Below, piece after piece: positions 1 to 64,000 of a DNA stretch of 64,000 nt. This stretch comes from Candidatus Omnitrophota bacterium. GTDB lineage: Bacteria; Omnitrophota; Gorgyraeia; Gygaellales; Profunditerraquicolaceae. The position numbers were made by a program, and so were the translations under genes. The DNA lies in the NCBI GenBank assembly GCA_963805065.1, contig CAWDSS010000017.1, positions 64,726-128,725 on the forward strand, given 5' to 3'. The notes beneath the pieces were generated by a model. It did not search any database and was not told the DNA's origin. It saw nothing but the letters and a program-made list of their open reading frames with translations. How positions within the stretch are numbered: the first letter of the stretch is position 1; each line of letters opens with the position of its first letter.

Positions 1-396
1 CCTACGACAACTGGCGTTTAAACATTGAGGACAAAACCAAATTTGATAATTCGGACTGCCTCTAAATCTATAAGCAGCCCAATCTGCGGCATTACTCTGG
101 CAGTTGCCCGAAGAATCTACACAAAACCAAATCGCATTATCGCCACTAATACTAGTCGTTTTAATTACAGTATCCGCTCCAAATAACGTCTCATTCCCAA
201 TCGCTAGGGCCATTTCTTTACGCATATGGTCTATGAGGAGACCTACTTCATTATCGAGAGATGCCGTACGGTCAATGCTTGCATAACGGGAATGAGAAAA
301 ATAATAGATGCTGTTAACGCCTAAAACAATAATTGCAAGAAAACTGATAGCCACTGTTAACTCCAGCAAAGTTACAGCACGTATATGTCTTTCCAT
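1..396 (-). CDS. Type IV pilin-like (pseudopilin) protein, C-terminal part cut off by window edge
   Basis: Not in the ORF track because there is no stop inside the window. My translation of the minus strand from ATG 396..394 gives MERHIRA|VTLLELTVAISFLAIIVLGV... This has a short basic leader, Glu at +5 and a hydrophobic helix, as in prepilin N-termini. The frame stays open to base 1, and the gene lies directly downstream of two other pilin genes. Confidence 0.55.
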   Translation of the reverse strand, partial: MERHIRAVTLLELTVAISFLAIIVLGVNSIYYFSHSRYASIDRTASLDNEVGLLIDHMRKEMALAIGNETLFGADTVIKTTSISGDNAIWFCVDSSGNCQSNAADWAAYRFRGSPNYQIWFCPQCLNASCRR

Positions 397-401
397 TTAT
401 T

Positions 402-785
402 TTATGGGCTTAGTTCGTTCCAGTTAAGTTGTAATTGTACGCGGCGTAAGTTTGTCCCAGGTACTTGGTCTTTATTATAGGTAAGAGTGTAATTAATATT
501 GTTTACGGTTTGAGTTTGAGATGCAGGGTCGCAGTTGGTATTGGTGCCATCCGTGCTAACGCAATTACCAACACTCCAGGTAGTCGCATTTACATCCTGT
601 TGCAAGGGATCAAGAAAAAGCTTGCCTAACTCCGAACCGGCAATATTAGAACGGTTGTGCAGTTGGAATTTTTTTGCTGAGTTAAACAGGGTAATTATGC
701 CTGTTATGGCAATAGAGAAAACTATTAATGCCACAAGAATCTCAAATAAAGAAACTCCGTCTTTTCTCATCCTCGTAATTAGCAT
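402..785 (-). CDS. Type IV pilin-like minor pilin / pseudopilin
   Basis: N-terminus MRKDG|VSLFEILVALIVFSIAITGII has a prepilin leader, Gly-1, Glu+5 and a hydrophobic alpha-1 helix. 127 aa. Confidence 0.7.
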   Translation of the reverse strand: MLITRMRKDGVSLFEILVALIVFSIAITGIITLFNSAKKFQLHNRSNIAGSELGKLFLDPLQQDVNATTWSVGNCVSTDGTNTNCDPASQTQTVNNINYTLTYNKDQVPGTNLRRVQLQLNWNELSP

Positions 786-828
786 CTTGAATTAACCAAA
801 GTTTCTAATGTATGTATTTGAAACGGAT

Positions 829-868
829 AAAAAAACCTGCTGCATAGCTTTAATAACTACGCAGCAGG
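829..868 (-). terminator. Rho-independent terminator after the major pilin gene
   Basis: Minus strand reads CCTGCTGCGTAG-ttattaaag-CTATGCAGCAGG followed by TTTTTTT. This is a 12-bp stem 17 nt after the stop at 885. Confidence 0.7.
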
Positions 869-884
869 AGTTTTTAATATCAAA

Positions 885-1352
885 TTAATAACCGCCTGTA
901 CCTGACCAAGTATCTGTTCCGTTTGCAAAACTTGAAGTAAGAATAAGCGTGTCTGCTGTAGCATTGCCTGGCTGTTTACCATTTGCGCCTGTACAACGAA
1001 TTGCTGTAGCAACGAATCCGTCATTGGTAGCGTTCTGTGCTATGTTATAGCTAAAATAGTAACTTGTGCTGGGTGCAGCAGCATTACAAGCACTCGCTAT
1101 CTGGCCTGCATTGTTGCCAATACCGACTGCAGAGTTAACGATAGTGCCTGCGGGCATTGTAGGAGGAGTACCAGAATTGTTGCCTACCCACAAAGCAGCT
1201 GCCTGGGTGCGAATAGTACCTAACACTTCTCTTGCTTCTGCGCCGCGGGATCTTTCAATCATTCTTGTATACTGCGCAAAACCCAATGTAGCTAAGATAC
1301 CAATGATGACTATAACTACGATTAATTCCAGTAACGTAAAACCTTTTTTCAT
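885..1352 (-). CDS. pilA: Type IV pilin (probable major subunit)
   Basis: MKKG|FTLLELIVVIVIIGILATLGF is a canonical prepilin signal. 155 aa with a Cys pair in the C-terminal third. SD AAGGGGG lies upstream and a strong hairpin terminator follows. Confidence 0.8.
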   Translation of the reverse strand: MKKGFTLLELIVVIVIIGILATLGFAQYTRMIERSRGAEAREVLGTIRTQAAALWVGNNSGTPPTMPAGTIVNSAVGIGNNAGQIASACNAAAPSTSYYFSYNIAQNATNDGFVATAIRCTGANGKQPGNATADTLILTSSFANGTDTWSGTGGY

Positions 1353-1483
1353 AATACCCCCTTTTTAAAAATTCTGATTATTTTTGCTTGATTATGCAGG
1401 TTTTGTGTTTTTCTTCCACCCCCTTTCGGTGAAGCTCAATTTAAAATTAGCATAATAAGATTAAAAAGTCAAATACTTTATTA

Positions 1484-2716
1484 CTAATGAATCTTGGTAA
1501 TCTGGAATATAGGTAAGAACATTCCGATTACCATTAGCCCTATTACCGCGCCGATAAAAAGGAGCATCACGGGTTCAAACAGAGCAGTAAAGCGAGTTAA
1601 AAAAGTATCAAGGTACTCCTGGTAAAATGCATTTAACCGCTTAAACATATTGGATAGTTCGCCTATTTCTTCACCTATTGCTATCATTTGCACTGCCATA
1701 GGATCGAAATACCCGCTGTTTTCTAACGGCACGCTCAGGGGCTTTCCTTCGCGCACGCTGTCTTTGACATCGCGTATCACATCACCTATTATTAAGTTAT
1801 CCACGCTATGCTCGGCAATCTCCAGAGAAAACAGAATGGGAACGCCGCTTTCAACTAATGTTGCCATCTCGGAAGTAAACCTTTCAAAAATTAATACCTT
1901 AAAAAATTCTCCGAATATCGGCAACTTAAACAAAAATGCCTCGTATTGGCGCCTGCCATTTTTTGTAGAGATAAATTTACGCAAAGCAAAGAAACCCGCT
2001 ATCATGCTTATGACAATTAAAATTAGGTAATGTTGCATAAAATTGCTTACCGCTATAAGTACTTTAGTTAAAAACGGCATTTCAATTTTAAATCCCTTAA
2101 ATACCTCCATAAAAGTGGGTATGATTTTAATGGTGAGAAACAAAAGCGCACCCAAACCTGCTACCATCAAAATTGCAGGATATAGAAGCGCTGAAATAAT
2201 CTTTTTCTTGAATGCCGCATTTCTCTCTAAGTAACCTGCCAGGCGGCTTAAAATCATTGCCAGGTTTCCCGATGCCTCTCCGCTTTCAACCAGGTTAACC
2301 CATAATTCGGAAAAAACACCGGGGTGTTTTGCCATGGCCTCATGAAAACTGTAACCTGATTCCATGCTCTTTTGCAAATCCTTAATCACATTGTAGAGTT
2401 TACGGCTGGAAACCTGCTGGGCAATGATTTCCAGGCTCTTTAAAATCGTAACACCCGCACCCAAGAGAGTAGCCAACTGCCTACAGAAAAGCACTAAATC
2501 ATCGCCGGTAATACGGTAATGCTTTGGCCGAAAGCTTGCTTTGCTGGAAATTTCTTCTTGCGGCGCCTTAACTTCTTTATGCTCCGGAAAAACGTTTATT
2601 ACAATAAGGTCTTTGGCCTGCAGCTTTCTGATGACTTCTTCCTGCGTAGCAGCGTCTTCCACCCCGCTATCTTTCTTACCAGCCCTTGTTCTTGCCAGAT
2701 AAAAAAACTTCGTCAT
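1484..2716 (-). CDS. pilC: Type IV pilus / T2SS platform protein (GspF/PilC family)
   Basis: 410 aa polytopic protein with duplicated GspF motifs (LATLLGAGVTILKSLEII and MATLVESGVPILFSLEIAEH). Its start abuts the pilB stop at 2716. Confidence 0.85.
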   Translation of the reverse strand: MTKFFYLARTRAGKKDSGVEDAATQEEVIRKLQAKDLIVINVFPEHKEVKAPQEEISSKASFRPKHYRITGDDLVLFCRQLATLLGAGVTILKSLEIIAQQVSSRKLYNVIKDLQKSMESGYSFHEAMAKHPGVFSELWVNLVESGEASGNLAMILSRLAGYLERNAAFKKKIISALLYPAILMVAGLGALLFLTIKIIPTFMEVFKGFKIEMPFLTKVLIAVSNFMQHYLILIVISMIAGFFALRKFISTKNGRRQYEAFLFKLPIFGEFFKVLIFERFTSEMATLVESGVPILFSLEIAEHSVDNLIIGDVIRDVKDSVREGKPLSVPLENSGYFDPMAVQMIAIGEEIGELSNMFKRLNAFYQEYLDTFLTRFTALFEPVMLLFIGAVIGLMVIGMFLPIFQITKIH

Positions 2717-4437
2717 TAATCCGCTCCCAAGGTAACGGAGAGCGCCTCTTCTAACGAAGTCACTCCTTGTTCTACCTTCTTAATGCTGGATTCATAAAGA
2801 GTCTGCATCCCCGTAGCCCTGGCAACTTCCCGGATTTTCTGAAAGGAAGCCCGTTGATTTATCAGCTCTTTTATCTGCTGATTAACCGCCATAACCTCGG
2901 CAATACAGGCCCTGCCTTTATATCCTGTATTGTTGCACTTTACGCAGCCCTTAGCTTTGTATATTAATTCTGCTTTTAGATTTATGTTTTTTAATTCCTC
3001 TTTAGTCGGTTCGTAAGCCTCTTTACAACTGCCGCATAATTTTCTTACCAGCCGCTGGGCAACTACCAATAGCAATGAAGGCGCCAATATATAATATTCA
3101 ATACCTATGTCCATAAGGCGGGTAACAGCAGAAGGCGCATCGTTGGTGTGTAGGGTACTTAACACCAAGTGGCCGGTTAAAGCAGAGCGCGCGCAAATCT
3201 GTGCAGTCTCTAAGTCTCTTACCTCGCCCACCAACATTACATCCGGGTCCTGCCTTAAGAAACTACGTAATGCTGAGGCAAAAGTCAGGCCTATGTCTGG
3301 TTTTACCTGCACCTGGTTAATACCCTCTAATTTATATTCAACCGGGTCTTCAATAGTAATGATATTCTTTGTGGAATTTTTTATTTCGTTTAAAATAGCG
3401 TATAATGTAGTCGTCTTTCCGCTGCCTGTTGGCCCGGTCAAAAATACCAGCCCGTATGGTGCGTTAACAGCTTTACGTATAATTTCATTTTGTTTGGCTT
3501 CAAAACCCAGTTGGTTAAGGTCCAATACAACCTGGCTCCTATCCAGTATCCTCATTACTACTTTCTCACCGTAAATAGTAGGAATGGTTGAAACTCTTAA
3601 GTCTATGGGCCTTTCTCCTATCCTTACCAGAAAAGCGCCGTCCTGAGGAAGGCGCTTTTCTGCTATGTCAAGTTTGGCAAGTATCTTTATGCGGGATACA
3701 ATCGGAAGGTGCAAATGTTTTGCCGGAGGAGGTATTTCATAAAGCTTGCCGTCTATGCGGTACCTTAGAGATATTCTCTCTTTAAAAGGCTCTATGTGAA
3801 TATCAGAGGCAAGTTCATCTATGGCTTGTCGTATAATCAGGTCAACCAGTTTTACTACGGGTGCTTCTTCTGCGCGGGCAATTAGCTTATCCAGGCTTAA
3901 TTCCTGATCAAGTGTTTCCGTATCCAGAATAGGGGTTGTAACAGAGGTGATGTCGTAACTAGCTTCCACTGCTTCCTTGAACATTGCGGATTTGCCATAA
4001 AACTCTTCTATTGCCTTGCTGATATCCGTTTTGGTAGCGATTACAGGATTAATTTCACAGCCGGTCATTTTTCTTAAGTTATCTATGAGTATCAGATCCA
4101 GAGGATCAGATGTTGCTACCGTAAGAGATTTAAGGGTTCTTGATAACGGCAAGCAAGAATTTTTCAGCGCAAAGTCCTGAGGCAGGAGGTTTTCCAATCC
4201 CTGGTCAATTGCCGGCTTAAGCATTCCTGTGCCTAATGAGAAATAGGGGATATTGAGTTGTTTTGCTAATGTGGCAACCATCTGGTCTTCTTTTAGAATG
4301 CCTAACTTTACAAATATCTCTCCCAGCCGGCCGCCTTCCTGCCTTTGCATGCTAATAGCTTTTTCAAGCTGCTTCTCGTCAATAAGGCCTTCTTTGACGA
4401 GCAATTCTCCTAACCTTAAATACTTTTCCTTGGGCAT
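2716..4437 (-). CDS. pilB: Type IV pilus assembly ATPase (GspE/PilB family) with N-terminal MshEN-type domain
   Basis: Walker A GPTGSGKTT, Walker B/Asp box DPDVMLVGEVRD, His box TGHLVLSTLHTN, tetracysteine CGSC...CVKC. Two RLGxxLVxxG... motifs at the N-terminus. Confidence 0.9.
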   Translation of the reverse strand: MPKEKYLRLGELLVKEGLIDEKQLEKAISMQRQEGGRLGEIFVKLGILKEDQMVATLAKQLNIPYFSLGTGMLKPAIDQGLENLLPQDFALKNSCLPLSRTLKSLTVATSDPLDLILIDNLRKMTGCEINPVIATKTDISKAIEEFYGKSAMFKEAVEASYDITSVTTPILDTETLDQELSLDKLIARAEEAPVVKLVDLIIRQAIDELASDIHIEPFKERISLRYRIDGKLYEIPPPAKHLHLPIVSRIKILAKLDIAEKRLPQDGAFLVRIGERPIDLRVSTIPTIYGEKVVMRILDRSQVVLDLNQLGFEAKQNEIIRKAVNAPYGLVFLTGPTGSGKTTTLYAILNEIKNSTKNIITIEDPVEYKLEGINQVQVKPDIGLTFASALRSFLRQDPDVMLVGEVRDLETAQICARSALTGHLVLSTLHTNDAPSAVTRLMDIGIEYYILAPSLLLVVAQRLVRKLCGSCKEAYEPTKEELKNINLKAELIYKAKGCVKCNNTGYKGRACIAEVMAVNQQIKELINQRASFQKIREVARATGMQTLYESSIKKVEQGVTSLEEALSVTLGAD

Positions 4438-4439
4438 TA

Positions 4440-6068
4440 TTATCTTTCCTTCTTGTAATTATTTAAAACAGAGGCGACTAAAGCTGAACGGTTAACTTCT
4501 GCACCTGCGTATTGTTCTCTTATGGGAAAGGTATTATTTTTTACCAGGCCAGCCTCGATATTAGAATTGGCTGCCACATTAGAAGTTACCTTGGCATCCT
4601 TTATAATGTGAGGCGTGATAAAAACCAACAACTCGCGCTGTTGGTTTTTATCGGGAGAATTCGCAGTGCCTCCTACGTGCCTGAACAGTCCTCCTATCAA
4701 AGGAATGTCTCCTAAAATAGGAAGTTTCACTTCCTGCCTTACCACGTCATTACGCATCAGGCCACCGATAATCACCGTTTCTGCGTCTTTGACCTTTATG
4801 ACTGATTTTGTGCTGCGTATTTGGGGATCCCTGAATTGAAATTGCTGGCTGTTCTCTATAAAAGAATTACCCGGTACCGTATCAGCAACCAATGGATAAA
4901 TCATCATGGTAATTTCTCCGTTATCAACATTAATCTGCGGAGTAACCCGAAGAATCACCCCGGTCTGAACCCTTTCCGGCTGTACGCTTTGTGTGGTTAT
5001 GCTCGAAGACCCGCTAGTATTTGTTGTTATGCCAACTGATTCATTAGTCGCAATACTGATTTCAGCGGTTTCGTTATTTAAAGTGCGGATCTTGGGCCTG
5101 GCTAAAATTTTAGTATCGCTTTTTGTTGTCAAAAAATCAAATATTAAGCTTAGATTAGTAAAACTTACCTTACCATAAGTAAAGGGGCCTTTTTGTGGCT
5201 CTTCAGGCGCAAAGGCGCTCAGAGGAAATGCTGTCGGCCGGGCGGCACTTAGAACAGTCATGCCAAAAGAACCCGCGCCGCTGAAATCAAACCCCAGGTT
5301 ATCCACAGTATCTTTGCTGACATCCAGCATTTCAACTTCAAGAACTACCTGAGGAATAGGGACATCCAGAGACGCAATCACCTGGGAAATAACTGACATC
5401 TTCATAGGCGTATCAGTTATAATAAGGCTGTTTGTTCTGTAATCCTCAATTACAGAACCATCCTGGGAAAGAAGTTTTTTAACTGCTTTAGTAATTCCTA
5501 CGTCGTTCTCTATTGCCCATTTACCTGAACCACCGCCACCTGCTGTTGTGCTTGTGCTACTTGTGGTGCTTGAACTGCTCGAACCACTTGTACCACCCGT
5601 ACCTAAACTAAGGCTGCTGGAACTGGATGATGTTGGTGTAAGCTGGTAACCCATTTCTTCCTTTAGGGAAGATGATGAAACAGTAGCATTCTTCAGATAA
5701 AAAACCTTTGTTATCATTTCTGTCTGAAGCTTGCCCAAGTCCTTAATAATAAATATATTCGCATCTTTATACAATTCATAAGCAAGGTTATTCGCCTTAA
5801 ATATTTTATCCATTGCCTGCTTAAGAGGGACTTTATCCAGATAAAGGGTTACTTTCCTATCCTGGACCCCTTCGGAAGCAATGAAATTAAGGCCTGATTG
5901 CATTGACAAAATCTTGAGCACGTTTTTTAAGCCCGCGTCCTGAAAATCCATGGAAATCAGCGGTTCAGTATCAGGAAATGAGGCGGGAGAATCCGCATTT
6001 AATTTCGTCAAAGATGGGCCGATAAGAAATAACATGATAAATACGCATAAACTAAAATTTCTTTTCAT
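4440..6068 (-). CDS. pilQ: Secretin (PilQ/GspD family)
   Basis: C-terminal secretin motifs VIIGGLMRNDV...LPILGDIPLIGGLFR...LLVFITPHII. I place the start at ATG 6068 (MKRNFSLCVFIMLFLIG signal peptide, SD GGAGGG 6 nt upstream) rather than at the ORF-track start 6149. Confidence 0.85.
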   Translation of the reverse strand: MKRNFSLCVFIMLFLIGPSLTKLNADSPASFPDTEPLISMDFQDAGLKNVLKILSMQSGLNFIASEGVQDRKVTLYLDKVPLKQAMDKIFKANNLAYELYKDANIFIIKDLGKLQTEMITKVFYLKNATVSSSSLKEEMGYQLTPTSSSSSSLSLGTGGTSGSSSSSTTSSTSTTAGGGGSGKWAIENDVGITKAVKKLLSQDGSVIEDYRTNSLIITDTPMKMSVISQVIASLDVPIPQVVLEVEMLDVSKDTVDNLGFDFSGAGSFGMTVLSAARPTAFPLSAFAPEEPQKGPFTYGKVSFTNLSLIFDFLTTKSDTKILARPKIRTLNNETAEISIATNESVGITTNTSGSSSITTQSVQPERVQTGVILRVTPQINVDNGEITMMIYPLVADTVPGNSFIENSQQFQFRDPQIRSTKSVIKVKDAETVIIGGLMRNDVVRQEVKLPILGDIPLIGGLFRHVGGTANSPDKNQQRELLVFITPHIIKDAKVTSNVAANSNIEAGLVKNNTFPIREQYAGAEVNRSALVASVLNNYKKER

Positions 6069-6579
6069 ATTGCCCTCCTGGGATAATATTCTTATTTGCA
6101 GGTTTATAATTTGATATAACCACGGGTACCATATATTCCTTGCCCTCAAAAAGAAAAGTTACGCCGTCTTTATCGATTTTTTTTACGCTTGCCCCTTCTA
6201 TCATTTGCCCTATTTTTAAAACTTTATTATCTACAATCGCCTGAGGAAAATCGCCTCCCCAGGCCAGGCCCTGTATTGTTAAATTCGGGAATGGTTTTAC
6301 TGCCTCCTGCTGTTTGGCAATATTGGAAGCTTCTTTCGAAGTTCCTTGTTCTTTTTTTTCTGTAGCGTAAGGTTCAAAAGGATCCCTTAGCCCTTGGGCT
6401 CTGTATGTCTGGACAGGACGTTTCGGGATTAAAACTTCAGAAACTGCCTTTTCTGAAGCTGTGAGTTCCTTTATGGCCACTAAATCCGACGGCTCTGCAA
6501 ATAAGCCTGAGACGAGGAGAAAAAGCATACACATAGTTACATAAACCACTGATAATAATACCTGCCTGATTCTATGCAT
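6052..6579 (-). CDS. PilP/GspC-like secretin-associated periplasmic protein
   Basis: N-terminal membrane anchor, an RDPF motif, and a C-terminal beta domain (LTIQGLAWGG..PQAIVDNKVLKIGQMIEG). It sits directly upstream of the secretin and overlaps its start by 17 nt. Confidence 0.55.
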   Translation of the reverse strand: MHRIRQVLLSVVYVTMCMLFLLVSGLFAEPSDLVAIKELTASEKAVSEVLIPKRPVQTYRAQGLRDPFEPYATEKKEQGTSKEASNIAKQQEAVKPFPNLTIQGLAWGGDFPQAIVDNKVLKIGQMIEGASVKKIDKDGVTFLFEGKEYMVPVVISNYKPANKNIIPGGQYEKKF

Positions 6580-6585
6580 ATTTGT

Positions 6586-7110
6586 CTAATCTTCTAAGGT
6601 AACAAAGCTAAATGTCAGGTTCACCGATAGCTTACTTTCCTTATAATTACGGGTTGCAGTGATATTTTCGATTATAAATACCTCGCCTGTGCTTTCCAAC
6701 CTACTCACGAAACTCCCTAAATCATGGTAGCTGGGGGTTACAAAAGATATGACAAAAGGCCATTTGGTAAACAGCTTGTATTTAACTTGCCCTTCCGGCC
6801 TAATAGATACAATTTTTATACCTAGTTCATTGGCGATATTGGAAACGGCTCGTATTATCGAATCGGGGTCTCTTTTGGCAAGCAGGCTTTTATAACCATT
6901 ATTTCTTTTCTCCAGGCTGTTAATTTGCTGAGTTACCTCATTCTTGCTTATTTCTAATTCTTTCTGGGCATTTAGCAAACGGATTTCTTTGTCCTGGTTT
7001 TTATAAATGCTCTGTGAAATTATAAGCGCGAGAATTATTATAAAGATATTAACAATCTGATTCTTATATTTTTTAATATCGGGGACTTCTAAATTGCTTT
7101 TTAAATCCAT
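6586..7110 (-). CDS. pilO: PilO-like pilus assembly protein
   Basis: 174 aa with one TM helix, then a coiled coil, then a C-terminal alpha/beta domain. Positioned between the PilM/N and PilP genes. Confidence 0.55.
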   Translation of the reverse strand: MDLKSNLEVPDIKKYKNQIVNIFIIILALIISQSIYKNQDKEIRLLNAQKELEISKNEVTQQINSLEKRNNGYKSLLAKRDPDSIIRAVSNIANELGIKIVSIRPEGQVKYKLFTKWPFVISFVTPSYHDLGSFVSRLESTGEVFIIENITATRNYKESKLSVNLTFSFVTLED

Positions 7111-7123
7111 TCTTAACCCCTTT

Positions 7124-8671
7124 TTATGTACTACTACAATATATGGAAAAGTATGTTACGGTTACCTTATCAAGTTCTCTACGATCCATGGATTTAATGC
7201 GTATATCTTTAAAATATTTTCCAAAACCAGGGTTACTTTTTAAACCTGTAACCAATTTATTCACCGCCTCAAATTCTTTGTCGCCTTCGCCTAAATAAAC
7301 TATGCCGTTCAAGGCAAAAGTCGCTACTCCTGACTGGTTGCTAAAAGCAAAGTCTGTCAGCCAAGCGCCGTTAGGCATTACACTTGGTATTGCAGCTAAT
7401 GGTTCGGTTATGTACAACTGGTTCTTCACGAGATCATCTATAACATCCAGCCTTGACTTATATGAAGATTGCACGCCGGTCAAATCTTCATAGCTAGACA
7501 AGGGGTTCGCTGAAGTAATACCGATACGCGATTTTACTATGCCTTGCAATTCCCTGCGTAGCGGAGATGCACGATAAACCCCAAACATAAATGTAGCTAT
7601 ACAAATAAACACTCCTAACACTACAAACCTAAAGTCTATTCTTAGATCCTTAAAAAATGATTCGGCTTCCCTCAGCGGAATTCTTTCAAGCGGGATCTTT
7701 ACTTTCTCTCTTGCTGCCAGTAAATTAATTTTTATATCGGTGCGTATTATTCTGGACAAAGAGGCGCAATACCCCTTTATAAAACTTAAGGAATAAGAAA
7801 ATATTCCGCCTATGCGCCTGGTAACATCCATGAATTGAACTTCCAGGCCCATTTCTTTTACAACTGCTTCCAGGTTCTGACGAAATTCGGGGCTACACAA
7901 AAGCAGGATCTTCTTAGTATTCTTAGCTGCAAATTTACGGCGATAATAGTCTAAAGACACGCGTATTTCTGTCTTTAATTTTTCCAACACATCATCTATG
8001 CTCTTTTCCTCAAAATCTCCCAGGTCTCCTGCCTCAGATACCAAAGCAATATCACGGCTGAACAAAGGAAAACCGTTCTCTAATACCGTAAAGTTGACTT
8101 CATCTTTGCCCTGAATATCTACTGCCAGCACACCTATTACGCCTCTATCGCTTGAATTTGTCAGCTTGAGGCAGCGTAAAATGCTGTAAGCAGAATACTC
8201 TATTGCTTTAATCTTAATGTTCAGCTGGTCTAATATAGAAATATACTTATCCAGTATTTCTTTCTTTATGCCTATAAAAAGGACAAGGTTAGAATGGCTA
8301 TCTTTATCTAAGGTTATCTGGGAGTCCGAAATTAAATCTTCGACTTTAAAAGGAATGTATTTCTTGACTTCAAAATTTATCGCGCTCTGCAATTCATCGC
8401 GTGACATTACGGGCATTTCTAATATACGTATGATTAGGTCTTTTCCGGAGAGAGAAAGAGTAGCTTCTTTGGCTTGTATATTATTCTTCTTCAATTCCTC
8501 TTTTAAAAGGTTAATTAGCCTGGCAGATTTAGCTTCCGCAGAGGAGCTCTCTTCTAATTCCCCTTCTGGCATGGTAGATTGAGGGATTAAAGCGCTACTG
8601 ACAAGCTTTCTTCCTTTGGTTTCCACCACGCTGATGAATTTTGGCCCGAAATAAATACCTAATGAATTCAT
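7124..8671 (-). CDS. PilM-like actin-fold ATPase fused to a PilN-like TM + periplasmic domain
   Basis: 515 aa. The N-terminal ~330 aa resemble PilM (GIYFGPKFISVVETKG start). A single TM follows (FRFVVLGVFICIATFMFGVY), then a ~150-aa periplasmic domain, where separate pilM and pilN genes are normally found. Confidence 0.6.
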   Translation of the reverse strand: MNSLGIYFGPKFISVVETKGRKLVSSALIPQSTMPEGELEESSSAEAKSARLINLLKEELKKNNIQAKEATLSLSGKDLIIRILEMPVMSRDELQSAINFEVKKYIPFKVEDLISDSQITLDKDSHSNLVLFIGIKKEILDKYISILDQLNIKIKAIEYSAYSILRCLKLTNSSDRGVIGVLAVDIQGKDEVNFTVLENGFPLFSRDIALVSEAGDLGDFEEKSIDDVLEKLKTEIRVSLDYYRRKFAAKNTKKILLLCSPEFRQNLEAVVKEMGLEVQFMDVTRRIGGIFSYSLSFIKGYCASLSRIIRTDIKINLLAAREKVKIPLERIPLREAESFFKDLRIDFRFVVLGVFICIATFMFGVYRASPLRRELQGIVKSRIGITSANPLSSYEDLTGVQSSYKSRLDVIDDLVKNQLYITEPLAAIPSVMPNGAWLTDFAFSNQSGVATFALNGIVYLGEGDKEFEAVNKLVTGLKSNPGFGKYFKDIRIKSMDRRELDKVTVTYFSIYCSST

Positions 8672-8859
8672 TGGCTGTCTCCGGTCTTAGACAGGCGTCT
8701 TCTGCTCTTTAGCCAATTATCAATTTCCTTGCGTTCAAACCTCCAGACTCCGCCTACCTTAATACCGCCTATTTTGCCTTGATGTAACCAATTATAAATG
8801 GTCTGCTTTCTTAGTTTCAAATAGTTAGCTAATTCGTCAATATCTATAAGGCTGGGCAT
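8668..8859 (-). CDS. Excisionase-family (MerR-like) helix-turn-helix DNA-binding protein
   Basis: 63 aa. ELANYLKLRKQTIYNWLHQGKIGGIKVGGVWRFERKEIDNWL matches the HTH_17/excisionase pattern. Strong SD (GGAAGGAG). Its stop overlaps the pilM/N start by 4 nt. Confidence 0.7.
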   Translation of the reverse strand: MPSLIDIDELANYLKLRKQTIYNWLHQGKIGGIKVGGVWRFERKEIDNWLKSRRRLSKTGDSQ

Positions 8860-8899
8860 ATTTCTCCTTCCTTATCCATTATAAATTACATTGTTTTAC

Positions 8900-8928
8900 A
8901 TTAGAACATAAAAACATTATATTGTCAA
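8900..8928 (-). promoter_or_regulatory. Sigma70-like promoter of the HTH-pil operon
   Basis: Minus strand reads TTGACA (8928..8923), a 17-nt spacer, then TCTAAT (8905..8900), about 40 nt upstream of ATG 8859. Confidence 0.45.
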
Positions 8929-8954
8929 CTGTTTTTTTATATATACTTCACTAA

Positions 8955-9032
8955 ACTTACTTATATTTAATCAGAGTCTAAAATTAAAGCAATTATATGT
9001 TATTATTTTATAATAGACTTACTTATATTTAA
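8955..9032. repeat. Two copies of a 16-bp direct repeat ACTTACTTATATTTAA upstream of the pil promoter
   Basis: Exact copies at 8955..8970 and 9017..9032, 62 bp apart, in the 179-bp AT-rich intergenic region. Confidence 0.8.
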
Positions 9033-9038
9033 CCGACT

Positions 9039-9470
9039 TTATTGGGGGGTTTGGTAGGTTACAGTGGAATTAATGCAAAAATTTATACCTGGCGGAGGGG
9101 CACATGGAATGGTATTAGGAGGACAAGGGGGACCACTAGGACAGAAAATAATTTTTATTGATTGTATTGGAAAGGGGAAGGTATCATCATTAACCGTACA
9201 TCCACCACCGGTTCTACAAATAGTACATCCGGCGGGGCGTTGACAATCAGTGGCTGGAAGCCAAGTTCCTGTCCTTAGCATCTCTAAGGCATAGACCATT
9301 CCTGCTTTTGCAGCATAATATGCCTGTAAATGGTTTACCTTTTCGCGGGAAAAGCGATTCTCGCTAGCCATAAACTTTAGAATGATGTCTCCTAAAATCA
9401 GGATCACAAAAAGAGTAGCCAAAACAATAAACAAGGCAACGCCAGACTTATTAGCTTTGATATTAAACAT
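9039..9470 (-). CDS. PilX/GspK-like minor pseudopilin with Cys/Pro-rich C-terminal domain
   Basis: N-terminus KSGVALFIVLATLFVILILGDIIL...AYYAAKAGMVYALEML resembles the PilX N-terminal domain. The C-terminal half has 9 Cys and many Pro (FCPSGPPCPPNTIPCAPPPG). Confidence 0.5.
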   Translation of the reverse strand: MFNIKANKSGVALFIVLATLFVILILGDIILKFMASENRFSREKVNHLQAYYAAKAGMVYALEMLRTGTWLPATDCQRPAGCTICRTGGGCTVNDDTFPFPIQSIKIIFCPSGPPCPPNTIPCAPPPGINFCINSTVTYQTPQ

Positions 9471-9669
9471 CTTTTCTTAAGGCAATTTTATAATCGGCAT
9501 GTTCCTGCTGGACAACAACGTGGCCTTCCCTGGCAAGCCAACCCAAACTCATCAGCACATTGTCGCGAGGCTTATCTATGCCCCTGACTAGGGTAGATAA
9601 GGTAACTTCCCCGTGTTGATCAAGAAAATGCCATATATCACCCGCTACTATCCCAATTTCTGTTATCAT
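9463..9669 (-). CDS. Small winged-helix protein (DUF2582-like)
   Basis: 68 aa. IGIVAGDIWHFLDQHGEVTLSTL...LMSLGWLAREGHV matches my memory of the DUF2582 wHTH family. It overlaps the PilX-like gene by 8 nt. Confidence 0.55.
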   Translation of the reverse strand: MITEIGIVAGDIWHFLDQHGEVTLSTLVRGIDKPRDNVLMSLGWLAREGHVVVQQEHADYKIALRKDV

Positions 9670-9730
9670 TTTCTTCCTCCGGTTTTTTCCTTAATGTCTT
9701 CATTATAAAGTTTAAATTCTTGAAGGTCAA

Positions 9731-9952
9731 CTATTTTTTATTATAGTTCCCGCAGCGCGGGCAAGTAGATATCGGGTCTTCCTTTGTATTGATATAAGTG
9801 TATGTACATATAGAACAAAACCATATGTGTTTTGGGTCGAGCGTCAAATCCTTATCTTTCTGTTTCTTGCCGGATACCCAGGTTAACAATATGCCTGCCA
9901 AGATGATAAGGTTGAATAGTGCCACGGCTAAAGAAAAATCCAGATTAATCAT
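9731..9952 (-). CDS. Membrane-anchored zinc-ribbon protein
   Basis: One TM helix (FSLAVALFNLIILAGILLTWV), then CSIC...CPRC. I prefer ATG 9952 because the ORF-track start 9970 is a TTG. Confidence 0.5.
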   Translation of the reverse strand: MINLDFSLAVALFNLIILAGILLTWVSGKKQKDKDLTLDPKHIWFCSICTYTYINTKEDPISTCPRCGNYNKK

Positions 9953-10559
9953 TGTTAGCTGAAAGGTCAATTTTTACTGTTCGCCAACTGTTAGGAAGAA
10001 AGTTAGATTGTTGTGTAAAAAGATAACGGCCGATATAGCGCATACTTAACAGGTCAACTTCCAGATTCCCGGAAGATATTTTTCTTCTGATTACCGTAGC
10101 GCTACGCCTGCCTTCTGAAACTATGTTGAACATAAGTTCGACATGGGCTAACTGTCTGTCTTTGAAATAAAGCTTAAAATCATACGGCAGTAATGGATGG
10201 AATAGTACTACCGGCTCTTTTCTTCTTGTTAAGTATTGGGCTGTTATAAGCTTTTCGGCAAAATTTTCCTTTTCCAAGGCCCAAGAAACCGTAGCCTGAG
10301 GCTTGAGGTAGTAATCTTTTAGTAACCCTACGGGTTGGGTATTAACTTTTAGATTTATAGTTTTAGGCGTTTCAACAAAATCTTCTCCCCCTTTGTTTGA
10401 AATCATAATAGCGGGTTTGTTTAATTCAATCCTACCTATCTCTCCCCAGAAGCTTACGGGCGCATAATCTGGCCGGGTGATGTTGTTGCCGAAAGTGAAA
10501 CTAAAAACGCTAAATAACGTGATGTGCCCGAGTAATGAAAAAATGAGTGAATTTTTCAA
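9945..10559 (-). CDS. TonB-family energy transducer-like protein
   Basis: N-terminal anchor SLLGHITLFSVFSF and a C-terminal TonB_C-like segment (VELMFNIVSEG...VIRRKISSGNLEVDLLSMRYI). It directly follows exbB-exbD. Confidence 0.5.
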   Translation of the reverse strand: MKNSLIFSLLGHITLFSVFSFTFGNNITRPDYAPVSFWGEIGRIELNKPAIMISNKGGEDFVETPKTINLKVNTQPVGLLKDYYLKPQATVSWALEKENFAEKLITAQYLTRRKEPVVLFHPLLPYDFKLYFKDRQLAHVELMFNIVSEGRRSATVIRRKISSGNLEVDLLSMRYIGRYLFTQQSNFLPNSWRTVKIDLSANND

Positions 10560-10569
10560 CTTAAAATTT

Positions 10570-10971
10570 TTATTCCTGATTTGTGGCGATATTTACCTGG
10601 GATATGCCCGTTGCCCTCGCAAGGTCCCAGATCTTAACTATTCTTCCTAAAGAAGCGCGTTTATCCGCCTTTATCAAAATTGTCTGGCTTCTGTTTGAAA
10701 CTTGTTTAAATAATTTTTTCAACTCATCGCTATCTATGGGTCTTTGGTTAAAGTAGGCCTCGCCATCTGCATTAACCAGTATTTCAATATTGCCGTCTCT
10801 AACAACTTCGCTTGTCAGAGTCTTCGGTAAATTTATTTTTATACCCGGCTGCGTTAAGAATATGGACGAGAGTATCAAGAATACCAATAAAAGGAATATG
10901 ATATTTATTAGCGGGACGATATCTATCTGCTTTAGCCCCTGTTCCAATGCCATTCTCCCCCTAAAACGCAT
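10570..10971 (-). CDS. exbD: ExbD/TolR family protein
   Basis: 133 aa with IDIVPLINIIFLLLVFLIL near the N-terminus and a periplasmic domain. Downstream of exbB. Confidence 0.85.
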   Translation of the reverse strand: MRFRGRMALEQGLKQIDIVPLINIIFLLLVFLILSSIFLTQPGIKINLPKTLTSEVVRDGNIEILVNADGEAYFNQRPIDSDELKKLFKQVSNRSQTILIKADKRASLGRIVKIWDLARATGISQVNIATNQE

Positions 10972-10983
10972 ATCTTGCCTTTC

Positions 10984-11616
10984 TTACTCGCTGAGTAAAT
11001 TCACCAGTTCCGTTGAAGCCTTTTCCATTTCAAGAATAAAATTGTTGATGCGGCTGACCAAATAATTGTATGCCACAAAGGTAGGAATAGCTACAATTAA
11101 GCCTGCGACTGTTGCCAATAACGCCTCCCAAATACCTCCTGCCAGGTCAACGGGAGAAACCGGAATAGAACCGGATGCCTTTGCCTGAATAACCTGAAAA
11201 CACTTAATCATACCGGTAACACTCCCCAGAAGCCCCAGGAGTGGAGTAATATGTGCGATGGTTGCCAATACATTAAGGTTCTTTTCAATTCTGGGTATTT
11301 CATATAAAGACGCATCCTCAATAGACTCCATAATCTGCTGCCTGGGCCGGTCGTACTTAAGAATTCCCGCTTTTAATATATTGGCTATGGGGCTGTTAGT
11401 AGAATCACAGATCTGCAAAGCCTCCTTAGTTTCATGGCGTTTCATTTTTTCCATAACCTTACTTAAGAAATTCTGGGTATCAATGGTTATTCTGTTCAAA
11501 TGAAGGAATTTCTCTAGTGTTATAGACAAAGCGAATATTGAACAAAGAAGGATAGGCCACATTACCGGCCCTCCTGCTAAAAATATCTGCCAAAGGCTCA
11601 TTTTATATAAATTCAT
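10984..11616 (-). CDS. exbB: MotA/TolQ/ExbB proton-channel protein
   Basis: 210 aa, 3 TM helices, conserved LATIAHITPLLGLLGSVTGMI segment. Confidence 0.85.
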   Translation of the reverse strand: MNLYKMSLWQIFLAGGPVMWPILLCSIFALSITLEKFLHLNRITIDTQNFLSKVMEKMKRHETKEALQICDSTNSPIANILKAGILKYDRPRQQIMESIEDASLYEIPRIEKNLNVLATIAHITPLLGLLGSVTGMIKCFQVIQAKASGSIPVSPVDLAGGIWEALLATVAGLIVAIPTFVAYNYLVSRINNFILEMEKASTELVNLLSE

Positions 11617-11628
11617 CTGATGCCTCCT

Positions 11629-14181
11629 TTATTTCATGTGGGATTTTATCCAGTCTATTCTTTCTTGCGCAAATTTGGATTCTTCCACATTCATGGGGAT
11701 AATCTTTTGGTACACATTGAGCGCTTCTTTGAAATTTTCCTTATCTTCATAAATTGCCGCAACCCTAAGAAGTGCCTTGACTGACAGGTTGTTTTCGGAA
11801 TAAAGGTAAGTGACTTTTAAATATTCTTCAATTGCCTGATCGTACTTGCCTTCTGCCTGCAATACCTCGGCGATTTTAAACTGCAGCCCAGCCATTTCCC
11901 TTGCAGGTACAATATCTAGGCTCTTACGATAATAATCTATGGCTTCCTGAAAATTGCCAAGCTTGTAAAATAAATTTGCGATTTTAGGATAGATGAGATT
12001 AACCAGATGGGGATACTTTGTTACGGCATTTTGATATTCGCTAAGCGCTAAATCGGTCTTGCCTATAGTGACGTGCAAATCGGCGATGGCGATAGCTGCC
12101 TGGCCTGCGAGGTCTGTCTTTCCCATCTCGATGACCTTTTTAAAATTCTCCAACGCCTCTTCGTGCTTGGCTTCTTCTTCGTAGCTTGAGCCTAATGCAT
12201 AGTAGGCATCGGCGATGAGGTTGCTTTTAGGGAAATCTTGTATGAGAGAAGAGAAATACCTGCGCGAAAGGGATAAATCATTATGCCTGTAATAATACTC
12301 CCCTAGCCACCACATAATCTCTGCGGTTAGCCCAGAGTCGGGATATTTTGACCTTAAAGCCTTGAATCTATTCATGGCTTCCTTTTCATTGCCCATCTGA
12401 TAGAAACAATCTGCGATTTCATATTCTGCTTTTTGGGTTAACTCTGAATCCTGGTTATATGTCTTTGCAATGTTTTCAAACACTTCAATTGCCTGGTCGT
12501 ATTTGCCTAGGTTAAATAAACTGCTCCCTAAAAGATAGAGTGCCTGAGATTTTAGTTTTAAATTGCTGTCCTTAAATTCATCCTGAAATTTTGCAAATAT
12601 CTCCTGGCTTGAGTTATAATCCTGCCTCTGAAAATATGTTAATCCCATGGCATAAGAAGCATCGGCCAAAAGCTTGGATTGGGGAAAATTATTCTTTAGG
12701 TTTGAAAAACTCAAGATTGCCCCGTCATAGTTAGATTCTTTAAGCAATGTAAGGCCTAATTGATACTGAACGTAGTCGCTGTAAAAACTGTCGGGATAAT
12801 CCTTTAATATAGAATCGTATGCCTCCTTAGCCAAATCATAATTGCCTGCATCCTGGTATGCATCTCCTATCTGGCAAAGCGCACTTACTTTGACGACCTT
12901 ATCTTCGCTTTCTTTGGCTATCTTCTGAAATTCGCTTATGGCGTCTTTGAATTCTCCCTGTTTTAAATAAGCCCAGGCAAGCCCATAATGAATTTTGTCA
13001 ATCATTTCCGCAGGTATATTTTCAGACCCTGTTTCAGCAAGCCCCTCTTTATATACTTTAATAGTTTCCGGGTATTTTGCCTGGCTATAAAGCGCATCAG
13101 CCTTGCCAAGAAAAGCCTGGGCCAAAACAAGCGGGTCTTGTGTCTTATTCAACAAGTCGTCATAGGCCTTAATTGCATCGTCTGTCTTATTTGTCTCAAC
13201 CAAAAGAATCGCCTTCCCCAAAAGCAACGCATCGTGGCTGCGTTTCTCTAAACTATCCACTTTAATACCGCTGAACATTCCTTCTGCTTCTTTGTACTGT
13301 TTTAACTTAAGATGGCACCAGCCTAAACCGAGCCTTGCCAAGCCTATCATTTTGTCGTCACGGGTGTTTGCGATAGCCTTGGAGTATTTATCAAGCGCTT
13401 CTTTAAAATTATTCGAGTAGAAATCTGCTTCCGCCCAATAAAAATAAAGATAGGAAAAACTTACGGATTCATTCGAATAAACCTTAAGGTAATTTTTAAC
13501 TTTTTCCTTAAGCCCCGCATAATCTTTTAAATTATAAAGGCATTCTATGGTCTTGAATAAAGCGTCTTTTGCCTGCGGCTCTTTGGGAAATTTAGAAGCT
13601 ACGAGCTTAAAATATTCTAATGCGAGGTTAAAATCATGTTCCTGAAAAGCACACCAGCCCAACGAATAATATGCCGATGCGCTAAATCGCGATTTAGGGA
13701 AATCATCTATTATCATCTTGTAGTAAGAAGCAGCCTTAGCGAAGTTATTACCCTTAAAATGCACCTCTGCCATCCAATACAATATCTCATCTTTAATATT
13801 TTTTGCGGAAGGATCAGCTAAAAGCTCTTCAAATTTGGCAAGGGAATCCAGGAATTTATTCTGGTGGAATAAGCATTCTCCGATCAATAAATTTGCTTCT
13901 GCTGTGTTCGTTGAATTTGGGTAACTTTTTAAAAACCGCTCAAGGAGCCCCAAGCTTACATCATAAAATCCGTCATCAAATGCCTTCCTTGCCACAAACA
14001 GCGCTTCCTCTTCTTTGGCCGAATCCTGGGCAAAGGAAGAATGACAAATCCCAAAGCACGAAATCCAAAATAAGCACAAAGCACAAATTACAAAACTTAA
14101 AATAAAGGGGACGTTTCTATTTTTCTGCTGATTAGGAGACGTTAAAAATAGAAACGTCCCCTTTTCTTTGGGTTTTGTCAT
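11629..14181 (-). CDS. Large secreted TPR-repeat protein
   Basis: 850 aa of tandem TPR-like repeats (YbgF/CpoB-like units). Signal-peptide-like FILSFVICALCLFWISCFGICHSSFA|QD. The first ~25 codons are encoded by the 64-nt hairpin element at 14104..14164, so the true start is uncertain. Confidence 0.75.
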   Translation of the reverse strand: MTKPKEKGTFLFLTSPNQQKNRNVPFILSFVICALCLFWISCFGICHSSFAQDSAKEEEALFVARKAFDDGFYDVSLGLLERFLKSYPNSTNTAEANLLIGECLFHQNKFLDSLAKFEELLADPSAKNIKDEILYWMAEVHFKGNNFAKAASYYKMIIDDFPKSRFSASAYYSLGWCAFQEHDFNLALEYFKLVASKFPKEPQAKDALFKTIECLYNLKDYAGLKEKVKNYLKVYSNESVSFSYLYFYWAEADFYSNNFKEALDKYSKAIANTRDDKMIGLARLGLGWCHLKLKQYKEAEGMFSGIKVDSLEKRSHDALLLGKAILLVETNKTDDAIKAYDDLLNKTQDPLVLAQAFLGKADALYSQAKYPETIKVYKEGLAETGSENIPAEMIDKIHYGLAWAYLKQGEFKDAISEFQKIAKESEDKVVKVSALCQIGDAYQDAGNYDLAKEAYDSILKDYPDSFYSDYVQYQLGLTLLKESNYDGAILSFSNLKNNFPQSKLLADASYAMGLTYFQRQDYNSSQEIFAKFQDEFKDSNLKLKSQALYLLGSSLFNLGKYDQAIEVFENIAKTYNQDSELTQKAEYEIADCFYQMGNEKEAMNRFKALRSKYPDSGLTAEIMWWLGEYYYRHNDLSLSRRYFSSLIQDFPKSNLIADAYYALGSSYEEEAKHEEALENFKKVIEMGKTDLAGQAAIAIADLHVTIGKTDLALSEYQNAVTKYPHLVNLIYPKIANLFYKLGNFQEAIDYYRKSLDIVPAREMAGLQFKIAEVLQAEGKYDQAIEEYLKVTYLYSENNLSVKALLRVAAIYEDKENFKEALNVYQKIIPMNVEESKFAQERIDWIKSHMK
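14104..14164 (-). terminator. 64-nt hairpin element, copy 1 (probable uvrA terminator)
   Basis: Arms AAAGGGGACGTTTCTATTTTT (14104..14124) and AAAAATAGAAACGTCCCCTTT (14144..14164) are perfect complements. On the minus strand TTTATTTT follows. Located 40 nt after the uvrA stop. A second copy is at 35177..35234. Confidence 0.65.
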
Positions 14182-14204
14182 TTGTCATTAACTATATCAT
14201 TGCT

Positions 14205-17048
14205 TCAATTATCCTTCAATACGTTTCTTAAGAATTGCGCTGTGTATGATTTTTGAATTTTGCTTAACTCTTCGGGGCTGGCACTTCCTACTACCTCTCC
14301 TCCCCTATCTCCTCCGTCAGGCCCCAGGTCTATAATATAGTCGCAGCATTTTATTACATCAAGGTTATGCTCTATGACAATTACGGTATTGCCTTTATCC
14401 ACCAGCCTTTGAAAAACCGAAAGCAGCTTGGCCACATCGGCAAAATGAAGGCCGGTCGTCGGCTCATCAAGCATATAAAGGGTCTTACCAGTAGAACGCT
14501 TGCTCAGCTCCGAAGAAAGCTTCACGCGCTGCGCCTCGCCTCCGGATAAAGTAGTTGCTGACTGGCCCAATTGAATATAACCCAACCCCACATCATACAA
14601 ATAAGTAAGGGTATTTTTTATCTTAGGGATATTAGTGAATAAATCCAGGGACTCTTCTACCGTCATTTCCAAGACATCAGCTATAGATTTTCCTTTATAT
14701 TTTACTTCCAGGGTTGCCTCGTTAAATCGCAGGCCCTTACACACATCGCATTTAACATATACATCGGGAAGAAAATGCATCTCAATCTTCTTTATGCCGT
14801 CTCCCGAACAGGCCTCGCAGCGTCCGCCCTTAACATTAAAAGAGAATCTTCCCGGCCTGTATCCTCTTTGTTTAGCCAAAGGCAGCTGGCTAAAAATATT
14901 TCTTATTTCTCCAAAAACACCCGTATACGTTACGGGATTTGACCTGGGGGTCCTTCCTATCGGAGACTGGTCAACAACAATAACCTTGTCAATATTCTCT
15001 GCCCCCAGGATTCTTTGATGGGCTCCGGGTTTTTCTTTGGATTTATACAATTTTTGCGATAAACTCCTAAATAATATTTCATCAATAAGCGTAGACTTAC
15101 CAGAACCCGATACTCCGGTAACGCAAATAAACAATCCCAAAGGGAATTTGACATCTATGTTTTTGAGATTATGTTCTCTTGCGCCTTTTATTTCCAGGAA
15201 TTTTGTATTTCTCCCGATTTCCCTCTTCGGGGGTATACCTATTTTTATTTCTCTTCTTAAATATTTTGCGGTCAGGGAATCGGATTTACTCAGGAGTTCA
15301 TCTTTTGTCCCGGAGAACACGACTTGCCCGCCGTTTCTTCCTGCTGCCGGCCCTAAATCCACAATATAATCCGCAGAGAGAATCGTAGCCTCATCGTGCT
15401 CAACGACAATTAAGGTATTGCCCAAATCTCTTAGTGCCATAAGGGTTGAAAGTAATTTATGGTTATCCCTTTGATGCAGGCCAATACTGGGTTCATCCAA
15501 TATATACAAAACACCGACTAATCCTGACCCGACTTGCGTGGCTAAGCGTATTCTTTGCGCCTCTCCTCCTGAAAGAGTAGAGCTTTTTCTATCTAAAGTC
15601 AAATAATCTAACCCTACATCTATGCAAAACTTAAGCTTCAGGATTATTTCCTTTAAAACATGCCGGGCAATAATTTTTTGTTTTTCTGTTAACTTTAAGC
15701 CGGTAAAGAAGTTGTGCGCCGCTTTTATGGACATCTGGGTAACTTCCCAGATGTTTTTATTGTCCAGTTTAACCGCGAGGCTTTCTTTTTTTAAGCGTGC
15801 GCCCTTACATGTAGGACACGGGAGGCTAGACATAAACCTGGAAATTTCTTCCTTAAGATACTCACTATCTGTTTGACGAAACAGTCTTTCCAGATGAGGG
15901 ATTAAACCCTCAAAAGGCTTGCCTGCTACTTCCTCGTTGCTGCCGTAGAGTATGGCCTTCTGTATCTGTTTATCCAGCTGCTTAAACGGGCTGTCTAAGT
16001 CAAAATTTAATTTACGGGACAATTCCCGAAGCAACCAGCGATAATAAAGAATATAACCACGGCCACCTCTCTTCCACGGTTCAAGCGCTCCGGCATTTAT
16101 AGATTTCGCTCTATCAGGAATTATCAAATCTACGTCAAACTCCAGCTTCGTGCCCAATCCATGGCATTCATTACAGGCACCATACGGAGAATTAAAAGAG
16201 AAAATGCGCGGCTCAACTTCCGTGTAACTGATTCCACATTTCGTGCAGGCATATTGTTCGCTAAATGTTAAATCCGTTGACTCGTTTTCTCGTTGTTTCG
16301 TTCTTTCGGAAGAATTAACTAGATAACGAGATAACGAGATAACAACATTGCCTTTCCCTACCTTAAGCGCAGTCTCTATTGAATCGGTGAGACGAGGCTT
16401 CACTTGAGGATTAATCATCAGCCTGTCCACAACCACTTCTATGTTATGAACTTTGTATTTTGCCAGCTTTATCTTTACAGGAAGCTCCGTAATCACACCA
16501 TCCACGCGGCAGCGCACGAAACCGGATTTCTGTATAGAATTAAAGACTTCCTTATATTCTCCCTTTCTCCCTCTAATTATGGGTGCTAATACCTGAATAC
16601 TTTTGCCGGAAGCTAAATTCATTATCCGCTCTACGATTTCCTGCGAACTTTGCCTGACTATTTTTTCTCCACACTGATAGCAATAAACCGTTCCTGCTCT
16701 TGCAAAAAGCAGCCTTAAATAATCATAAATTTCTGTTTGTGTTGCTACCGTGGAACGGGGATTGCCTCCGGCAGTCCTTTGCTCAATCGCAATGGCGGGT
16801 GAAAGGCCTTCGATATACTCCACATCGGGTTTTTGTAGTTGTTCCAAAAACTGTCGCGCGTAACTGGAGAGGCTTTCGACGTACCTGCGTTGGCCCTCTG
16901 CATAAATAGTATCGAAAGCAAGGCTTGATTTTCCTGAGCCGGACAATCCTGTGACCACGATTAGATTGTTACGCGGCAACTTCAGGTTTATATTCTTCAG
17001 GTTATGCTCTTTTGCGCCGCGGATAATAATGTATCCTTTATTTTCCAT
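14205..17048 (-). CDS. uvrA: Excinuclease ABC subunit A
   Basis: 947 aa. [28 protein letters not shown], second Walker [13 protein letters not shown], two LSGGEAQR signatures, and zinc-finger Cys clusters. Confidence 0.97.
16281..16346. repeat. Inverted arms of ~8-nt tandem repeats inside uvrA
   Basis: CTCGTTTT CTCGTTGTTT CGTTCTTT (16281..16308) faces AGATAACG AGATAACG AGATAACA (16321..16344). Encodes ...[19 protein letters not shown]... Confidence 0.75.
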
Positions 17049-17059
17049 TTCTCCTTATA

Positions 17060-18427
17060 TTATATTTCCTGATAAATAAGCAAACAATCCAAGAATAGCA
17101 CCAAAGGCGTAATTTGTAACATCAGGCGGTTAAAAGAAGTTGCCAGATGCCAGTTGATATCATAGGGGCTCAGGATAAAAATAAATCCCCAAGCCCCGCA
17201 ATAAAGCAATAATGATAAGAAAACTGGCAGGCTGGGCAGCTTAAATAATTTCCTGAAGTTAAGGATCATAATTACCGATGAGAATACCCATAGCAGATTC
17301 CAGCTATTCACTAAAAACATCTGTTTTACGGCCCATGCTATAACTGCCTGGACCCGGCTTAAATTATTAATGATAATTGACTCCGACAGATTAGTTCTAT
17401 TTACCACATCGTTTACCAGGCCTAACGAACTTTTAAACCAAAACCAGGGGGCGTTAATCAAAACTATAATTAATAAATATTGCATGGCCAGCAAGATATT
17501 ACGAAGGCCTATTTTCTTTTGAAGTATCATGACAAATAATAGCATGAAAAAATTGAATATGCTTATAACTATTCCTTCGTTCTTTGTCCATGCAGCAAAA
17601 GCACAAAAGCAGGCGGATATGAATAGCAGCCTTTTGTCGAAATCATTGCAAGCCCGCAGCATGAATACGAACCCCGTAAAATAGTAAAATGTAAGCGGCA
17701 AATCTGCATATCCGGAGCTACCCAAGAATATGCAGTGCGGGATAGTGACGAACAAAGCGGTGAATAATAACGCATATTTCCTGGAAATGTAATACCTTAA
17801 GTTATAATAAAGTAATATTGTCAGGCTTATAAAAAAAAGTGGGAATATTATCTTGACCAATTGATCATTCCAACTGCCTAAGCAGGCATAAAACCAGGCC
17901 TCTATCAATGGCACAAGGAGCGGGTAATCCGGGTGGGAATAAGACTTGGTTGCGTCTTTAAGAAAATTAGCCGACACCATCCTTTCAAGATAAAATGCCT
18001 TCGCCTTAAATCCGTATATCGCCCAGCTATCCCAGGCCTCCAAAGGCACAAGCAATGCCTGCAGCAAAATAGTCAAAAATGCCAGCAGAATAACCGCGAT
18101 TAAAATTTTATGAATTAAAGGTATGTTTTTAGGCGGATTATCCGATTTTTTGCGGCCTCTGGATGTCCTTAAATATACCGGCAAAAATATTACCGCTATT
18201 ATGGCCAAACTTAATGTTATATTCGTAACGGAAAATTTAATTCTGCATAAGGAGAGCAAAAACATGGCTACCGATAATACTCCAAACCCCATCCCATAAC
18301 TAAGCGCCAGCATATATAAAAGCCCGAAGGGGCTCCTGTTATTTAAAAGCGCCTTACAGATAATATAGCCCAACATAACAGGCAGGCTTAAACTAAAAAT
18401 AATTTTCAGAGTATCAAGCATATGCAT
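17060..18427 (-). CDS. Polytopic membrane protein, GT-C-like (ArnT/PMT-like) putative glycosyltransferase
   Basis: 455 aa with ~12 predicted TM helices. The loop motifs EAWDSWAIYGFKAKAF and HPDYPLLVPL are reminiscent of the PMT_2/ArnT family. The call rests on motifs only. Confidence 0.4.
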   Translation of the reverse strand: MHMLDTLKIIFSLSLPVMLGYIICKALLNNRSPFGLLYMLALSYGMGFGVLSVAMFLLSLCRIKFSVTNITLSLAIIAVIFLPVYLRTSRGRKKSDNPPKNIPLIHKILIAVILLAFLTILLQALLVPLEAWDSWAIYGFKAKAFYLERMVSANFLKDATKSYSHPDYPLLVPLIEAWFYACLGSWNDQLVKIIFPLFFISLTILLYYNLRYYISRKYALLFTALFVTIPHCIFLGSSGYADLPLTFYYFTGFVFMLRACNDFDKRLLFISACFCAFAAWTKNEGIVISIFNFFMLLFVMILQKKIGLRNILLAMQYLLIIVLINAPWFWFKSSLGLVNDVVNRTNLSESIIINNLSRVQAVIAWAVKQMFLVNSWNLLWVFSSVIMILNFRKLFKLPSLPVFLSLLLYCGAWGFIFILSPYDINWHLATSFNRLMLQITPLVLFLDCLLIYQEI

Positions 18428-18429
18428 AA

Positions 18430-18867
18430 TTATTTATTTATTCGCGATAGGATATATTTATCTTTCTCGTATTCTGCCATTACCTTGTAACCGGCAGGCG
18501 CAGCGTAATCGGGCCTTTCGTATACCATTATGTAGGAAGCATCTTCCCTAAAATTTCTGGGGTAGAGATAATAATATGCCTTGAAGAAATGGTACTCGCT
18601 ATTTCCGAGAAAATTCCCTTTTGGAAACACCCACCTGACATCCTTCCTTTCCGGTATTGTTTTATCGCAAAACATCAGGAATTGATAAAAATCCCAACCG
18701 GTTATGGCGGCCCGCTTATCTTCTAAGGAAAGTTTGGCAATAGAGCTGTAGTTTTTGCAGCTTTGGCTGATAGTGGAGAATAAAATGAAGGCCCCGTAAA
18801 TAATCCAGATACCCGAAACAAGTAAAAACAGCTTCAAGAGAATTTTTATTTTCACGCCTTTACTCAA
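18430..18867 (-). CDS. Hypothetical membrane-anchored protein
   Basis: 145 aa with one N-terminal TM helix and a soluble domain. No ATG start (TTG 18867 or GTG 18855). Overlaps the upstream gene. Confidence 0.45.
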   Translation of the reverse strand: MSKGVKIKILLKLFLLVSGIWIIYGAFILFSTISQSCKNYSSIAKLSLEDKRAAITGWDFYQFLMFCDKTIPERKDVRWVFPKGNFLGNSEYHFFKAYYYLYPRNFREDASYIMVYERPDYAAPAGYKVMAEYEKDKYILSRINK

Positions 18868-20542
18868 ATTGTTTAAAATGGAGAATGCCTTTTGTATGCA
18901 GTATATATTTAAGCAGTGTCTTTGCTATTCCCAGCCCGTAGATTAAGGAGGGTATAAATTTAATAGTTGAAGCCTCCTGGAAATAACGAGTGTGTATAGG
19001 CACCTCTTCTATTTTTAAATAGTGCATAATCCCCTGGACGATAATCTCATTATCAAATACGAAATTATCAGAGTTACGCATAAAATTTACCGACCTTAAG
19101 TATTTTACGCTATACGCCCTGAAACCGCTGTGGTATTCGCTAAGATAGGTGCCCAAAATAACATTTTCTGTTGCGCTAAGCAATATGTTGGCATTATGTT
19201 TCCATAAAGGCATTCCTCCCTCTAATGCACCCCCCTTCATCATCCTCGAACCGAATACGGCGTCGGCCTCGCCTTTTTGTATGGGCTCTATAAGCTTGGG
19301 GATTACCACGGGGTCATATTGATAGTCCGGATGGACCATCACTATGATTTCTGCCCCCATTTCCAATGCTTTAGTAAAACACGTTTTTTGGTTTGCCCCG
19401 TACCCTCTGTTTTTGTCGTGGGAAAATACTGTTAAGCCCAATCTTTTTGCAACTTCTACGGTATTATCGGTACTTGCGTCATCAACCAGGATTATATCGT
19501 CCACGAGGTTCTTGGGGATATCCCGCAGCGTTAACTCTAGGGTCTTTGAAGCGTTATAAGCAGGCAATACTACTATAGTTTTCATCTTTCTTTCTGCGTG
19601 CTTCTCTTTTTTCTCATCTTCTTTAATAAATTCCAGGGAGCGCTTTTTAAAGGCGATTATCTCAACCTGGTCGCCAAGATTGATTTTTATAAGCTTGTTA
19701 TGTAAAAATAATATTTTTGAAATGAAGTTGACCGAATAGAATAAAAAACTGTTATAATATCTTACCTTTTTGCTCCAATAACTTACGCTAAACACCCTTG
19801 CATGAGAAACGCACTTTATTGCCTTCAACCCAGCCGCATCAAGCATATTTGTCAAAGTCTTTTTAGAGAAATAATAGAGGTGCGCCTCTTTTATGCCCCA
19901 CCATCTTGCCCGCAGAAGCCTGCTTAACCAGCTTTCGATATCGGGGGTTGAAATACATAGTATACCGTTAGGTTTTAATATCCTCCTTACCTCCTCCAGG
20001 GTTTTTTTCGGGTCAGGCAAGTGTTCTATGCAATCCACCATAACAATAGCATCAAAATAATTAAAGGGGAATTTTGCGCTCTCCAGCGTGCCTTCAAAGA
20101 TATCCAGATTGTATTTATCTCTACCTATATTGGCAGCCCATGCGGATAATTCAATCCCGTGAGGATCCCATCCCTGTTTTTTAGCCTCATCAAGCAAAAA
20201 ACCCGTTGCGCATCCGATATCAAGGATCCTGCCGCCTCGCTTATATCTGGCAATCCTTTTAAGAATAATCCTCGCGGAAATCCTCCTACCCTGCTCTTCG
20301 TTGCTGTAATCAACATCTTGCATATTCCGGTAGCTTTCATATATTTTTATTTTATCCTGCTGGGGATTGATGTAAACTAAACCGCACCTTAAACACTGTA
20401 CAATCCTGAATGGCACAACGCATGCCAGGTCCGAGGTAATTTTATAAGTGAATTCCCGGCCATTTAAATCTCCTTCGCCGTTAAAAGAATATACGACTTT
20501 ATAATATTGCGAACCGCATAAATTACAGAGTGTCTGTGTCAT
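18860..20542 (-). CDS. Fusion protein: Zn-ribbon + class I SAM methyltransferase (N) / family 2 glycosyltransferase (C)
   Basis: N-terminus has CNLC...CLRC followed by SAM motif I (RILDIGCATGFLLDEA). From ~aa 320 there is GT2 (VLPAYNASKTLELTL, LVDDASTDNT, NRGYGANQKT). Confidence 0.75.
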   Translation of the reverse strand: MTQTLCNLCGSQYYKVVYSFNGEGDLNGREFTYKITSDLACVVPFRIVQCLRCGLVYINPQQDKIKIYESYRNMQDVDYSNEEQGRRISARIILKRIARYKRGGRILDIGCATGFLLDEAKKQGWDPHGIELSAWAANIGRDKYNLDIFEGTLESAKFPFNYFDAIVMVDCIEHLPDPKKTLEEVRRILKPNGILCISTPDIESWLSRLLRARWWGIKEAHLYYFSKKTLTNMLDAAGLKAIKCVSHARVFSVSYWSKKVRYYNSFLFYSVNFISKILFLHNKLIKINLGDQVEIIAFKKRSLEFIKEDEKKEKHAERKMKTIVVLPAYNASKTLELTLRDIPKNLVDDIILVDDASTDNTVEVAKRLGLTVFSHDKNRGYGANQKTCFTKALEMGAEIIVMVHPDYQYDPVVIPKLIEPIQKGEADAVFGSRMMKGGALEGGMPLWKHNANILLSATENVILGTYLSEYHSGFRAYSVKYLRSVNFMRNSDNFVFDNEIIVQGIMHYLKIEEVPIHTRYFQEASTIKFIPSLIYGLGIAKTLLKYILHTKGILHFKQFE

Positions 20543-22419
20543 TTTAAATCGGTTATAAATATCCTGCCGGAATCATCGGCTCCTTCGTCTGGCCTGCAAA
20601 TCATATTATTGCGAAAATCAAAAAAACCTATTCTTAATTCGTAATCCTGCTTGAGTAAATCACCCGGAATTTTAATCCTGTAGATGTCTTTAAATATCTG
20701 CCCTTCCTGCCAGCTATTCGTGGGGGAAATCCTGTAGCAAATTGGCATAAATTTCCTCAGTACCAAAGCACCGTTTCCATCTACAACGTCAAGAAAAATA
20801 TTGATATCTTTATCCGTATGCTTGAGAGAATGCCAGTAAAAAACAGCCTCCAAAATACCCTCTTTAGCGGGGGCGCTTATTTCATATCCCATCAGCTGGA
20901 TTTCATTATCTATGCTGATTCCGCTTTTATGCTGCAGGTCCGCGGGCACCTCCTGCACGGATTTAGATAGTACATATTTGGCAGGGGCGCCCTTCTGGAA
21001 TAAAACTATCGAATCAAGCATATCCTGCGCCTGGAAGTCTCCTTCCGATAGAAGATTCCGAATATTCTTATAGTTTTCCGGCCCATAAAATGACCTGAAC
21101 GTTAAGAAATCATTAAAATCAATCAAAGCATATTGCACGTCTTTCGGCAATTCATATCTTTTACTTGATATCGTATAATATCCCATATAAACATGGTGAA
21201 AAGAATAAAGACGGGCCCTATGCGACAGGTGGGATAGAAATTCAAATGTTGTAACCACCGATGCATCTTTGGGGATTTTAGCTAATAACGAATCTTTGTA
21301 TATATCCAGGTAGCCTTTCTTATAAAGGCCTATATTCCGCAATGCTGCAAAATGAGGACCCATAAATATATTGGCCGTCAATGCTATGGCTAATAGGCAA
21401 ATTTTAAGGCATATCTGGTAATTCTTAATCCACTTATTCTTCAACAAAAATTGCACTGCGAATATGAAGGCAAAAAATACGAACGGGATTATTTCTGCTG
21501 TATAGTGGTAGAAAATCGTCAATTCTGTAAACCTTGCCGAAATTATGTGCTGGAGAAAAAAAGGCAAAGCCGGGATTAACCCCAGAGGGGCCAATAATGG
21601 CAAAAAAGAAACGGGGAAGAAAATACTAAAAAGGTAATTAAGGCTTTGCGTCCTGAATAGTAATTTAATAAATAGACCGGGGTGCATTAAAAGGTTTAAT
21701 AAAACGCGGGGGAGAGAATCGCCTAAATAACCGTATATCGCGGCAAACTGGATCGTATTATTATTAAAGTACGACATTAACGAAAGGGCAGCGAAGAAAT
21801 AAACCGTTCCTAAAAAGATGGGCGTCAGTATCCATTTCAACTTGCGTTTATTAAAGAATGCCAGGGCCCCAAACATTATAATTGCCAAGGGTATATTTTC
21901 CTGGCAGAGCATGGATAATATGGCAAATATTAAGAAAGCCGTAAAAGAGGATGACACATAATAATAAATGGTAAAGGCTAGGAAGAATGTGGCAAATACT
22001 GTAGGGTGGAATTCGTACAGGTTAGTATAACCCAATGAAGGATAAAAAAGATAAACCGCGCTGATAACCAATGCCCAGCTATTGCCTATTAAACGCCTCG
22101 CCAATAGATACAGCGGGATAGCGCTAAAACCGAGGGCTATCGTTTGTAACAAAAGCAGGGTTATCGGATGGCTGAATATCATATAGAGCGGGACAGCGAA
22201 GAACATAATTAAATGCATGTGATTACCCAAGAATGGTATTCCCAGAATAGAATTAAATATTGAGCCATGCATCATATTCCATACAGCCAGGTCATGGACC
22301 GCCAAATCAAAATCATTATAAGAAAATGAATTGAATTTCATTATGCTGATTAAGCCGAAATAAAATATGTAGGCTAAAACCAGAATTGCCATAATTGACC
22401 TGCTTGTTTGTTTTTTCAT
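20539..22419 (-). CDS. DUF2079-family polytopic membrane protein with C-terminal extracytoplasmic domain
   Basis: 626 aa. YNDFDLAVHDLAVWNMMHGS...LGNHMHLIMFF...LLLLQTIALGFSAIPLYLLARR matches my memory of DUF2079. About 12 TM helices plus a ~200-aa soluble tail. Confidence 0.55.
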   Translation of the reverse strand: MKKQTSRSIMAILVLAYIFYFGLISIMKFNSFSYNDFDLAVHDLAVWNMMHGSIFNSILGIPFLGNHMHLIMFFAVPLYMIFSHPITLLLLQTIALGFSAIPLYLLARRLIGNSWALVISAVYLFYPSLGYTNLYEFHPTVFATFFLAFTIYYYVSSSFTAFLIFAILSMLCQENIPLAIIMFGALAFFNKRKLKWILTPIFLGTVYFFAALSLMSYFNNNTIQFAAIYGYLGDSLPRVLLNLLMHPGLFIKLLFRTQSLNYLFSIFFPVSFLPLLAPLGLIPALPFFLQHIISARFTELTIFYHYTAEIIPFVFFAFIFAVQFLLKNKWIKNYQICLKICLLAIALTANIFMGPHFAALRNIGLYKKGYLDIYKDSLLAKIPKDASVVTTFEFLSHLSHRARLYSFHHVYMGYYTISSKRYELPKDVQYALIDFNDFLTFRSFYGPENYKNIRNLLSEGDFQAQDMLDSIVLFQKGAPAKYVLSKSVQEVPADLQHKSGISIDNEIQLMGYEISAPAKEGILEAVFYWHSLKHTDKDINIFLDVVDGNGALVLRKFMPICYRISPTNSWQEGQIFKDIYRIKIPGDLLKQDYELRIGFFDFRNNMICRPDEGADDSGRIFITDLK

Positions 22420-22436
22420 GCTTTCAGGATTCTAAC

Positions 22437-22484
22437 TAAAAAGAAAGCCCCTGTAAATATGAGATAAGGACATTTTACAGGGGC
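22437..22484 (-). terminator. Rho-independent terminator
   Basis: Minus strand reads GCCCCTGTAAA-16 nt loop-TTTACAGGGGC followed by TTTCTTTTTAG, 15 nt after the stop at 22500. Confidence 0.7.
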
Positions 22485-22499
22485 TCGCTTTCCGTTACC

Positions 22500-22739
22500 T
22501 TATCTCTTTTTTTTCTTGCCGCCTCTTTTCATCTTAGCGCAAGAGATATCGCCTTTCTTGTCTAAGAAATAAAGGTAGCCTTCTTTTCTCTTGATACCAA
22601 CCTTGGCCACCTTCTTGGGGCTACCTCCTTTTTTGGTGCCTCTTGCCATCTTAGCGCAAGAAACATCGCCTTTCTTGTCAATATAATAGAGGTAGCCTTT
22701 CTGCCTCTTGATGCCCAGCTTTACTAATTTTTCTGCCAT
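22500..22739 (-). CDS. Small lysine-rich protein made of two 39-aa repeats
   Basis: 79 aa. (V/A)K(L/V)GIKR(Q/K)(K/E)GYLY(Y/F)(I/L)DKKGD(V/I)SCAKM(A/K)RG occurs twice (117-nt DNA period). Strong SD GGAAGGGGGTGA and its own terminator. Confidence 0.7.
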   Translation of the reverse strand: MAEKLVKLGIKRQKGYLYYIDKKGDVSCAKMARGTKKGGSPKKVAKVGIKRKEGYLYFLDKKGDISCAKMKRGGKKKKR

Positions 22740-22773
22740 TCTTGTGTCACCCCCTTCCGTTTGTTATTTTATT

Positions 22774-23595
22774 TTAAGAGCCTACTTTAACCGGCTCCAA
22801 AATTTGTTTTAAAGTTGCCGCGGCTGATAACACTGCCAGATAACTTGTCTTGGGATTATTAGGATGAATAACGTTTTCGGTCCTGGCGGTAATTTTACCG
22901 CAGTCAGATTCAATTTCTATTTCGTGAATATTGTTGGTTACATTCGGTGAGGCAATTATACGCACAAGCGTATCTATCGGCCCAATTCCGGCGATACTCA
23001 ATGTTACCGCTACGTTAATATTCTGCGGAAACGCCCTTATGGCTGTCATGGCGTTACCTTCAAAAATAACGGTTTCCTCCGAGATATTATCCAACCTGAT
23101 CTGTCTTTTCAATACGTAAGGATTGCCTAAAAACGCCTTCGCAGGTTTCTTGGTAGTCAGGGTAACTTTGTTAATTTTGCCTACGGAGGCTGCCTTTAAA
23201 CCGTCAATGCCGCATATGGCACCCGAAGGAATAAAAATATGCGCATTTTTTTCTTCGGCAAACAGGAATAATTCTTTGTAATTCTCAACAATGCCCCCTA
23301 CACTTAAAATCATTATGTCCTTGGAAAGCGCAAGAGTTTTTTTGATTATCTCTACCACACTATCCGGTTTAGTAGCCTCAATAATCAAATCTGACTTATT
23401 GATTAAGCTTTCAAGATTTAGAACCGTCAACTTTTGATTATTAAGATTATGCGCCAAACTGTAGGCCTTTTCCATATCGATATCAAAAATTCCTGATAAC
23501 TGCGCTTTTTGTGAGAATTCTTTGGTAATGTAACTGGCCAGAGAAGAGCCTATAGCACCACATCCTACAATTCCTACTTTTAATAACTTTGGCAT
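22774..23595 (-). CDS. nadX: L-aspartate dehydrogenase
   Basis: VGIVGCGAIG, FIPSGAICGIDGLKA, FPQNINVAVTL and NNPKTSYLAV parallel the Thermotoga NadX motifs. I use ATG 23595 because the ORF-track start 23616 is a TTG inside a repeat. Confidence 0.8.
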   Translation of the reverse strand: MPKLLKVGIVGCGAIGSSLASYITKEFSQKAQLSGIFDIDMEKAYSLAHNLNNQKLTVLNLESLINKSDLIIEATKPDSVVEIIKKTLALSKDIMILSVGGIVENYKELFLFAEEKNAHIFIPSGAICGIDGLKAASVGKINKVTLTTKKPAKAFLGNPYVLKRQIRLDNISEETVIFEGNAMTAIRAFPQNINVAVTLSIAGIGPIDTLVRIIASPNVTNNIHEIEIESDCGKITARTENVIHPNNPKTSYLAVLSAAATLKQILEPVKVGS

Positions 23596-23611
23596 ATGAA
23601 TTAACGTAAAA

Positions 23612-23706
23612 GTCAAAACGTAAAAATAAAAACTGCAACTTAAAACTAAAAACGTTTTAAGTTTTGCGTTGCAGTTTTGCGCTTTGAGTTTTTAGTTTTG
23701 AGTTTA
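23612..23706. repeat. Palindromic block of A/T-rich heptamer repeats at the panC/nadX junction
   Basis: (N)AAAAC(N) units on the left and GTTTT(N) units on the right, centred on AACGTT at 23651..23656. An 11-bp perfect stem AAAACTGCAAC/GTTGCAGTTTT is present. The block encodes the last ~15 aa and the stop of panC. Confidence 0.75.
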
Positions 23707-24541
23707 CAATGATATTATCAATTAGCCTAGCCTTTCCTATCCAAACAGCTAAAGCAATCAAAGCCCTGCCTCGGATTTTAGTTAACGGGCGAAGGGTTTT
23801 AGAATCCACTACGCATATATACTGGATTTTGGCGCTTTTTTTCTTATTTATCATCTGTTTCATTTTGCTGACTAAAGCTGGCGCGTTTAGTTCTTTTTGG
23901 CCTATCAATCTTTTAGCCAGCGTTAATGCCTGATATAAAACTGCAGCATCTTTCCTCTCGTTAAAGTTAAGGTACTTATTTCTAGAACTCATGGCTAAAC
24001 CATCTGCTTCTCTTGCGGTAGGCATAACCTTCACTTTAACAGGCATATTTAAATCCTGGACCATTTTCTCTATGATTATTGACTGCTGGGCATCCTTTTG
24101 CCCAAAATAAGCCGTATCGGGTTTAACAATATTAAATAATTTAATTACCACTGTAGCCACGCCTTTAAAATGCCCCGGACGAAACCCGCCGCACAAGAGT
24201 CCGCTTAAATCATCAACAGACACGTATGTTTGATAACCTTCGGGGTACATGCTTTTAGCCGAAGGGGAAAATACTATATCAACCTCTGCCTTTTTACAGA
24301 GTAATGTATCTTGCTTTAGATTACGGGGGTATTTAGCGAAGTCTTCTTTAGGCCCGAATTGAACGGGATTAACAAAAATACTAACGATAACAAAATCATT
24401 TTCTTTGCGAGCCTTACGAATGAGGCTAAGATGGCCTTCATGTAAAGCTCCCATGGTGGGGATGAAACCTATTGTCCTGCCGCGTTGCGTTATCCTATTA
24501 GCTGTATTTGACATTCGCCTTAAGCTGCTGATTATTCTCAT
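23657..24541 (-). CDS. panC: Pantoate--beta-alanine ligase
   Basis: GFIPTMGALHEGHLSL and overall PanC architecture. ATGA overlap with the folK stop. Confidence 0.93.
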   Translation of the reverse strand: MRIISSLRRMSNTANRITQRGRTIGFIPTMGALHEGHLSLIRKARKENDFVIVSIFVNPVQFGPKEDFAKYPRNLKQDTLLCKKAEVDIVFSPSAKSMYPEGYQTYVSVDDLSGLLCGGFRPGHFKGVATVVIKLFNIVKPDTAYFGQKDAQQSIIIEKMVQDLNMPVKVKVMPTAREADGLAMSSRNKYLNFNERKDAAVLYQALTLAKRLIGQKELNAPALVSKMKQMINKKKSAKIQYICVVDSKTLRPLTKIRGRALIALAVWIGKARLIDNIIVNSKLKTQSAKLQRKT

Positions 24542-24939
24542 ATGATTTGTAACAAAGGCCTGATTACAAAATCCCTCTCAAGCATCCTGGGATGCGGGAT
24601 TTTTAAGGTTTTTTTGTCTATAGCCTCATTACCGTATAACAAAATATCCAAATCAATTACACGCGGCCCAAAACGCACGCTTCTTTTCCTACCCAATTCT
24701 TTTTCAATCTGTTTAAGTTTTCTAAGTAGAATATATGGAGACAGGCTTGTGTGGATTTTCAAAGCGGCATTGAGGAATTTAGGCTGTCCGGCAGGACCAC
24801 CCACCGGATCAGTCTCTATTATTCTGGATATTTTAATGATTGTTGTATCTTTCAAGGAGTTAATTTTTTTAACGGCTGATTTTATAGTTTTACGCCTGTC
24901 TCCCAGATTAGAGCCTATGCCCAAATAACAGGTTACCAT
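24538..24939 (-). CDS. folK: 2-amino-4-hydroxy-6-hydroxymethyldihydropteridine diphosphokinase
   Basis: YLGIGSNLGDR and GPRVIDLDILLY motifs. 133 aa. Confidence 0.9.
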   Translation of the reverse strand: MVTCYLGIGSNLGDRRKTIKSAVKKINSLKDTTIIKISRIIETDPVGGPAGQPKFLNAALKIHTSLSPYILLRKLKQIEKELGRKRSVRFGPRVIDLDILLYGNEAIDKKTLKIPHPRMLERDFVIRPLLQII

Positions 24940-24945
24940 TTCAAT

Positions 24946-24988
24946 AAGCTCACAACTTACGGAACAAGGTGAACGTAAGTTTGGGCTT
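24946..24988. repeat. AACTTACG-type palindromic element, copy A
   Basis: AAGCTCACAACTTACG-gaacaaggtgaa-CGTAAGTTTGGGCTT, between the dapL stop and the folK start. Confidence 0.7.
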
Positions 24989-26151
24989 CATTTGTGTATT
25001 TTACTCAGTCGCCTAAATGCCTCTTTTATTCTTTCCCTTGATACAGTAAGCGCCATACGGATGTATCCTTCACCGTTCTTGCCAAATCCTGTTCCGGGAG
25101 TGACTATGATATCTGCTTTTTGTAATAAAAACCCCGCAAATTCTATGGAGTTGGTATTTTTCGGCAGTTTAATCCATACATAGAAAGTCGCTTTGGGAAT
25201 CCTCGCCTGCCAACCTAAAGATTCTAATCCTGAGACTAAGGTATCGCGTCTCTCCTGATAAAGGCTACGCATATTTTCTATATGCTCCTGCGGCCCCTCT
25301 AACGCGGCTATTCCTGCGAATTGTATCGCGGAAAATATTCCTGAATCAATGTTGGATTTTACTTTTGCTAAGGCAGATATCAAATTCCGGTTACCACAGG
25401 CCCAGCCGATACGCCAACCTGTCATATTGTATGTTTTGGAGAGAGAATGGAATTCTATTGCTACGTCTTTAGCACCTTCTATCTCTAAGAAGCTAGGCGG
25501 ACTAAACCCGTCATAAGCTATTTCAGAATAAGCCAAATCAGAAACCACAATTATTTTGTGTTTCCTGGCAAATTCAATAACATCGCGATAAAACGATTTT
25601 TGCGCAATAGCTGAAGTAGGATTATTAGGATAATTAATAAACATTATTTTTGCTTTTTTAGCTACGCTTGCAGGTATTTTTTTTGTGTCTAGCAGGAAAT
25701 TATTTGATTCCAAAAGCGGCATCAAATAAGGTTTGCCTCCGGCAAGGATTGTCCCTCCTTTGTAAGGAGGATAGCCGGGATCCGGGACTAATGAATAATC
25801 CCCCGTATTCAAAAATGCTAACGGTAAATGAGCAATCCCCTCTTTTGAGCCTATAAGAGGAAGAATTTCGCTATCGGGATTAAGATTCACGTTAAAACGT
25901 CTTTTATACCATCCTTCGATAGCGCGTCGCAAAGCCGGCATACCCTGATCTAAAGCATAGCGATGGTTTACGGGATCCTGCGCAGCACTATACAATGCCT
26001 CAATTATATGTTTAGGCGTCGGCTGATCAGGATCGCCTACTCCTAAATCAATAATATCCCTGCCTGATGCCACGGCTATTCTTTTGGCTTTATCAATTTC
26101 TAAAAAAGGGTAAGGCGGCAATGATTGTAATTTCTTAGATAAATTAAACAT
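24988..26151 (-). CDS. dapL: LL-diaminopimelate aminotransferase (class I/II aminotransferase)
   Basis: LPPYPFLEIDKAK N-terminus and the PLP-lysine motif SLSKTYNMTGWRIGW. Context with dapA/B/F and lysA. Confidence 0.8.
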   Translation of the reverse strand: MFNLSKKLQSLPPYPFLEIDKAKRIAVASGRDIIDLGVGDPDQPTPKHIIEALYSAAQDPVNHRYALDQGMPALRRAIEGWYKRRFNVNLNPDSEILPLIGSKEGIAHLPLAFLNTGDYSLVPDPGYPPYKGGTILAGGKPYLMPLLESNNFLLDTKKIPASVAKKAKIMFINYPNNPTSAIAQKSFYRDVIEFARKHKIIVVSDLAYSEIAYDGFSPPSFLEIEGAKDVAIEFHSLSKTYNMTGWRIGWACGNRNLISALAKVKSNIDSGIFSAIQFAGIAALEGPQEHIENMRSLYQERRDTLVSGLESLGWQARIPKATFYVWIKLPKNTNSIEFAGFLLQKADIIVTPGTGFGKNGEGYIRMALTVSRERIKEAFRRLSKIHK

Positions 26152-26209
26152 TTTTTACTTTTGCCTTTAAACTTTTAACTTTTGGCTTTTTCCTTTTAAC
26201 TTTTACTTA
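26152..26209. repeat. Tandem A/T-rich heptamers (plus strand CTTTTNN) at the dapB/dapL junction
   Basis: tactttt gccttta aactttt aactttt ggctttt tcctttt aactttt acttaac. Includes the dapB stop codon. Confidence 0.7.
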
Positions 26210-26912
26210 ACACATCTTGCATTGAATACAAGCCCGGCGGTTTTCCAAAAACCCATTTCGCTGCCTTAAGAGCTCCCACTGCAAATAAATCCCTGGTATG
26301 AGCCTGGTGTTTTATTTCAATGCGCTCTGAGTTCCCGCAAAAGATTACTGTATGGTCTCCCACAATATCTCCTAATCTTATAGCATGGACAGGGATCTCT
26401 TTTTTAGTTACATCTGAGAGAATCTGGCCAAATTTCTTTGCCGTTCCCGAAGGCGCATCTTTTTTCCCCCTGTGATGCGCTTCTACAATCTCGATATTAT
26501 AATCCGGGCCTAGCCTTTTTGCTATTTCAGGCAGCATCGAGAATAAGACATTGACTCCCACGGACATATTGGGAGAAAACACTACCGGTACAACTTTAGA
26601 AATATCTTCGACTTTTCTTATTTGGGTATCGCTTAAACCTGTTGTGCCTAATACGAATGCTTTTTTATACCTGGCAACATAATCCAAATTAACTTCTGTC
26701 GCCTCCGGGATTGTAAAATCAATAAACACATCAATTAAAAACAGGCCGTCGGCACTAGAGGAAATCTTCAGCTTCCCCATGTCCTTACCAATCATGGGAG
26801 TGCCTTTCTTCTCCAGCGCTAATGTCAATTCAAAATCCTTGTCAAAAGACGCCAGCTCAAATATTCGCCTGCCCATCCTTCCACAAGCACCGGCAATACC
26901 TAATTTTATCAT
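26196..26912 (-). CDS. dapB: 4-hydroxy-tetrahydrodipicolinate reductase
   Basis: GACGRMGRR N-terminus, EAHHRGKKDAPSGTA motif, SD AAGGAGAG. Confidence 0.93.
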   Translation of the reverse strand: MIKLGIAGACGRMGRRIFELASFDKDFELTLALEKKGTPMIGKDMGKLKISSSADGLFLIDVFIDFTIPEATEVNLDYVARYKKAFVLGTTGLSDTQIRKVEDISKVVPVVFSPNMSVGVNVLFSMLPEIAKRLGPDYNIEIVEAHHRGKKDAPSGTAKKFGQILSDVTKKEIPVHAIRLGDIVGDHTVIFCGNSERIEIKHQAHTRDLFAVGALKAAKWVFGKPPGLYSMQDVLSKS

Positions 26913-26964
26913 TGATCTCTCCTTAATTAAAATGACGCTGCCTCTGGCGTTTAGCGTAAAATTA

Positions 26965-26985
26965 GTCCTGCGCTATGCGCAGGAC
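26965..26985 (-). terminator. GC-rich hairpin after dapA (weak terminator or processing site)
   Basis: GTCCTGCGC-tat-GCGCAGGAC is a 9-bp perfect stem. The minus-strand tail TAATTTTA is only a weak U-run. Confidence 0.35.
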
Positions 26986-26995
26986 CTTATTCTCA

Positions 26996-27886
26996 TTACA
27001 ACAATCCGTACTCTTTTAATGCTTTTTTAAGTTTCTCCATGTTTTCCGGCAGCATCTCACACATGGGTAGACGCAAATCCGGTTCGCACATTCCCAATAA
27101 TCCCATTGCGGTTTTAACCGCTATAGGATTTGTTTCAATAAATAAAGCTTTAATCAAAGGCAAGAGCTTAAAATGCAGTTCTTTCGCTTTTGATAGGTTA
27201 CCTTTTTCAAATTGAGCTACTAACTCAGCCACATCTTTTGGCACGATATTAGCTACTACTGATATAATACCGGTGCCTCCGATACTTAAAACCGGTAAGG
27301 TAAGGCTATCATCTCCGGATATCAAATCAAAATTCGCAGGGCACAATTGTTTTATACGAGACATCTGGTCTAAGTTTCCCGATGCCTCTTTTACGCCTAC
27401 GATATTTTTGCAATCATGGGCTAATTTAGCAATAGTTTCAGGCTCTATGTTAACGCCTGTGCGCGAAGCAATATTGTAAAGGACTATAGGAATGCTTACT
27501 GATTTTGCCACGGCTTTAAAATGTTCATAAAGTCCTTTTTGCGTAGGCCTGTTATAATAAGGAGAAACCTGTAATGACGCATCTGCTCCGGCTTTTGCAG
27601 CATGTTTGGTGAGCATTATTGCTTCATCGGTAGAGTTTGATCCGGTACCAGCAATTACAGGCACTCTTTTTTTGGTTTGTTCGATTGTGATTTCAATAAC
27701 CCGGTCATGCTCTTCAAAAGAAAGAGTCGCAGATTCACCGGTTGTCCCGCAAGGCACGATTCCACTGCTGCCGTTTTTAATCTGGAACTCAATTAATTCC
27801 CTAAGCTTACTCTCATCAACTCTATTTTTTCCTCCGGAGGCGGATTCAAAAGGCGTAACTATAGCTACGATAGAACCTTTAAACAT
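26996..27886 (-). CDS. dapA: 4-hydroxy-tetrahydrodipicolinate synthase
   Basis: VPCGTTGESATLS, YNRPTQ, and active-site Lys context GVKEASG. Confidence 0.95.
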   Translation of the reverse strand: MFKGSIVAIVTPFESASGGKNRVDESKLRELIEFQIKNGSSGIVPCGTTGESATLSFEEHDRVIEITIEQTKKRVPVIAGTGSNSTDEAIMLTKHAAKAGADASLQVSPYYNRPTQKGLYEHFKAVAKSVSIPIVLYNIASRTGVNIEPETIAKLAHDCKNIVGVKEASGNLDQMSRIKQLCPANFDLISGDDSLTLPVLSIGGTGIISVVANIVPKDVAELVAQFEKGNLSKAKELHFKLLPLIKALFIETNPIAVKTAMGLLGMCEPDLRLPMCEMLPENMEKLKKALKEYGLL

Positions 27887-28688
27887 AGTATTCTCCTTTA
27901 TGGACTATCCTTACTTTACCTTCCAGCCAGACTTCCCTAAAACTTCTACCCAGTTTTTTAAAAAATACCCGTAATAATTCATTACTTTTAGTCTGCACCT
28001 GCACTTTACTAACAGCCCTTGTCTTTAAGGCAAAAATCAGGGCTGCCGCTACTGACCCAGTCCCACAGGCAAGCGTCTCATCTTCCACTCCTCTTTCGTA
28101 TGTGCGTATGGCAATTAAATTGTCTTTCAGCACTTCTACAAAATCTACGTTTGTGCCTCGGGGAGAAAATTTATGATGATAGCGTATTGCCTGGCCTATC
28201 TCATCAACATCTATATCTTTAAGCCCTTCTACGAATATTACGGCATGAGGAACGCCTGTATCAATGAAATTAATTTTAATATTCCTCTTATTAACTTGCA
28301 GGGGGATATCTAATTTAAGGTCCCTGGGATTTGTTAGTTTTATTTTTACATCGCCATTATTGATATAAGATTCAATAATTCCAACTTTGGTTTCGATTCT
28401 TGGGTTCTGGGTTCTAGGTTTTAGGTTCTTGCTTAGCCAAAAGGCAACGCACCTTGCCCCATTACCGCACATTTCAGCCTCTGAACCGTCGGCATTGAAG
28501 ATGCGCATTTTGATATCGGCAAGCCCAGATTTCTCTAAAAGCAATAAACCATCTGCTCCTATTCCATATTTCCTATCGCATATTTTCTTAGCTAAAGCAG
28601 TTGGGTTCTTGATTTTATTACCCCTGTTATCGACAATCACAAAGTCATTACCGGAAGCAACCATTTTGCTGAATTTAAGTTTTTGCAT
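27879..28688 (-). CDS. dapF: Diaminopimelate epimerase
   Basis: ASGNDFVIVDN and both catalytic Cys motifs (MCGNGARC, ACGTGSVAAA). Confidence 0.93.
   Translation of the reverse strand: MQKLKFSKMVASGNDFVIVDNRGNKIKNPTALAKKICDRKYGIGADGLLLLEKSGLADIKMRIFNADGSEAEMCGNGARCVAFWLSKNLKPRTQNPRIETKVGIIESYINNGDVKIKLTNPRDLKLDIPLQVNKRNIKINFIDTGVPHAVIFVEGLKDIDVDEIGQAIRYHHKFSPRGTNVDFVEVLKDNLIAIRTYERGVEDETLACGTGSVAAALIFALKTRAVSKVQVQTKSNELLRVFFKKLGRSFREVWLEGKVRIVHKGEYYV
28395..28429. repeat. Tandem heptamers (plus RGGTTCT, i.e. AGAACCY on the coding strand) inside dapF
   Basis: gattctt gggttct gggttct aggtttt aggttct. Encodes KNLKPRTQNPRI. Confidence 0.8.
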
Positions 28689-28689
28689 T

Positions 28690-29958
28690 TTATATTTTAG
28701 CCAGAAACCTGGGTATTATTTCGTTTTTAACCAGATCCTCGCGGGTTTCTCTCTTCCTGATTACAAACGCCCTGTTTTTGACAACCATTACCTCTTGGGC
28801 TTTTAGCCTGGAATTATAATTACTGGACATACTAAAGCCATATGCCCCGGAACTCATAATAGCCAAGTAATCGCCTTCTTTGACTTTAGGCAGCTTTCTG
28901 TCTTTAGCAAAGAAATCAGCGCTTTCGCAAATTGGACCTACTATATCTACTCTCTCGATGCTCTTTGCTCGATGCTCGATGCTCGTAGGCAAAATCTGAT
29001 GGTATGCATCGTATAAAGCAGGCCTGATTAAATCATTCATCCCTGCGTCTACGATTATAAATTCCTTTTTAGGAGTCCTTTTAATGTATAAAACTTTTGT
29101 CACGAGTATGCCGGCATTGCCAATAATAAACCTTCCGGGCTCCATGATAATGCGTAGTCTTGTTTCTTTAAGTAACGCTAAGACTCTTTGAGCGAATTTC
29201 TGGGCAGTTTGAGGCGTTTCTTTATTATAAACTATTCCTAATCCTCCTCCGATATTAAGATATTCCAGAGTAATGCCCTTGTGCCTTAATTTGCCTATGA
29301 AATCCACTATTTTATTAATAGCGCAAATGTAGGGCGCCCCTTCAGTTATCTGGGAACCTATATGTATATGCAGCCCCGAAATCTTTAAATTAAAAAACCT
29401 ATCGCGCATTAACAGGATATCGTATGCACTTTTAAAATCTATCCCGAATTTATTGGTAAGTTTTCCCGTCGTGATATATTTGTGGGTTTTTGGCTCTACA
29501 TCCGGATTGATGCGTATTGCTACTCTTACAATCTTGTTTAGTTTCCTGGCTATGCGGTTAATGTTTTCTAATTCAGGCAGTGATTCTACGTTGAAAAACA
29601 GGATTCCCCTTCTTATCGCTTCTTCAATTTCTTTGTCTGTTTTCCCTACTGAAGCATAAACGATTCTGCTTGCAGGACAGCCTGCTTTAATTGCGCAAAA
29701 GAGCTCTCCCCCTGAAACAACATCCAGGCCTGCGCCTCTTTGAACCAGCGTCCTAAGGATAGCTAAATTAGAATTGGCTTTAACCGAATAGCAAATTAAA
29801 GGTTTAATCTGCCTGAAGGCATCTGTTAGCTTGTTAAAGTGGTCGATAATAGTCTGATAGCTATAGATATAAAGAGGCGTCCCGAATTCTTTAGCCAGTG
29901 CCTCTACTTTTACCTGTTCACAAAAAAGTTGATTATTCCTATATTTAAATTCGTGCAT
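28690..29958 (-). CDS. lysA: Diaminopimelate decarboxylase
   Basis: CYSVKANSNLAIL (PLP Lys), NIGGGLGI, GPICESADFF. Confidence 0.95.
   Translation of the reverse strand: MHEFKYRNNQLFCEQVKVEALAKEFGTPLYIYSYQTIIDHFNKLTDAFRQIKPLICYSVKANSNLAILRTLVQRGAGLDVVSGGELFCAIKAGCPASRIVYASVGKTDKEIEEAIRRGILFFNVESLPELENINRIARKLNKIVRVAIRINPDVEPKTHKYITTGKLTNKFGIDFKSAYDILLMRDRFFNLKISGLHIHIGSQITEGAPYICAINKIVDFIGKLRHKGITLEYLNIGGGLGIVYNKETPQTAQKFAQRVLALLKETRLRIIMEPGRFIIGNAGILVTKVLYIKRTPKKEFIIVDAGMNDLIRPALYDAYHQILPTSIEHRAKSIERVDIVGPICESADFFAKDRKLPKVKEGDYLAIMSSGAYGFSMSSNYNSRLKAQEVMVVKNRAFVIRKRETREDLVKNEIIPRFLAKI
28954..28988. repeat. Tandem heptamers CTCGATG inside lysA
   Basis: ctcgatg ctctttg ctcgatg ctcgatg ctcgtag. 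Encodes PTSIEHRAKSIER. Confidence 0.8.
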
Positions 29959-31330
29959 ATAATTTCTTATCCCAATTGTTTATTTGTTTTTTTACTAATC
30001 CCGGGCTAGTCCCTCCATAGGATTTTTTCAAGTTAACCGACGCCTTAACATTAAGAATGCCTTTGACTTTCGAGTCCAATTTGGGGCAATATTTCTTAAG
30101 TTCATTGGGGCTTAGGCTGGAAATATTTTTGCCTTTGTCCAAACACTCCTTGACTATTTTACCAACGATGTCGTGTGAATCCCTGTAAGATACGCCTTTC
30201 TTAATTAAATATTCCACTATATCTACAGAGAACAATGATTCATCAGTTAGCTTCGCCGCTATGGCTTCTTTCTCAATTACGATATTGCCAAATAAGGCAA
30301 TGGATATCTCTAAAATATCCTTTAAGGTGTCTACTGAATCAAAAAGCGGCGGCTTATCCAGCTGCAAATCCCTGTTGTAAGACATGGGCAATCCTTTCAT
30401 TAATATAAGCACATTGTAAAGGTCCCCGTGTATTTTTCCGACAGAGCCTCTGATGAGCTCTAAGACATCTGGATTTTTCTTATGCGGCATAATGCTTGAA
30501 CCGGTGCAAAAAGAAAAATCTATGTCAATAAAATTAAATTCTTTGGTTGACCACAGAATAAGGTCTTCTGCTATCCTGGACAAATGAACTGCCAGAATCG
30601 ATAAATCTGCCAATAGTTCAATGATAAAATCTCTGTCGCTTACGCCGTCAATGCTGTTAGCTGTAAGATTTTTGAAGCCCAGTTCTTTTTTTACAAAGTC
30701 TCTGTCAATGGGTAAACCTGTTCCGGAAAGCGCGCAACTGCCCAAAGGCATATAATCTGTTCTTTTCTTTGCATCAAGTAATCTTTCTCTGTCTCTCTCC
30801 AAACCTTCAATATATGCAAGTAAATGATGGGCCAATAGTACACATTGCGCTATCTGTAAATGCGTATAGCCTGGTATTATTACTTTTGAATTGGTTTTGG
30901 CAAATTTTAAAATTGATTTTTGCAGTAATGAAATTGACTCTTCTAAATCATCTATTTCATCCTTAATATACATCTTGACATCCAATGCTATCTGGTCGTT
31001 TCTGGAACGAGCAGTATGCAATTTGAACGCCACCTTACCAACTTTTTTCAAAAGTACGGCTTGAACATTGGAATGGATGTCTTCTGCTTTAGGGTCAAAT
31101 TTAAATTTCCCCTTGTTTAGGTCTTTTAAAATTAAATCAAGTCCCTTTACAATAAGCGCGGCATCTTTGACCGGGATAATGCCCTGCTTTCCCAGCATTT
31201 TGGCATGGGCAATACTGCCTAAAACATCATACTTGGCCAATCGCTTATCAAAAGAAATACTGGAAGTAAATTTGTCCGTCAAGAGATTAGTTTTCTTGGG
31301 AAATCTTGTTCCCCACAGTTTCTTCGTCAT
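29945..31330 (-). CDS. argH: Argininosuccinate lyase
   Basis: Fumarate-lyase signature SSIMPHKKNPDVLEL. 461 aa. Confidence 0.95.
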   Translation of the reverse strand: MTKKLWGTRFPKKTNLLTDKFTSSISFDKRLAKYDVLGSIAHAKMLGKQGIIPVKDAALIVKGLDLILKDLNKGKFKFDPKAEDIHSNVQAVLLKKVGKVAFKLHTARSRNDQIALDVKMYIKDEIDDLEESISLLQKSILKFAKTNSKVIIPGYTHLQIAQCVLLAHHLLAYIEGLERDRERLLDAKKRTDYMPLGSCALSGTGLPIDRDFVKKELGFKNLTANSIDGVSDRDFIIELLADLSILAVHLSRIAEDLILWSTKEFNFIDIDFSFCTGSSIMPHKKNPDVLELIRGSVGKIHGDLYNVLILMKGLPMSYNRDLQLDKPPLFDSVDTLKDILEISIALFGNIVIEKEAIAAKLTDESLFSVDIVEYLIKKGVSYRDSHDIVGKIVKECLDKGKNISSLSPNELKKYCPKLDSKVKGILNVKASVNLKKSYGGTSPGLVKKQINNWDKKLYARI

Positions 31331-31372
31331 TTTTTCCTCTTTTAGTTTTGCGTTCTATCCAGAATGAACCTT

Positions 31373-31428
31373 AGTTTTGCGTTTTTCCTTTTGCGTTTTA
31401 CTTTTACCTTTTTACTTTTACCTTTTAT
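31373..31428. repeat. Tandem A/T-rich heptamers at the argG/argH junction
   Basis: agttttg cgttttt ccttttg cgtttta cttttac cttttta cttttac cttttat. TTAGTTTTGCGTT also occurs at 31342..31354. Includes the argG stop. Confidence 0.75.
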
Positions 31429-32599
31429 AAGGCATTCCCCATATCTTTATAAACCCTTCAGCTAATTTCTGGTCGAATCTATCCTCTTTGCCGTAGGTAC
31501 TTAACTCCTTCTTATAAAGAGAACGACTGGATTTTCTGGCTACCGCAACACAGCTTCCTTTAAATAATTTTAACTTTATTGATCCGGTTAGGTGCTTCTG
31601 CGTCGAATCAACGAATTTATCCAAAGCCTCTTTTAAAGGAGAAAACCAGAGGCCAAAATAAACCATCTCTGAATATTTAAGCGCCACAATCTCTTTAAAA
31701 TGCGCCAGCTCCCTGTCCAGCACAAGGCTTTCCAGTTCTTTATGCGCATTATAAAGAATAGTGGCTGCCGGAGCTTCGTAAATTTCCCGGGATTTAATCC
31801 CCACCAATCTATTTTCCACTAAATCCACCCTACCGACTCCGTAAAGCCCTCCTATTTCATTCAGATGGGTGATTAAAGTCTTTAATTTATAGCTCTTCCC
31901 ATCTATCTTTTGGGGAATACCCTTCTCAAAATAAATTTCAATATACTTTGGATACGAAGACTGTCCGGTTGGGCTTTTGGTAATTAAATATGCGTCTTCG
32001 GGCGGCTCTTGTTCCAAATTCTCCAAAACCCCGGCCTCAATACTTATTCCCCATATATTTCTATCGATGCTGTATGGCTTTTTCTTGGTTACATCTATCG
32101 GTATATTGTACATCTTCGCATATTCAATTTCTTCGTCTCTTGACTTAAATTCCCAAACTCTCACAGGCGCGATAATTTCCAGTTTCGGATTCAAAATACC
32201 GACGCTGACCTCAAATCTTACCTGGTCATTGCCTTTACCTGTACAGCCATGAGCAACCGTATCTGCTTTTTCTTTATGGGCTATTTCGACCAGGTACTTA
32301 GCAATCAAAGGCCTTCCTAAAGCTGTAGCAAGTAAATATTTTCCTTCGTATATCGCATCTGCCTTTAATGAAGGCATCACATAATCCTCTAGAAACTCAT
32401 CCTGCAGGTTCTTTATATACACTTTTGATGCGCCTGCAGCAAGGGCTCGTGCTTCAATAGCCTCAAAATCCTCACCTTCTCCCAAGCCCTGGCCTAAGTC
32501 CGCAACAAAACAAATAACCTCATATTCTCTTTCTTTAAGCCATCTGACTATGCAGGAAGTATCTAGGCCTCCTGAATATGCCAATACAACTTTTTTCAT
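31418..32599 (-). CDS. argG: Argininosuccinate synthase
   Basis: AYSGGLDTS ATP-binding motif, 393 aa, SD GGAGGA. Confidence 0.95.
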   Translation of the reverse strand: MKKVVLAYSGGLDTSCIVRWLKEREYEVICFVADLGQGLGEGEDFEAIEARALAAGASKVYIKNLQDEFLEDYVMPSLKADAIYEGKYLLATALGRPLIAKYLVEIAHKEKADTVAHGCTGKGNDQVRFEVSVGILNPKLEIIAPVRVWEFKSRDEEIEYAKMYNIPIDVTKKKPYSIDRNIWGISIEAGVLENLEQEPPEDAYLITKSPTGQSSYPKYIEIYFEKGIPQKIDGKSYKLKTLITHLNEIGGLYGVGRVDLVENRLVGIKSREIYEAPAATILYNAHKELESLVLDRELAHFKEIVALKYSEMVYFGLWFSPLKEALDKFVDSTQKHLTGSIKLKLFKGSCVAVARKSSRSLYKKELSTYGKEDRFDQKLAEGFIKIWGMPYKR

Positions 32600-32613
32600 T
32601 TATTCCTCCAAAA

Positions 32614-33003
32614 CTAAGAACAGCCTCCCGAGCTAGGTTGGTTATCACCAATGTTCATATGGCTGACTCTACCGTCCCCTCCGTTTCTTGTTGCCTGGCC
32701 ACAACCGGTAGAAAAAACCGCGTAATTCCAATCAATATTGCCCGTAGATGGTAGTGAAAGCTTTAGATGGGTATTAATACTTCCAATATTAGTATCGCTC
32801 CCGGAACTAGGATAATATCCATTCGAATCCAAAGAATAAGCCTTTTCTGCTACTTGGATACTCTTAAGATTAGCATTGGCTTCACTATTAGCTACATTCT
32901 CTTTAGCAGACATCAAATAACCTATACTCAGAGTTGCAAGAACGCCCATAATTACAACCGTAATCAACAGCTCCTGCATTGTAAAACCCTTTTTGCCAAG
33001 CAT
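32614..33003 (-). CDS. Type IV pilin-like protein embedded in the arg operon
   Basis: MLGKKG|FTMQELLITVVIMGVLATLSIG has a prepilin leader, Gly-1 and Glu+5. A C-terminal Cys pair (GCGQ...GGCS) resembles a pilin D-region. Strong SD AAGGAGAGG. Confidence 0.75.
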   Translation of the reverse strand: MLGKKGFTMQELLITVVIMGVLATLSIGYLMSAKENVANSEANANLKSIQVAEKAYSLDSNGYYPSSGSDTNIGSINTHLKLSLPSTGNIDWNYAVFSTGCGQATRNGGDGRVSHMNIGDNQPSSGGCS

Positions 33004-33026
33004 AAGCCTCTCCTTTACAAAAGATT

Positions 33027-33941
33027 TTATTTCAATAGCTTAATAAGTATTGCTTTTTGCACATGCAGTCTATTTTCTGCCTGATCAAAAACCACGGAAT
33101 GCCTACTCTCCATAACCTCATCAGTTATCTCCTGGCCCCTATGTGCAGGCAAGCAATGCATAATCAAGGCGTTATCCTTAGCAAAGCTTACCAATTTGCT
33201 GTTAACCTGGAATCTCTTGAACACTTTTTCGCGTTTAGCCGCTTCCTCCTCCTGGCCCATACTTGCCCAAACATCCGTGTAAATTACATCTGATCCTTTT
33301 ACTGCCATTACAGGATCATTAAATAAATTTAGGGAGGCCTTTGTGTGTTTGGCAATAGCCTTTGCTTCTTTTACAACTGATTTTTGAGGCTCATATTCCT
33401 TAGGAGTTGCCACATTCATATTTACGCCGCATTTAGCACAAGCATAAAGCAAAGAATTACAGACATTATTTCCATCGCCCACATAACTTAAGGTTAACCC
33501 TTTCAATTTTTTGAATTTCTCTCTTATGGTGTATAAATCCGCTAACGCCTGACAGGGGTGCTCAAAATCGGATAAGCCGTTAATTACTGGCTTATCCGAA
33601 TATTTCGCCAACTCTGAAACATTCTTATGTTCAAATGTCCTTAAGACTACAACATCTGCATATCTTGAAAGCGTTTTAGCCACATCCTCGATGGATTCTC
33701 TAACTCCTAAATTTATTTCATTAGGAGCCAGGTACAAGGAATTTCCACCCAACTGATACATACCCACTTGAAAAGAAACCCTGGTTCTATTAGAAGGCTT
33801 CTGGAAAATTAATACCAGTGACTTACCAGACAAGGCCCTGTTAAACTTTGCCTTATTTTTCTTAAGCTGGTCAGTTAAATCAAATATATTTTCTATTTCT
33901 GCAGTAGTTAAATCTTTAATAGATATGAGGTTTTTTTTCAT
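33027..33941 (-). CDS. argF: Ornithine carbamoyltransferase
   Basis: FQKPSNRTRVSF and HCLPAHRGQE motifs. Confidence 0.95.
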   Translation of the reverse strand: MKKNLISIKDLTTAEIENIFDLTDQLKKNKAKFNRALSGKSLVLIFQKPSNRTRVSFQVGMYQLGGNSLYLAPNEINLGVRESIEDVAKTLSRYADVVVLRTFEHKNVSELAKYSDKPVINGLSDFEHPCQALADLYTIREKFKKLKGLTLSYVGDGNNVCNSLLYACAKCGVNMNVATPKEYEPQKSVVKEAKAIAKHTKASLNLFNDPVMAVKGSDVIYTDVWASMGQEEEAAKREKVFKRFQVNSKLVSFAKDNALIMHCLPAHRGQEITDEVMESRHSVVFDQAENRLHVQKAILIKLLK

Positions 33942-33943
33942 TT

Positions 33944-34006
33944 TGCTTTCAGCTCTCAGCCTTCAGCTTTCAGCTGATGACTGACAGCTGATGACTGAAA
34001 GCTAAA
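33944..34006. repeat. Nine tandem heptamers (AGCTTTC... then AGCTGAT/GACTGAA) across the argD stop / argF start
   Basis: tgctttc agctctc agccttc agctttc agctgat gactgac agctgat gactgaa agctaaa. The two halves are partly inverse-complementary. Encodes the argD C-terminus FQSSAVSHQLKAEG*. Confidence 0.8.
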
Positions 34007-35167
34007 CACGCTGTCCAATATGTTAATGGTCTTATCAATCTCTTTTTTGGTTATATTCAATGCGGGCATTAACCGAAGCACCTTATCGTGCGTGCAATTA
34101 ATCAATAAACCCAAAGTCAAGCATTTTTCCACTACAGGCTTTCCTTCGGTATCTAATTCAATGCCGGCCATTAATCCTATTCCTCTTACTTCTCTGATAA
34201 TTTTGTATTTATTTTTTAATGCGTTCAATTTCATAAAAAGATACTCTCCTGACTTCTGCGCGTTGTTAAGAAGCTTCTCTTTTTGTATCGCAGTCAATAC
34301 TGCAAGCGCTGCCTTGCATATTACAGGGCCGCCGCCGAATGTGGAAGCATGCATACCAGGCCCTAGTGTATCTGAAATCTCATTTTTGGCTACCATTACA
34401 CCTATCGGTAATCCTCCTCCGAGGGCCTTAGCTAAGGTCATAATGTCCGGGGTTATCCCATAATGCTGGTAACAAAAGAATTTGCCTGTCCTGCCCACGC
34501 CTGTCTGGACTTCATCTACAATTAAAAGCAATTTTTTTTCATCGCAGATCTTCCTTAAAGATAAAACAAACTCTTTGCTTGCCACGTTTATGCCGCCTTC
34601 GCCCTGGATTAATTCCAGCATTATGGCTACGGTCTTGTCGGTTATTGCTTTTTTAACTTCCTCTATATCATTGAACTTAACCGTCTTAAAACCTTCTGGC
34701 AGGGGCTCAAAACCACTCTGATATTTTTTCTGTCCTGTTGCAGCCAGTGCAGCAAGGGTTCTGCCATGAAAAGAATTTTCAAAAGTTATAATTTCAAATC
34801 TTCCCTTGCCGAATTTACGGCTGAACTTTATTGCCGCCTCATTTGCCTCAGCTCCCGAATTACAAAAAAATACTTTACCGGGAAATGTCCGGTAAATTAT
34901 CTCCTTGGCCAATTTTGCCTGAGGTATGTGATAATAATTATTCGGTATAAATATAAGTTTGGAAATCTGGTCGCGTACTGCCTGCATAACCTTAGGATGG
35001 CAATGTCCTAAATTACCCACTCCCCAACCGGGGAAAAAATCCAGGTAAGCTTTTCCTTTAACATCCCAAAGTTTTGAGCCTTTCCCTTTAACAAATACCA
35101 GGGGAATCTTGGTATAGGTTGGCATTATATTTTCTTGATAACTTTGTAGGACTTCTTCTATTTTCAT
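33956..35167 (-). CDS. argD: Acetylornithine aminotransferase
   Basis: DEVQTGVGRTGK and TLAKALGGGLP (PLP Lys) motifs. Confidence 0.93.
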   Translation of the reverse strand: MKIEEVLQSYQENIMPTYTKIPLVFVKGKGSKLWDVKGKAYLDFFPGWGVGNLGHCHPKVMQAVRDQISKLIFIPNNYYHIPQAKLAKEIIYRTFPGKVFFCNSGAEANEAAIKFSRKFGKGRFEIITFENSFHGRTLAALAATGQKKYQSGFEPLPEGFKTVKFNDIEEVKKAITDKTVAIMLELIQGEGGINVASKEFVLSLRKICDEKKLLLIVDEVQTGVGRTGKFFCYQHYGITPDIMTLAKALGGGLPIGVMVAKNEISDTLGPGMHASTFGGGPVICKAALAVLTAIQKEKLLNNAQKSGEYLFMKLNALKNKYKIIREVRGIGLMAGIELDTEGKPVVEKCLTLGLLINCTHDKVLRLMPALNITKKEIDKTINILDSVFSFQSSAVSHQLKAEG

Positions 35168-35176
35168 TTTTAAAAT

Positions 35177-35234
35177 AAAGGGGACGTTTCTATTTTTCCT
35201 CTAAACTGGAGACGTTAAAAATAGAAACGTCCCC
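35177..35234 (-). terminator. 64-nt hairpin element, copy 2 (between argB and argD)
   Basis: Same arms as copy 1 (AAAGGGGACGTTTCTATTTTT / AAAAATAGAAACGTCCCC). The loop also contains GGAGACGTT, and the minus strand continues TTTATTTTAAAA-ATG(argD). Confidence 0.6.
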
Positions 35235-35244
35235 ATTTTTTCAC

Positions 35245-35279
35245 AGTTTTGCCTTTTTACTTTTACGTTTTGAGTTTAT
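35245..35279. repeat. Tandem A/T-rich heptamers at the argB stop
   Basis: agttttg ccttttt actttta cgttttg agtttat. Includes the argB stop at 35276. Confidence 0.65.
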
Positions 35280-36130
35280 TTTACTATCTCCGTTCCCACA
35301 CCCTGATCCGTGAATATTTCCAACAATAACCCGTGAGGAGTGCGCGCATCAATGATGTGTGTCTTCTTTACTCCCTTAGCCAGCGCTTCAATGCAAGCAG
35401 CTACCTTCGGGATCATGCCTTGCTGAATAATATTATTTTCTGCCAAGCCTTTTGCTTCTTCTGTGCTCAGAGTAGAAATAAAAGAATGGGGATCATCGGC
35501 ATTTCTCATAATCCCCTTAACGTTGGTTAACAAAACCAGTTTTTCCGCTTCTAATCCGGCAGCAATGCTTGCTGCAACTTCATCCGCATTAACATTGTAC
35601 GTTTTCTTGTCTTTACCCCTGCCCATAGGTAAAATTACCACGATTTTATCTTTTCTCAATTCATCTACCAAGGGTGCGGTATCTATCTGGGTAATATGCC
35701 CCACCAAACCCAAATCTACATTAGCCTTCTTTTTCTCAACCTGGATTATGTTTTTATCTTTACCGTTTATACCTGCGGCTTTTGCTCCTAACTCATCAAT
35801 TTCTTTTACTATTAAAGTATTCAGGTTTTGCAGTTCTTCCTCCACTAGATTAAGCGTCTCCTCATCAGTTACGCGCATGCCGTTTACAAACTCGGTTTTT
35901 TTGCCTGAGGCCCGCATTCGGTCGCTGATATTAGGCCCGCCGCCATGCACCAGTACCGGGCGTAAACCCATGAAATTTAAAAACACGATATCCTCCAATA
36001 CGCCCCTCCTTATCTTCTCTTCTCCTAAAATACTTCCGCCATATTTTATGACAATTGTTTTCTTATGGAATTTTTTAATATAGGGAAGCGCCTCAATAAG
36101 GACATCTGCTTTTCTAATTGCTTCTTCCAT
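35276..36130 (-). CDS. argB: Acetylglutamate kinase
   Basis: VIKYGGS and LVHGGGP motifs. 284 aa. Confidence 0.95.
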   Translation of the reverse strand: MEEAIRKADVLIEALPYIKKFHKKTIVIKYGGSILGEEKIRRGVLEDIVFLNFMGLRPVLVHGGGPNISDRMRASGKKTEFVNGMRVTDEETLNLVEEELQNLNTLIVKEIDELGAKAAGINGKDKNIIQVEKKKANVDLGLVGHITQIDTAPLVDELRKDKIVVILPMGRGKDKKTYNVNADEVAASIAAGLEAEKLVLLTNVKGIMRNADDPHSFISTLSTEEAKGLAENNIIQQGMIPKVAACIEALAKGVKKTHIIDARTPHGLLLEIFTDQGVGTEIVK

Positions 36131-36141
36131 GTTTTCCTTCC

Positions 36142-37281
36142 TTAATTGTATGCTGCATTTATTCTTATGTATTCGGGTGTTAAATCCGAGGTGTAAATTA
36201 TGCTGGAAAATTTACCTTTACCGATTAATACATCCACAGATATATCTTTTTTATTCAAGGGGCTTAGCTTAATTTTCATGTCTTTTTCTCTTACTGCTAT
36301 GCCGCTTGCGCCAACGCCAGCGACAATTCTTCCGAAATTCGGGTTCTCGCCGTACATCGCAGTCTTAAATAAATTCGAATTGGCGATAAATAATGCTGCT
36401 GTTAAAGCATCTTCTTTGCTCCTTGCGCCCCTTACCTTAATCTGAATGAATTTTGAAGCACCTTCTGCATCCCGGACAATCATTTTGGTAAGTTCATCGC
36501 ATACTATGCCTAATGCTTTTACAAACGCATTGAATCCTTTTTTTGCACTGATCACAGGATTACCGCTTGCGCCGTTTGCCAAAAGCATCACAGTGTCATT
36601 TGTGCTCATACAGCCATCAACGGTTATGCAATTGAAAGAACCAGATACGCAGATGTTTAACGATTTATTAAGTGCCTGTTGCGCAATATTAGCGTCTGTA
36701 AAAATAAATACCAGCATGGTTGCCATATTGGGAGCGATCATCCCTGCGCCTTTAGCAATTCCGCAAACCGTAACAATTTTACCGCCAATATTAAACTTTA
36801 CCGTAACCTGTTTGGGGAAAATATCGGTTGTCATAATAGAGAACTTCGCTTTATCTATTCCTTTTGCCGATAAACCTGTTATTAGTTTAGGTATGACCTT
36901 ATTTATAAGGCCTACCTGAAGCCGTTTACCGATAATTCCCGTAGAAGCCACTAGCACACTTTCTTTCTTAATACCCAAAGCAAAAGCCAGGGCCTTTGTA
37001 GTTGATTCTGCATCTCTTTCTCCCTGTTCACCGGTAAAGCAATTCGCATTTCCGCTGTTTACAACTATTGCCCTAACGCCTTTGTTGCTCTTAAGATGCT
37101 GCTTACATACTTTTATAGGAGCAGCCTGTATTTTATTTGTGGTAAATAAACAACTTGCCTTTGCCGAGATATCCGAATAAAACAAGGCAAGGTCCAATTT
37201 TCTGGATTTTTTAATGCCACACCATATGCCATTAGCCTTAAAATGCTTAGGCAGAATTGCTTTCTTATACAACTTTAACAT
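36142..37281 (-). CDS. argJ: Bifunctional ornithine acetyltransferase / N-acetylglutamate synthase
   Basis: Autoprocessing-site region MATMLVFIFTDA. 379 aa. Confidence 0.92.
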   Translation of the reverse strand: MLKLYKKAILPKHFKANGIWCGIKKSRKLDLALFYSDISAKASCLFTTNKIQAAPIKVCKQHLKSNKGVRAIVVNSGNANCFTGEQGERDAESTTKALAFALGIKKESVLVASTGIIGKRLQVGLINKVIPKLITGLSAKGIDKAKFSIMTTDIFPKQVTVKFNIGGKIVTVCGIAKGAGMIAPNMATMLVFIFTDANIAQQALNKSLNICVSGSFNCITVDGCMSTNDTVMLLANGASGNPVISAKKGFNAFVKALGIVCDELTKMIVRDAEGASKFIQIKVRGARSKEDALTAALFIANSNLFKTAMYGENPNFGRIVAGVGASGIAVREKDMKIKLSPLNKKDISVDVLIGKGKFSSIIYTSDLTPEYIRINAAYN

Positions 37282-38291
37282 AAAGATGCTTTCTCAGGAA
37301 AGCCGTACATGATGTTCATATTCTGCACTGCCTGCCCTGCTGCGCCTTTCAATAAATTATCAATTGCCGCAATGATTATTATTTTGTCTACCTCGTCTTT
37401 AATCGCTATATCGCAAAAATTAGTCATTGCCACGTCTTTAATTCTGGGGAAATCCTGTCCTTCTCTAACCCTGATAAATGGCTCTTTCTTATAGAACTTC
37501 TTATACAAATCCACTAAATTCTGCCCGCCGGATTTCCTGATTTTCTTGGCATATATCGTAGCCAAAATACCCCTGCTTAAAGGAAGCAGGTGCGGAACAA
37601 ACGTTACCGCGATATTCTTACCGGCTAGCTTTGATAACTCCTGATTAATTTCTGGAGAATGCTGATGCACGTTTACTTTATAGGCTTTAAAATCTTCATT
37701 AACTTCCGAAAACAAGAAACTTTCTGCTAATTTTCTTCCTGCGCCGGTAACGCCGGATTTGGCATCAATGACTATTGATTCTAAATCAATTTTATTAAGA
37801 GCCACTAAAGGCGCTAACGCCAAAATGCTTACCGTCGGGTAGCACCCGGGGTTAGCAATAAGCTTTGCGGTCTTAATCTTGGCACGATACAACTCGGGCA
37901 ATCCGTAAACCGCAGCAGACAAATGCGGCTTGTCTTTATGCTTGGCATTATAAAATTTTTCATAAACTTGCGTATTCTCAAACCTGTAATCCGCGCTTAA
38001 GTCTATAACTTTTTTACCGGTCTTTAAAAGTTTTGGCACTAACTCCATGGAAACTGTGTGTGGTAGCGCCAGAAATACCAAATCGCAACTGGAAGCAATT
38101 TCTTTTAGATCGGGTTCTTTGCAGATAAGGCTTATTCTGCCTTTAAACTTAGGGAATATCTCTGAAATCACTTTAGGTTGATCAATCTTTGCAGAGATGT
38201 TTGTTATCCGTACCTGGGGGTGATCTAGAAGTAAACTGATTAACTCTTCTCCTGCATAACCTGTTGCACCTACTATACCTACGTTTATCAT
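37275..38291 (-). CDS. argC: N-acetyl-gamma-glutamyl-phosphate reductase
   Basis: VGATGYAGEELI and NPGCYPT motifs. Start taken at ATG 38291 (MINVGIVG, SD GGAG), not the ORF-track start 38327. Confidence 0.93.
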   Translation of the reverse strand: MINVGIVGATGYAGEELISLLLDHPQVRITNISAKIDQPKVISEIFPKFKGRISLICKEPDLKEIASSCDLVFLALPHTVSMELVPKLLKTGKKVIDLSADYRFENTQVYEKFYNAKHKDKPHLSAAVYGLPELYRAKIKTAKLIANPGCYPTVSILALAPLVALNKIDLESIVIDAKSGVTGAGRKLAESFLFSEVNEDFKAYKVNVHQHSPEINQELSKLAGKNIAVTFVPHLLPLSRGILATIYAKKIRKSGGQNLVDLYKKFYKKEPFIRVREGQDFPRIKDVAMTNFCDIAIKDEVDKIIIIAAIDNLLKGAAGQAVQNMNIMYGFPEKASLC

Positions 38292-38309
38292 AATAGCTCC
38301 TTTAATGAG

Positions 38310-38348
38310 CACATGACTTACGAACACGAAGTGTGAGTAAGTTATGTC
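38310..38348. repeat. AACTTACG-type palindromic element, copy B (argC 5' leader)
   Basis: CACATGACTTAC-gaACACgaaGTGTga-GTAAGTTATGTC, 19 nt upstream of the argC ATG and downstream of the predicted promoter. Confidence 0.65.
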
Positions 38349-38365
38349 TTCACTTGAATGTTTTC

Positions 38366-38394
38366 ATCATAAATCAAATTTCCCTCGACGTCAA
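38366..38394 (-). promoter_or_regulatory. Sigma70-like promoter of the arg operon
   Basis: Minus strand reads TTGACG (38394..38389), a 17-nt spacer, then TATGAT (38371..38366). About 70 nt upstream of argC. Confidence 0.5.
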
Positions 38395-38454
38395 GCATTT
38401 TCTCGTCGGACTGACGACCATACACCGTTATGAATCTATATACATGGAAATCAG

Positions 38455-38527
38455 TTTTGCGGGTGGCTTGGACTGATTCCGAGCCGCATGATGCGGCGAG
38501 GAACAGTCCAAGACAGGACCCGCAAAA
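38455..38527. other. Long near-perfect hairpin flanked by inverted TATGAATCTAT repeats (function unknown)
   Basis: TTTTGCGGGT..CTTGGACTG..GCCGCAT-g-ATGCGGC..CAGTCCAAG..ACCCGCAAAA. Outer inverted 11-mers lie at 38429..38439 and 38534..38544. Confidence 0.5.
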
Positions 38528-38540
38528 ACCGCAATAGATT

Positions 38541-38579
38541 CATAAAACAAAAAATCCCGCGTTCCAGCAGCGGGATTTT
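38541..38579 (-). terminator. Rho-independent terminator after rpsI (bidirectional in shape)
   Basis: AAAATCCCGC-gttccagca-GCGGGATTTT. The minus strand continues TTGTTTTATG. Confidence 0.7.
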
Positions 38580-38620
38580 AATTTATTAGCTAATTGTAAG
38601 ATTAAATGCCTATTATTCTC

Positions 38621-39016
38621 CTATCTCTTCGTCCACTGGAAGCGTTTACGAGCGCCCTTCTGGCCGTATTTCTTACGTTCCTTAGCGCGCGGATCGCGGG
38701 TAAGAAAACCTTGTTTACGCAATATATCCTTTAACTCAGGCTCAGCTGAAGACAATGCACGCGAAATACCTAAACGCATTGCCCCTGCCTGGCCGGTCAA
38801 TCCGCCGCCTGTAAGATTAGCTACCACATCATACTTGGCAGTATTATTGGTAGCTACCAGAGGCTGTGTGACGATAATCCTGTCTGTTTCCCTTAAGAAA
38901 TATTTATCATACGGCCGGGCATTAACTACAATGCTGCCTTTGCCGGGAATCAGACGGACTCTCGCCACTGATTCCTTACGCCTGCCTACTGCCGTATATT
39001 TGGTAATTTGATCCAT
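38621..39016 (-). CDS. rpsI: 30S ribosomal protein S9
   Basis: 131 aa with typical S9 sequence (GRRKESVARV...KYGQKGARKRFQWTKR). Confidence 0.97.
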   Translation of the reverse strand: MDQITKYTAVGRRKESVARVRLIPGKGSIVVNARPYDKYFLRETDRIIVTQPLVATNNTAKYDVVANLTGGGLTGQAGAMRLGISRALSSAEPELKDILRKQGFLTRDPRAKERKKYGQKGARKRFQWTKR

Positions 39017-39022
39017 ATATGA

Positions 39023-39454
39023 TTATACCTCCAAAACAACCGGATTTTGTGCTTTGTGGATATGTTTATCGTCAGCATACACCTTTAATTTCTTTATTAA
39101 ATCCCTGCCCAAAGGCCCCCCCGGGAGCATGCGCCTTACCGCAAGCTGCACAACCGTGGCAGGCTTCTTAGCCAGCATGGTTTCTAAAGTAACTTCTCTT
39201 AAGCCACCGGGATAGCCGGAATAGCGGCCGTAAATTTTTTGCTTCGGTTTTCTGCCAGTAACCCTGACCTTGGCGGCATTTATCACGATAACACCATCTC
39301 CTGTATCAATGTGAGGCGTAAATATAGGCTTGTGCTTGCCTCTTAAAATAACTGCTACCTTAACGGCAAGTCTGCCTAAAACCTTATCCTTGGCATCCAC
39401 CAAGAACCAGCGCCTTTTTATGTCTTCTTTTTTTGCTACATAGGTTTTATTCAT
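39023..39454 (-). CDS. rplM: 50S ribosomal protein L13
   Basis: 143 aa. [17 protein letters not shown] and [13 protein letters not shown] are typical of L13. Confidence 0.97.
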
Positions 39455-39463
39455 AGAACTAAA

Positions 39464-39491
39464 AGTATAACATAAATTATTGTGAAGTCAA
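39464..39491 (-). promoter_or_regulatory. Sigma70-like promoter directly abutting the rplM start
   Basis: TTGACT (39491..39486), a 16-nt spacer, then TATACT (39469..39464). Only 9 nt separate the -10 box from the ATG, and there is no SD. Confidence 0.45.
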
Positions 39492-39518
39492 ATGTATTTT
39501 TATAAGTTATGGCTTCAT

Positions 39519-40313
39519 TTAATATTTCACCTTCATCAGGCATAATCCGCAGGCGGGCGCAGTGGGGCCGGTTGAGTTCCTGTCTTTACTATGCAGTAGC
39601 CTCCTTAGGTGACCCTTTTTAAACCTACCCCTGCCTATTTCTATGAGGGTACCGACTATGCTTCTGGCCATATTATACAGGAAACCATCTGCTTCTATAT
39701 CAATAACAATTAAAGAATCTTTGAACCTAGAACCAAAACCAGAGAACCTAGAACCCAATTTTCTAACACTTATCTTCTTTATGGTACGTATAGTATTTTT
39801 AGCACTACTGCCGCTAGCACAAAATGCCTTAAAATCATGCTTACCCAATAAACTTCTGGCTTCCCGCTGCATTAAGCTGATGTTCAATGCATAAGAACAA
39901 AAATAGGCCTGCTTCCTCAAAAGTGCAGATGGATAGTTACGGTTTAATATAACATAACGGTAAACTTTGGATTGCGCATCAAACCGGCTATGAAAATCAA
40001 GCCTTGATTCCTCTATTTTAGAAATAGAGATGTCTTTGGGTAAAAGGCAGTTCAACGCCTTTTGCAGTTTCTTTACGCCAATGTAAGAATTTGTAAGAAA
40101 ATTCGCTACCTGAGCCTGGGCATGGACACCTGCATCGGTCCTTCCTGCGGAAATTAACCTGACTTTTTCTTGCAGGATTTTGCGTAGAGCTTTTTCTATT
40201 ATCTCCTGGATGGCCTTCTTAGAACGGTGGGATTTAACTAGTGAATCATTCTGAACCTGCCAACCACAATAATCGGAGCCGTCATATTCTATTTCGAGCT
40301 TGAGATTAGGCAT
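39519..40313 (-). CDS. truA: tRNA pseudouridine(38-40) synthase
   Basis: SAGRTDAGVHA catalytic motif. 264 aa. Confidence 0.93.
   Translation of the reverse strand: MPNLKLEIEYDGSDYCGWQVQNDSLVKSHRSKKAIQEIIEKALRKILQEKVRLISAGRTDAGVHAQAQVANFLTNSYIGVKKLQKALNCLLPKDISISKIEESRLDFHSRFDAQSKVYRYVILNRNYPSALLRKQAYFCSYALNISLMQREARSLLGKHDFKAFCASGSSAKNTIRTIKKISVRKLGSRFSGFGSRFKDSLIVIDIEADGFLYNMARSIVGTLIEIGRGRFKKGHLRRLLHSKDRNSTGPTAPACGLCLMKVKY
39722..39756. repeat. Tandem heptamers AGAACCN inside truA (same family as in dapF, opposite orientation relative to the gene)
   Basis: tgaacct agaacca aaaccag agaacct agaaccc. Encodes GSRFSGFGSRFK. Confidence 0.8.
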
Positions 40314-41323
40314 TGCGCTATCTGAATAGCATTAGTTGCCGCGCCCTTACGCAAATTATCTGCTACCACCCATAACCAAAGCCCGTTCTTGCTGAAACAA
40401 TCCCTGCGTATCCTGCCGACAAAGACTTCGTCTTTGCCTTCTGCATCTTTAGGCATGGGGTAGAGATTTTTGACAGGATCATCAATTACGACTATCCCTG
40501 GAGATCCGGAAAGCAAGGTTTTTACTTTCTGCGGGTCAATAGGCTTGGCTGTCTCAATATACACTGATTCCGAATGCCCCGTCCTTACGGGAACTCTTAC
40601 AGTAGTTGCGGAAATCTTGATTAAATCATCGTGCATAATTTTATGCGTTTCGCGGACCAGCTTCCATTCTTCACTGGTATAATCACACTCTGCAAAACCG
40701 CCTATATGCGGAAATACATTGAACGCCAGTTGTTGCGGCATTGCCTTTTCTTTCACATTAACATGCAGATTAATGTAACCACCTGAGGAAATTTCCTGTA
40801 CTTCTGCATTTAGCTGTTCAACAGCGCCCTTGCCAGCTCCTGAAGACGCCTGCAAAGTGGTAACGATTATCCTTTTAATCCCAACTTTTTTATAAATTGG
40901 CCACAATGCCACGACCATCTGTATGGTAGAGCAATTGGGATTCGCAATTATGCCTCTGTGTTTTTTTACATCCCGGGCATTTACCTCAGGTACTACCAGC
41001 GGAACATCTGCCTTCAGGCGAAAATCAGCGCCATTATCAATAACCACAGCCCCTCTTACAATTGCGTCTTGCGCATAAGTAACTGCTGCCCCTTTTTCAC
41101 CCTCGGTTCCTGCAAATAAAACTATATCAATACCGTCGAAACCTTGGGGCGATATGGCTTTAACCTGGTAGGTTTGCCCGTCTACTTCAATTTCCCTTTC
41201 GCTGCGGGCAAAAACGCGTAATTCATCAACCGGAAAATTACGCTGTTTTAAGACACGCAACATCTCAACACCCACTACCCCCACCCCTACCACCGCCACA
41301 TTATACTTTGATTTATTTTTCAT
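40289..41323 (-). CDS. asd: Aspartate-semialdehyde dehydrogenase
   Basis: IANPNCSTIQMV active-site motif. 344 aa. Confidence 0.95.
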   Translation of the reverse strand: MKNKSKYNVAVVGVGVVGVEMLRVLKQRNFPVDELRVFARSEREIEVDGQTYQVKAISPQGFDGIDIVLFAGTEGEKGAAVTYAQDAIVRGAVVIDNGADFRLKADVPLVVPEVNARDVKKHRGIIANPNCSTIQMVVALWPIYKKVGIKRIIVTTLQASSGAGKGAVEQLNAEVQEISSGGYINLHVNVKEKAMPQQLAFNVFPHIGGFAECDYTSEEWKLVRETHKIMHDDLIKISATTVRVPVRTGHSESVYIETAKPIDPQKVKTLLSGSPGIVVIDDPVKNLYPMPKDAEGKDEVFVGRIRRDCFSKNGLWLWVVADNLRKGAATNAIQIAQCLISSSK

Positions 41324-41997
41324 TTCACGATTACCTCAAACTCATCTTTATTAACGCTATTCAACATCATGTCCTTTATCTGTGTTGCATTAAAACGGTG
41401 CGTAGAAATATCCAACCCATAATCGGCCCAAAGCCCTTGCGACCCAAATTTAATCATATCTAAGCCCAATGAAAACAAATCCTTTTGATCCCCCAGTGCA
41501 CCCCTGCGGTAAAGCGCATCTATCTTGGAAAACAAATTATCCTTGTCTGATTCGGTTGAAAAAATAAAAAAGCACCATGTACCCTTACTGTCAATGTTTT
41601 CCAAAATCTTCGGTAATTTGATGAGAAGATTGTCTTTAAGCATCAACAAATGTATCTCTTCTCCCAGGCGTTTTAACAACCTGCTTTCTCCCGGCTCGGT
41701 ACGCGCTAAAGTAAAATATGCAGAGCTTAAAGCTAGCGTCTCTTTTATTTTTTCCATGCTGGCACCACCTGCGCCTGGCTCATGCCAGGTCAAAGACCTG
41801 AATAATAGATACGTTACCTTGCCCTCTTCTTTAAAGTTGTTTACCAATTTTGTAAAATAGCCTTTATTATTAAACGCGAATAAATCAAATGTCCCTGATA
41901 CTAATAATTGCATTTCCCCGAATGAAACGTGGAAAATCGTTACTCCTGAAAACCAGGCTTTAACTTCTTTAATTACGATTTCCTGTTTTTCTTTCAT
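41320..41997 (-). CDS. Hypothetical protein (225 aa), translationally coupled to asd
   Basis: Long ORF with an ATG start. Its stop overlaps the asd start (ATGA). I recognise no motif. Confidence 0.55.
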   Translation of the reverse strand: MKEKQEIVIKEVKAWFSGVTIFHVSFGEMQLLVSGTFDLFAFNNKGYFTKLVNNFKEEGKVTYLLFRSLTWHEPGAGGASMEKIKETLALSSAYFTLARTEPGESRLLKRLGEEIHLLMLKDNLLIKLPKILENIDSKGTWCFFIFSTESDKDNLFSKIDALYRRGALGDQKDLFSLGLDMIKFGSQGLWADYGLDISTHRFNATQIKDMMLNSVNKDEFEVIVK

Positions 41998-42002
41998 AGG
42001 GA

Positions 42003-43054
42003 TTACAAATTCTTCACGACCTCGTCTCCTACTTCTTCGGTGGAATATCCCATCTTTCCTGCTGCTAGAGATTTCAATTTCTCGTTAACGATCTTAATCA
42101 CCGCATTCTCTACTGATTTACCGGCATCGAGTTCGCCTAAATTCTCCAGCAACATACCCAATGCGCAAATAGCAGCTAAGGGATTGATAACATTTTTACC
42201 GGTGTATTTGGGAGCGCTTCCGCCGATAGGCTCAAACATGGAAACGCCGGAAGGATTAATATTTCCTCCTGCGGCAATGCCCATTCCACCCTGAATCATC
42301 GCTCCTAAATCCGTAATAATATCGCCGAACATATTATCGGTAACAATCACATCAAACCATTCCGGATTCTTAACAAACCACATGGTAGTAGCATCGACAT
42401 GCGCGTAATCAGTGGTTACATCCGGGTATTCCTTCGCTACCTCATTAAACGTCCTCTCCCACAAATCCCAGGCAAATGTCAGGACATTGGTTTTTCCGCA
42501 AAACGTAAGTTTTTTCTTTCTCCTGCGTTTACGCGTAAATTCAAATGCATAGCGGATACAGCGCTCAACACCAATTCGCGTATTATAAGAAATCTGCATT
42601 GCTACTTCGTCTTTAGTGCCTTTATTCTTAAATTCACCCATGCCTTTATAAAGGCCTTCGGAATTCTCCCGCACCACTACGAAATCAATATCCTCTGGTC
42701 TCTTTATCTTTCAGGGGACAAAAGGCAGCGTTATAAAGTTTGACCGGCCGAAGATTAATATACTGATCCAGGGAAAACCTTAAGTTTTAACAGAATCCCG
42801 GTCTCAAGAATCCCCGGCTTTACGTCCGGATGGCCTATTGCTCCCAGATAAATCGCCGAATACTTTTTTAGCTCCGCTATATCGCTATCATCCAGGGTCT
42901 TACCTGTTTTTAGAAAACGCTCGCCTCCAAAATCAAATATCTTGGTTTCGTATTCAAATTTAAATTTTTTTCCGGCCGCCGTTAATACTTTAAGCCCCTC
43001 CCTGATTACCTCAGGGCCGGTGCCGTCTCCCGGTATAACAGCTATCCTAAACAT
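42003..43054 (-). pseudogene. leuB: 3-isopropylmalate dehydrogenase, interrupted by two +1 frameshifts
   Basis: The N-terminal part (42755..43054, IAVIPGDGTGPEV) and the C-terminal part (42003..42677, VRENSEGLY...GSAPKYTGKNVINPLA) are in frames offset by 2. The third frame between them reads [26 protein letters not shown] without a stop. Confidence 0.75.
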
Positions 43055-43068
43055 GGAATCCTTTCCTT

Positions 43069-43329
43069 TTAGATTTCTTCCACTAATTTTATGGTTGATT
43101 TGTTTAAAATTATCGCGTTGTTCTTCTTAAGCATCTCCGTAATAAGTTTGAACGATTTTATTTCTTTAAGATTACTGAATTCGGCATTTGTAATGGCTAT
43201 AAAACTTTCCCTGGTATCATTCAGGAAGTCGATTATCCTTTCCCCGGGGTTGATGTGCACAAAGCCCTCCACTAATAAATTATCATGGCAAATAACGCTG
43301 ACTTTACGCTTTTCTTTTTCTACTCTCAT
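43069..43329 (-). CDS. Hypothetical small protein (86 aa)
   Basis: ATG start with SD GGAAGGAGAG inside the leuD end. No recognised motif. Confidence 0.5.
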   Translation of the reverse strand: MRVEKEKRKVSVICHDNLLVEGFVHINPGERIIDFLNDTRESFIAITNAEFSNLKEIKSFKLITEMLKKNNAIILNKSTIKLVEEI

Positions 43330-43330
43330 C

Positions 43331-43825
43331 TTACTCGCTCTCCTTCCTTAACTTTATCCAGTTCATCAGCCCGCCTTGTTTTACAATTTCCTGGAGGAAT
43401 GCGGGAAAGCAAGCGGTGTTATAAGTTTTATTCTTGCTTAGGTTTCTTATTATACCATTGGATAAGTCTATTTCAAGCGAATCACCGTCAGAAATATCCT
43501 CGGTATTTCTTAATTCCAAAAACGGCAAACCTATATTTATGGCGTTTCTAAAGAATATCCCGGCAAAACTCCTGGCAATAACCGCCGAGATTCCGCAACC
43601 CTTGATTGCTAAAGGCGCATGTTCCCGCGATGAGCCGCATCCGAAGTTTTTACCGGCAACAATGATATCCTGCGGGCTAACCTTACTTACAAAATCAGGG
43701 CGTATTGATTCCAAACAGTGCCTTCCCAGTTCTTTGGCGTCAGTGGAAACCAAATATTTTGCGGCAATAATGTCATCGGTGTTTATATCATCTCCCAGTT
43801 TATGAACTTTACCCTTAATAATCAT
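43331..43825 (-). CDS. leuD: 3-isopropylmalate dehydratase small subunit
   Basis: GKNFGCGSSREHA motif. 164 aa (short archaeal-type form). Confidence 0.92.
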   Translation of the reverse strand: MIIKGKVHKLGDDINTDDIIAAKYLVSTDAKELGRHCLESIRPDFVSKVSPQDIIVAGKNFGCGSSREHAPLAIKGCGISAVIARSFAGIFFRNAINIGLPFLELRNTEDISDGDSLEIDLSNGIIRNLSKNKTYNTACFPAFLQEIVKQGGLMNWIKLRKESE

Positions 43826-43826
43826 T

Positions 43827-44417
43827 TTAGTTACCGCCCTGATTTGATAATCCTTGTAAGCTCGGCATAATCCCGCTTACATCCTGGAATTGGACTCCTT
43901 CAGGCAGGCTAAATAGCCCATCTTCCAAATCTGCATTTATCTCAATGTTGCTATAATGGGTAGTCGAACCCGGACTTTCTACCTTCAAGGGAAAATCCAA
44001 ATCTTTCATAACCCACATTGTTACGGGTTTCCCGCCCTTTGAACAACGGTATATCCCGCAAGGCTGCCCATCCACCTGATCTTCGCCTATGTATTGGCAA
44101 TCATTCTTATAGTCTCCGACAGACGGAACCTGTCCTTTTGCCCCGGAAACGTCCATCTTCATCGCCATATTCTGGGCTGGTATGTACATATAGGCGTTTT
44201 GAGCGCTGACAATTGTGATTGTGTTCATTCCAGACACATTCATTTCAATACGGCTCTTATCGCCTTTTATAAAAAGCTTTCCTTCGGCTTTACCTGTTGC
44301 AGAAGAGTCAGTGAGCATATCGCATTTAAGAGAAGAAAAGCTAGCGGCAAATGATATTAAAATGAAACTAAGTAGACTTACAACTGCCAAAAATACAAAC
44401 AAAAATATTTTTTTCAT
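43827..44417 (-). CDS. Secreted LolA-fold-like / DUF4412-like protein
   Basis: Signal peptide MKKIFLFVFLAVVSLLSFILISFA. The pattern ...KSRIEMNVSGMNTITIVSAQNAYMYIPAQNMAMKMD... recalls LolA-like beta-barrel families. I use ATG 44417 because the ORF-track start 44438 is a GTG. Confidence 0.4.
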   Translation of the reverse strand: MKKIFLFVFLAVVSLLSFILISFAASFSSLKCDMLTDSSATGKAEGKLFIKGDKSRIEMNVSGMNTITIVSAQNAYMYIPAQNMAMKMDVSGAKGQVPSVGDYKNDCQYIGEDQVDGQPCGIYRCSKGGKPVTMWVMKDLDFPLKVESPGSTTHYSNIEINADLEDGLFSLPEGVQFQDVSGIMPSLQGLSNQGGN

Positions 44418-44434
44418 TCTCTGCCCCAATTTAA

Positions 44435-45694
44435 TCACATTACCGCTTCAGGATGAGTAATGCTCCCCCTTATAGCAGATGCCGCAGCTACTGCAGGGCC
44501 GGATAAGTAAACAAATGACTTAGGATGGCCCATTCTGCCGATAAAATTACGGTTAGTGGTAGCCAGGCAGCTTTCTCCTTCCGTAATTATTCCCATATGG
44601 CCGCCTAAACACGGTCCGCAGGTCGGCGTTGAGAATACCCCTCCTGCCTTAACGAATATCTCAGCCAATCCTTCTTTTACCGCCTGTAAATAAATTTTTT
44701 GCGTAGCAGGAATCACAATCAACCTCAATCCTGCCTTGGCTTTTCTACCTTTTAAAATCTTGGCTGCAATCCTTAAATCAGAAATCCTGCCATTGGTGCA
44801 AGAGCCGATTACTACCTGATCAAGCGAAACCCGGCTTAATTTGCTGGCAGGCTTTACATTGCTGGGTAAACTAGGGGAAGCTACTAAAGGCTCTATTTTT
44901 GTCACATCATATTCATAAATTTTTGCGTAAACAGCGTCGCTATCGCTCTTATAAACCTTGAATTTGCGGGGAGCCGGATTTACATATTTTAAAGTAGTCT
45001 CATCTGCCCCAATAATACCCGCCCTTGCCCCTGCTTCAATAGCCATATTTGACATGGTGAACCTATCATCCATTCCTAAATTGCTGATTACTGGCCCGCT
45101 AAACTCCATGGCGTTATATAATGCGCCGTCTACGCCGATGTCGCCTATGGTAAATAAAATAAGGTCCTTGCCTCCTACCCATTTGCCTAGCTTTCCTTTA
45201 TATATAAACTTGATAGAGGCCGGTACTTTAAACCAGCATTTTCCGTCTACAAAAACCCTGGCTAAATCTGTTGAACCTACCCCTGTGGCATAACTTCCCA
45301 TTGCTCCGTATGTGCAGGTATGCGAATCAGCGCCTATAACCAAATCGCCCGGAAGGACTAACTTTTGCTCAGGCAGAAGCGCATGTTCAATGCCCATACA
45401 GCCGACTTCAAAATAATTCTTTATCCTCTGCTCTCTTGCAAAGTCAGCCAGGATCTTACACTGATTAGCGCTTCTTAAATCTTTTGCCGGCGCAAAATGA
45501 TCGGGCACCAGGACAATTTTATTTTTATTAAAAACTTTTTTGAATCCTGCTTTCTTAAACTCTTCAATTGCCATGGGCGCAGTAATATCATTACCCAGGG
45601 CAATATCGATGTTTGCCTCGATAAACTCACCCGGTTTTATGTCTTTAGCCTTAGTATGAGCTAATAGTATCTTTTCAGCAATAGTGTGCGCCAT
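44435..45694 (-). CDS. leuC: 3-isopropylmalate dehydratase large subunit
   Basis: IGADSHTCTYGA, GSCTNGR and TPTCGPCLGG (Fe-S Cys ligands). Start taken at ATG 45694 (MAHTIAEKIL). The upstream 20 ORF-track codons lie in heptamer repeats. Confidence 0.92.
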   Translation of the reverse strand: MAHTIAEKILLAHTKAKDIKPGEFIEANIDIALGNDITAPMAIEEFKKAGFKKVFNKNKIVLVPDHFAPAKDLRSANQCKILADFAREQRIKNYFEVGCMGIEHALLPEQKLVLPGDLVIGADSHTCTYGAMGSYATGVGSTDLARVFVDGKCWFKVPASIKFIYKGKLGKWVGGKDLILFTIGDIGVDGALYNAMEFSGPVISNLGMDDRFTMSNMAIEAGARAGIIGADETTLKYVNPAPRKFKVYKSDSDAVYAKIYEYDVTKIEPLVASPSLPSNVKPASKLSRVSLDQVVIGSCTNGRISDLRIAAKILKGRKAKAGLRLIVIPATQKIYLQAVKEGLAEIFVKAGGVFSTPTCGPCLGGHMGIITEGESCLATTNRNFIGRMGHPKSFVYLSGPAVAAASAIRGSITHPEAVM

Positions 45695-45700
45695 ATTGGA

Positions 45701-45815
45701 AAGGTAAAAGTTAAAAGCAAAAAGGTAAAAGTTAGAAGTAAAAGTCAAAAGCATAAAAATACTTTTAATTTTTTACTTGTACTTTTTACTTTTGGCTTTT
45801 TACTTTTTACTTAAC
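45701..45815. repeat. ~115-bp imperfect palindrome built from A/T-rich heptamers (TAAAAGN / NCTTTTA)
   Basis: taaaagt taaaagc aaaaagg taaaagt tagaagt ... actttta atttttt acttgta cttttta cttttgg cttttta cttttta. Lies between the fabF stop and the leuC start. Confidence 0.8.
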
Positions 45816-47054
45816 GAACCTCTTTACAATAAGAGTAGCGTTATGCCCGCCAAATCCTAATGAATTAGACATGCAGACATTTACTTGGGCTTTGCGTGCG
45901 GTGTTAGGGACATAATCCAGATCGCAATCAGGATCAGGGTTTTCGTAATTTGTCGTGGGAGGGACAACGTTATCTTGAATAACTAAACAACAAGCTATAA
46001 ATTCAACACCACCTGCAGCCCCCAAGAGATGCCCTGTCATAGACTTGGTGGACGAAATTAAAACTTTCTTCGCGTAATTTCCCAGAGACCTTTTAATGGC
46101 CAGCGTCTCAATTTTATCATTGAGTTTTGTAGATGTGCCGTGCGCGTTTATATAGTTAATATCCTGCGGATTAAGGTGCGCATCTTTAAGAGCCAAATTC
46201 ATAGCTCTCATCGCACCGTCGCCTTCCGGGTCAGGAGCTGTCATATGATACGCATCGCAAGACATGCCGTAACCTGTAATTTCAGCAATTATATGAGCCC
46301 TTCTTTTTTTAGCGTGCTCTAATTCCTCAAGCACAACTAAACCGCAGCCTTCAGCTATAACAAATCCGTCGCGATCCCGTTCAAACGGCCTGCTTGCTTT
46401 TTGCGGTTCATCATTTCTTGTGGATAACGCTTTTAAAGCACAAAATCCTCCTACGCCCGTAGGCACAACGCAACTTTCTGTGCCGCCACAAACCATTATA
46501 TCAGCATCGCCATGCTCTATAATCCTGAAGGCATCGCCGATGGAATGCGAGCCTGAAGCGCAAGCTGTTGCCACGCAGGAATTCGGGCCTTTTAGCCCGT
46601 TTATAATCGCTACCTGTCCGCTTGCTTCATTTACAATGAGCATAGGGATAAGGAATGGCGACATCCTGGAGGGGCCTTTTTCCAGCATAATCTTGTGTTG
46701 CTCTTCTATGGTATGGAGACTTCCAATACCTGAACCAACCAGTGCTCCAATTCTTTCTCTGTCCAATGTATCTAAATTTAATCCGGCATGCGCGATTGCC
46801 TGCTTTGACGCAGCAATCGCATATTGGCTAAATTTATCCATGCGCTTGGTATCTTTGCTGGACATTCCATATAAACCAGCATCAAACCCCTTGACCTCAC
46901 CGGCGATTCGGGAGTCAAATTTAGCCGCATCAAAGGAAGTAATCGGGCCTATGCCGCTTTTTCCCTCTTTTAATGACTTCCAAAATGAAGAAACGTCATT
47001 GCCTATTGCGGAAATTACACCCAAACCTGTAACTACTACTCTTTTTTCTTCCAT
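45807..47054 (-). CDS. fabF: Beta-ketoacyl-ACP synthase II
   Basis: ATACASGSHSIGDA (active Cys), INAHGTSTKLND, MTGHLLGAAGG. Start taken at ATG 47054 (MEEKRVVVTGLG). Confidence 0.95.
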   Translation of the reverse strand: MEEKRVVVTGLGVISAIGNDVSSFWKSLKEGKSGIGPITSFDAAKFDSRIAGEVKGFDAGLYGMSSKDTKRMDKFSQYAIAASKQAIAHAGLNLDTLDRERIGALVGSGIGSLHTIEEQHKIMLEKGPSRMSPFLIPMLIVNEASGQVAIINGLKGPNSCVATACASGSHSIGDAFRIIEHGDADIMVCGGTESCVVPTGVGGFCALKALSTRNDEPQKASRPFERDRDGFVIAEGCGLVVLEELEHAKKRRAHIIAEITGYGMSCDAYHMTAPDPEGDGAMRAMNLALKDAHLNPQDINYINAHGTSTKLNDKIETLAIKRSLGNYAKKVLISSTKSMTGHLLGAAGGVEFIACCLVIQDNVVPPTTNYENPDPDCDLDYVPNTARKAQVNVCMSNSLGFGGHNATLIVKRFVK

Positions 47055-47070
47055 CGTTAATGAACCCATA

Positions 47071-47097
47071 ACCCAGCACATAATTTATGTGCTGGGT
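47071..47097. promoter_or_regulatory. Perfect 13+1+13 bp palindrome 17 nt upstream of fabF
   Basis: ACCCAGCACATAA-T-TTATGTGCTGGGT. Confidence 0.6.
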
Positions 47098-47161
47098 AAG
47101 TTCGGACAGATAAGTTATGTCGGCTACAATCTTAATTTTATACTCCATAACTTATGTCCTC

Positions 47162-47193
47162 ACTAAAATTTACCCCGCCAATGCAAGGCGGGG
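47162..47193 (-). terminator. Rho-independent terminator after acpP
   Basis: Minus strand reads CCCCGCC-ttgcatt-GGCGGGG followed by TAAATTTTAG. Confidence 0.6.
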
Positions 47194-47223
47194 CAAATGG
47201 TAACTCTTATTTATATGTAAATT

Positions 47224-47463
47224 TTATTTATTAGCTGTTTTTTCTTCAATGTATTTAACAGCATCGCCGACAGTGGTGATTTTTTCCGCATCTTCATCGG
47301 GTATTTCAATCCCAAACTCCTCTTCCAAGGCCATGACTAATTCTACTGTGTCCAGAGAATCGGCGCCCAAGTCATCAACAAATGATGCCTCAGGAGTGAC
47401 CTCTTCCGGCTTTACTCCCAGTTGTTCTGCGATTATTGATTTTACTTTGTCTTGTACTGCCAT
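47224..47463 (-). CDS. acpP: Acyl carrier protein
   Basis: [19 protein letters not shown] (phosphopantetheine Ser). Confidence 0.97.
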
Positions 47464-47496
47464 TCTATTTCCTCCTTACTTTACCCATATTTCGGG

Positions 47497-48240
47497 TCAA
47501 GCCATCACCATTCCGCCATCAACCACAATCGTCTGTCCTGTAACGTAGTTGGAATCTTCAGATGCCAAAAATAAACATACGGCTGCCACGTCATCGGGGC
47601 TTCCGAATTTATTCAAGGGAATAGCTTCCTTCATCTTATCCTTGAGCTCCTCAGGAAGCTTTGCAGTCATTTCAGTCTGAATAAAACCGGGAGCCACTGC
47701 ATTTACATTGATATTTCGCGAAGCTAATTCTTTTGCCGCAGTTTTTGTAAGAGCGATTATGCCTGCTTTAGACGCAGAATAATTTGCCTGTCCGGCATTA
47801 CCTATTATACCGATGATGGAGGCTATGTTGATAATCCTGCCTGACCGTTGTTTTATCATCGGCCGGGATACGGCTCTTATGCAGTTGAATGTGCCCTTTA
47901 GGTTTACATTCAACACCGCATCCCATTCTGTCTGGCTCATCCGCAATAGCAGATTATCTTTTGTGATGCCAGCATTGTTAACTAATATATCAACCTTTCT
48001 GAATTTGTCAAGAATTTTGTTTATTGCTTCTTCTACCTTGGCGTAATCCGTAACATCCAGCTCTACTGCCAGGGATTTTCTGCCCATTGCCTCAATTTCT
48101 TTGCATGTTTTCTGGGCATCTTCCATGTTAACATCACCGATTACTATATCAGCACCCTGCCTGGCAAAGGTAAAGGCTATTGCCTGGCCAATACCCCTAG
48201 CACCTCCGGTAATCAAAGCAACCTTATCTTTTAGTCTCAT
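47497..48240 (-). CDS. fabG: 3-oxoacyl-ACP reductase
   Basis: [15 protein letters not shown] and [14 protein letters not shown]. Confidence 0.93.
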
Positions 48241-49168
48241 TTTCCACTCTCCCGATAAGAATATCCTCTTTCTTCTCTATATTTGCTACCTGCGCGCCTG
48301 CGTCGATACGGCGCATTAGCCCCTTTAAGACTTTGCCCGGACCAAACTCTATAAAACTTTTCACCCCTTGCGAGAGCATAAATCTCATGGAATCTTCCCA
48401 AAGGACGCTGGATGCTACCTGCTTTATCAGGTTTTCTTTTATTTCCAATGCAGAAGTTGCAGGTTTAGCCGTTACGTTACAGATTACGGCAGTGCCCGCA
48501 GATTTTATTGTTACATTGTCGAATTCTTTAGCCAGCTTTATTGTTGCCCCGCTCATAAAGGAAGAATGAAATGCGCCGCTCACTTCAAGCACTATAGCCA
48601 TTCTTGCACCGGATTCTTTAGCCAAGGCACAAGCTGCTTCAATCTGTTTTAGGCCCCCGGAAATCACTATCTGGCCGGGGCAATTAAGATTGGCTATTTC
48701 GGTATTAGTCTTTGCACAAATTTCTCTTACTTTATCTGTCTTGAGGCCGATAATAGAGAGCATTTTGCCCGGTCTCTTAAGTGCTTCTTCCTCCATGAAT
48801 TCTCCGCGCCGCCTGACCAGATAAACTGCATCAGCGAAATTCATGGCTCCTGCAGCAACTAAGGCTGAATACTCTCCCAAACTTAATCCGGCAACAAAAG
48901 CCGGCTGCGGCATATCTACAGTTGCCTGCGATTTAAACGCTTCTAGCGCCGCAATGGTTATAGTCAGTACTGCCGGCTGGCAGTTCTGAGTCTTGATGAG
49001 TTCCTCTTGCGGTCCTTCAAACAATAGCTTGCTTATTGAAAAACCCAGGACTTTATCTGCTGTGTCAAAGACCGCTTTACTTTGAGGAAAGGTATCGTAT
49101 AGATCCTTTCCCATTCCTATATATTGGCTGCCTTGTCCAGCAAATAAATATGCAACTTTTTGGCTCAT
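48224..49168 (-). CDS. fabD: Malonyl-CoA:ACP transacylase
   Basis: [12 protein letters not shown] and [12 protein letters not shown]. Confidence 0.93.
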
Positions 49169-49194
49169 TTAGCTATCAATACTAATCTCGCTCG

Positions 49195-49227
49195 GTAGGG
49201 ACAGTCCCCTTCGGGGACAATCCCTAC
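49195..49227 (-). other. GC-rich hairpin between fabH and fabD
   Basis: GTAGGGA-ca-GTCCCC-ttcg-GGGGAC-aa-TCCCTAC with no U-run. Possibly an mRNA processing or stability element. Confidence 0.45.
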
Positions 49228-49239
49228 TGCAGTACATAT

Positions 49240-50217
49240 TTACCATTTGATAACGCAGGCGCCCCAAACTAATCCGGCGCCAAAAGCATCCAGAAGGACA
49301 ATATCGCCTTTCTTCACCCTGCCTTCCTTAACTGCTTCACACAGCGCTGTGACAGTAGAAGCTGAAGACATATTGCCATATTTCTCGATATTAAGGTAAA
49401 TCTTCTCTTCAGGCAGCCCTAACTTTTTCGCCATAGCCAGGATTATGCGTATATTGGCCTGATGCGGAATGACCAAATCGATATCTTTACATTCCAGGTT
49501 TGCCATTTTTAATGCTGTTTGTGCTGCCTCGGTCATAAGGACAACTGCAAACTTAAATAATTCGTTGCCCTGCATTTTTATATAATGCAGCCGCTTATCC
49601 AGCGTTTCATGGGAGGCGGGATTTCTTGAACCGCCGCCGGGAACCATTAATAAATCTGCTTTTGAACCGTCGCTGCCCAGATACGTGGAAAGAATTCCGC
49701 CTGATTTTACTTCTGCCAAAACTGCGGCACCTGCACCGTCTCCGAATAAAACGCAGGTATTCCTGTCTTTCCAGTCAGTTATCGAAGAAAGCACTTCTGT
49801 GCCTATTACTAATGCATTTTTGTAAGTACCTCTGGCAATAAACTGCTGGGCGATGGTTAAGGCATAAACAAAACCAGAACAGGCTGCGCTTATGTCAAAA
49901 CAAACTGCGTTACTTGCGCCAAGCGCATTTTGCAGGAAACAGGCTACCGACGGAAACGCCATATCCGGAGTGATAGTAGCAACGATTATCAAATCTATGT
50001 CAGCCGGCTTTAATTTAGCATCCTCCAAAGCATTCCTGGCTGCCTTTATCGCCAAATCAGAGGCTGCTTCTGTTTTAGCTGCCAGGCGCCTTTCTTTAAT
50101 GCCTGTGCGCGTGGTAATCCACTCATCGGAGGTATCCACCATTTTCTCCAAATCCGCATTGGTCAAAACCTTTTTGGGGAGGTATTCTCCCACTCCGATT
50201 ATTCCGACTTTTTTCAT
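49240..50217 (-). CDS. fabH: Beta-ketoacyl-ACP synthase III
   Basis: ISAACSGFVYAL, PHQANIRI, GNMSSAS. Confidence 0.95.
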   Translation of the reverse strand: MKKVGIIGVGEYLPKKVLTNADLEKMVDTSDEWITTRTGIKERRLAAKTEAASDLAIKAARNALEDAKLKPADIDLIIVATITPDMAFPSVACFLQNALGASNAVCFDISAACSGFVYALTIAQQFIARGTYKNALVIGTEVLSSITDWKDRNTCVLFGDGAGAAVLAEVKSGGILSTYLGSDGSKADLLMVPGGGSRNPASHETLDKRLHYIKMQGNELFKFAVVLMTEAAQTALKMANLECKDIDLVIPHQANIRIILAMAKKLGLPEEKIYLNIEKYGNMSSASTVTALCEAVKEGRVKKGDIVLLDAFGAGLVWGACVIKW

Positions 50218-50218
50218 T

Positions 50219-51208
50219 TTATTTCGGGTTTATAGCTTCCAGGATTCTTGCGTTGACACGGCGTTCCACTTCTTCTCCGGCAACCCTAATGGCATTTTTA
50301 ATAGCCTTGGCATTAGAACGGCCGTGACCGATAATCACCACACCATTTACTCCTAAAAGAGGAGCTCCGCCATATTCTGCATAATCTATGTCTTTCTTAA
50401 ACCTCTTGAGGCTGGGCATTAAAAACAACAAACCAATCTTTCCCAGCGTATTGCTTAATAAGTGCCTCTTTAAGAAAATCTGCATTGCTTCGGCAGCGCT
50501 CTCGGAAACTTTCAATGCCACATTTCCCACAAATCCGTCACAAATCACAATATCGCACTTGCCTGAAAACAAATCCTTACCCTCAACGTTACCGATAAAA
50601 TTAAGGCTGCTTTTTTGCAGCAGTTCATGCGTCTCTTTTATAAATCCGGTCCCTTTTACTTCTTCCTCTCCGATATTTAATAAACCGACGGTAGGGTTTG
50701 GTTTATTAAATATATAGTGGATGTATGCATCAGCCATTATCCCGTATTGCAGTAACTGGTTAGGCTTAGGGTCAATATTGGCACCCACATCAATAATCAA
50801 AGATATACCCTTTAATGTCGGCGTAACTATGGCAATGCCGGGCCGTTCAATGCCGGGCAATAATCCCAAACCCAATGAAGCAGCGCAAACAACCGCTCCG
50901 GTATTGCCGGCGCTAAAAAAAGCATCTCCCTGGCCTTCTTTTACCAGGTCTATGCCTACGACAATAGAGGAATTCCGCTTTCTGCGCACGCTCGTGGCCG
51001 CAGATTCAGACATGCCTATTACTTCCTGCGCAGGGAATACCATTATTTTATCGCCGCTGTATCCTGCTTTTTTAAGCAGCGACTTTACGGTTTCCTCATT
51101 GCCGACCAAAACCACTTCGGTATTATACTCACCAACCGCAGCGATTGCTCCGTTAATTACAACCTGCGGCGCATGGTCGCCGCCCATTGCATCAACAATA
51201 ATCTTCAT
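50219..51208 (-). CDS. plsX: Phosphate acyltransferase
   Basis: IIVDAMGGDHAP N-terminus. 329 aa. Confidence 0.93.
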   Translation of the reverse strand: MKIIVDAMGGDHAPQVVINGAIAAVGEYNTEVVLVGNEETVKSLLKKAGYSGDKIMVFPAQEVIGMSESAATSVRRKRNSSIVVGIDLVKEGQGDAFFSAGNTGAVVCAASLGLGLLPGIERPGIAIVTPTLKGISLIIDVGANIDPKPNQLLQYGIMADAYIHYIFNKPNPTVGLLNIGEEEVKGTGFIKETHELLQKSSLNFIGNVEGKDLFSGKCDIVICDGFVGNVALKVSESAAEAMQIFLKRHLLSNTLGKIGLLFLMPSLKRFKKDIDYAEYGGAPLLGVNGVVIIGHGRSNAKAIKNAIRVAGEEVERRVNARILEAINPK

Positions 51209-51414
51209 TAAGCGCCCTTTTTCTTCTTCTTTTCTTTAACCTTAATCTCAATAACCTGCCTGCCGTTATAATATCCGCAAACCAGGCAAATCCGGTGCGG
51301 TAATTTCGGCTGTTTGCATTGAGGGCAGGGTATTAGATTGGTTTTAGATAACTTCCAGTGTGTCCGGCGCTTTCTTCCACGCGCCGCAGAATGCCTTTTT
51401 TTAGGTAGAGCCAC
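51208..51414 (-). CDS. rpmF: 50S ribosomal protein L32
   Basis: MALPKKRHSAARGRKRRTHWKL plus a CPQC...CLVC zinc ribbon. Confidence 0.9.
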   Translation of the reverse strand: MALPKKRHSAARGRKRRTHWKLSKTNLIPCPQCKQPKLPHRICLVCGYYNGRQVIEIKVKEKKKKKGA

Positions 51415-51814
51415 AGGTACAACCTCCTTCGCTTAATTTATTGCCGCATTTCAGGCAGAGGCCTTTGCAATTCGGATTGCATAAAGGCTTCATGGGATAA
51501 TCCAGTAATATCTCTTCCCTTATATCCGGATTAAGATCAATAACCTGCACGTTCTTTTCAACCGGATAATTTAACTTTACTTCCTTGTTAAAATCTATTG
51601 CTATTTCTTCCAGGCAACGGCTGCAGCTGGAAAAAAGTGTAGCCTTAATTGCCAGCCTCGCAGAAATTGCGTTGGTAATCCTGCTGACTTCTGCTTTGAC
51701 TTTTATAGGCTCATGAAACTTGATTATCTCAGTTTCTAAATCCAGGCTGGACGCAGCTATTTCTTCCTCGAGGGTAATTCCCTCAAAGGGTATCTGGTTA
51801 ACGTATATCTTCAC
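51401..51814 (-). CDS. yceD: YceD/DUF177 family protein
   Basis: CSRCLEEI ... CNPNCKGLCLKCGNKL. Conserved position upstream of rpmF. Confidence 0.8.
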   Translation of the reverse strand: MKIYVNQIPFEGITLEEEIAASSLDLETEIIKFHEPIKVKAEVSRITNAISARLAIKATLFSSCSRCLEEIAIDFNKEVKLNYPVEKNVQVIDLNPDIREEILLDYPMKPLCNPNCKGLCLKCGNKLSEGGCTCGST

Positions 51815-52299
51815 TTGGTATTACGCAACTTCCTCTTAAGCGCCTTCTCCACAAAATCCGGCACAAAACAAGACAAATTTGCACCCAAAGAAGCTGCTTC
51901 CTTTAAAAGCTTAGAGGAAAGATAGCTGAAAGATTCCTGGGGCATAAGAAAGATTGTTTCTATATCTGGAGAGAATTTCCTGTTTGTCAATGCCATCTGA
52001 AACTCGTATTCAAAGTCGGAAATCATGCGTAAACCCCGGATTAAAACCTTGGCCTTCTGTTTATGCGCATAATCCACTACCAGCCCATCAAAGTTCGTAA
52101 TCACAATTCCCTTTAAATCCCCTGTTGCCTTCTTAAGCATGGAGACTCTTTCTTCAACGCTGAATAAAGGCTTTTTATGGGGATTATGAGCTACTGCTAC
52201 AATAAGCTCAGGGTAGATTTCCCTTGCTCTTTTTATAAGATCAATATGTCCGTAGGTTACCGGGTCAAAAGTCCCGGGGTATATAGCAATTTGGCACAT
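51811..52299 (-). CDS. coaD: Phosphopantetheine adenylyltransferase
   Basis: IYPGTFDPVTYGHIDLI motif. Confidence 0.93.
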   Translation of the reverse strand: MCQIAIYPGTFDPVTYGHIDLIKRAREIYPELIVAVAHNPHKKPLFSVEERVSMLKKATGDLKGIVITNFDGLVVDYAHKQKAKVLIRGLRMISDFEYEFQMALTNRKFSPDIETIFLMPQESFSYLSSKLLKEAASLGANLSCFVPDFVEKALKRKLRNTK

Positions 52300-52930
52300 C
52301 TTGTTTCCTGTAAAACGACAATATTGTATCGCCGTAACTGGCTTCTTTGATTAAGGTTAGCTTTTCAACCTGGCTTGGCAGCAGATCTTTCTTAAAATGC
52401 TGCACTACTATCAAACCATAGGGCGCTAATATATCATAAGCACCCAGGGTTTGCAAGGTTTTTTTTGCCACAGAAGGTGGCACACCAACCCCTCCGATAA
52501 GGTTGGGTGTTGCCGCAGAAGGCGGCACACCAACCTCTCCGATAAGGTTGGGTGTTGCCCGTACCTTTTGATACGGAGCGTCCATAAAGATAATATCGAA
52601 TGCTTTCTTGTCTTTATGAAGCTTGTGTATAACTTTTTCTACTTCCAAGGGTAACAAGGCGAAGTTACTTATCTTCAAAACCTCCATATTCTCCTTTATT
52701 ATTGCCAGGCAATCGCGGTCGTTTTCCACTAAGACAGCTTCCTTTGCTCCCCTTGACAAAGCCTCTATTCCTACAGCGCCTGAACCGGCAAACAACTCTA
52801 AAAAAGACAAACCCTCAATATCGCCCAGGATATCAAATATTGCTTTTCTTACCTTATCCTGTGTAGGCCTGATTGCCTTAGGCATCTTCAATAGCCTGCT
52901 CTTGTATTTTCCCGATGTTATTCTCATCAA
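52265..52930 (-). CDS. rsmD: 16S rRNA (guanine966-N2)-methyltransferase with a 30-aa tandem-repeat insertion
   Basis: LELFAGSGAVGIEALSRGA and FMDAPY motifs. At 221 aa it is ~35 aa longer than I recall for typical RsmD. Confidence 0.85.
   Translation of the reverse strand: MMRITSGKYKSRLLKMPKAIRPTQDKVRKAIFDILGDIEGLSFLELFAGSGAVGIEALSRGAKEAVLVENDRDCLAIIKENMEVLKISNFALLPLEVEKVIHKLHKDKKAFDIIFMDAPYQKVRATPNLIGEVGVPPSAATPNLIGGVGVPPSVAKKTLQTLGAYDILAPYGLIVVQHFKKDLLPSQVEKLTLIKEASYGDTILSFYRKQDVPNCYIPRDF
52468..52557. repeat. 45-bp tandem duplication (2 units), each unit hairpin-forming, in frame within rsmD
   Basis: Units 52468..52512 and 52513..52557 differ at 3 positions. Each contains GCACACCAACC...GGTTGGGTGTTGC. 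Encodes ATPNLIGEVGVPPSA-ATPNLIGGVGVPPSV. Confidence 0.85.
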
Positions 52931-55020
52931 CCTACCACCATTAACTTCTCATATTCCGGGAATCTCTGCAGAAGCTTCTGCTTTAACCCCAGGTTCTGCT
53001 TAGCCTCTAAGCCAGGATCCAGCTCTATAAGCTTTATTGCCTCATCCCGTGCCATCTTTAACAGCTTCATCTGCGTCAAAGGATTTGCGATTTTCAGTTC
53101 AGCTAAGCCATGCTGCCTGCTGCCGAAAAATTCACCCGGACCCCTGATTTTTAAGTCCTCCTCGGCAATACGGAATCCGTCATTGAATTGAACCATGGTT
53201 TGAATACGCGCTTTGGCTTCTTCGGTCGCTGCGTCAGCAACAAGAATACAGACTGACTCAAGCCCACCTCTTCCTACCCTGCCGCGTAATTGATGCAATT
53301 GGCTTAAACCGAAACGCTCTGCATGTTGGATAATCATACAGGTGGCATTGGGTATGTCAATGCCGACTTCCAGAACTGTTGTAGAAATCAACATATCCAA
53401 ATCCATATTCCGAAAATCCGACATTACCTGGTCTTGTTCCTCCTGTTTTAACCTGCCGTGAATCAGGCCTAATCTAAATTCTTTGAATTCTCCTGCCTTT
53501 AATTCACTGAATGCCTTTTTTACGCCTGCAATATCCAGTTCGTATGATTCCTCGATAACCGGATAAATTACATACACCTGCCTTCCTTGTTTTAATTCAT
53601 TCCTTGCTAAGCCGTAAGCTTGCAATGCCTGTTCTTGGCTAAAATGCAATGTTTTAACAGGTAGCCTTCCTGCCGGAAGTTCATTAATAACAGAAATGTC
53701 CAGGTCCCCGTACAAAGTAATTGCCAGCGTGCGGGGGATAGGAGTTGCAGTCATGATTAATACATCGGGGTTAATGCCTTTTTTAGGCAATAATGCCCGC
53801 TGGCTGACCCCGAATTTATGCTGTTCATCAATTACCACCAGGCCTAAGTTCTTAAATCCAACTGACTCTTCCAACAAGGCATGAGTACCGATTACCAAAT
53901 CAATCCTTCCCTCTTTTGCCTCCTGCTGGATTTTTTGTTTTTCTTTTTTGTCAATGCTGCTGGTAAGCAGCGCTACCTTTATCTGCTTTTGCTGAAAGCT
54001 GAGAGCTGAAAGCTGAGAGCTGATTTTCTCGAAATGCTGTTTGGCTAATATCTCCGTAGGCACCATGAAGGCAGCCTGATATCCTCCTTGTATGGCAATC
54101 ATACAGGCAATATTCGCCACTACGGTTTTACCCGACCCCACGTCACCCTGCAAAAGCCTCTGCATTGCCTGTGGCCTTGCCATGTCCAGCTTTATTTCTT
54201 CAATTACTTTTTTTTGTGATTCTGTCAGTTTAAAGCTAAGGCAGTTTATGAAATCCTGCTTGAGCTTGCCTTCAACTTTGTGAACGATCCCGCTTTTATT
54301 TGCTTTTTTTAATTTTCGTAAAACTAGGGGTAACTGGAATACAAAGAATTCTTCAAAGGCTAGCCTTCGGTATGCCTGTTGTTGTATCTGGTGATCTTGC
54401 GGAAAGTGCATACTGATGATGCTCTTTGCCAGATTTAGTAAATCATTCCTCGACCTGATATCAAAGGGGAGGGAATCATTCACAAAGGGGAGATACTCAT
54501 CGGCTACGGATTTAATAATTTTACGCAAACTTCGCTGAGTCATGTTTTGGGGTAAAGTATAAACGGGGACGATCCTACCTATGCTAAGCGACTGATCTTT
54601 GTCTCCTGAAACAATTTCAAATTCCGGGGAACTCATCTGCAACCTGTTTGCATAACGTTCAACCTTTCCGTACAAAATTAGAGTATCTTTGACTTTAAAA
54701 TAATCCTTAAGGTAGGGCTGGTTAAACCACACGCAAGAAATTTTTCCACTATCATCCCCTACCGTTACTTCAATTATGCTAAACCCACGCCTTCTAAAAG
54801 AAGTGCGTGCATTTTTCGCCAAGACTTCTGCTTTTATGGTCTGGACCTGTCCTTCTTGAAGTTTGGATATCGGGCTAAATTTTGTGCGGTCTTCGTAGCG
54901 CCGGGGGAAATAATAAAAAAAATCCTCTATCACGCTAACGCCACTCTTTTCTAAAGCCTTGGCTCGCTTAGGCCCGATTCCTTTTAAATAACGGACCGGT
55001 GTATCCAGCGATTTTTTCAT
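52927..55020 (-). CDS. recG: ATP-dependent DNA helicase RecG
   Basis: LLQGDVGSGKTVVA, VVIDEQHKFGV, QLHQLRGRVGRG. 697 aa. Confidence 0.95.
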   Translation of the reverse strand: MKKSLDTPVRYLKGIGPKRAKALEKSGVSVIEDFFYYFPRRYEDRTKFSPISKLQEGQVQTIKAEVLAKNARTSFRRRGFSIIEVTVGDDSGKISCVWFNQPYLKDYFKVKDTLILYGKVERYANRLQMSSPEFEIVSGDKDQSLSIGRIVPVYTLPQNMTQRSLRKIIKSVADEYLPFVNDSLPFDIRSRNDLLNLAKSIISMHFPQDHQIQQQAYRRLAFEEFFVFQLPLVLRKLKKANKSGIVHKVEGKLKQDFINCLSFKLTESQKKVIEEIKLDMARPQAMQRLLQGDVGSGKTVVANIACMIAIQGGYQAAFMVPTEILAKQHFEKISSQLSALSFQQKQIKVALLTSSIDKKEKQKIQQEAKEGRIDLVIGTHALLEESVGFKNLGLVVIDEQHKFGVSQRALLPKKGINPDVLIMTATPIPRTLAITLYGDLDISVINELPAGRLPVKTLHFSQEQALQAYGLARNELKQGRQVYVIYPVIEESYELDIAGVKKAFSELKAGEFKEFRLGLIHGRLKQEEQDQVMSDFRNMDLDMLISTTVLEVGIDIPNATCMIIQHAERFGLSQLHQLRGRVGRGGLESVCILVADAATEEAKARIQTMVQFNDGFRIAEEDLKIRGPGEFFGSRQHGLAELKIANPLTQMKLLKMARDEAIKLIELDPGLEAKQNLGLKQKLLQRFPEYEKLMVVG
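53991..54025. repeat. Tandem heptamers GCTGAAA/GCTGAGA inside recG (same family as 33944..34006)
   Basis: gctgaaa gctgaga gctgaaa gctgaga gctgatt. Encodes SSQLSALSFQQ. Confidence 0.8.
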
Positions 55021-55481
55021 AAAGTAATCTGGGGTTCTTCTGATTCAGGTAGGCCTTTCATTGGAGGAGTAGGCCTTTCTTCCGGAGCCTGGGGTTTAAT
55101 TTTACCCTGGGTAACTTCTATCTCAAATGAATCCGTGGAAACAGGCTTATTGTTTATTTTTATGGAAGCCGGGTTGATTTTGAATTTTCCCGCGGCGTTG
55201 GGTGCCAAAACAAATTCATATATTAAAGTAGTCTTTGGGCCATCCTTGCCAAAAACCATATTGGAAGATTCAACCTGGGATAACACTGCAAAATTCGTAA
55301 ACCCGGGAAGCTGAGGTACAGGTAACGTCTTATCAGTTGAGGTTATGGTTATTTTATAGGTAAGCGTATCATCAGTGGATATCTTAGGCTTATCCACCTG
55401 CGCTCTTATGGAGGTATCGGCAAAAGAGTAAACCAGCGAGGAAAATAAAAAAATCAAGGAAAAAACTGTCAGCCTTTTCAT
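55017..55481 (-). CDS. Secreted protein, BatD N-terminal-domain-like
   Basis: Signal peptide MKRLTVFSLIFLFSSLVYSFA and a beta-rich domain (VDKPKISTDDTLTYKITITS...) resembling the first domain of BatD. Pro/Glu-rich tail. ATGA overlap with recG. The family call is weak. Confidence 0.35.
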   Translation of the reverse strand: MKRLTVFSLIFLFSSLVYSFADTSIRAQVDKPKISTDDTLTYKITITSTDKTLPVPQLPGFTNFAVLSQVESSNMVFGKDGPKTTLIYEFVLAPNAAGKFKINPASIKINNKPVSTDSFEIEVTQGKIKPQAPEERPTPPMKGLPESEEPQITL

Positions 55482-55529
55482 GGTTTAATTTTTACATATT
55501 AACCAAAAACTGTCAATAGCTTTTAGGCC

Positions 55530-55558
55530 TTGAATTTCTACAAAATTTGTGGTATATT
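55530..55558 (+). promoter_or_regulatory. Strong plus-strand sigma70-like promoter with extended -10
   Basis: TTGAAT (55530..55535), a 17-nt spacer ending in TGG, then TATATT (55553..55558). Confidence 0.5.
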
Positions 55559-55564
55559 ATTAAT

Positions 55565-55657
55565 TGAAAAAAGGTACAACAAAGGAGGCAGGCAAGATAG
55601 CGAAAGCTATAAGGCCTATCACCTACAAGAATCCCCAGAATGTTTGGGGATTTTTTG
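55565..55657 (+). ncRNA. Candidate small RNA (~90 nt), unknown family
   Basis: Bounded by the promoter above and a plus-strand-specific intrinsic terminator (ATCCCCA-gaatgtt-TGGGGAT + TTTTTGTTT, 55631..55660). It contains a hairpin AGGAGGCAGGC-aag-AUAGC-GAAA-GCUAU-aag-GCCUAUCACCU (55583..55624). There is no start codon after the SD-like AAAGGAGG. Confidence 0.4.
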
Positions 55658-55660
55658 TTT

Positions 55661-55714
55661 ACGTTTGCATAACTTACGGAGCACAAAGTGCGAACGTAAG
55701 TTATATGCAAACGT
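55661..55714. repeat. AACTTACG-type palindromic element, copy C
   Basis: ACGTTTGCATAACTTACG-gaGCACaaaGTGCgaa-CGTAAGTTATATGCAAACGT. Confidence 0.7.
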
Positions 55715-55759
55715 AAATCCCGAGCCTACGAACGCAATTTTGAAAAAATTGCGGAGTGC

Positions 55760-56731
55760 TTAGGCGAGGGAACTCATGTCACATCCCTCTATCAACTCCC
55801 TCATCTCCTCCCTCGTCTTAGCTGTAGATGATTTCTCCCTTAAAGACCGGACTTTACGAAAACCTTTTGTATACCAGGCAAAAAACTTTCGGAATTGCAT
55901 GACCCCGATCCTCTCTTTGTAAAAATCAATACAGCTGTCCAGATGCTCCAGCATTATTTTAACAATTTCTTTTCTATCAGGGCGCTCGGGGATCTTGCCT
56001 GTTTTTAGATACTCTTCTGTTTCCTTGAATATCCAAGGGTTACCCAAGGAGCCACGCGCAATTGCCACGCCGTCGCAACCTGTTTCATCAAATATCTTTT
56101 TGATTAATGGCGCATGGAATGCATCGCCGCTGGCAATAAGCGGAATTCCTAAGGCTTTCTTCACCTGGCAGATTACCTCATAATCAACTGGCCCTGAATA
56201 GCCTTGTGTTTTTGTCCTGCCGTGCAGAATCACTGCCTTAACTCCTGCATCCTGGGCAGCCAGCGCGATTGTCCTGGCATTGACGGAATCTCTGTCCCAG
56301 CCGCTACGGATCTTGACAGTCACAGGAACTTTAGAATTGGCTATTACCAGTTTAAGAAGTTTTTGTAATTTTTTGGGGTCTTTCAATAAACTAGCACCTT
56401 CGCCCCTGCGCGTCACTTTCTTGACAGGGCAGGCAGCATTAAAATCCAGTAAATCGAACTCGTATTCTTTAAGTATTTCTAAAGCTGCAAATATATATTT
56501 TGGCTCCGCTCCCAATATCTGTATGCCCAAAGGCTTATCTTTTGGATGAGAAGAGAGCATCTGACGGGTCCTTTTGCTCCCGTAGCTCATAGAGCGCACA
56601 TTTATCATTTCTACAAACGCAAGCTCGCAGCCGAATTTGCGGTTTATCAACCGAAAAGGCAAGTCGCTTATACCTGCCATAGGCGCAAGGAAAAGTGAAG
56701 ATTGAATTTTGAGGGCACCGATTTTAAGCAT
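55760..56731 (-). CDS. dusB: tRNA-dihydrouridine synthase
   Basis: FLAPMAGISDLPFRL and DFNAACPVKKV (catalytic Cys). 323 aa. Confidence 0.9.
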   Translation of the reverse strand: MLKIGALKIQSSLFLAPMAGISDLPFRLINRKFGCELAFVEMINVRSMSYGSKRTRQMLSSHPKDKPLGIQILGAEPKYIFAALEILKEYEFDLLDFNAACPVKKVTRRGEGASLLKDPKKLQKLLKLVIANSKVPVTVKIRSGWDRDSVNARTIALAAQDAGVKAVILHGRTKTQGYSGPVDYEVICQVKKALGIPLIASGDAFHAPLIKKIFDETGCDGVAIARGSLGNPWIFKETEEYLKTGKIPERPDRKEIVKIMLEHLDSCIDFYKERIGVMQFRKFFAWYTKGFRKVRSLREKSSTAKTREEMRELIEGCDMSSLA

Positions 56732-56798
56732 AATTATTCTTATGGCGAAATTGTCTAGCGCGGGTTATAAAAGGAAGGGAATTTATATACTAACAGGA

Positions 56799-57149
56799 CT
56801 ACTCTACCTTTACTGTCTTTTTAAGCTCTCCGCCCTCATTGCATGTGGCGGTAATATCAAGCGCATCACCCTTCTTCAAATTTACTTCTGAGTAGCTGGC
56901 TGCCTGCGTATTCTTATTTGTCTGGCTGGAGAAATGCTGCAAAATCCAAGTTTTACCATTAAGCTTTATCTCAAGAGACACAATAAAATGTTTTGTAGGA
57001 TCCTTTACGTTATGCCATACGCCTATAGCCAGGATTTTCTTATCAGGATAATACTTATAAACTATTGAATCCGGAGCGTGGGAAAAACTGATAGAAGTAA
57101 AACTGATTACTAATAAAAAGGCGGCAACTGCTAATATAGTCTTTCTCAT
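56799..57149 (-). CDS. Secreted small beta-rich protein with superoxide-reductase-like motif pattern
   Basis: Signal peptide, then SHAP...VWHNVKDPTKHFI...TCNEGGE. This parallels the SOR centre-II pattern KHVP / HPxxxxxH / CNxHG, except that the last His is Gly. Confidence 0.35.
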   Translation of the reverse strand: MRKTILAVAAFLLVISFTSISFSHAPDSIVYKYYPDKKILAIGVWHNVKDPTKHFIVSLEIKLNGKTWILQHFSSQTNKNTQAASYSEVNLKKGDALDITATCNEGGELKKTVKVE

Positions 57150-57216
57150 CTACCCTCCTTTGTTTTTTTCTACTATAACAACGCATTAAAAAAGAAAAGT
57201 CAAACATTTAAGCAAA

Positions 57217-57579
57217 TTAAGTGGTATCTGGTTTATTCAAACTCCTCAACAGGTCAACTATAGAAGGTTTGTTGCCGGGGGCAGGATCCTCCTGTTTTGG
57301 CTGAGTTTCTTTAACATCCTGCGGCGGCTGTATGCCTAATCTTTCAACATCTTTTTCCAATTCGTCATACTGGCTCTTGAGGCCATGGAATAATTCTTCT
57401 TTTAAAGCCAGTTCCTTTTTTAAGTTATCTACCTCCAGCTTTAGCCTCTGGGAATCTTTCTCAAGCTCGTTATTTTTGCTTGCCTCGCGCGAAACCTTAA
57501 ATGCAACAAACAAAGAAATAATAAACAGGCAGGCAAGAATACTCAAAAATACCGCAGGGCTTAGAAGAATCGCCATCAT
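57217..57579 (-). CDS. Membrane-anchored coiled-coil protein
   Basis: N-terminal TM helix, then a heptad-rich segment (LKLEVDNLKKELALKEELFHGLKSQYDELEKDVERL), then a Pro/Gln-rich tail. SD GAAAGGAG. Confidence 0.55.
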   Translation of the reverse strand: MMAILLSPAVFLSILACLFIISLFVAFKVSREASKNNELEKDSQRLKLEVDNLKKELALKEELFHGLKSQYDELEKDVERLGIQPPQDVKETQPKQEDPAPGNKPSIVDLLRSLNKPDTT

Positions 57580-57618
57580 CTTCCGGACTCCTTTCTAAAT
57601 TTAATTTCAAGCAAATGT

Positions 57619-57647
57619 ATTATATACCTTAATGCGTATTAAATCAA
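57619..57647 (-). promoter_or_regulatory. Sigma70-like promoter
   Basis: TTGATT (57647..57642), a 17-nt spacer, then TATAAT (57624..57619), ~40 nt upstream of ATG 57579. Confidence 0.5.
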
Positions 57648-57660
57648 GATAACATATAGT

Positions 57661-57700
57661 AAAGAAACCGGGCGCCCTGCTTTTTAAACCGGAGCGCCCG
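57661..57700 (-). terminator. Rho-independent terminator ending the two-component operon
   Basis: Minus strand reads CGGGCGC-loop-GGCGCCCGG followed by TTTCTTTAC, 20 nt after the stop at 57720. Confidence 0.6.
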
Positions 57701-57719
57701 TTTAATTCTTCAACACCTG

Positions 57720-58043
57720 TTAGTCGCCGTATACGGTTGTGGTATACTCGCCGTAAATACCTAACACGTTCTTTGAGTCGTAATCAACAAACTTAATGTT
57801 CCTGATGCCTGCGTTCGCAGCAGCTGCCTTGATACTCGCATCTCCGGTGGCCACTAACCCTAAGACTGATGTAGCTTTGGCAACTCCCACTTTACTGTAG
57901 CTTAAGCTTCCGTCTCCTGCAGCAACGGGAGATTTTATTTCTGTGTAAATCATCCCCATCGGATATGGCGTTGCGCAACCGGCTAATAAAGATACTGACA
58001 TCAGCAATATCGCGGCATAAATCATTTTTTTATTCATTTTCAC
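57720..58043 (-). CDS. TRL-like lipoprotein
   Basis: Lipobox LLAGC, then VLGLVATGDASIKAAAANAGIRNIKFVDYDSKNVLGIYGEYTTTVYGD, which matches the TRL family pattern as I remember it. Confidence 0.7.
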   Translation of the reverse strand: MKMNKKMIYAAILLMSVSLLAGCATPYPMGMIYTEIKSPVAAGDGSLSYSKVGVAKATSVLGLVATGDASIKAAAANAGIRNIKFVDYDSKNVLGIYGEYTTTVYGD

Positions 58044-58098
58044 CTCCTCCCATTTCTAATAATTTTCCATATAATATATTATTTTGGAGTCTTCTTCC

Positions 58099-58329
58099 CT
58101 ATTGAATGGGGAAATTACTGAATATTGTTTTATAATAATTGTTGATGGACTTAAGAGAAGCGATAGTTGCGATTATCAGGAAATAGCTGGCCACAAGAAT
58201 AATTATACTGATAATTACCTTGGCATTCTTGCTAAGATGCGGGCTTAGCCAGACCAAAGGAAGGACAAAAGGCCCCACGCACAAAAAAATAATTATTAAG
58301 CTAGAGGTTTTAAAATACCACTTCTCCAC
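58099..58329 (-). CDS. Small two-TM membrane protein
   Basis: 76 aa with two hydrophobic helices. No recognised family. Confidence 0.4.
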   Translation of the reverse strand: MEKWYFKTSSLIIIFLCVGPFVLPLVWLSPHLSKNAKVIISIIILVASYFLIIATIASLKSINNYYKTIFSNFPIQ

Positions 58330-58374
58330 TATTCACTCTTTCCCCTGACAGGTATACCTTGCGCCCTTAATTCA

Positions 58375-59877
58375 TCAGAGTTTCTCTAAAACACGCAAGA
58401 ACACCTCTACTACCTTCGGGTCAAACTGGGTGCCGCTGCCTTTTTTTAGTTCTGCGATAGCTTCTTCTTTGGTAAGCGCCTTGCGGTAAGGCCGGTCGGT
58501 AAACATGGCATCAAAACTATCCGCCACAGTCAGAATACGCGCACCCAAAGCGATTTCTTCTGCCTTTAGCTCAGCAGGATAACCTTTTCCGTCGTATCTC
58601 TCGTGGTGTTGCTCAACCAGTTTTATTACTTCGCTTAAAAAAGCTAATGGCCGCAAAATTTCAGCGCTCTTAACAGGGTGCATCTTCATTTTCTCCCACT
58701 CTTCACTGGATAGCTTCCCCGGCTTTGTAAGAATATAATCTTCTATGCCGATTTTGCCGATATCATGCAACTGACAGGCCTGTTCCAGGTCCTTAAGCTG
58801 CTCTTCCGCGAGGCCAATTTCTTTGGCAATGGCCAACGCGTATTCACAGACATGCTCAGAGTGTTTATGCGTATAATGGTCTTTGGCATCTATGGCTGAT
58901 GTAAGGGCTGAAACCGTGCGCATGTAACTGTCCTCGAGGCTGCTGTACAGGCGGGCGTTTTCAATTGCAATGGCTGCCTCAGCAGCTACGCCTTTAATAA
59001 ACCTGAAATCCTCCTTGGTAAAAACTTCTCTTGACCTTTTATTATTCACATTGATTACGCCGATCACCCCGTCCTTAGTCTTGAGGGGCACACTGATAAA
59101 AGAATGGGTATAATATTTTTCATTATTCCTCTGGCTAAAACGGGTGTCGGTTTCGATATCCTCTACCAAGACTCCTTCCTGGTGCTCTGCAATCCAACCG
59201 GAAATTAATTCTCCTACTTTTAACCTCGTATGCGTAATTACATCGCTCTCTAAGCCCTTAGCGCACCTGATTGTCAATTCCCCGGTATTCTTATCTACTA
59301 ATAGTATGGAGCAAATCTCCAAGTCCAGATTTTTTGTAATTCTATCTACGATAATCTCAAGGACTCGATTCAAATCCAGGGTTGAGGACATATCACGGCC
59401 TATCTTATATAGAAGAAACAGTTCTTTTGTCCTGTCTTTTGCTTTTTCTTCCAGTTTCTCATTTTGCTCTTCCAGCTGATGCATTAATCTTTTGTTTATC
59501 TGTTTCAGCTCACGGAAAGAAATTGCTCTTTTAATCACGAATGATATTTCATCCACGGTAAATGGCTTCATTACATAATCGTAAGCACCCTGCCGTAGTG
59601 CCGACTGAACCGTTTCAAAAGACGGGTAACCCGTCATTACGATAGCCACGCACTCAGGGTCAACCTTCTTAATTTCCTCCAATACCTTGATTCCGTCCAT
59701 ATCCGGCATTTTTAAATCCGTCATCACTACATCAAAATTTCCCTCTTTAAATTTATTTATGCCATCCTGCCCAGATTCGGTATACTTGACTGCATATCCC
59801 TGGTCGGTGAATAAGGTATTTAGCAGCTCACAAATAACTGTCTCGTCATCAATGATTAAAATACTATTTTGCGCCAT
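58375..59877 (-). CDS. Response regulator with GAF and HD-GYP domains (putative c-di-GMP phosphodiesterase)
   Basis: REC domain (DVVMTDLKMPDMDG), a central GAF, and HD-GYP (HDIGKIGI, HHERYDGKGYP). Confidence 0.88.
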   Translation of the reverse strand: MAQNSILIIDDETVICELLNTLFTDQGYAVKYTESGQDGINKFKEGNFDVVMTDLKMPDMDGIKVLEEIKKVDPECVAIVMTGYPSFETVQSALRQGAYDYVMKPFTVDEISFVIKRAISFRELKQINKRLMHQLEEQNEKLEEKAKDRTKELFLLYKIGRDMSSTLDLNRVLEIIVDRITKNLDLEICSILLVDKNTGELTIRCAKGLESDVITHTRLKVGELISGWIAEHQEGVLVEDIETDTRFSQRNNEKYYTHSFISVPLKTKDGVIGVINVNNKRSREVFTKEDFRFIKGVAAEAAIAIENARLYSSLEDSYMRTVSALTSAIDAKDHYTHKHSEHVCEYALAIAKEIGLAEEQLKDLEQACQLHDIGKIGIEDYILTKPGKLSSEEWEKMKMHPVKSAEILRPLAFLSEVIKLVEQHHERYDGKGYPAELKAEEIALGARILTVADSFDAMFTDRPYRKALTKEEAIAELKKGSGTQFDPKVVEVFLRVLEKL

Positions 59878-60256
59878 TTATGTTTTCCTTTTTTTCAAGA
59901 ATCTGGTTAACGATTGTCTTAACCTCATCTATGTGAAAGGGCTTGTGGATGCAGGTGATCGCCCCTTCCTTCTGTAGTTCTTCCACTAGATATGTCGGCA
60001 TACTATCAGTCATCACGATAAATGTCTTGGGGCATTTCTTCATTAGCATGCGTAATGTGCTTAGCCCGTCCATCACCGGCATATGCACATCCACAAAGGC
60101 AATGTCAAAGGAAGCATCCTTGACAATTTCTTCAGCTTCTTTTCCGTTACAAACAGTAGTAACGCTATACCCCTGGTCCGTAAGAATGTCACTAAAAAGA
60201 CTGCGCATAATCTGTTCGTCATCTACAATTAAAATCCGGACATCTTTATTGTTCAT
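59864..60256 (-). CDS. Single-domain CheY-like response regulator
   Basis: 130 aa with DIAFVDVHMPVMDG. ATGA overlap with the kinase stop. Confidence 0.88.
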   Translation of the reverse strand: MNNKDVRILIVDDEQIMRSLFSDILTDQGYSVTTVCNGKEAEEIVKDASFDIAFVDVHMPVMDGLSTLRMLMKKCPKTFIVMTDSMPTYLVEELQKEGAITCIHKPFHIDEVKTIVNQILEKKENINGAK

Positions 60257-62451
60257 CGAGCCACCTCCCCTACCGGCAAAGTAATAATGAATGTAGCGCC
60301 TTTACCTACCTGACTTCTTACTTCAATTTTTCCTTTATGGTCCTGGATAATCTGATAACTTATGGATAATCCAAGGCCGGTGCCTTTTTCCGTCTTAGTG
60401 GTGAAGAATGGCTCAAAGATGCGGATTAAATTTTCTTCCGGGATGCCGCAGCCGGTATCGCTAAATTCAATTTGCACTGCAGAAGGTAACTTAGACTGTT
60501 CATCTAATACATTCTTAGCAGTAAGAGTAATCTGGCCTCCTGTAGGCATGGCCTGCTGGGCATTAAGTATAAGATTGGTAAATACCTGTTGTAAGAGGTT
60601 AACCACGCCCATAACCCTGACTAAATTCGGCTGGATATTTACGAAGATGCTGACGTTACGCATCTTTAGCTGATGTTCCATAATGGCAAGCGTCTCCTCA
60701 ATTGCCAGGCCCACATCCATTAATTCCGGCCGGTCAATAAGGGATTTCCTGGAGAACCTTAATAAGTTATTGACGATTTTCTTACAGCGCATAGACTCCT
60801 TCTCAATGGACTCAATAAAGCCTTTGCAGGATTTAAAATCATCCGAGCTAAAACCGGGGCGGTTAATTTTATCCAGCATGAACTGGGCATAGCCTAAAAT
60901 GCCGCCTAAGGGATTATTTAATTCATGGGCAACACCAGCGCCTAATTGGCCTATAGCTGCCATCTTGGCAGATTGAATCAGCTGCGTCTGGGCCTCTTGC
61001 AACTCGCGGTTGGTCTTCTCTAATCCTTCGTATAATAAATAATTGTTCACCGCTACTGCGATTTCCTGGCCTGCGGTGGACAAGAGATTGATATCCTCTA
61101 TCTTGTAGCCTTCGCCGGAGAGTTTCTTACCCAGGCTTAAGATTCCGATTAAGCCTCTTTGCACGATTAAGGGTATGATTAATTCCACCTCCAGCAACTC
61201 CATAATCTTAAGCCCATCAGGCTTGACATCTTTAAACTTGGGCTCAACTATCAATAATTCTTTTTCCACGATATTGCCGTATGTTTGCAGGAAGGCCACA
61301 AAAGGGCTATTTTTTTCAAAAGTGACATTGATGTTGCTTAGGCCCTGGCTTTCCCGGATAGCATAGCGGTCGAGCTTTTCATCAAATAACATCAAATTAA
61401 CTTTATCTATGTGGATGGTCTCGGCAATCGTAGAGGTAACCGTACGCAACAAATCAGGAGAATCAAGAAATAAGCTTATTTTCTTGGCGAACTTTTCTAA
61501 GGTCTTACGGTAGTCGTATTTATCCCGATAAAAGATCCTGTCTACAAAATGCTGAGTTTTATCTTTTAGCGGGGTGATAAAAGACAAAAACAAGGTGATG
61601 AGAAAACTTGTGGCGATGATTTCTTGAATACTGGTAGTCTCTTTTCGTAACAGGAATTGGATAAAAACAATCGTGCCCCCGTAAGTCAAAATCACTAGCG
61701 ATGACAATAACGCATAAATAACAATCTTATGTACCAGGGTCTCAATATCCATAAGCCGGTATTTAATGATACTGTAAGCTATAATTGAAAAAAGCAGAAA
61801 CACAGGCAAAGAACCAAAGGGATAAACTTCTATTCCGTAATTAGGCAGGTAATCCCAGGAGCCCAGATACGCAATGAAAAAAGCCATAAACAAAAGCTTG
61901 CGCCGCTCTTTTTCAATTAACAGGTTTTCCTGTTTATAGCCGCGATAAAAATTAACCAGGCTGGCTAACATCAGAATAAAAAAGAAAAGCAAAAAAGGCG
62001 GGTGTAGAAAACTGGCCAAAGGATAGTAACCCCAGTAATATTTCTTTACTGCCCCTACAAACCAACTGGTCTGACTTAACACACAAAAAACCGCGCTCAT
62101 TACATAAGCCAAAACCACAAACTTCTTCTGGCGCCAGAATTTAAGATAAGCTACTGAGAAGGCATAAATGCTGGAGGAAATAAATGAAACACCTACGTAA
62201 ACGAATCTCCCCCAAAAAAGCGCCACTGCATAGTTCTTACTCACGCCGCACATTGTCTGAAACAACATCCAGGCTGATGCGGAAAAACAAGCATAAGCAA
62301 AGTATATGTTTGCGCTGGGCCTGTGTGTCTTTAAGACGATAAACGCGGCTAATGAGAATACGGTAATGGCAACCGCAAAATTAGGAATGCTGTAAGGATT
62401 TAAATAATAGTTCGCCGGATTAAAAAGTGTAGAAAGACTTTTCAGTATCAT
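60253..62451 (-). CDS. Sensor histidine kinase (N-terminal 7TM sensor, GAF, HisKA, HATPase_c), copy 1
   Basis: About 7 N-terminal TM helices, a GAF-like segment, H-box GAGVAHELNNPLGGI, N-box NLILNAQQAM, G1 DTGCGIPEE, G2 GTGLGLSIS. Confidence 0.9.
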   Translation of the reverse strand: MILKSLSTLFNPANYYLNPYSIPNFAVAITVFSLAAFIVLKTHRPSANIYFAYACFSASAWMLFQTMCGVSKNYAVALFWGRFVYVGVSFISSSIYAFSVAYLKFWRQKKFVVLAYVMSAVFCVLSQTSWFVGAVKKYYWGYYPLASFLHPPFLLFFFILMLASLVNFYRGYKQENLLIEKERRKLLFMAFFIAYLGSWDYLPNYGIEVYPFGSLPVFLLFSIIAYSIIKYRLMDIETLVHKIVIYALLSSLVILTYGGTIVFIQFLLRKETTSIQEIIATSFLITLFLSFITPLKDKTQHFVDRIFYRDKYDYRKTLEKFAKKISLFLDSPDLLRTVTSTIAETIHIDKVNLMLFDEKLDRYAIRESQGLSNINVTFEKNSPFVAFLQTYGNIVEKELLIVEPKFKDVKPDGLKIMELLEVELIIPLIVQRGLIGILSLGKKLSGEGYKIEDINLLSTAGQEIAVAVNNYLLYEGLEKTNRELQEAQTQLIQSAKMAAIGQLGAGVAHELNNPLGGILGYAQFMLDKINRPGFSSDDFKSCKGFIESIEKESMRCKKIVNNLLRFSRKSLIDRPELMDVGLAIEETLAIMEHQLKMRNVSIFVNIQPNLVRVMGVVNLLQQVFTNLILNAQQAMPTGGQITLTAKNVLDEQSKLPSAVQIEFSDTGCGIPEENLIRIFEPFFTTKTEKGTGLGLSISYQIIQDHKGKIEVRSQVGKGATFIITLPVGEVAR
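60270..61691. repeat. Near-identical 1.42-kb direct repeat, unit 1 (cytoplasmic part of kinase 1)
   Basis: Matches 62501..63922 at a constant offset of 2231 bp. The one mismatch I found is 61187 A vs 63418 G. Similarity drops sharply after 61691/63922. Confidence 0.85.
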
Positions 62452-62486
62452 GCTTTTATTATACTGTAATATTAGCGCTTATTCAA

Positions 62487-64000
62487 TCAAAATGCGGATG
62501 CTACCGGCAAAGTAATAATGAATGTAGCGCCTTTACCTACCTGACTTCTTACTTCAATTTTTCCTTTATGGTCCTGGATAATCTGATAACTTATGGATAA
62601 TCCAAGGCCGGTGCCTTTTTCCGTCTTAGTGGTGAAGAATGGCTCAAAGATGCGGATTAAATTTTCTTCCGGGATGCCGCAGCCGGTATCGCTAAATTCA
62701 ATTTGCACTGCAGAAGGTAACTTAGACTGTTCATCTAATACATTCTTAGCAGTAAGAGTAATCTGGCCTCCTGTAGGCATGGCCTGCTGGGCATTAAGTA
62801 TAAGATTGGTAAATACCTGTTGTAAGAGGTTAACCACGCCCATAACCCTGACTAAATTCGGCTGGATATTTACGAAGATGCTGACGTTACGCATCTTTAG
62901 CTGATGTTCCATAATGGCAAGCGTCTCCTCAATTGCCAGGCCCACATCCATTAATTCCGGCCGGTCAATAAGGGATTTCCTGGAGAACCTTAATAAGTTA
63001 TTGACGATTTTCTTACAGCGCATAGACTCCTTCTCAATGGACTCAATAAAGCCTTTGCAGGATTTAAAATCATCCGAGCTAAAACCGGGGCGGTTAATTT
63101 TATCCAGCATGAACTGGGCATAGCCTAAAATGCCGCCTAAGGGATTATTTAATTCATGGGCAACACCAGCGCCTAATTGGCCTATAGCTGCCATCTTGGC
63201 AGATTGAATCAGCTGCGTCTGGGCCTCTTGCAACTCGCGGTTGGTCTTCTCTAATCCTTCGTATAATAAATAATTGTTCACCGCTACTGCGATTTCCTGG
63301 CCTGCGGTGGACAAGAGATTGATATCCTCTATCTTGTAGCCTTCGCCGGAGAGTTTCTTACCCAGGCTTAAGATTCCGATTAAGCCTCTTTGCACGATTA
63401 AGGGTATGATTAATTCCGCCTCCAGCAACTCCATAATCTTAAGCCCATCAGGCTTGACATCTTTAAACTTGGGCTCAACTATCAATAATTCTTTTTCCAC
63501 GATATTGCCGTATGTTTGCAGGAAGGCCACAAAAGGGCTATTTTTTTCAAAAGTGACATTGATGTTGCTTAGGCCCTGGCTTTCCCGGATAGCATAGCGG
63601 TCGAGCTTTTCATCAAATAACATCAAATTAACTTTATCTATGTGGATGGTCTCGGCAATCGTAGAGGTAACCGTACGCAACAAATCAGGAGAATCAAGAA
63701 ATAAGCTTATTTTCTTGGCGAACTTTTCTAAGGTCTTACGGTAGTCGTATTTATCCCGATAAAAGATCCTGTCTACAAAATGCTGAGTTTTATCTTTTAG
63801 CGGGGTGATAAAAGACAAAAACAAGGTGATGAGAAAACTTGTGGCGATGATTTCTTGAATACTGGTAGTCTCTTTTCGTAACAGGAATTGGATAAAAACA
63901 ATCGTGCCCCCGTAAGTCAAAAGCACCAGTGATGACAATAAGGCATAAATGATAAACCTGTGGATGAGTGTTTCAGCTTCCATCAGGCGGTATTTAATAA
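62487..64000 (-). CDS. Sensor histidine kinase, copy 2 (N-terminus outside the window)
   Basis: Same domain set as copy 1. The reading frame stays open upstream of the ORF-track Met (..IKYRLMEAETLIHRFIIYALL parallels IKYRLMDIETLVHKIVIYALL of copy 1), so the gene continues beyond base 64000. Confidence 0.85.
   Translation of the reverse strand, partial: IKYRLMEAETLIHRFIIYALLSSLVLLTYGGTIVFIQFLLRKETTSIQEIIATSFLITLFLSFITPLKDKTQHFVDRIFYRDKYDYRKTLEKFAKKISLFLDSPDLLRTVTSTIAETIHIDKVNLMLFDEKLDRYAIRESQGLSNINVTFEKNSPFVAFLQTYGNIVEKELLIVEPKFKDVKPDGLKIMELLEAELIIPLIVQRGLIGILSLGKKLSGEGYKIEDINLLSTAGQEIAVAVNNYLLYEGLEKTNRELQEAQTQLIQSAKMAAIGQLGAGVAHELNNPLGGILGYAQFMLDKINRPGFSSDDFKSCKGFIESIEKESMRCKKIVNNLLRFSRKSLIDRPELMDVGLAIEETLAIMEHQLKMRNVSIFVNIQPNLVRVMGVVNLLQQVFTNLILNAQQAMPTGGQITLTAKNVLDEQSKLPSAVQIEFSDTGCGIPEENLIRIFEPFFTTKTEKGTGLGLSISYQIIQDHKGKIEVRSQVGKGATFIITLPVASAF
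62501..63922. repeat. Near-identical 1.42-kb direct repeat, unit 2 (cytoplasmic part of kinase 2)
   Basis: See unit 1. The translations are identical except for one V/A change and the last 5-6 residues. Confidence 0.85.

Follow-up and report, generated by a model that had tools for sequence, protein, structure and literature searches.

The question raised by this locus was why the boundary between argD and argF is filled with tandem heptanucleotides, and why units of the same family also lie in frame inside recG. The DNA came from Candidatus Omnitrophota. The window, by which we mean the whole stretch that was analysed, was 64 kb long, with essentially all of its genes on the minus strand. 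It was compared with 930 kb from 90 Omnitrophota loci, and 1.06 Mb was used to count TCAGC units. The junction survey covered 79 species, the ArgD and RecG orthologue sets contained 120 proteins each, and a metagenome scan gave 18 recG loci. The ArgD relatives (72-84% identity) were drawn from 80 Candidatus Omnitrophota MAGs. As an answer, we consider it fairly probable that the junction holds an old, long-lived and self-homogenising heptanucleotide microsatellite whose units form a palindrome. The features of the junction were as follows.

33027 to 33941, minus strand: argF, ornithine carbamoyltransferase (OTCace), with its ATG at 33939-33941.
33944 to 34006, minus strand: palindromic heptamer-repeat element of nine units at the argD-argF boundary, defined by TRF, inverted-repeat analysis and comparison with the relatives L107 and L108.
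33944 to 33973, minus strand: 3' arm on the mRNA, CTGAAAGCTGAAGGCTGAGAGCTGAAAGCA, whose AGCTGAA-type units provide the TGA that now ends argD.
33956 to 33958, minus strand: argD stop codon TGA, within the 3' arm and 14 nt upstream of the argF ATG.
33956 to 35167, minus strand: argD, acetylornithine aminotransferase (Aminotran_3).
33959 to 34003, minus strand: repeat-encoded C-terminal tail of ArgD, SFQSSAVSHQLKAEG, residues 389-403, missing from orthologues.
33974 to 34006, minus strand: 5' arm on the mRNA, TTTAGCTTTCAGTCATCAGCTGTCAGTCATCAG, stop-free in all frames and translated as the ArgD tail.

The initial annotation had described nine phased heptamers spanning the argD stop, and they were confirmed at 33944-34006 by the sequence and by TRF. 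On the plus strand they were TGCTTTC, AGCTCTC, AGCCTTC, AGCTTTC, AGCTGAT, GACTGAC, AGCTGAT, GACTGAA and AGCTAAA. TRF called a period of 7 at 33945-33975 (4.4 copies) and, abutting it, a period of 14 at 33971-34003 (2.4 copies, 94%). The gap between the last unit and the argF ATG was 2 nt (33942-33943), one less than the 3 nt first given. The claim that the junction can fold as a hairpin was borne out. The inverted arms, at 33941-33973 and 33974-34006, were 33 nt each and 73% complementary, with no spacer and a CAGCTG centre. The predicted sense-RNA hairpin had an energy of −36.2 to −38 kcal/mol and a z-score between −5.9 and −6.6; none of 200 shuffled sequences was as stable. The TCAGCTN arm was free of stops and the AGCTGAA arm had a TGA; therefore, translation of argD continues across the first arm and ends in the second. 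In total, 48 of the 63 nt were translated as the argD 3' end, and the ORF ended in ...ILDSVFSFQSSAVSHQLKAEG*, with the TGA located inside the array. The sequence after the hairpin was AGCAAAAUGAAAAAAAAC, which had no U-tract, and a terminator and promoter scan gave nothing at the junction site. The missing U-tract and the negative scan gave no support for an intrinsic terminator or attenuator at the junction. Rfam gave zero hits in the whole window at gathering thresholds, and the only matches by E-value at the junction site were sub-threshold generic hairpins (miRNA).

The junction was different in most of the species surveyed. In about 50 of the 79, argD and argF overlapped by 1 or 4 nt or were separated by a gap of at most 4 nt, and ArgD stopped 2-5 residues past ...IL..VL. 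The modal length of ArgD was 391 aa among the 120 database orthologues and 389 aa in the nearest relatives. The nearest relatives, L107 and L108, had an ArgD that was 88-89% identical, and the argD-argF-pilin-argG order was the same as in the window. Their junction was GTATTGAAATGAAAA, in which argD and argF overlapped by 4 nt (ATGA), and the longer reading GTATTGAAATGAAAAAAG gave the same ATGA overlap. The window kept these flanks around a palindromic insert of about 60 nt, and read GTGTTT, then the insert (AGCTTTCAG...CTGAAAGC), then AAAATGAAAAAAAA. Compared with these relatives, the argD stop was replaced and ArgD was longer by 14 residues.

The element was present at the same junction in the UBA1562-like sister species L104 and L002 (84%). 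The 5' arm of L104 was identical to that of the window at 31 of 33 positions. The 3' arm differed by one unit in number and also in unit order, and it was split by a 270-nt insertion. In pairwise distances, L107 and L108 were slightly closer to the window than L104, and the distances did not decide between L104 and L107. Since the distances favoured L107 and L108, a single gain would need a rate inequality or a precise loss. A single gain of the junction element is likely. In addition, about 29 of the 79 species had repeat-rich inserts at argD/argF, which were unrelated in sequence between lineages. Many of these inserts were heptamer units followed by their own complements. The inserts included CACGGAT...ATCCGTG (L009, L026), GTAAATC...GATTTAC (L017), TCCCAAT...ATTGGGA (L039, L043) and TAGTAGT (L013, L016).

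The strong hairpin could suggest that selection maintains an RNA element in the arg operon. Such an element would hide the argF start unless argD is translated, and so enforce translational coupling, or it would set the ratio of argD to argF by acting on RNase III processing or on stability. The hairpin ended 6 nt before the argF AUG, and the argD stop lay in its 3' arm, 14 nt before the AUG, which is consistent with such a role. The element also folded better in the sense than in the antisense direction (−36.2 vs −25.4 kcal/mol, with 4 vs 0 G-U pairs). This 11 kcal/mol advantage of the sense strand is a weak hint of RNA-level selection. The arm sequence was conserved with L104 well above the neutral expectation. 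However, the species without an insert, about 50 of 79, included the nearest relatives, the inserts of the other lineages were unrelated in sequence, and the 3' arm of L104 was interrupted by the 270-nt insertion. When sense and antisense folding were compared for 18 heptamer hairpins, there was no sense bias (10/18), and thus no support for RNA-level selection overall. The Shine-Dalgarno match of argF was weak (−3.5 kcal/mol, rank 34 of 62), as this explanation would have it, but a weak match was typical here (window median −4.05). Neither an Rfam family nor a U-tract accompanied the hairpin. We therefore regard an RNA element as distinctly unlikely. The junction locus itself is probably neutral DNA. 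The weak Shine-Dalgarno match was also considered as an argument for obligatory coupling of argF, and it was dropped, the match being average for this window.

The second locus with this unit family was recG.

52927 to 55020, minus strand: recG, 697 aa, the modal length among orthologues.
53991 to 54025, minus strand: in-frame array of five NTCAGCT units in recG, encoding ISSQLSALSFQ.

The initial annotation had placed units of the AGCTGAR/YTCAGCT family in frame at this position, and all five were found. They were GCTGAAA, GCTGAGA, GCTGAAA, GCTGAGA and GCTGATT on the plus strand, corresponding to ATCAGCT, CTCAGCT, TTCAGCT, CTCAGCT and TTCAGCA on the sense strand. A 16-mer, GCTGAGAGCTGAAAGC, was common to the junction and recG arrays in opposite orientation. 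When mapped on T. maritima RecG (1GM5), the array followed helicase motif Ia (PTEILAKQH) and preceded the next beta-strand. No RNA structure was detected in the recG array (z = +0.34). Alignment with orthologues had been proposed for both proteins. The ArgD tail was absent from the orthologues. The RecG peptide was shared in nearly the same form by the closest orthologue (ISSQLSALSSQ). This meant that the recG array was old and stable and was not a recent or hypervariable insertion.

The wider set of RecG orthologues had peptides with a period of 7 residues at the ISSQLSALSFQ site, which were the three-frame translations of heptamers. A heptamer fit of at least 8 of 11 residues was obtained in 59 of the 120 orthologues, where the null maximum from other 11-residue windows was 7 of 11. 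At least 8 different units were found across the orthologues. The peptide ISYQLSAISYQ corresponded to (ATCAGCT)n, IRYQVSGIRYQ to (ATCAGGT)n, VSCQLSVVSCQ to (GTCAGTT)n, KSQIPNPKSQ to (AAATCCC)n and SWFMVHGSWFM to (TCATGGT)n. The DNA of three genomes was perfect at this site, with (ATCAGGT)4.9, (GTTCATG)5.4 and (GTCAGTT)5.0 between identical boundaries. The RecG proteins fell into length classes of 689-691, 697 (most) and 704 aa, in steps of 7 residues and never with frameshifts.

The age of the arrays was estimated from their conservation. The third positions of argD were 51% identical between the window and L104. Against this background, the 31/33 identity of the 5' arm had P = 1e-7 at the synonymous rate and P = 0.007 at the overall nucleotide rate. 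In the codons of the ArgD tail, 11 of 11 third positions were conserved, and both differences were non-synonymous. The recG array showed the same tendency between the window and L106. It was identical at 32 of 35 positions, compared to 55% at third positions (P = 4e-6), and the sole within-unit change was C/T at the variable first position. The arrays were thus conserved beyond synonymous sites, which indicated that they were old and were kept periodic at the DNA level and not at the protein level. In addition, the units at the RecG site in different species were point variants of one another (NTCAG[CGT]T). The combination of DNA-level periodicity and point-variant units is the signature of concerted evolution.

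These results also bear on whether the arrays are hypermutable contingency loci, in which gain or loss of 7 nt would switch recG (repair and recombination) or the ArgD tail and argF coupling between ON and OFF states inside a population. Heptanucleotide tracts drive phase variation in Haemophilus (PMC8262952, PMC2651432), as in the phase-variable tract of the Haemophilus influenzae HMW1A promoter (PMC8262952). Like those tracts, the Omnitrophota arrays consist of tandem 7-nt units, and slippage could alter both. Since 7 is not a multiple of 3, a change of a single unit would shift the frame of recG, and the unit number of the 3' arm did differ between the window and L104. However, the recG of the window and that of L106 each had five units although about 45% of third positions had diverged, the 697 aa of the window protein were modal among the 120 orthologues, and the length classes were 7 residues apart without frameshifts. 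Isolates differ in their known phase-variable tracts, which are long and are placed in promoters or 5' regions. In contrast, the Omnitrophota arrays had 4-8 units, lay at 3' ends, junctions or internal loops, outside promoters and 5' coding regions, and kept their length between species. Arrays of 4-5 units are also short for high slippage rates. The Logan assembly of ERR10755942 broke exactly at the palindrome centre, which could point to instability, but de Bruijn assembly is expected to break contigs at a 31-mer repeat. A contingency function is therefore very improbable. An assembly artefact was rejected as the source of the arrays because they recurred in frame across MAGs that had been obtained independently, in many studies and with many assemblers.

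Heptamer arrays were not limited to these two loci. The other arrays of the window were the following.

23610 to 23705, minus strand: (CAAAACT)n then (AGTTTTG)n hairpin across the 3' end of panC.
26152 to 26206, minus strand: A-rich (GTTAAAA)n array filling the junction of dapB and an aminotransferase gene.
28403 to 28429, minus strand: in-frame AGAACCY array in dapF, peptide KNLKPRTQNPR.
28954 to 28985, minus strand: in-frame CATCGAG array in lysA, peptide SIEHRAKSIE.
31371 to 31427, minus strand: (GGTAAAA)n array at the argG 3' end and argH junction.
39723 to 39755, minus strand: in-frame GGTTCTR array in truA, peptide GSRFSGFGSRF, the reverse complement of the dapF family.
45700 to 45812, minus strand: (AAAAGTA)n then (TACTTTT)n hairpin at the junction of fabF and an aconitase-family gene.

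The period-7 scan that the initial annotation had proposed for the genome was run on the window and on loci of its relatives. The window had 13 TRF arrays of period 7, compared to 1.9 expected from third-order Markov shuffles, and 7 of period 14, compared to 0.5. Therefore, heptamer arrays were more frequent than by chance. The 930 kb from relatives gave a similar result, with 77 period-7 arrays (TRF score of at least 40) and 0 in shuffles. The junction element was one example of this pattern, which extended through the phylum. Smaller excesses were observed there for periods 14, 8 and 12, and the arrays comprised 56 canonical units. The claim that at least two heptamer families occupy multiple loci was correct, since TCAGCTN/AGCTGAA, AGAACCY and AAAAGNN were each found at several loci of the window. 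The first was limited to the junction (33944) and recG (53991) within the 64 kb. Across species, 10 arrays of at least three phased GCTGA/TCAGC units were found in 1.06 Mb, compared to 0 in five shuffles. AGAACCY lay in dapF (28403) with its complement in truA (39723), and AAAAGNN lay at five junctions (23.6, 26.2, 31.4, 35.2 and 45.7 kb). Thus, the in-frame arrays of recG, dapF and truA each had a partner with the same unit elsewhere in the window. In the truA array, the unit was altered where an in-frame TAG would arise, and dapF likewise had stop-avoiding variants. Units that differed by at most 1 were found in 18 of 126 pairs within the same genome and in 251 of 4715 pairs between genomes (Fisher p = 1.7e-4). 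The array pairs were not independent; therefore, this test of family sharing is supportive and not decisive.

The recurrence of units would also suit a very small mobile palindrome (REP/REPIN-like, MITE-like or similar to the cyanobacterial small dispersed repeats), inserted as a block of about 60 nt at argD/argF. The arms would then happen to be heptamer arrays, and related copies or half-copies would have landed in other junctions and also, in multiples of 21 nt, in protein loops. The insertion was clean compared to L107 and L108, with the terminal inverted ends AGCTTTCAG...CTGAAAGC, and unit families recurred within genomes. L030 and L053 also had hairpins of the TCAGCTN/CAGCTG/AGCTGAA type, centred on CAGCTG, between argF and argG, and the DapF of L053 carried an in-frame array of the TCAGCTN family (FSFQLSALSSQL). 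In addition, the small palindromes CCTGCCTGCCGGCAGGCAGG and GGGACTGTCCCC were clearly dispersed across Omnitrophota and nested within heptamer arrays. However, comparison of the window element with the empty site of L107 and L108 revealed no target-site duplication, which a MITE would be expected to leave beside its inverted ends. No transposase, RAYT or reverse transcriptase was found in the 53 of 62 window ORFs that were scanned against Pfam. The 64 kb contained one palindromic copy of the TCAGCTN family; the copies in other species shared the unit without a full-length consensus, and unit number and order varied. The RecG-site units were point variants at identical boundaries, which suits concerted evolution in situ. 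On this evidence, we consider a mobile palindrome unlikely.

Like REP, BIME and REPIN elements, the junction element was an imperfect palindrome of tens of nt between co-directional operon genes, with a possible mRNA hairpin. Unlike it, REPs have a conserved full-length consensus and a RAYT transposase, occur in hundreds of copies and lack an internal period of 7 nt. The junction element shared only its unit with other loci, overlapped coding sequence and had no RAYT in the ORFs scanned.

Two further loops were compared between species. In DapF, where the window had AGAACCY, the units of other species were TTTCAGC, AAGCCAA, GCCGCAC, AGAGAAC and AGGTGCC. The loop segment had 45 residues in the short forms and 51-52 in the long forms. 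In ArgC, the units were AAAAGCG, AAGCTCC, AAAAGCC, AAAATTC, AAAGGTC, GTTCAGA and others, and several scored 25/25 for periodicity. The periodic and non-periodic ArgC loops were of equal length (55-residue segment), so that the arrays look like the result of overwriting and not of insertion. Of the 45 strict arrays, long ORFs contained 32, ORF ends 11 and intergenic DNA 2. Their lengths peaked at 30-33 nt, and there were none at 21-26 nt, though such lengths were detectable. The peak fits one seed unit with microhomology plus 21 nt. An inverted partner within 90 nt was found for 18 of 84 arrays, compared to 2 in the reverse-only control.

We suggest the following course for the heptanucleotide microsatellite. 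The element may have arisen at a former ATGA overlap, before the lineages of the window and of the UBA1562-like sister species separated. A TCAGCTN tract and its inverted copy would have formed around the CAGCTG centre at the argD stop and argF start. The tract would originate by replication slippage in a 7-nt register combined with an intrastrand strand switch, and the inverted arm would be made when the strand switches at a short palindrome, for example CAGCTG. ArgD would thereby gain 14 unconserved residues, and the argF start would lie 14 nt beyond the new argD stop. A ribosome finishing argD would have to melt the hairpin of −36 kcal/mol and would terminate beside the argF ATG. Because termination occurs next to this ATG, translational coupling of argD and argF was probably retained.

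The recG tract would be a product of the same process, namely an in-frame array of great age in a surface loop that tolerates it, with the reading frame restricting its length to multiples of 21 nt (7 residues). The arrays may stay periodic because their units correct one another by intra-array misalignment repair. A shared unit can drift in this manner, and therefore different species may carry different heptamers at one site. The simplest explanation for the genome-specific families would be template switching or ectopic conversion from one array to another. Alleles with frameshifts or in-frame stops would be removed by selection, and the survivors would lie at junctions, at 3' ends and in tolerant loops, with steps of 21 nt. 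The arrays overall would thus be largely neutral or selfish DNA, filtered by reading-frame selection.

Some observations did not fit slippage. A stepwise change would pass through frameshifted alleles of dapF, lysA or recG. Nor is a gain of +21 nt in a single step, starting from a proto-repeat of about 11 nt, a standard product of slippage. The clean 60-nt palindromic insertion compared to L107 also suits a mobile element. Because of the unexplained +21-nt birth, the overwriting in ArgC and the clean insertion, a mobile or templated-copy mechanism stays under consideration. Directed or dedicated copying could consist of templated strand switching between nearby arrays, or of an enzyme acting on a genome-specific heptamer. 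We hold this to be doubtful. If it were true, blocks of about 21-33 nt would be written into junctions, would overwrite tolerant loops and would be homogenised across loci. The core enzymes RecG, DapF, ArgC, LysA and TruA would then carry species-specific loop peptides, and the blocks would represent a new class of ultra-small self-propagating DNA.

The arrays were compared with heptamer repeats known from other bacteria. In heterocystous cyanobacteria, the consensus units of STRR1-3 are CCCCAGT, TTGGTCA and CAACAGT. The STRR, short tandemly repeated repetitive heptanucleotides of Calothrix, Nostoc and Anabaena, are cited in PMC4692102 (its reference 39). Heptamer repeats also occur between genes of one operon, at the pecE-pecF junction of Nostoc (PMC4692102). 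The window arrays resembled STRR-like SSRs, with at least three tandem 7-nt units, a period-7 excess and several multi-locus families. As in the STRR, several families were present per genome, each at many loci and often within operons. They differed in phylum, and 0 of the 56 canonical Omnitrophota units matched these STRR consensus units. STRR-like heptanucleotide SSRs are mainly intergenic, whereas the strict Omnitrophota arrays were mostly in frame inside housekeeping genes. The Omnitrophota lengths were also quantised near 32 nt, and about 1/5 of the arrays were paired with their own reverse complement.

Heptameric SSRs of the GGGNATC and GGGGAYT types were described in Xanthomonas and Nostoc (Rehm et al. 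2015, PMC4692102). Related species have them between the same genes, with differences in length and sequence, and some form inverted pairs (PMC4692102). Over-representation of heptanucleotide SSRs in many bacteria was attributed to the polymerase (Mrazek 2007, as cited in PMC4692102). The Omnitrophota arrays shared with these the lineage-specific heptamer excess and the inverted pairs, and polymerase slippage in a 7-nt register was proposed there. However, the Xanthomonas and Nostoc repeats are G-rich, G-quadruplex-capable and intergenic, whereas the Omnitrophota units were not G-rich and many were translated. Furthermore, one Omnitrophota site may hold quite different heptamers between species.

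A search of the literature gave no description of heptamer repeats in Omnitrophota. To our knowledge, there is no report of site-conserved, unit-divergent, frame-quantised arrays inside housekeeping enzymes. A preference for 7-nt microsatellites had until now been noted in cyanobacteria and Xanthomonas, and the arrays extend it to an uncultivated phylum. The arrays offered a comparative system, in which the same loop of the same essential enzyme had different perfect heptamers per species in quanta of 7 residues, conserved at synonymous positions and not at the protein level. Because the arrays were site-conserved and unit-divergent, concerted evolution of short coding repeats can be tested with existing metagenomes. 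The origin of the 7-nt register and the cross-talk between dispersed arrays can be tested in the same way. For MAG annotation, the arrays matter in that they lengthen ORFs, displace the calls of starts and stops, fragment assemblies and give rise to spurious 'variable' peptides.

Small palindromes gave a further lead. The small dispersed repeats (SDR) of Nostoc, reportedly described by Elhai and colleagues in 2008, are said to be 21-27 nt long, with some frame-preserving insertions. They are likewise very small dispersed repeats, and the 20-nt CCTGCCTGCCGGCAGGCAGG that nested in heptamer arrays of the relatives, while absent from the window, is a lead only. In two genomes, in-frame arrays were found near junction hairpins. 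The recG array of L102, (GTTCATG)5.4, was less than 3 kb from two junction hairpins of the type TAGTTCA...TGAACTA. In L103, an in-frame ACACGTC array was located 0.6 kb from a GTGTAAN...TTACACG hairpin.

L001 (the Logan assembly of sample ERR10755942), which was assembled independently from the same organism, started at window position 33973. This break coincided precisely with CAGCTG, the centre of the heptamer palindrome (33944-34006) at the argD-argF junction, which was expected because of the k-mer repeats there. This centre is also the site at which read-level heterogeneity should be sought. In the sister species L104, the 3' arm of the palindrome was interrupted by an element of about 270 nt (L104:6615-6890), which contained GATTAC(A/G)GAGATT repeats and had inverted CGCTGTAATC ends. 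The following additional features were observed in the window.

22419-22774, a 354-nt gap classed as intergenic
32614-33003, minus strand, a prepilin-type gene between argF and argG
35167-35276, the argB-argD junction
42560-43054, minus strand, a disrupted gene of the isopropylmalate/isocitrate dehydrogenase family
49168-49240, the palindrome GTAGGGATTGTCCCCGAAGGGGACTGTCCCTAC (GGGACTGTCCCC type)
52465-52559, minus strand, a 45-bp tandem repeat within an rsmD-like ORF (52265-52930)

The spacer of the argB-argD junction was 108 nt, compared to a 4-nt overlap in the nearest relative, L107. It contained the A-rich heptamers CAAAACG TAAAAGT AAAAAGG CAAAACT, followed by a hairpin, GGGGACGTTTCTATTTTT...AAAAATAGAAACGTCCCC. 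In the argF-argG interval, the N-terminal sequence of the prepilin-type gene was GFTMQELLITVVIMGVLA, and an unannotated 140-aa gene was located at the matching position in L107. The prepilin-type gene was missing from two other Omnitrophota loci, L030 and L053, where a TCAGCTN hairpin occupied the argF-argG junction in its place.

The GTAGGGATTGTCCCCGAAGGGGACTGTCCCTAC palindrome was located between fabD-like (Acyl_transf_1) and fabH-like (ACP_syn_III) genes. It was also found at the argD-argF junctions of three Omnitrophota loci (L042, L054, and L064) and after argG in L107. The palindrome was thereby present at gene junctions in several Omnitrophota species, and it seems to represent a second family of dispersed palindromes, one that is not built from heptamers. 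A 20-nt perfect palindrome, CCTGCCTGCCGGCAGGCAGG, was not present in the window and was dispersed in other Omnitrophota (L007:7188, L045:5118, L069:8116, recG of L082, L087:2836, and L102:11290). It was frequently nested in heptamer arrays or shared their protein loops, adding 7 residues. Its peptides, xCRQAG/PARQAG, were observed in the RecG entries P0059 and P0060 and in DapF of L034.

Arrays with other periods were also observed. The 45-bp repeat (2.1 copies, 94% matches) was translated in frame as ATPNLIGEVGVPPSA / ATPNLIGGVGVPPSV, and the Pfam Cons_hypoth95 match ended at residue 128, just ahead of it. The rsmD-like gene of L102 and L103 carried perfect octamer arrays, (GTTCTCGC)4.4. At L101:8285-8392, a junction hairpin was made of 10-nt units (TAAAAGAGGT... 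/ AACTTCATAT...). Therefore, the design of a repeat array plus an inverted array was not strictly confined to period 7.

The dehydrogenase-family gene was split into an N-terminal piece of 99 aa, a middle piece, and a C-terminal piece of 224 aa, in three different frames within approximately 100 nt. No heptamer array was found at these breaks. The gene is either a pseudogene or was disrupted by assembly indels. The 354-nt gap encoded a small peptide with an internal duplication, in which …KLGIKRQKGYLYYIDKKGDVSCAKM… occurred two times. A terminator-like hairpin lay after the peptide-coding sequence, and the gap is probably an unannotated small gene.

Follow-up and report, generated by a model that had tools for sequence, protein, structure and literature searches.

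The window analysed here is a 64,000 nt stretch of a metagenome assembly of a Candidatus Omnitrophota bacterium, and all coordinates given below are window positions. An operon headed by a pair of histidine kinases, HK1 and HK2, lies at its high-coordinate end. All of the genes of this locus are on the minus strand, with the 5' side of each gene at the higher coordinates, and the order is HK2, a 35 nt spacer, HK1, a single-domain receiver and a receiver-GAF-HD-GYP protein. The features are as follows.

62487..64000, minus strand: HK2, the upstream histidine kinase, partial, with its ORF open to the window edge (Pfam matches)
63923..64000, minus strand: visible sensor piece of HK2, covering the end of the 7TM region and the first half of a TM helix, diverged from HK1 61692-61769
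62501..63922, minus strand: HK2 copy of the identical block (offset alignment)
63418 in HK2, with its partner 61187 in HK1, minus strand: the only mismatch within the block
62452..62486, minus strand: spacer of 35 nt separating the stop codon of HK2 from the ATG of HK1
60253..62451, minus strand: HK1, a complete histidine kinase of 732 amino acids (Pfam and TM helices)
60270..61691, minus strand: HK1 copy of the identical block (offset alignment)
59864..60256, minus strand: single-domain response regulator of 130 amino acids (Pfam Response_reg)
58375..59877, minus strand: receiver-GAF-HD-GYP protein of 500 amino acids (Pfam Response_reg, GAF and HD_5)

HK1 consists of a HisKA_7TM domain (PF16927, residues 26-236; 39.6 bits, above the gathering score of 28.6 bits), two more TM helices, a GAF-like region, a HisKA domain (PF00512, residues 501-569; 48.1 bits) and a HATPase_c domain (PF02518, residues 617-727; 94.4 bits), the last two also scoring above their cut-offs. 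The visible part of HK2 comprises 503 codons and a stop; the ~229 codons of its N-terminus, with the counterpart of the PF16927 match, fall outside the window, and the PF16927 result refers to HK1 only. In this visible part the HisKA (49.3 bits) and HATPase_c (95.7 bits) matches exceed their cut-offs and the GAF match is weak. Both ORFs are intact over their visible length, and both encode the H-box GVAHELNNPL, an N box and the G-boxes DTGCGI and GTGLGL, in agreement with the sequence-only reading of the locus as two adjacent histidine kinases. HK1 resembles PrsK, the XrtA/PEP-CTERM histidine kinase, in its multi-TM N-terminus, GAF and kinase regions, and is collinear over its full length with the PrsK model TIGR02916 (residues 26-726 to model positions 5-679), but the score of 151.8 bits is below the NCBIfam equivalog cut-off of 300 bits and the assignment was rejected. 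The partners also differ, being the sigma-54 activator PrsR for PrsK and an HD-GYP regulator for HK1.

The C-terminus of HK1 reads LPVGEVAR; its stop codon overlaps the start of the receiver gene (ATGA), and a GGAGG ribosome-binding site is encoded within the tail GEVAR and stop. HK2 ends in ITLPVASAF and is followed by the spacer and the HK1 ATG. The 35 nt spacer has no Shine-Dalgarno sequence. It holds TTGAAT and TATAAT separated by 17 nt and ending 6 nt before the ATG, a promoter-like match of 10/12 that is the joint best in 57500-64000 with one other site. The spacer is thus a possible internal promoter, from which HK1 might be expressed as a near-leaderless transcript; the upstream regions of orthologous kinases show no conservation with it. 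A terminator-like hairpin is predicted at 63926-63904, at the block boundary, but this consensus match lies inside a coding TM helix and was given no weight.

The single-domain receiver conserves its acceptor aspartate (FVDVHMP) and is the presumed phosphotransfer partner of both kinases. The receiver-GAF-HD-GYP protein (Response_reg, 99.2 bits; HD_5, 137 bits) carries the motifs VMTDLKMP, QLHDIGK and HHERYDGKGYP. It has the receiver and HD-GYP combination of RpfG plus a GAF domain that is atypical for RpfG, and its motifs point to a c-di-GMP phosphodiesterase as the presumed output of the operon.

Re-alignment of 60270-61691 with 62501-63922 at a constant offset of 2231 gave a single mismatch in 1422 nt (99.93% identity). 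The mismatch, at 61187/63418, places a valine at residue 423 of HK1 and an alanine in HK2, in agreement with the single V/A change of the sequence-only reading. Seven of seven aligned homologues (P0002-P0008) have alanine at this position, and the valine of HK1 is therefore the derived state. The 5' end of the block falls midway along a TM helix (HK1 residues 243-261), and the block spans half of that helix, one further TM helix, the GAF-like region, the DHp domain with its H-box and the catalytic domain; the earlier assignment of the last TM helix and the GAF, DHp and catalytic domains to the shared segment was correct. On the low-coordinate side identity stops at 60269/62500, and the last four to five codons of HK1 and HK2 are unrelated, close to the five or six that had been proposed. 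There is no further copy of the block, and no further kinase paralogue, in the window.

Past the high-coordinate boundary, which the earlier reading termed upstream in the sense of these minus-strand genes, identity falls to about three quarters as claimed: 20 of 78 nt mismatch between 61692-61769 and 63923-64000 (74-76% identity). Nineteen of the 20 mismatches fall in 26 complete codons, mostly at third positions, and they produce seven amino-acid changes, mostly conservative (73% amino-acid identity). For these codons dS is ~1.13, dN is ~0.15 and dN/dS is ~0.13, whereas dS in the block is 0. The flank is old divergence under purifying selection; because it is codon-structured, with dN/dS of ~0.13, it is not the product of sequencing error or hypermutation. 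A recent simple tandem duplication of the whole gene was rejected on the same sensor dS of ~1.1. The statement that the multi-TM input domains have diverged holds for the 26 visible codons of HK2 and is an extrapolation for the remainder of that domain; how old the duplication is and what kind of sensor HK2 carries are likewise judged from these 26 codons (78 nt).

Both boundaries are sharp, as had also been claimed, and the difference in mismatches between the block (1/1422) and the flank (19/78) has a Fisher P of 8e-25. In a runs test that included five orthologues, the longest concordant run between HK1 and HK2 covered 459 of 800 polymorphic sites, at the permutation floor, while in kinase-orthologue pairs the longest run was only 6-14. 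The locus therefore shows the near-identical tract, sharp ends and collinear diverged flank expected of gene conversion, with the homologous flank visible on one side only and over 78 nt.

In six of six close relatives (L032, L033, L035, L106, L107 and L108) a single kinase of the 7TM-GAF type, 62-74% identical, occupies this position, so that the pair appears to be specific to the present lineage. The receiver-GAF-HD-GYP gene is syntenic in the relatives, and the single-domain receiver likewise follows the kinase in L032, L033, L035, L106 and L108; the kinase of L107 is followed directly by the HD-GYP regulator. L033 additionally shares the downstream synteny TRL, Dus, BatD and RecG. No relative with an equal two-kinase arrangement was found, and an old duplication consequently requires loss elsewhere or under-sampling. 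More distant relatives possess arrays of two to five kinases ahead of the same regulators, with transmitter cores that are 77-91% identical within an array. In L037 the paralogous cores contain mosaic stretches of 93-100% identity, one of ~480 nt being common to kinases of the 7TM-GAF and the 7TM-PAS type, and runs tests gave P <= 0.0006 in four of six pairs. The question raised by the sequence-only reading, whether paralogues are homogenised in relatives too, thus has a divided answer: the six close relatives have a single kinase at this position, and the distant arrays do show mosaic cores.

In our view, the interpretation that best accounts for these data, and one that we hold to be somewhat more probable than all others together, is that HK1 and HK2 are real tandem paralogues whose transmitter halves were homogenised by recent interlocus gene conversion. 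The sequence-only reading had named recent conversion among its explanations, and it is the cause best supported by the flank dS of ~1.1 against 0 in the block, the single-kinase relatives and the mosaic array cores. The two genes would have diverged long ago, their sensor parts reaching ~75% DNA identity with synonymous change near saturation, as judged on the HK2 side from 26 codons. Non-reciprocal homologous recombination between the copies would then, very recently, have replaced the 3' 1.42 kb of one gene with that of the other, one tract end falling within a TM helix and the other where the two genes cease to be alignable, four to five codons ahead of the stops. A single substitution, alanine to valine in HK1, would have followed. 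It counts against this reading that homologous recombination is inefficient at ~75% identity, so that a conversion tract would have had to start in better-matching stretches.

Comparison with the closest orthologue, L035, bears both on conversion and on a second explanation. HK1 is 72.8% identical to L035 (nucleotides) in the N-terminal part and 78.3% in the block, against 74-76% and 99.93% for the HK1-HK2 pair, a pattern consistent with incongruent histories for the two segments and a duplication older than the tract, although the HK1-HK2 flank is only 78 nt long and no relative carries both genes. Over this 78 nt piece HK2 matches HK1 and L035 equally well (59/78 each; HK1-L035, 57/78), as would be expected of a xenologue. 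Such a pattern could arise if the block had been copied once recently and fused to a diverged 7TM sensor segment, either already present or gained by horizontal transfer, or if the sensor of a recent whole-gene duplicate had been replaced from a related Omnitrophota lineage. The single kinase in all six close relatives, which makes the second gene young in this lineage, would fit this origin, as would the extension of identity exactly to the non-homologous 3' junction, as at a duplication junction. Shuffling of N-terminal sensors is moreover typical of lineage-specific kinase expansions (PMC1630713). However, the 5' boundary lies in a TM helix within a region that is homologous and collinear at offset 2231, which fits a recombination tract between paralogues better than an illegitimate fusion, and the mosaic patches in related arrays imply repeated homologous exchange. 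Furthermore, no mobile-element genes were visible near the locus in a Pfam scan of the neighbouring genes. We consider partial duplication or domain shuffling a credible but fairly unlikely origin.

Because the data come from a metagenome-assembled genome, we also considered whether a mis-resolved loop, a strain chimera or consensus polishing of similar paralogues could have generated the block. Short reads alone cannot resolve a 1.4 kb near-perfect repeat, and the best named matches of the proteins of the 129116 bp contig are all Omnitrophota metagenome-assembled genomes. In a collection of 15 billion proteins, a homology search with HK1 and exact look-ups of two possible partial products recovered no HK2 product, full or partial. 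The HK1 search of the whole collection returned the identical protein (P0001, on the 129116 bp contig) and no second protein with the identical 474 residues, while HK1, both regulators, Dus and UvrA are all present from this contig; the absence of HK2 could stem from a sequence gap, a shifted reading frame or a fault in the contig just past the window. A search with the HK1 sensor only gave one unrelated 182-residue match and failed to recover HK1 itself, and is hence uninformative on HK2. No close relative was found in the genome collection (top match 42%), and the only independent assembly of the same strain, a Logan assembly of run ERR10755942, matches at 100% only over 53995-58333, ending short of the operon. 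Set against this, the junction of HK2 tail, spacer and HK1 start is unique sequence and requires a true tandem in at least some molecules. A false duplicate would be identical throughout and would lack the collinear, codon-structured flank, and one real difference persists within the block. Independently assembled relatives also contain tandem arrays with partly homogenised cores. Polishing may inflate the identity, yet it would need very similar cores beside a 75%-identical flank to begin with. An artefact is in our judgement improbable.

Owing to its 1.42 kb direct repeat the locus is liable to lose or amplify the 2231 bp unit in a RecA-dependent manner, which raises the question of whether that unit is a transient amplification or a programmed sensor-swapping cassette. 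Expansion and contraction would be possible between such repeats, and a deletion would leave the HK2 sensor joined to the regulator-adjacent transmitter; a two-component system under duplication-mediated control is described for Burkholderia thailandensis (PMC12124856). Amplified units should nevertheless match over their full length, and the sensor parts differ by ~25%. The cassette-like exchange put forward in the sequence-only reading has no support in the sense of a programmed switch: the repeats are direct, 56000-64000 contains no inverted repeats, the Pfam scan of neighbouring genes in the visible 10 kb found no recombinase or reverse transcriptase, and the mismatches are not adenine-biased. 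We regard a dynamic system of this kind as very improbable. An invertible shufflon was rejected for the direct orientation of the repeats and the lack of inverted ones, a diversity-generating retroelement for the unbiased mismatch spectrum, and unequal crossing-over with a hybrid middle gene for its prediction, at odds with the pattern seen, that neighbours share sensors or tails.

If gene conversion is taken as the explanation, the consequences for signalling may be considered. DHp residues set the partner and dimerization specificity of histidine kinases (for context, PMC9208753 and PMC8498467), and identical DHp domains thus imply shared partners. Given their 100% identical DHp and catalytic domains and their common operon, both kinases would be expected to phosphorylate the same two receivers and could probably heterodimerize, such that two membrane sensors would converge on a single c-di-GMP-degrading output. 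Provided that the structure is real, nature has here varied the sensor while all residues from the last TM helix on, and with them the output, are constant; such a natural experiment would be useful for studying what 7TM sensors respond to and whether signals are integrated by heterodimeric kinases. The locus is instructive but has precedent; it rests on a metagenome assembly and overturns no paradigm alone.

Interlocus gene conversion and concerted evolution of bacterial paralogues are exemplified by tufA/tufB and the rRNA operons. Conversion from a segmental duplication is likewise described for Ehrlichia ruminantium ntrX (PMC9937504). All share with the present locus a partial, non-reciprocal homogenization that leaves a near-identical, sharp-ended tract between otherwise diverged copies. 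Here, in contrast, the tract is confined to one half, the transmitter, of a modular signalling protein, the direct repeats are just 2.2 kb apart and the predicted outcome is chimeric, with a different sensor on the same output interface.

Networks in which many kinases serve one regulator include KinA-E to Spo0F and LuxN/LuxQ/CqsS to LuxU. RetS-GacS is a further multikinase example (PMC8498467). In these networks several kinases with different inputs address one regulator, and some interact through their DHp domains; their transmitters have diverged, whereas those of HK1 and HK2 are identical, and the convergence and heterodimerization proposed above are predicted from this identity alone.

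Alm, Huang & Arkin (2006; PMC1630713) described lineage-specific kinase expansions with N-terminal sensor shuffling and left the rearrangement mechanism open. Recent paralogues in those expansions also keep their kinase domains close and differ in their N-terminal input. The present genes differ in being adjacent inside an operon with their regulators, in sharing DNA that is 99.93% identical with a base-pair-sharp boundary in a TM helix, and in having visible sensors of the same domain type that have diverged rather than been swapped, although the L037 arrays do mix GAF and PAS kinases. Taken with the mosaic array cores, HK1 and HK2 suggest homologous exchange between tandem copies as a mechanism for part of this 'domain shuffling'.

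Finally, the locus invites comparison with the insulation of two-component paralogues after duplication, which likewise concerns the fate of duplicated kinases and their specificity residues (Nocedal & Laub 2022, PMC9208753; PMC10160972). The usual outcome is that interface residues diverge quickly, cross-talk is avoided and the new pathway becomes insulated from the old. A doubtful extension is that recurrent conversion may actively keep the transmitters of tandem kinases identical while their sensors diverge, in the c-di-GMP arrays of Omnitrophota and related bacteria, the array acting as one multi-input receptor of freely heterodimerizing subunits with a single phosphotransfer interface, in a selected mode of 'anti-insulation' contrary to the insulation paradigm. 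Relative to insulation, the HK1/HK2 interface appears to have followed the opposite trajectory and been re-homogenized, and the locus appears to have been caught with old, diverged sensors and a freshly homogenized transmitter.

When searched for repeats and compared site by site at an offset of 2231, positions 60270–61691 and 62501–63922 (1422 nt) proved to differ only at 61187/63418. These stretches make up the transmitter halves of two neighbouring histidine kinase genes, HK1 and HK2. At this site HK1 encodes valine (residue 423) and HK2 alanine; as alanine is found in all seven aligned homologues, the valine of HK1 is the derived state. The 64 kb window contains no other stretch like this block and no third kinase paralogue. 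All genes of the locus lie on the minus strand, as follows.

62487 to beyond 64000, minus strand: HK2, first in gene order, 503 codons visible
between HK2 and HK1: spacer of 35 nt
60253–62451, minus strand: HK1, 732 aa
59864–60256, minus strand: single-domain receiver, 130 aa
58375–59877, minus strand: receiver-GAF-HD-GYP protein, 500 aa

HK1 scores above the Pfam cut-offs for HisKA_7TM (residues 26–236), HisKA and HATPase_c, with a weak intervening GAF match, and a hydropathy scan places two more TM helices at about residues 243–261 and 277–295. HD and HHERYDGKGYP motifs occur in the HD-GYP protein, and the acceptor aspartate is present in both receivers; the predicted output of the operon is c-di-GMP hydrolysis. 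A PilB-like type IV pilus ATPase (2716–4437, minus strand), whose N-terminus bears an MshE-type c-di-GMP-binding motif (NF053729; 64.8 bits against a cut-off of 38), is a candidate for sensing, downstream, the c-di-GMP pool under the predicted control of this operon. The spacer contains a near-consensus TTGAAT-17-TATAAT (62458–62486, minus strand), which is joint best among the consensus matches of the region and ends 6 nt ahead of the HK1 ATG, and it has no Shine–Dalgarno sequence before this start codon. The element could be an internal promoter yielding a leaderless or near-leaderless HK1 transcript, in which case HK1 and the regulators may also have transcripts of their own, separate from HK2. 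An identical copy of the UvrA of the window is encoded on a contig of 129116 bp, and the named relatives at 77–79% all belong to Omnitrophota; the window is part of the chromosome of a Candidatus Omnitrophota MAG.

The sequence-only reading had described a constant-offset match with one V/A change, a drop in similarity to about three quarters beyond 61691/63922 and differing extreme 3′ ends, and each of these descriptions is correct. Next to the 5′ end of the block, 61692–61769 and 63923–64000 differ at 20 of 78 nt. On the 3′ side identity ceases 4–5 codons ahead of the stop codons, where HK1 ends in GEVAR, a tail which holds the GGAGG and ATGA overlap of the receiver gene, and HK2 ends in ASAF. 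Pairwise comparison thus gives a sharp boundary rather than evenly spread divergence (1/1422 mismatches in the block versus 19/78 in the flank; Fisher P = 8e-25). The two proteins differ at a single residue from the middle of the first of the additional TM helices to residue 728. Since this helix spans codon 254/255 of HK1, where the block begins, the border falls inside a TM helix and not at a domain border.

The evidence on HK2 comes from a truncated view of a metagenome assembly, in which the diverged part amounts to only 26 complete codons. These contain 19 differences, with third positions predominating, and seven amino-acid changes which are conservative in the main (D/E, V/I, K/R, I/L; less so I/A and I/F). 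By the Nei–Gojobori method dS is about 1.13 and dN about 0.15 in the flank codons (dN/dS about 0.13), while dS in the block is zero. Such a pattern appears to be that of long-separated, functional coding sequences. Its codon structure excludes sequencing noise as the source of divergence, the high dS excludes a simple recent whole-gene duplication, and the lack of adenine bias among the flank mismatches excludes a diversity-generating retroelement.

In a collection of 15 billion proteins the identical 474-residue block was found in no product other than HK1 itself, although HK1, both regulators, Dus and UvrA, all from one 129116-bp contig, are present. The missing HK2 product points to a gap, a frameshift or a fault of the contig within HK2 shortly past the window end and, together with the derivation of the locus from a MAG, speaks for an assembly or polishing artefact. 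We consider an artefact improbable, as the end of the block is joined to the beginning of HK1 by a unique junction, the divergence of the flank is codon-structured, one SNP survives in the block and independent kinase arrays exist elsewhere. A public run assembled independently (Logan, ERR10755942) yielded a contig that matches window positions 53995–58333 at 100% over 4339 nt, and this run therefore contains the same strain; the contig stops about 40 nt short of the HD-GYP gene.

Kinases of the 7TM-GAF type with 62–74% identity are found at six related loci (L032, L033, L035, L106, L107 and L108), each with one kinase directly upstream of a receiver and/or receiver-GAF-HD-GYP gene. The gene upstream of the kinase is itself a kinase in none of the six, which indicates that the tandem pair is specific to the lineage of the window; L033 also has downstream TRL, Dus, BatD and RecG in common with it. 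At the nucleotide level, HK1 and its closest orthologue, in L035, share 72.8% identity over the sensor part and 78.3% over the block; between HK1 and HK2 the values are 74–76% for the visible sensor piece and 99.93% for the block. The sensor piece has by this measure diverged to the same degree as an orthologue of another species, which suggests that the two segments differ in history. That all close relatives have a single copy would suit a recent duplication of the block, either joined to a diverged or foreign 7TM segment or with its sensor replaced by one, as would the exact coincidence of the 3′ block end with a non-homologous junction; we regard this origin as unlikely. A 437-aa homologue on a 1713-nt contig (P0017; ENA ERZ1426815) has 78% identity with the block. 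Its start lies just past the TM region and immediately after another short gene, and it may be a naturally sensor-less version of the kinase or a frameshifted gene.

More distant metagenome relatives (57–64% identity) carry kinase arrays (L037, L045 and L040–L044) with up to five kinases, four complete and one cut by the contig end, in 7TM-PAS and 7TM-GAF variants. These loci also encode a REC-GGDEF protein, several receivers and a receiver-GAF-HD-GYP protein. The order in L037 (1–10961; JGI Ga0315286_10007053) is REC-GGDEF, 7TM-PAS kinase, receiver, 7TM-GAF kinase, two 7TM-PAS kinases, two receivers and HD-GYP protein; in L045 there are three kinases, with a FIST protein ahead of one of them. 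The transmitter cores share 77–91% DNA identity within arrays, which is above the between-genome identity. In L037 the 7TM-GAF kinase and the next 7TM-PAS kinase share about 480 nt at 93–100%, flanked by sequence at about 80% and then by unalignable sensors, and other core pairs are mosaics of 90–98% blocks alternating with 60–65% blocks. A Sawyer-type runs test gave P <= 0.0006 in four of six pairs. Exchange between tandem transmitter cores thus seems to be recurrent in this operon family, and the locus in the window seems to be its most recent and most complete instance.

In our view, the best explanation is interlocus gene conversion between older tandem paralogues, which we hold to be slightly more probable than not. 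The tract would end on one side where homology is still collinear and on the other where homology gives out, positions that would fit heteroduplex extension or branch migration halted by heterology. Of the two processes offered in the sequence-only reading, conversion is preferred. A programmed cassette or amplification system is very improbable, since 56000–64000 contains no inverted repeats, no recombinase is visible among the neighbouring genes scanned and the units differ rather than being identical throughout.

Smaller repeats were also noted in the window. A 72-nt palindromic element in two copies (14083–14185 and 35170–35263; 89% identical), each folding as a long hairpin with 42-nt arms that are 88% complementary, resembles a terminator or a REP-like intergenic repeat. 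Periodic T-rich tracts (23655–23704, 26125–26223, 31375–31427, 35241–35290 and 45704–45812) of CTTTTAC/TTTTGC-like units (gene strand GTAAAAG) lie mostly between ORFs and also pair as inverted repeats. There are short tandem duplications at 22512–22721 (93 nt twice, 80% identity) and 52465–52554 (45 nt twice, 93% identity).

DHp residues set both partner choice and dimerization. With near-identical transmitters, HK1 and HK2 should have the receiver and the receiver-GAF-HD-GYP protein as common partners, and HK1/HK2 heterodimers should be possible; two papers (PMC9208753, PMC8498467) provide context for this role of DHp. Given the 1.42 kb direct repeat, the 2231 bp unit is predicted to be lost or gained often, and its loss would fuse the HK2 sensor to the transmitter beside the regulators.

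The PrsK model aligns with HK1 end to end and the architectures are similar, but the score of 151.8 bits lies below the 300-bit cut-off and HK1 was rejected as a member. Conversion between paralogous genes of bacteria is a classical phenomenon, described also for the gene of a two-component regulator (PMC9937504). Kinase expansions that are lineage-specific and show altered sensor domains are well documented too, and their mechanism was left open (PMC1630713). In the part of the literature covered, no description came to light of a conversion restricted to the transmitter half of tandem kinases, which is weak evidence of novelty. The HK1/HK2 locus offers a clean natural example that runs counter to the usual insulation of paralogues after duplication.
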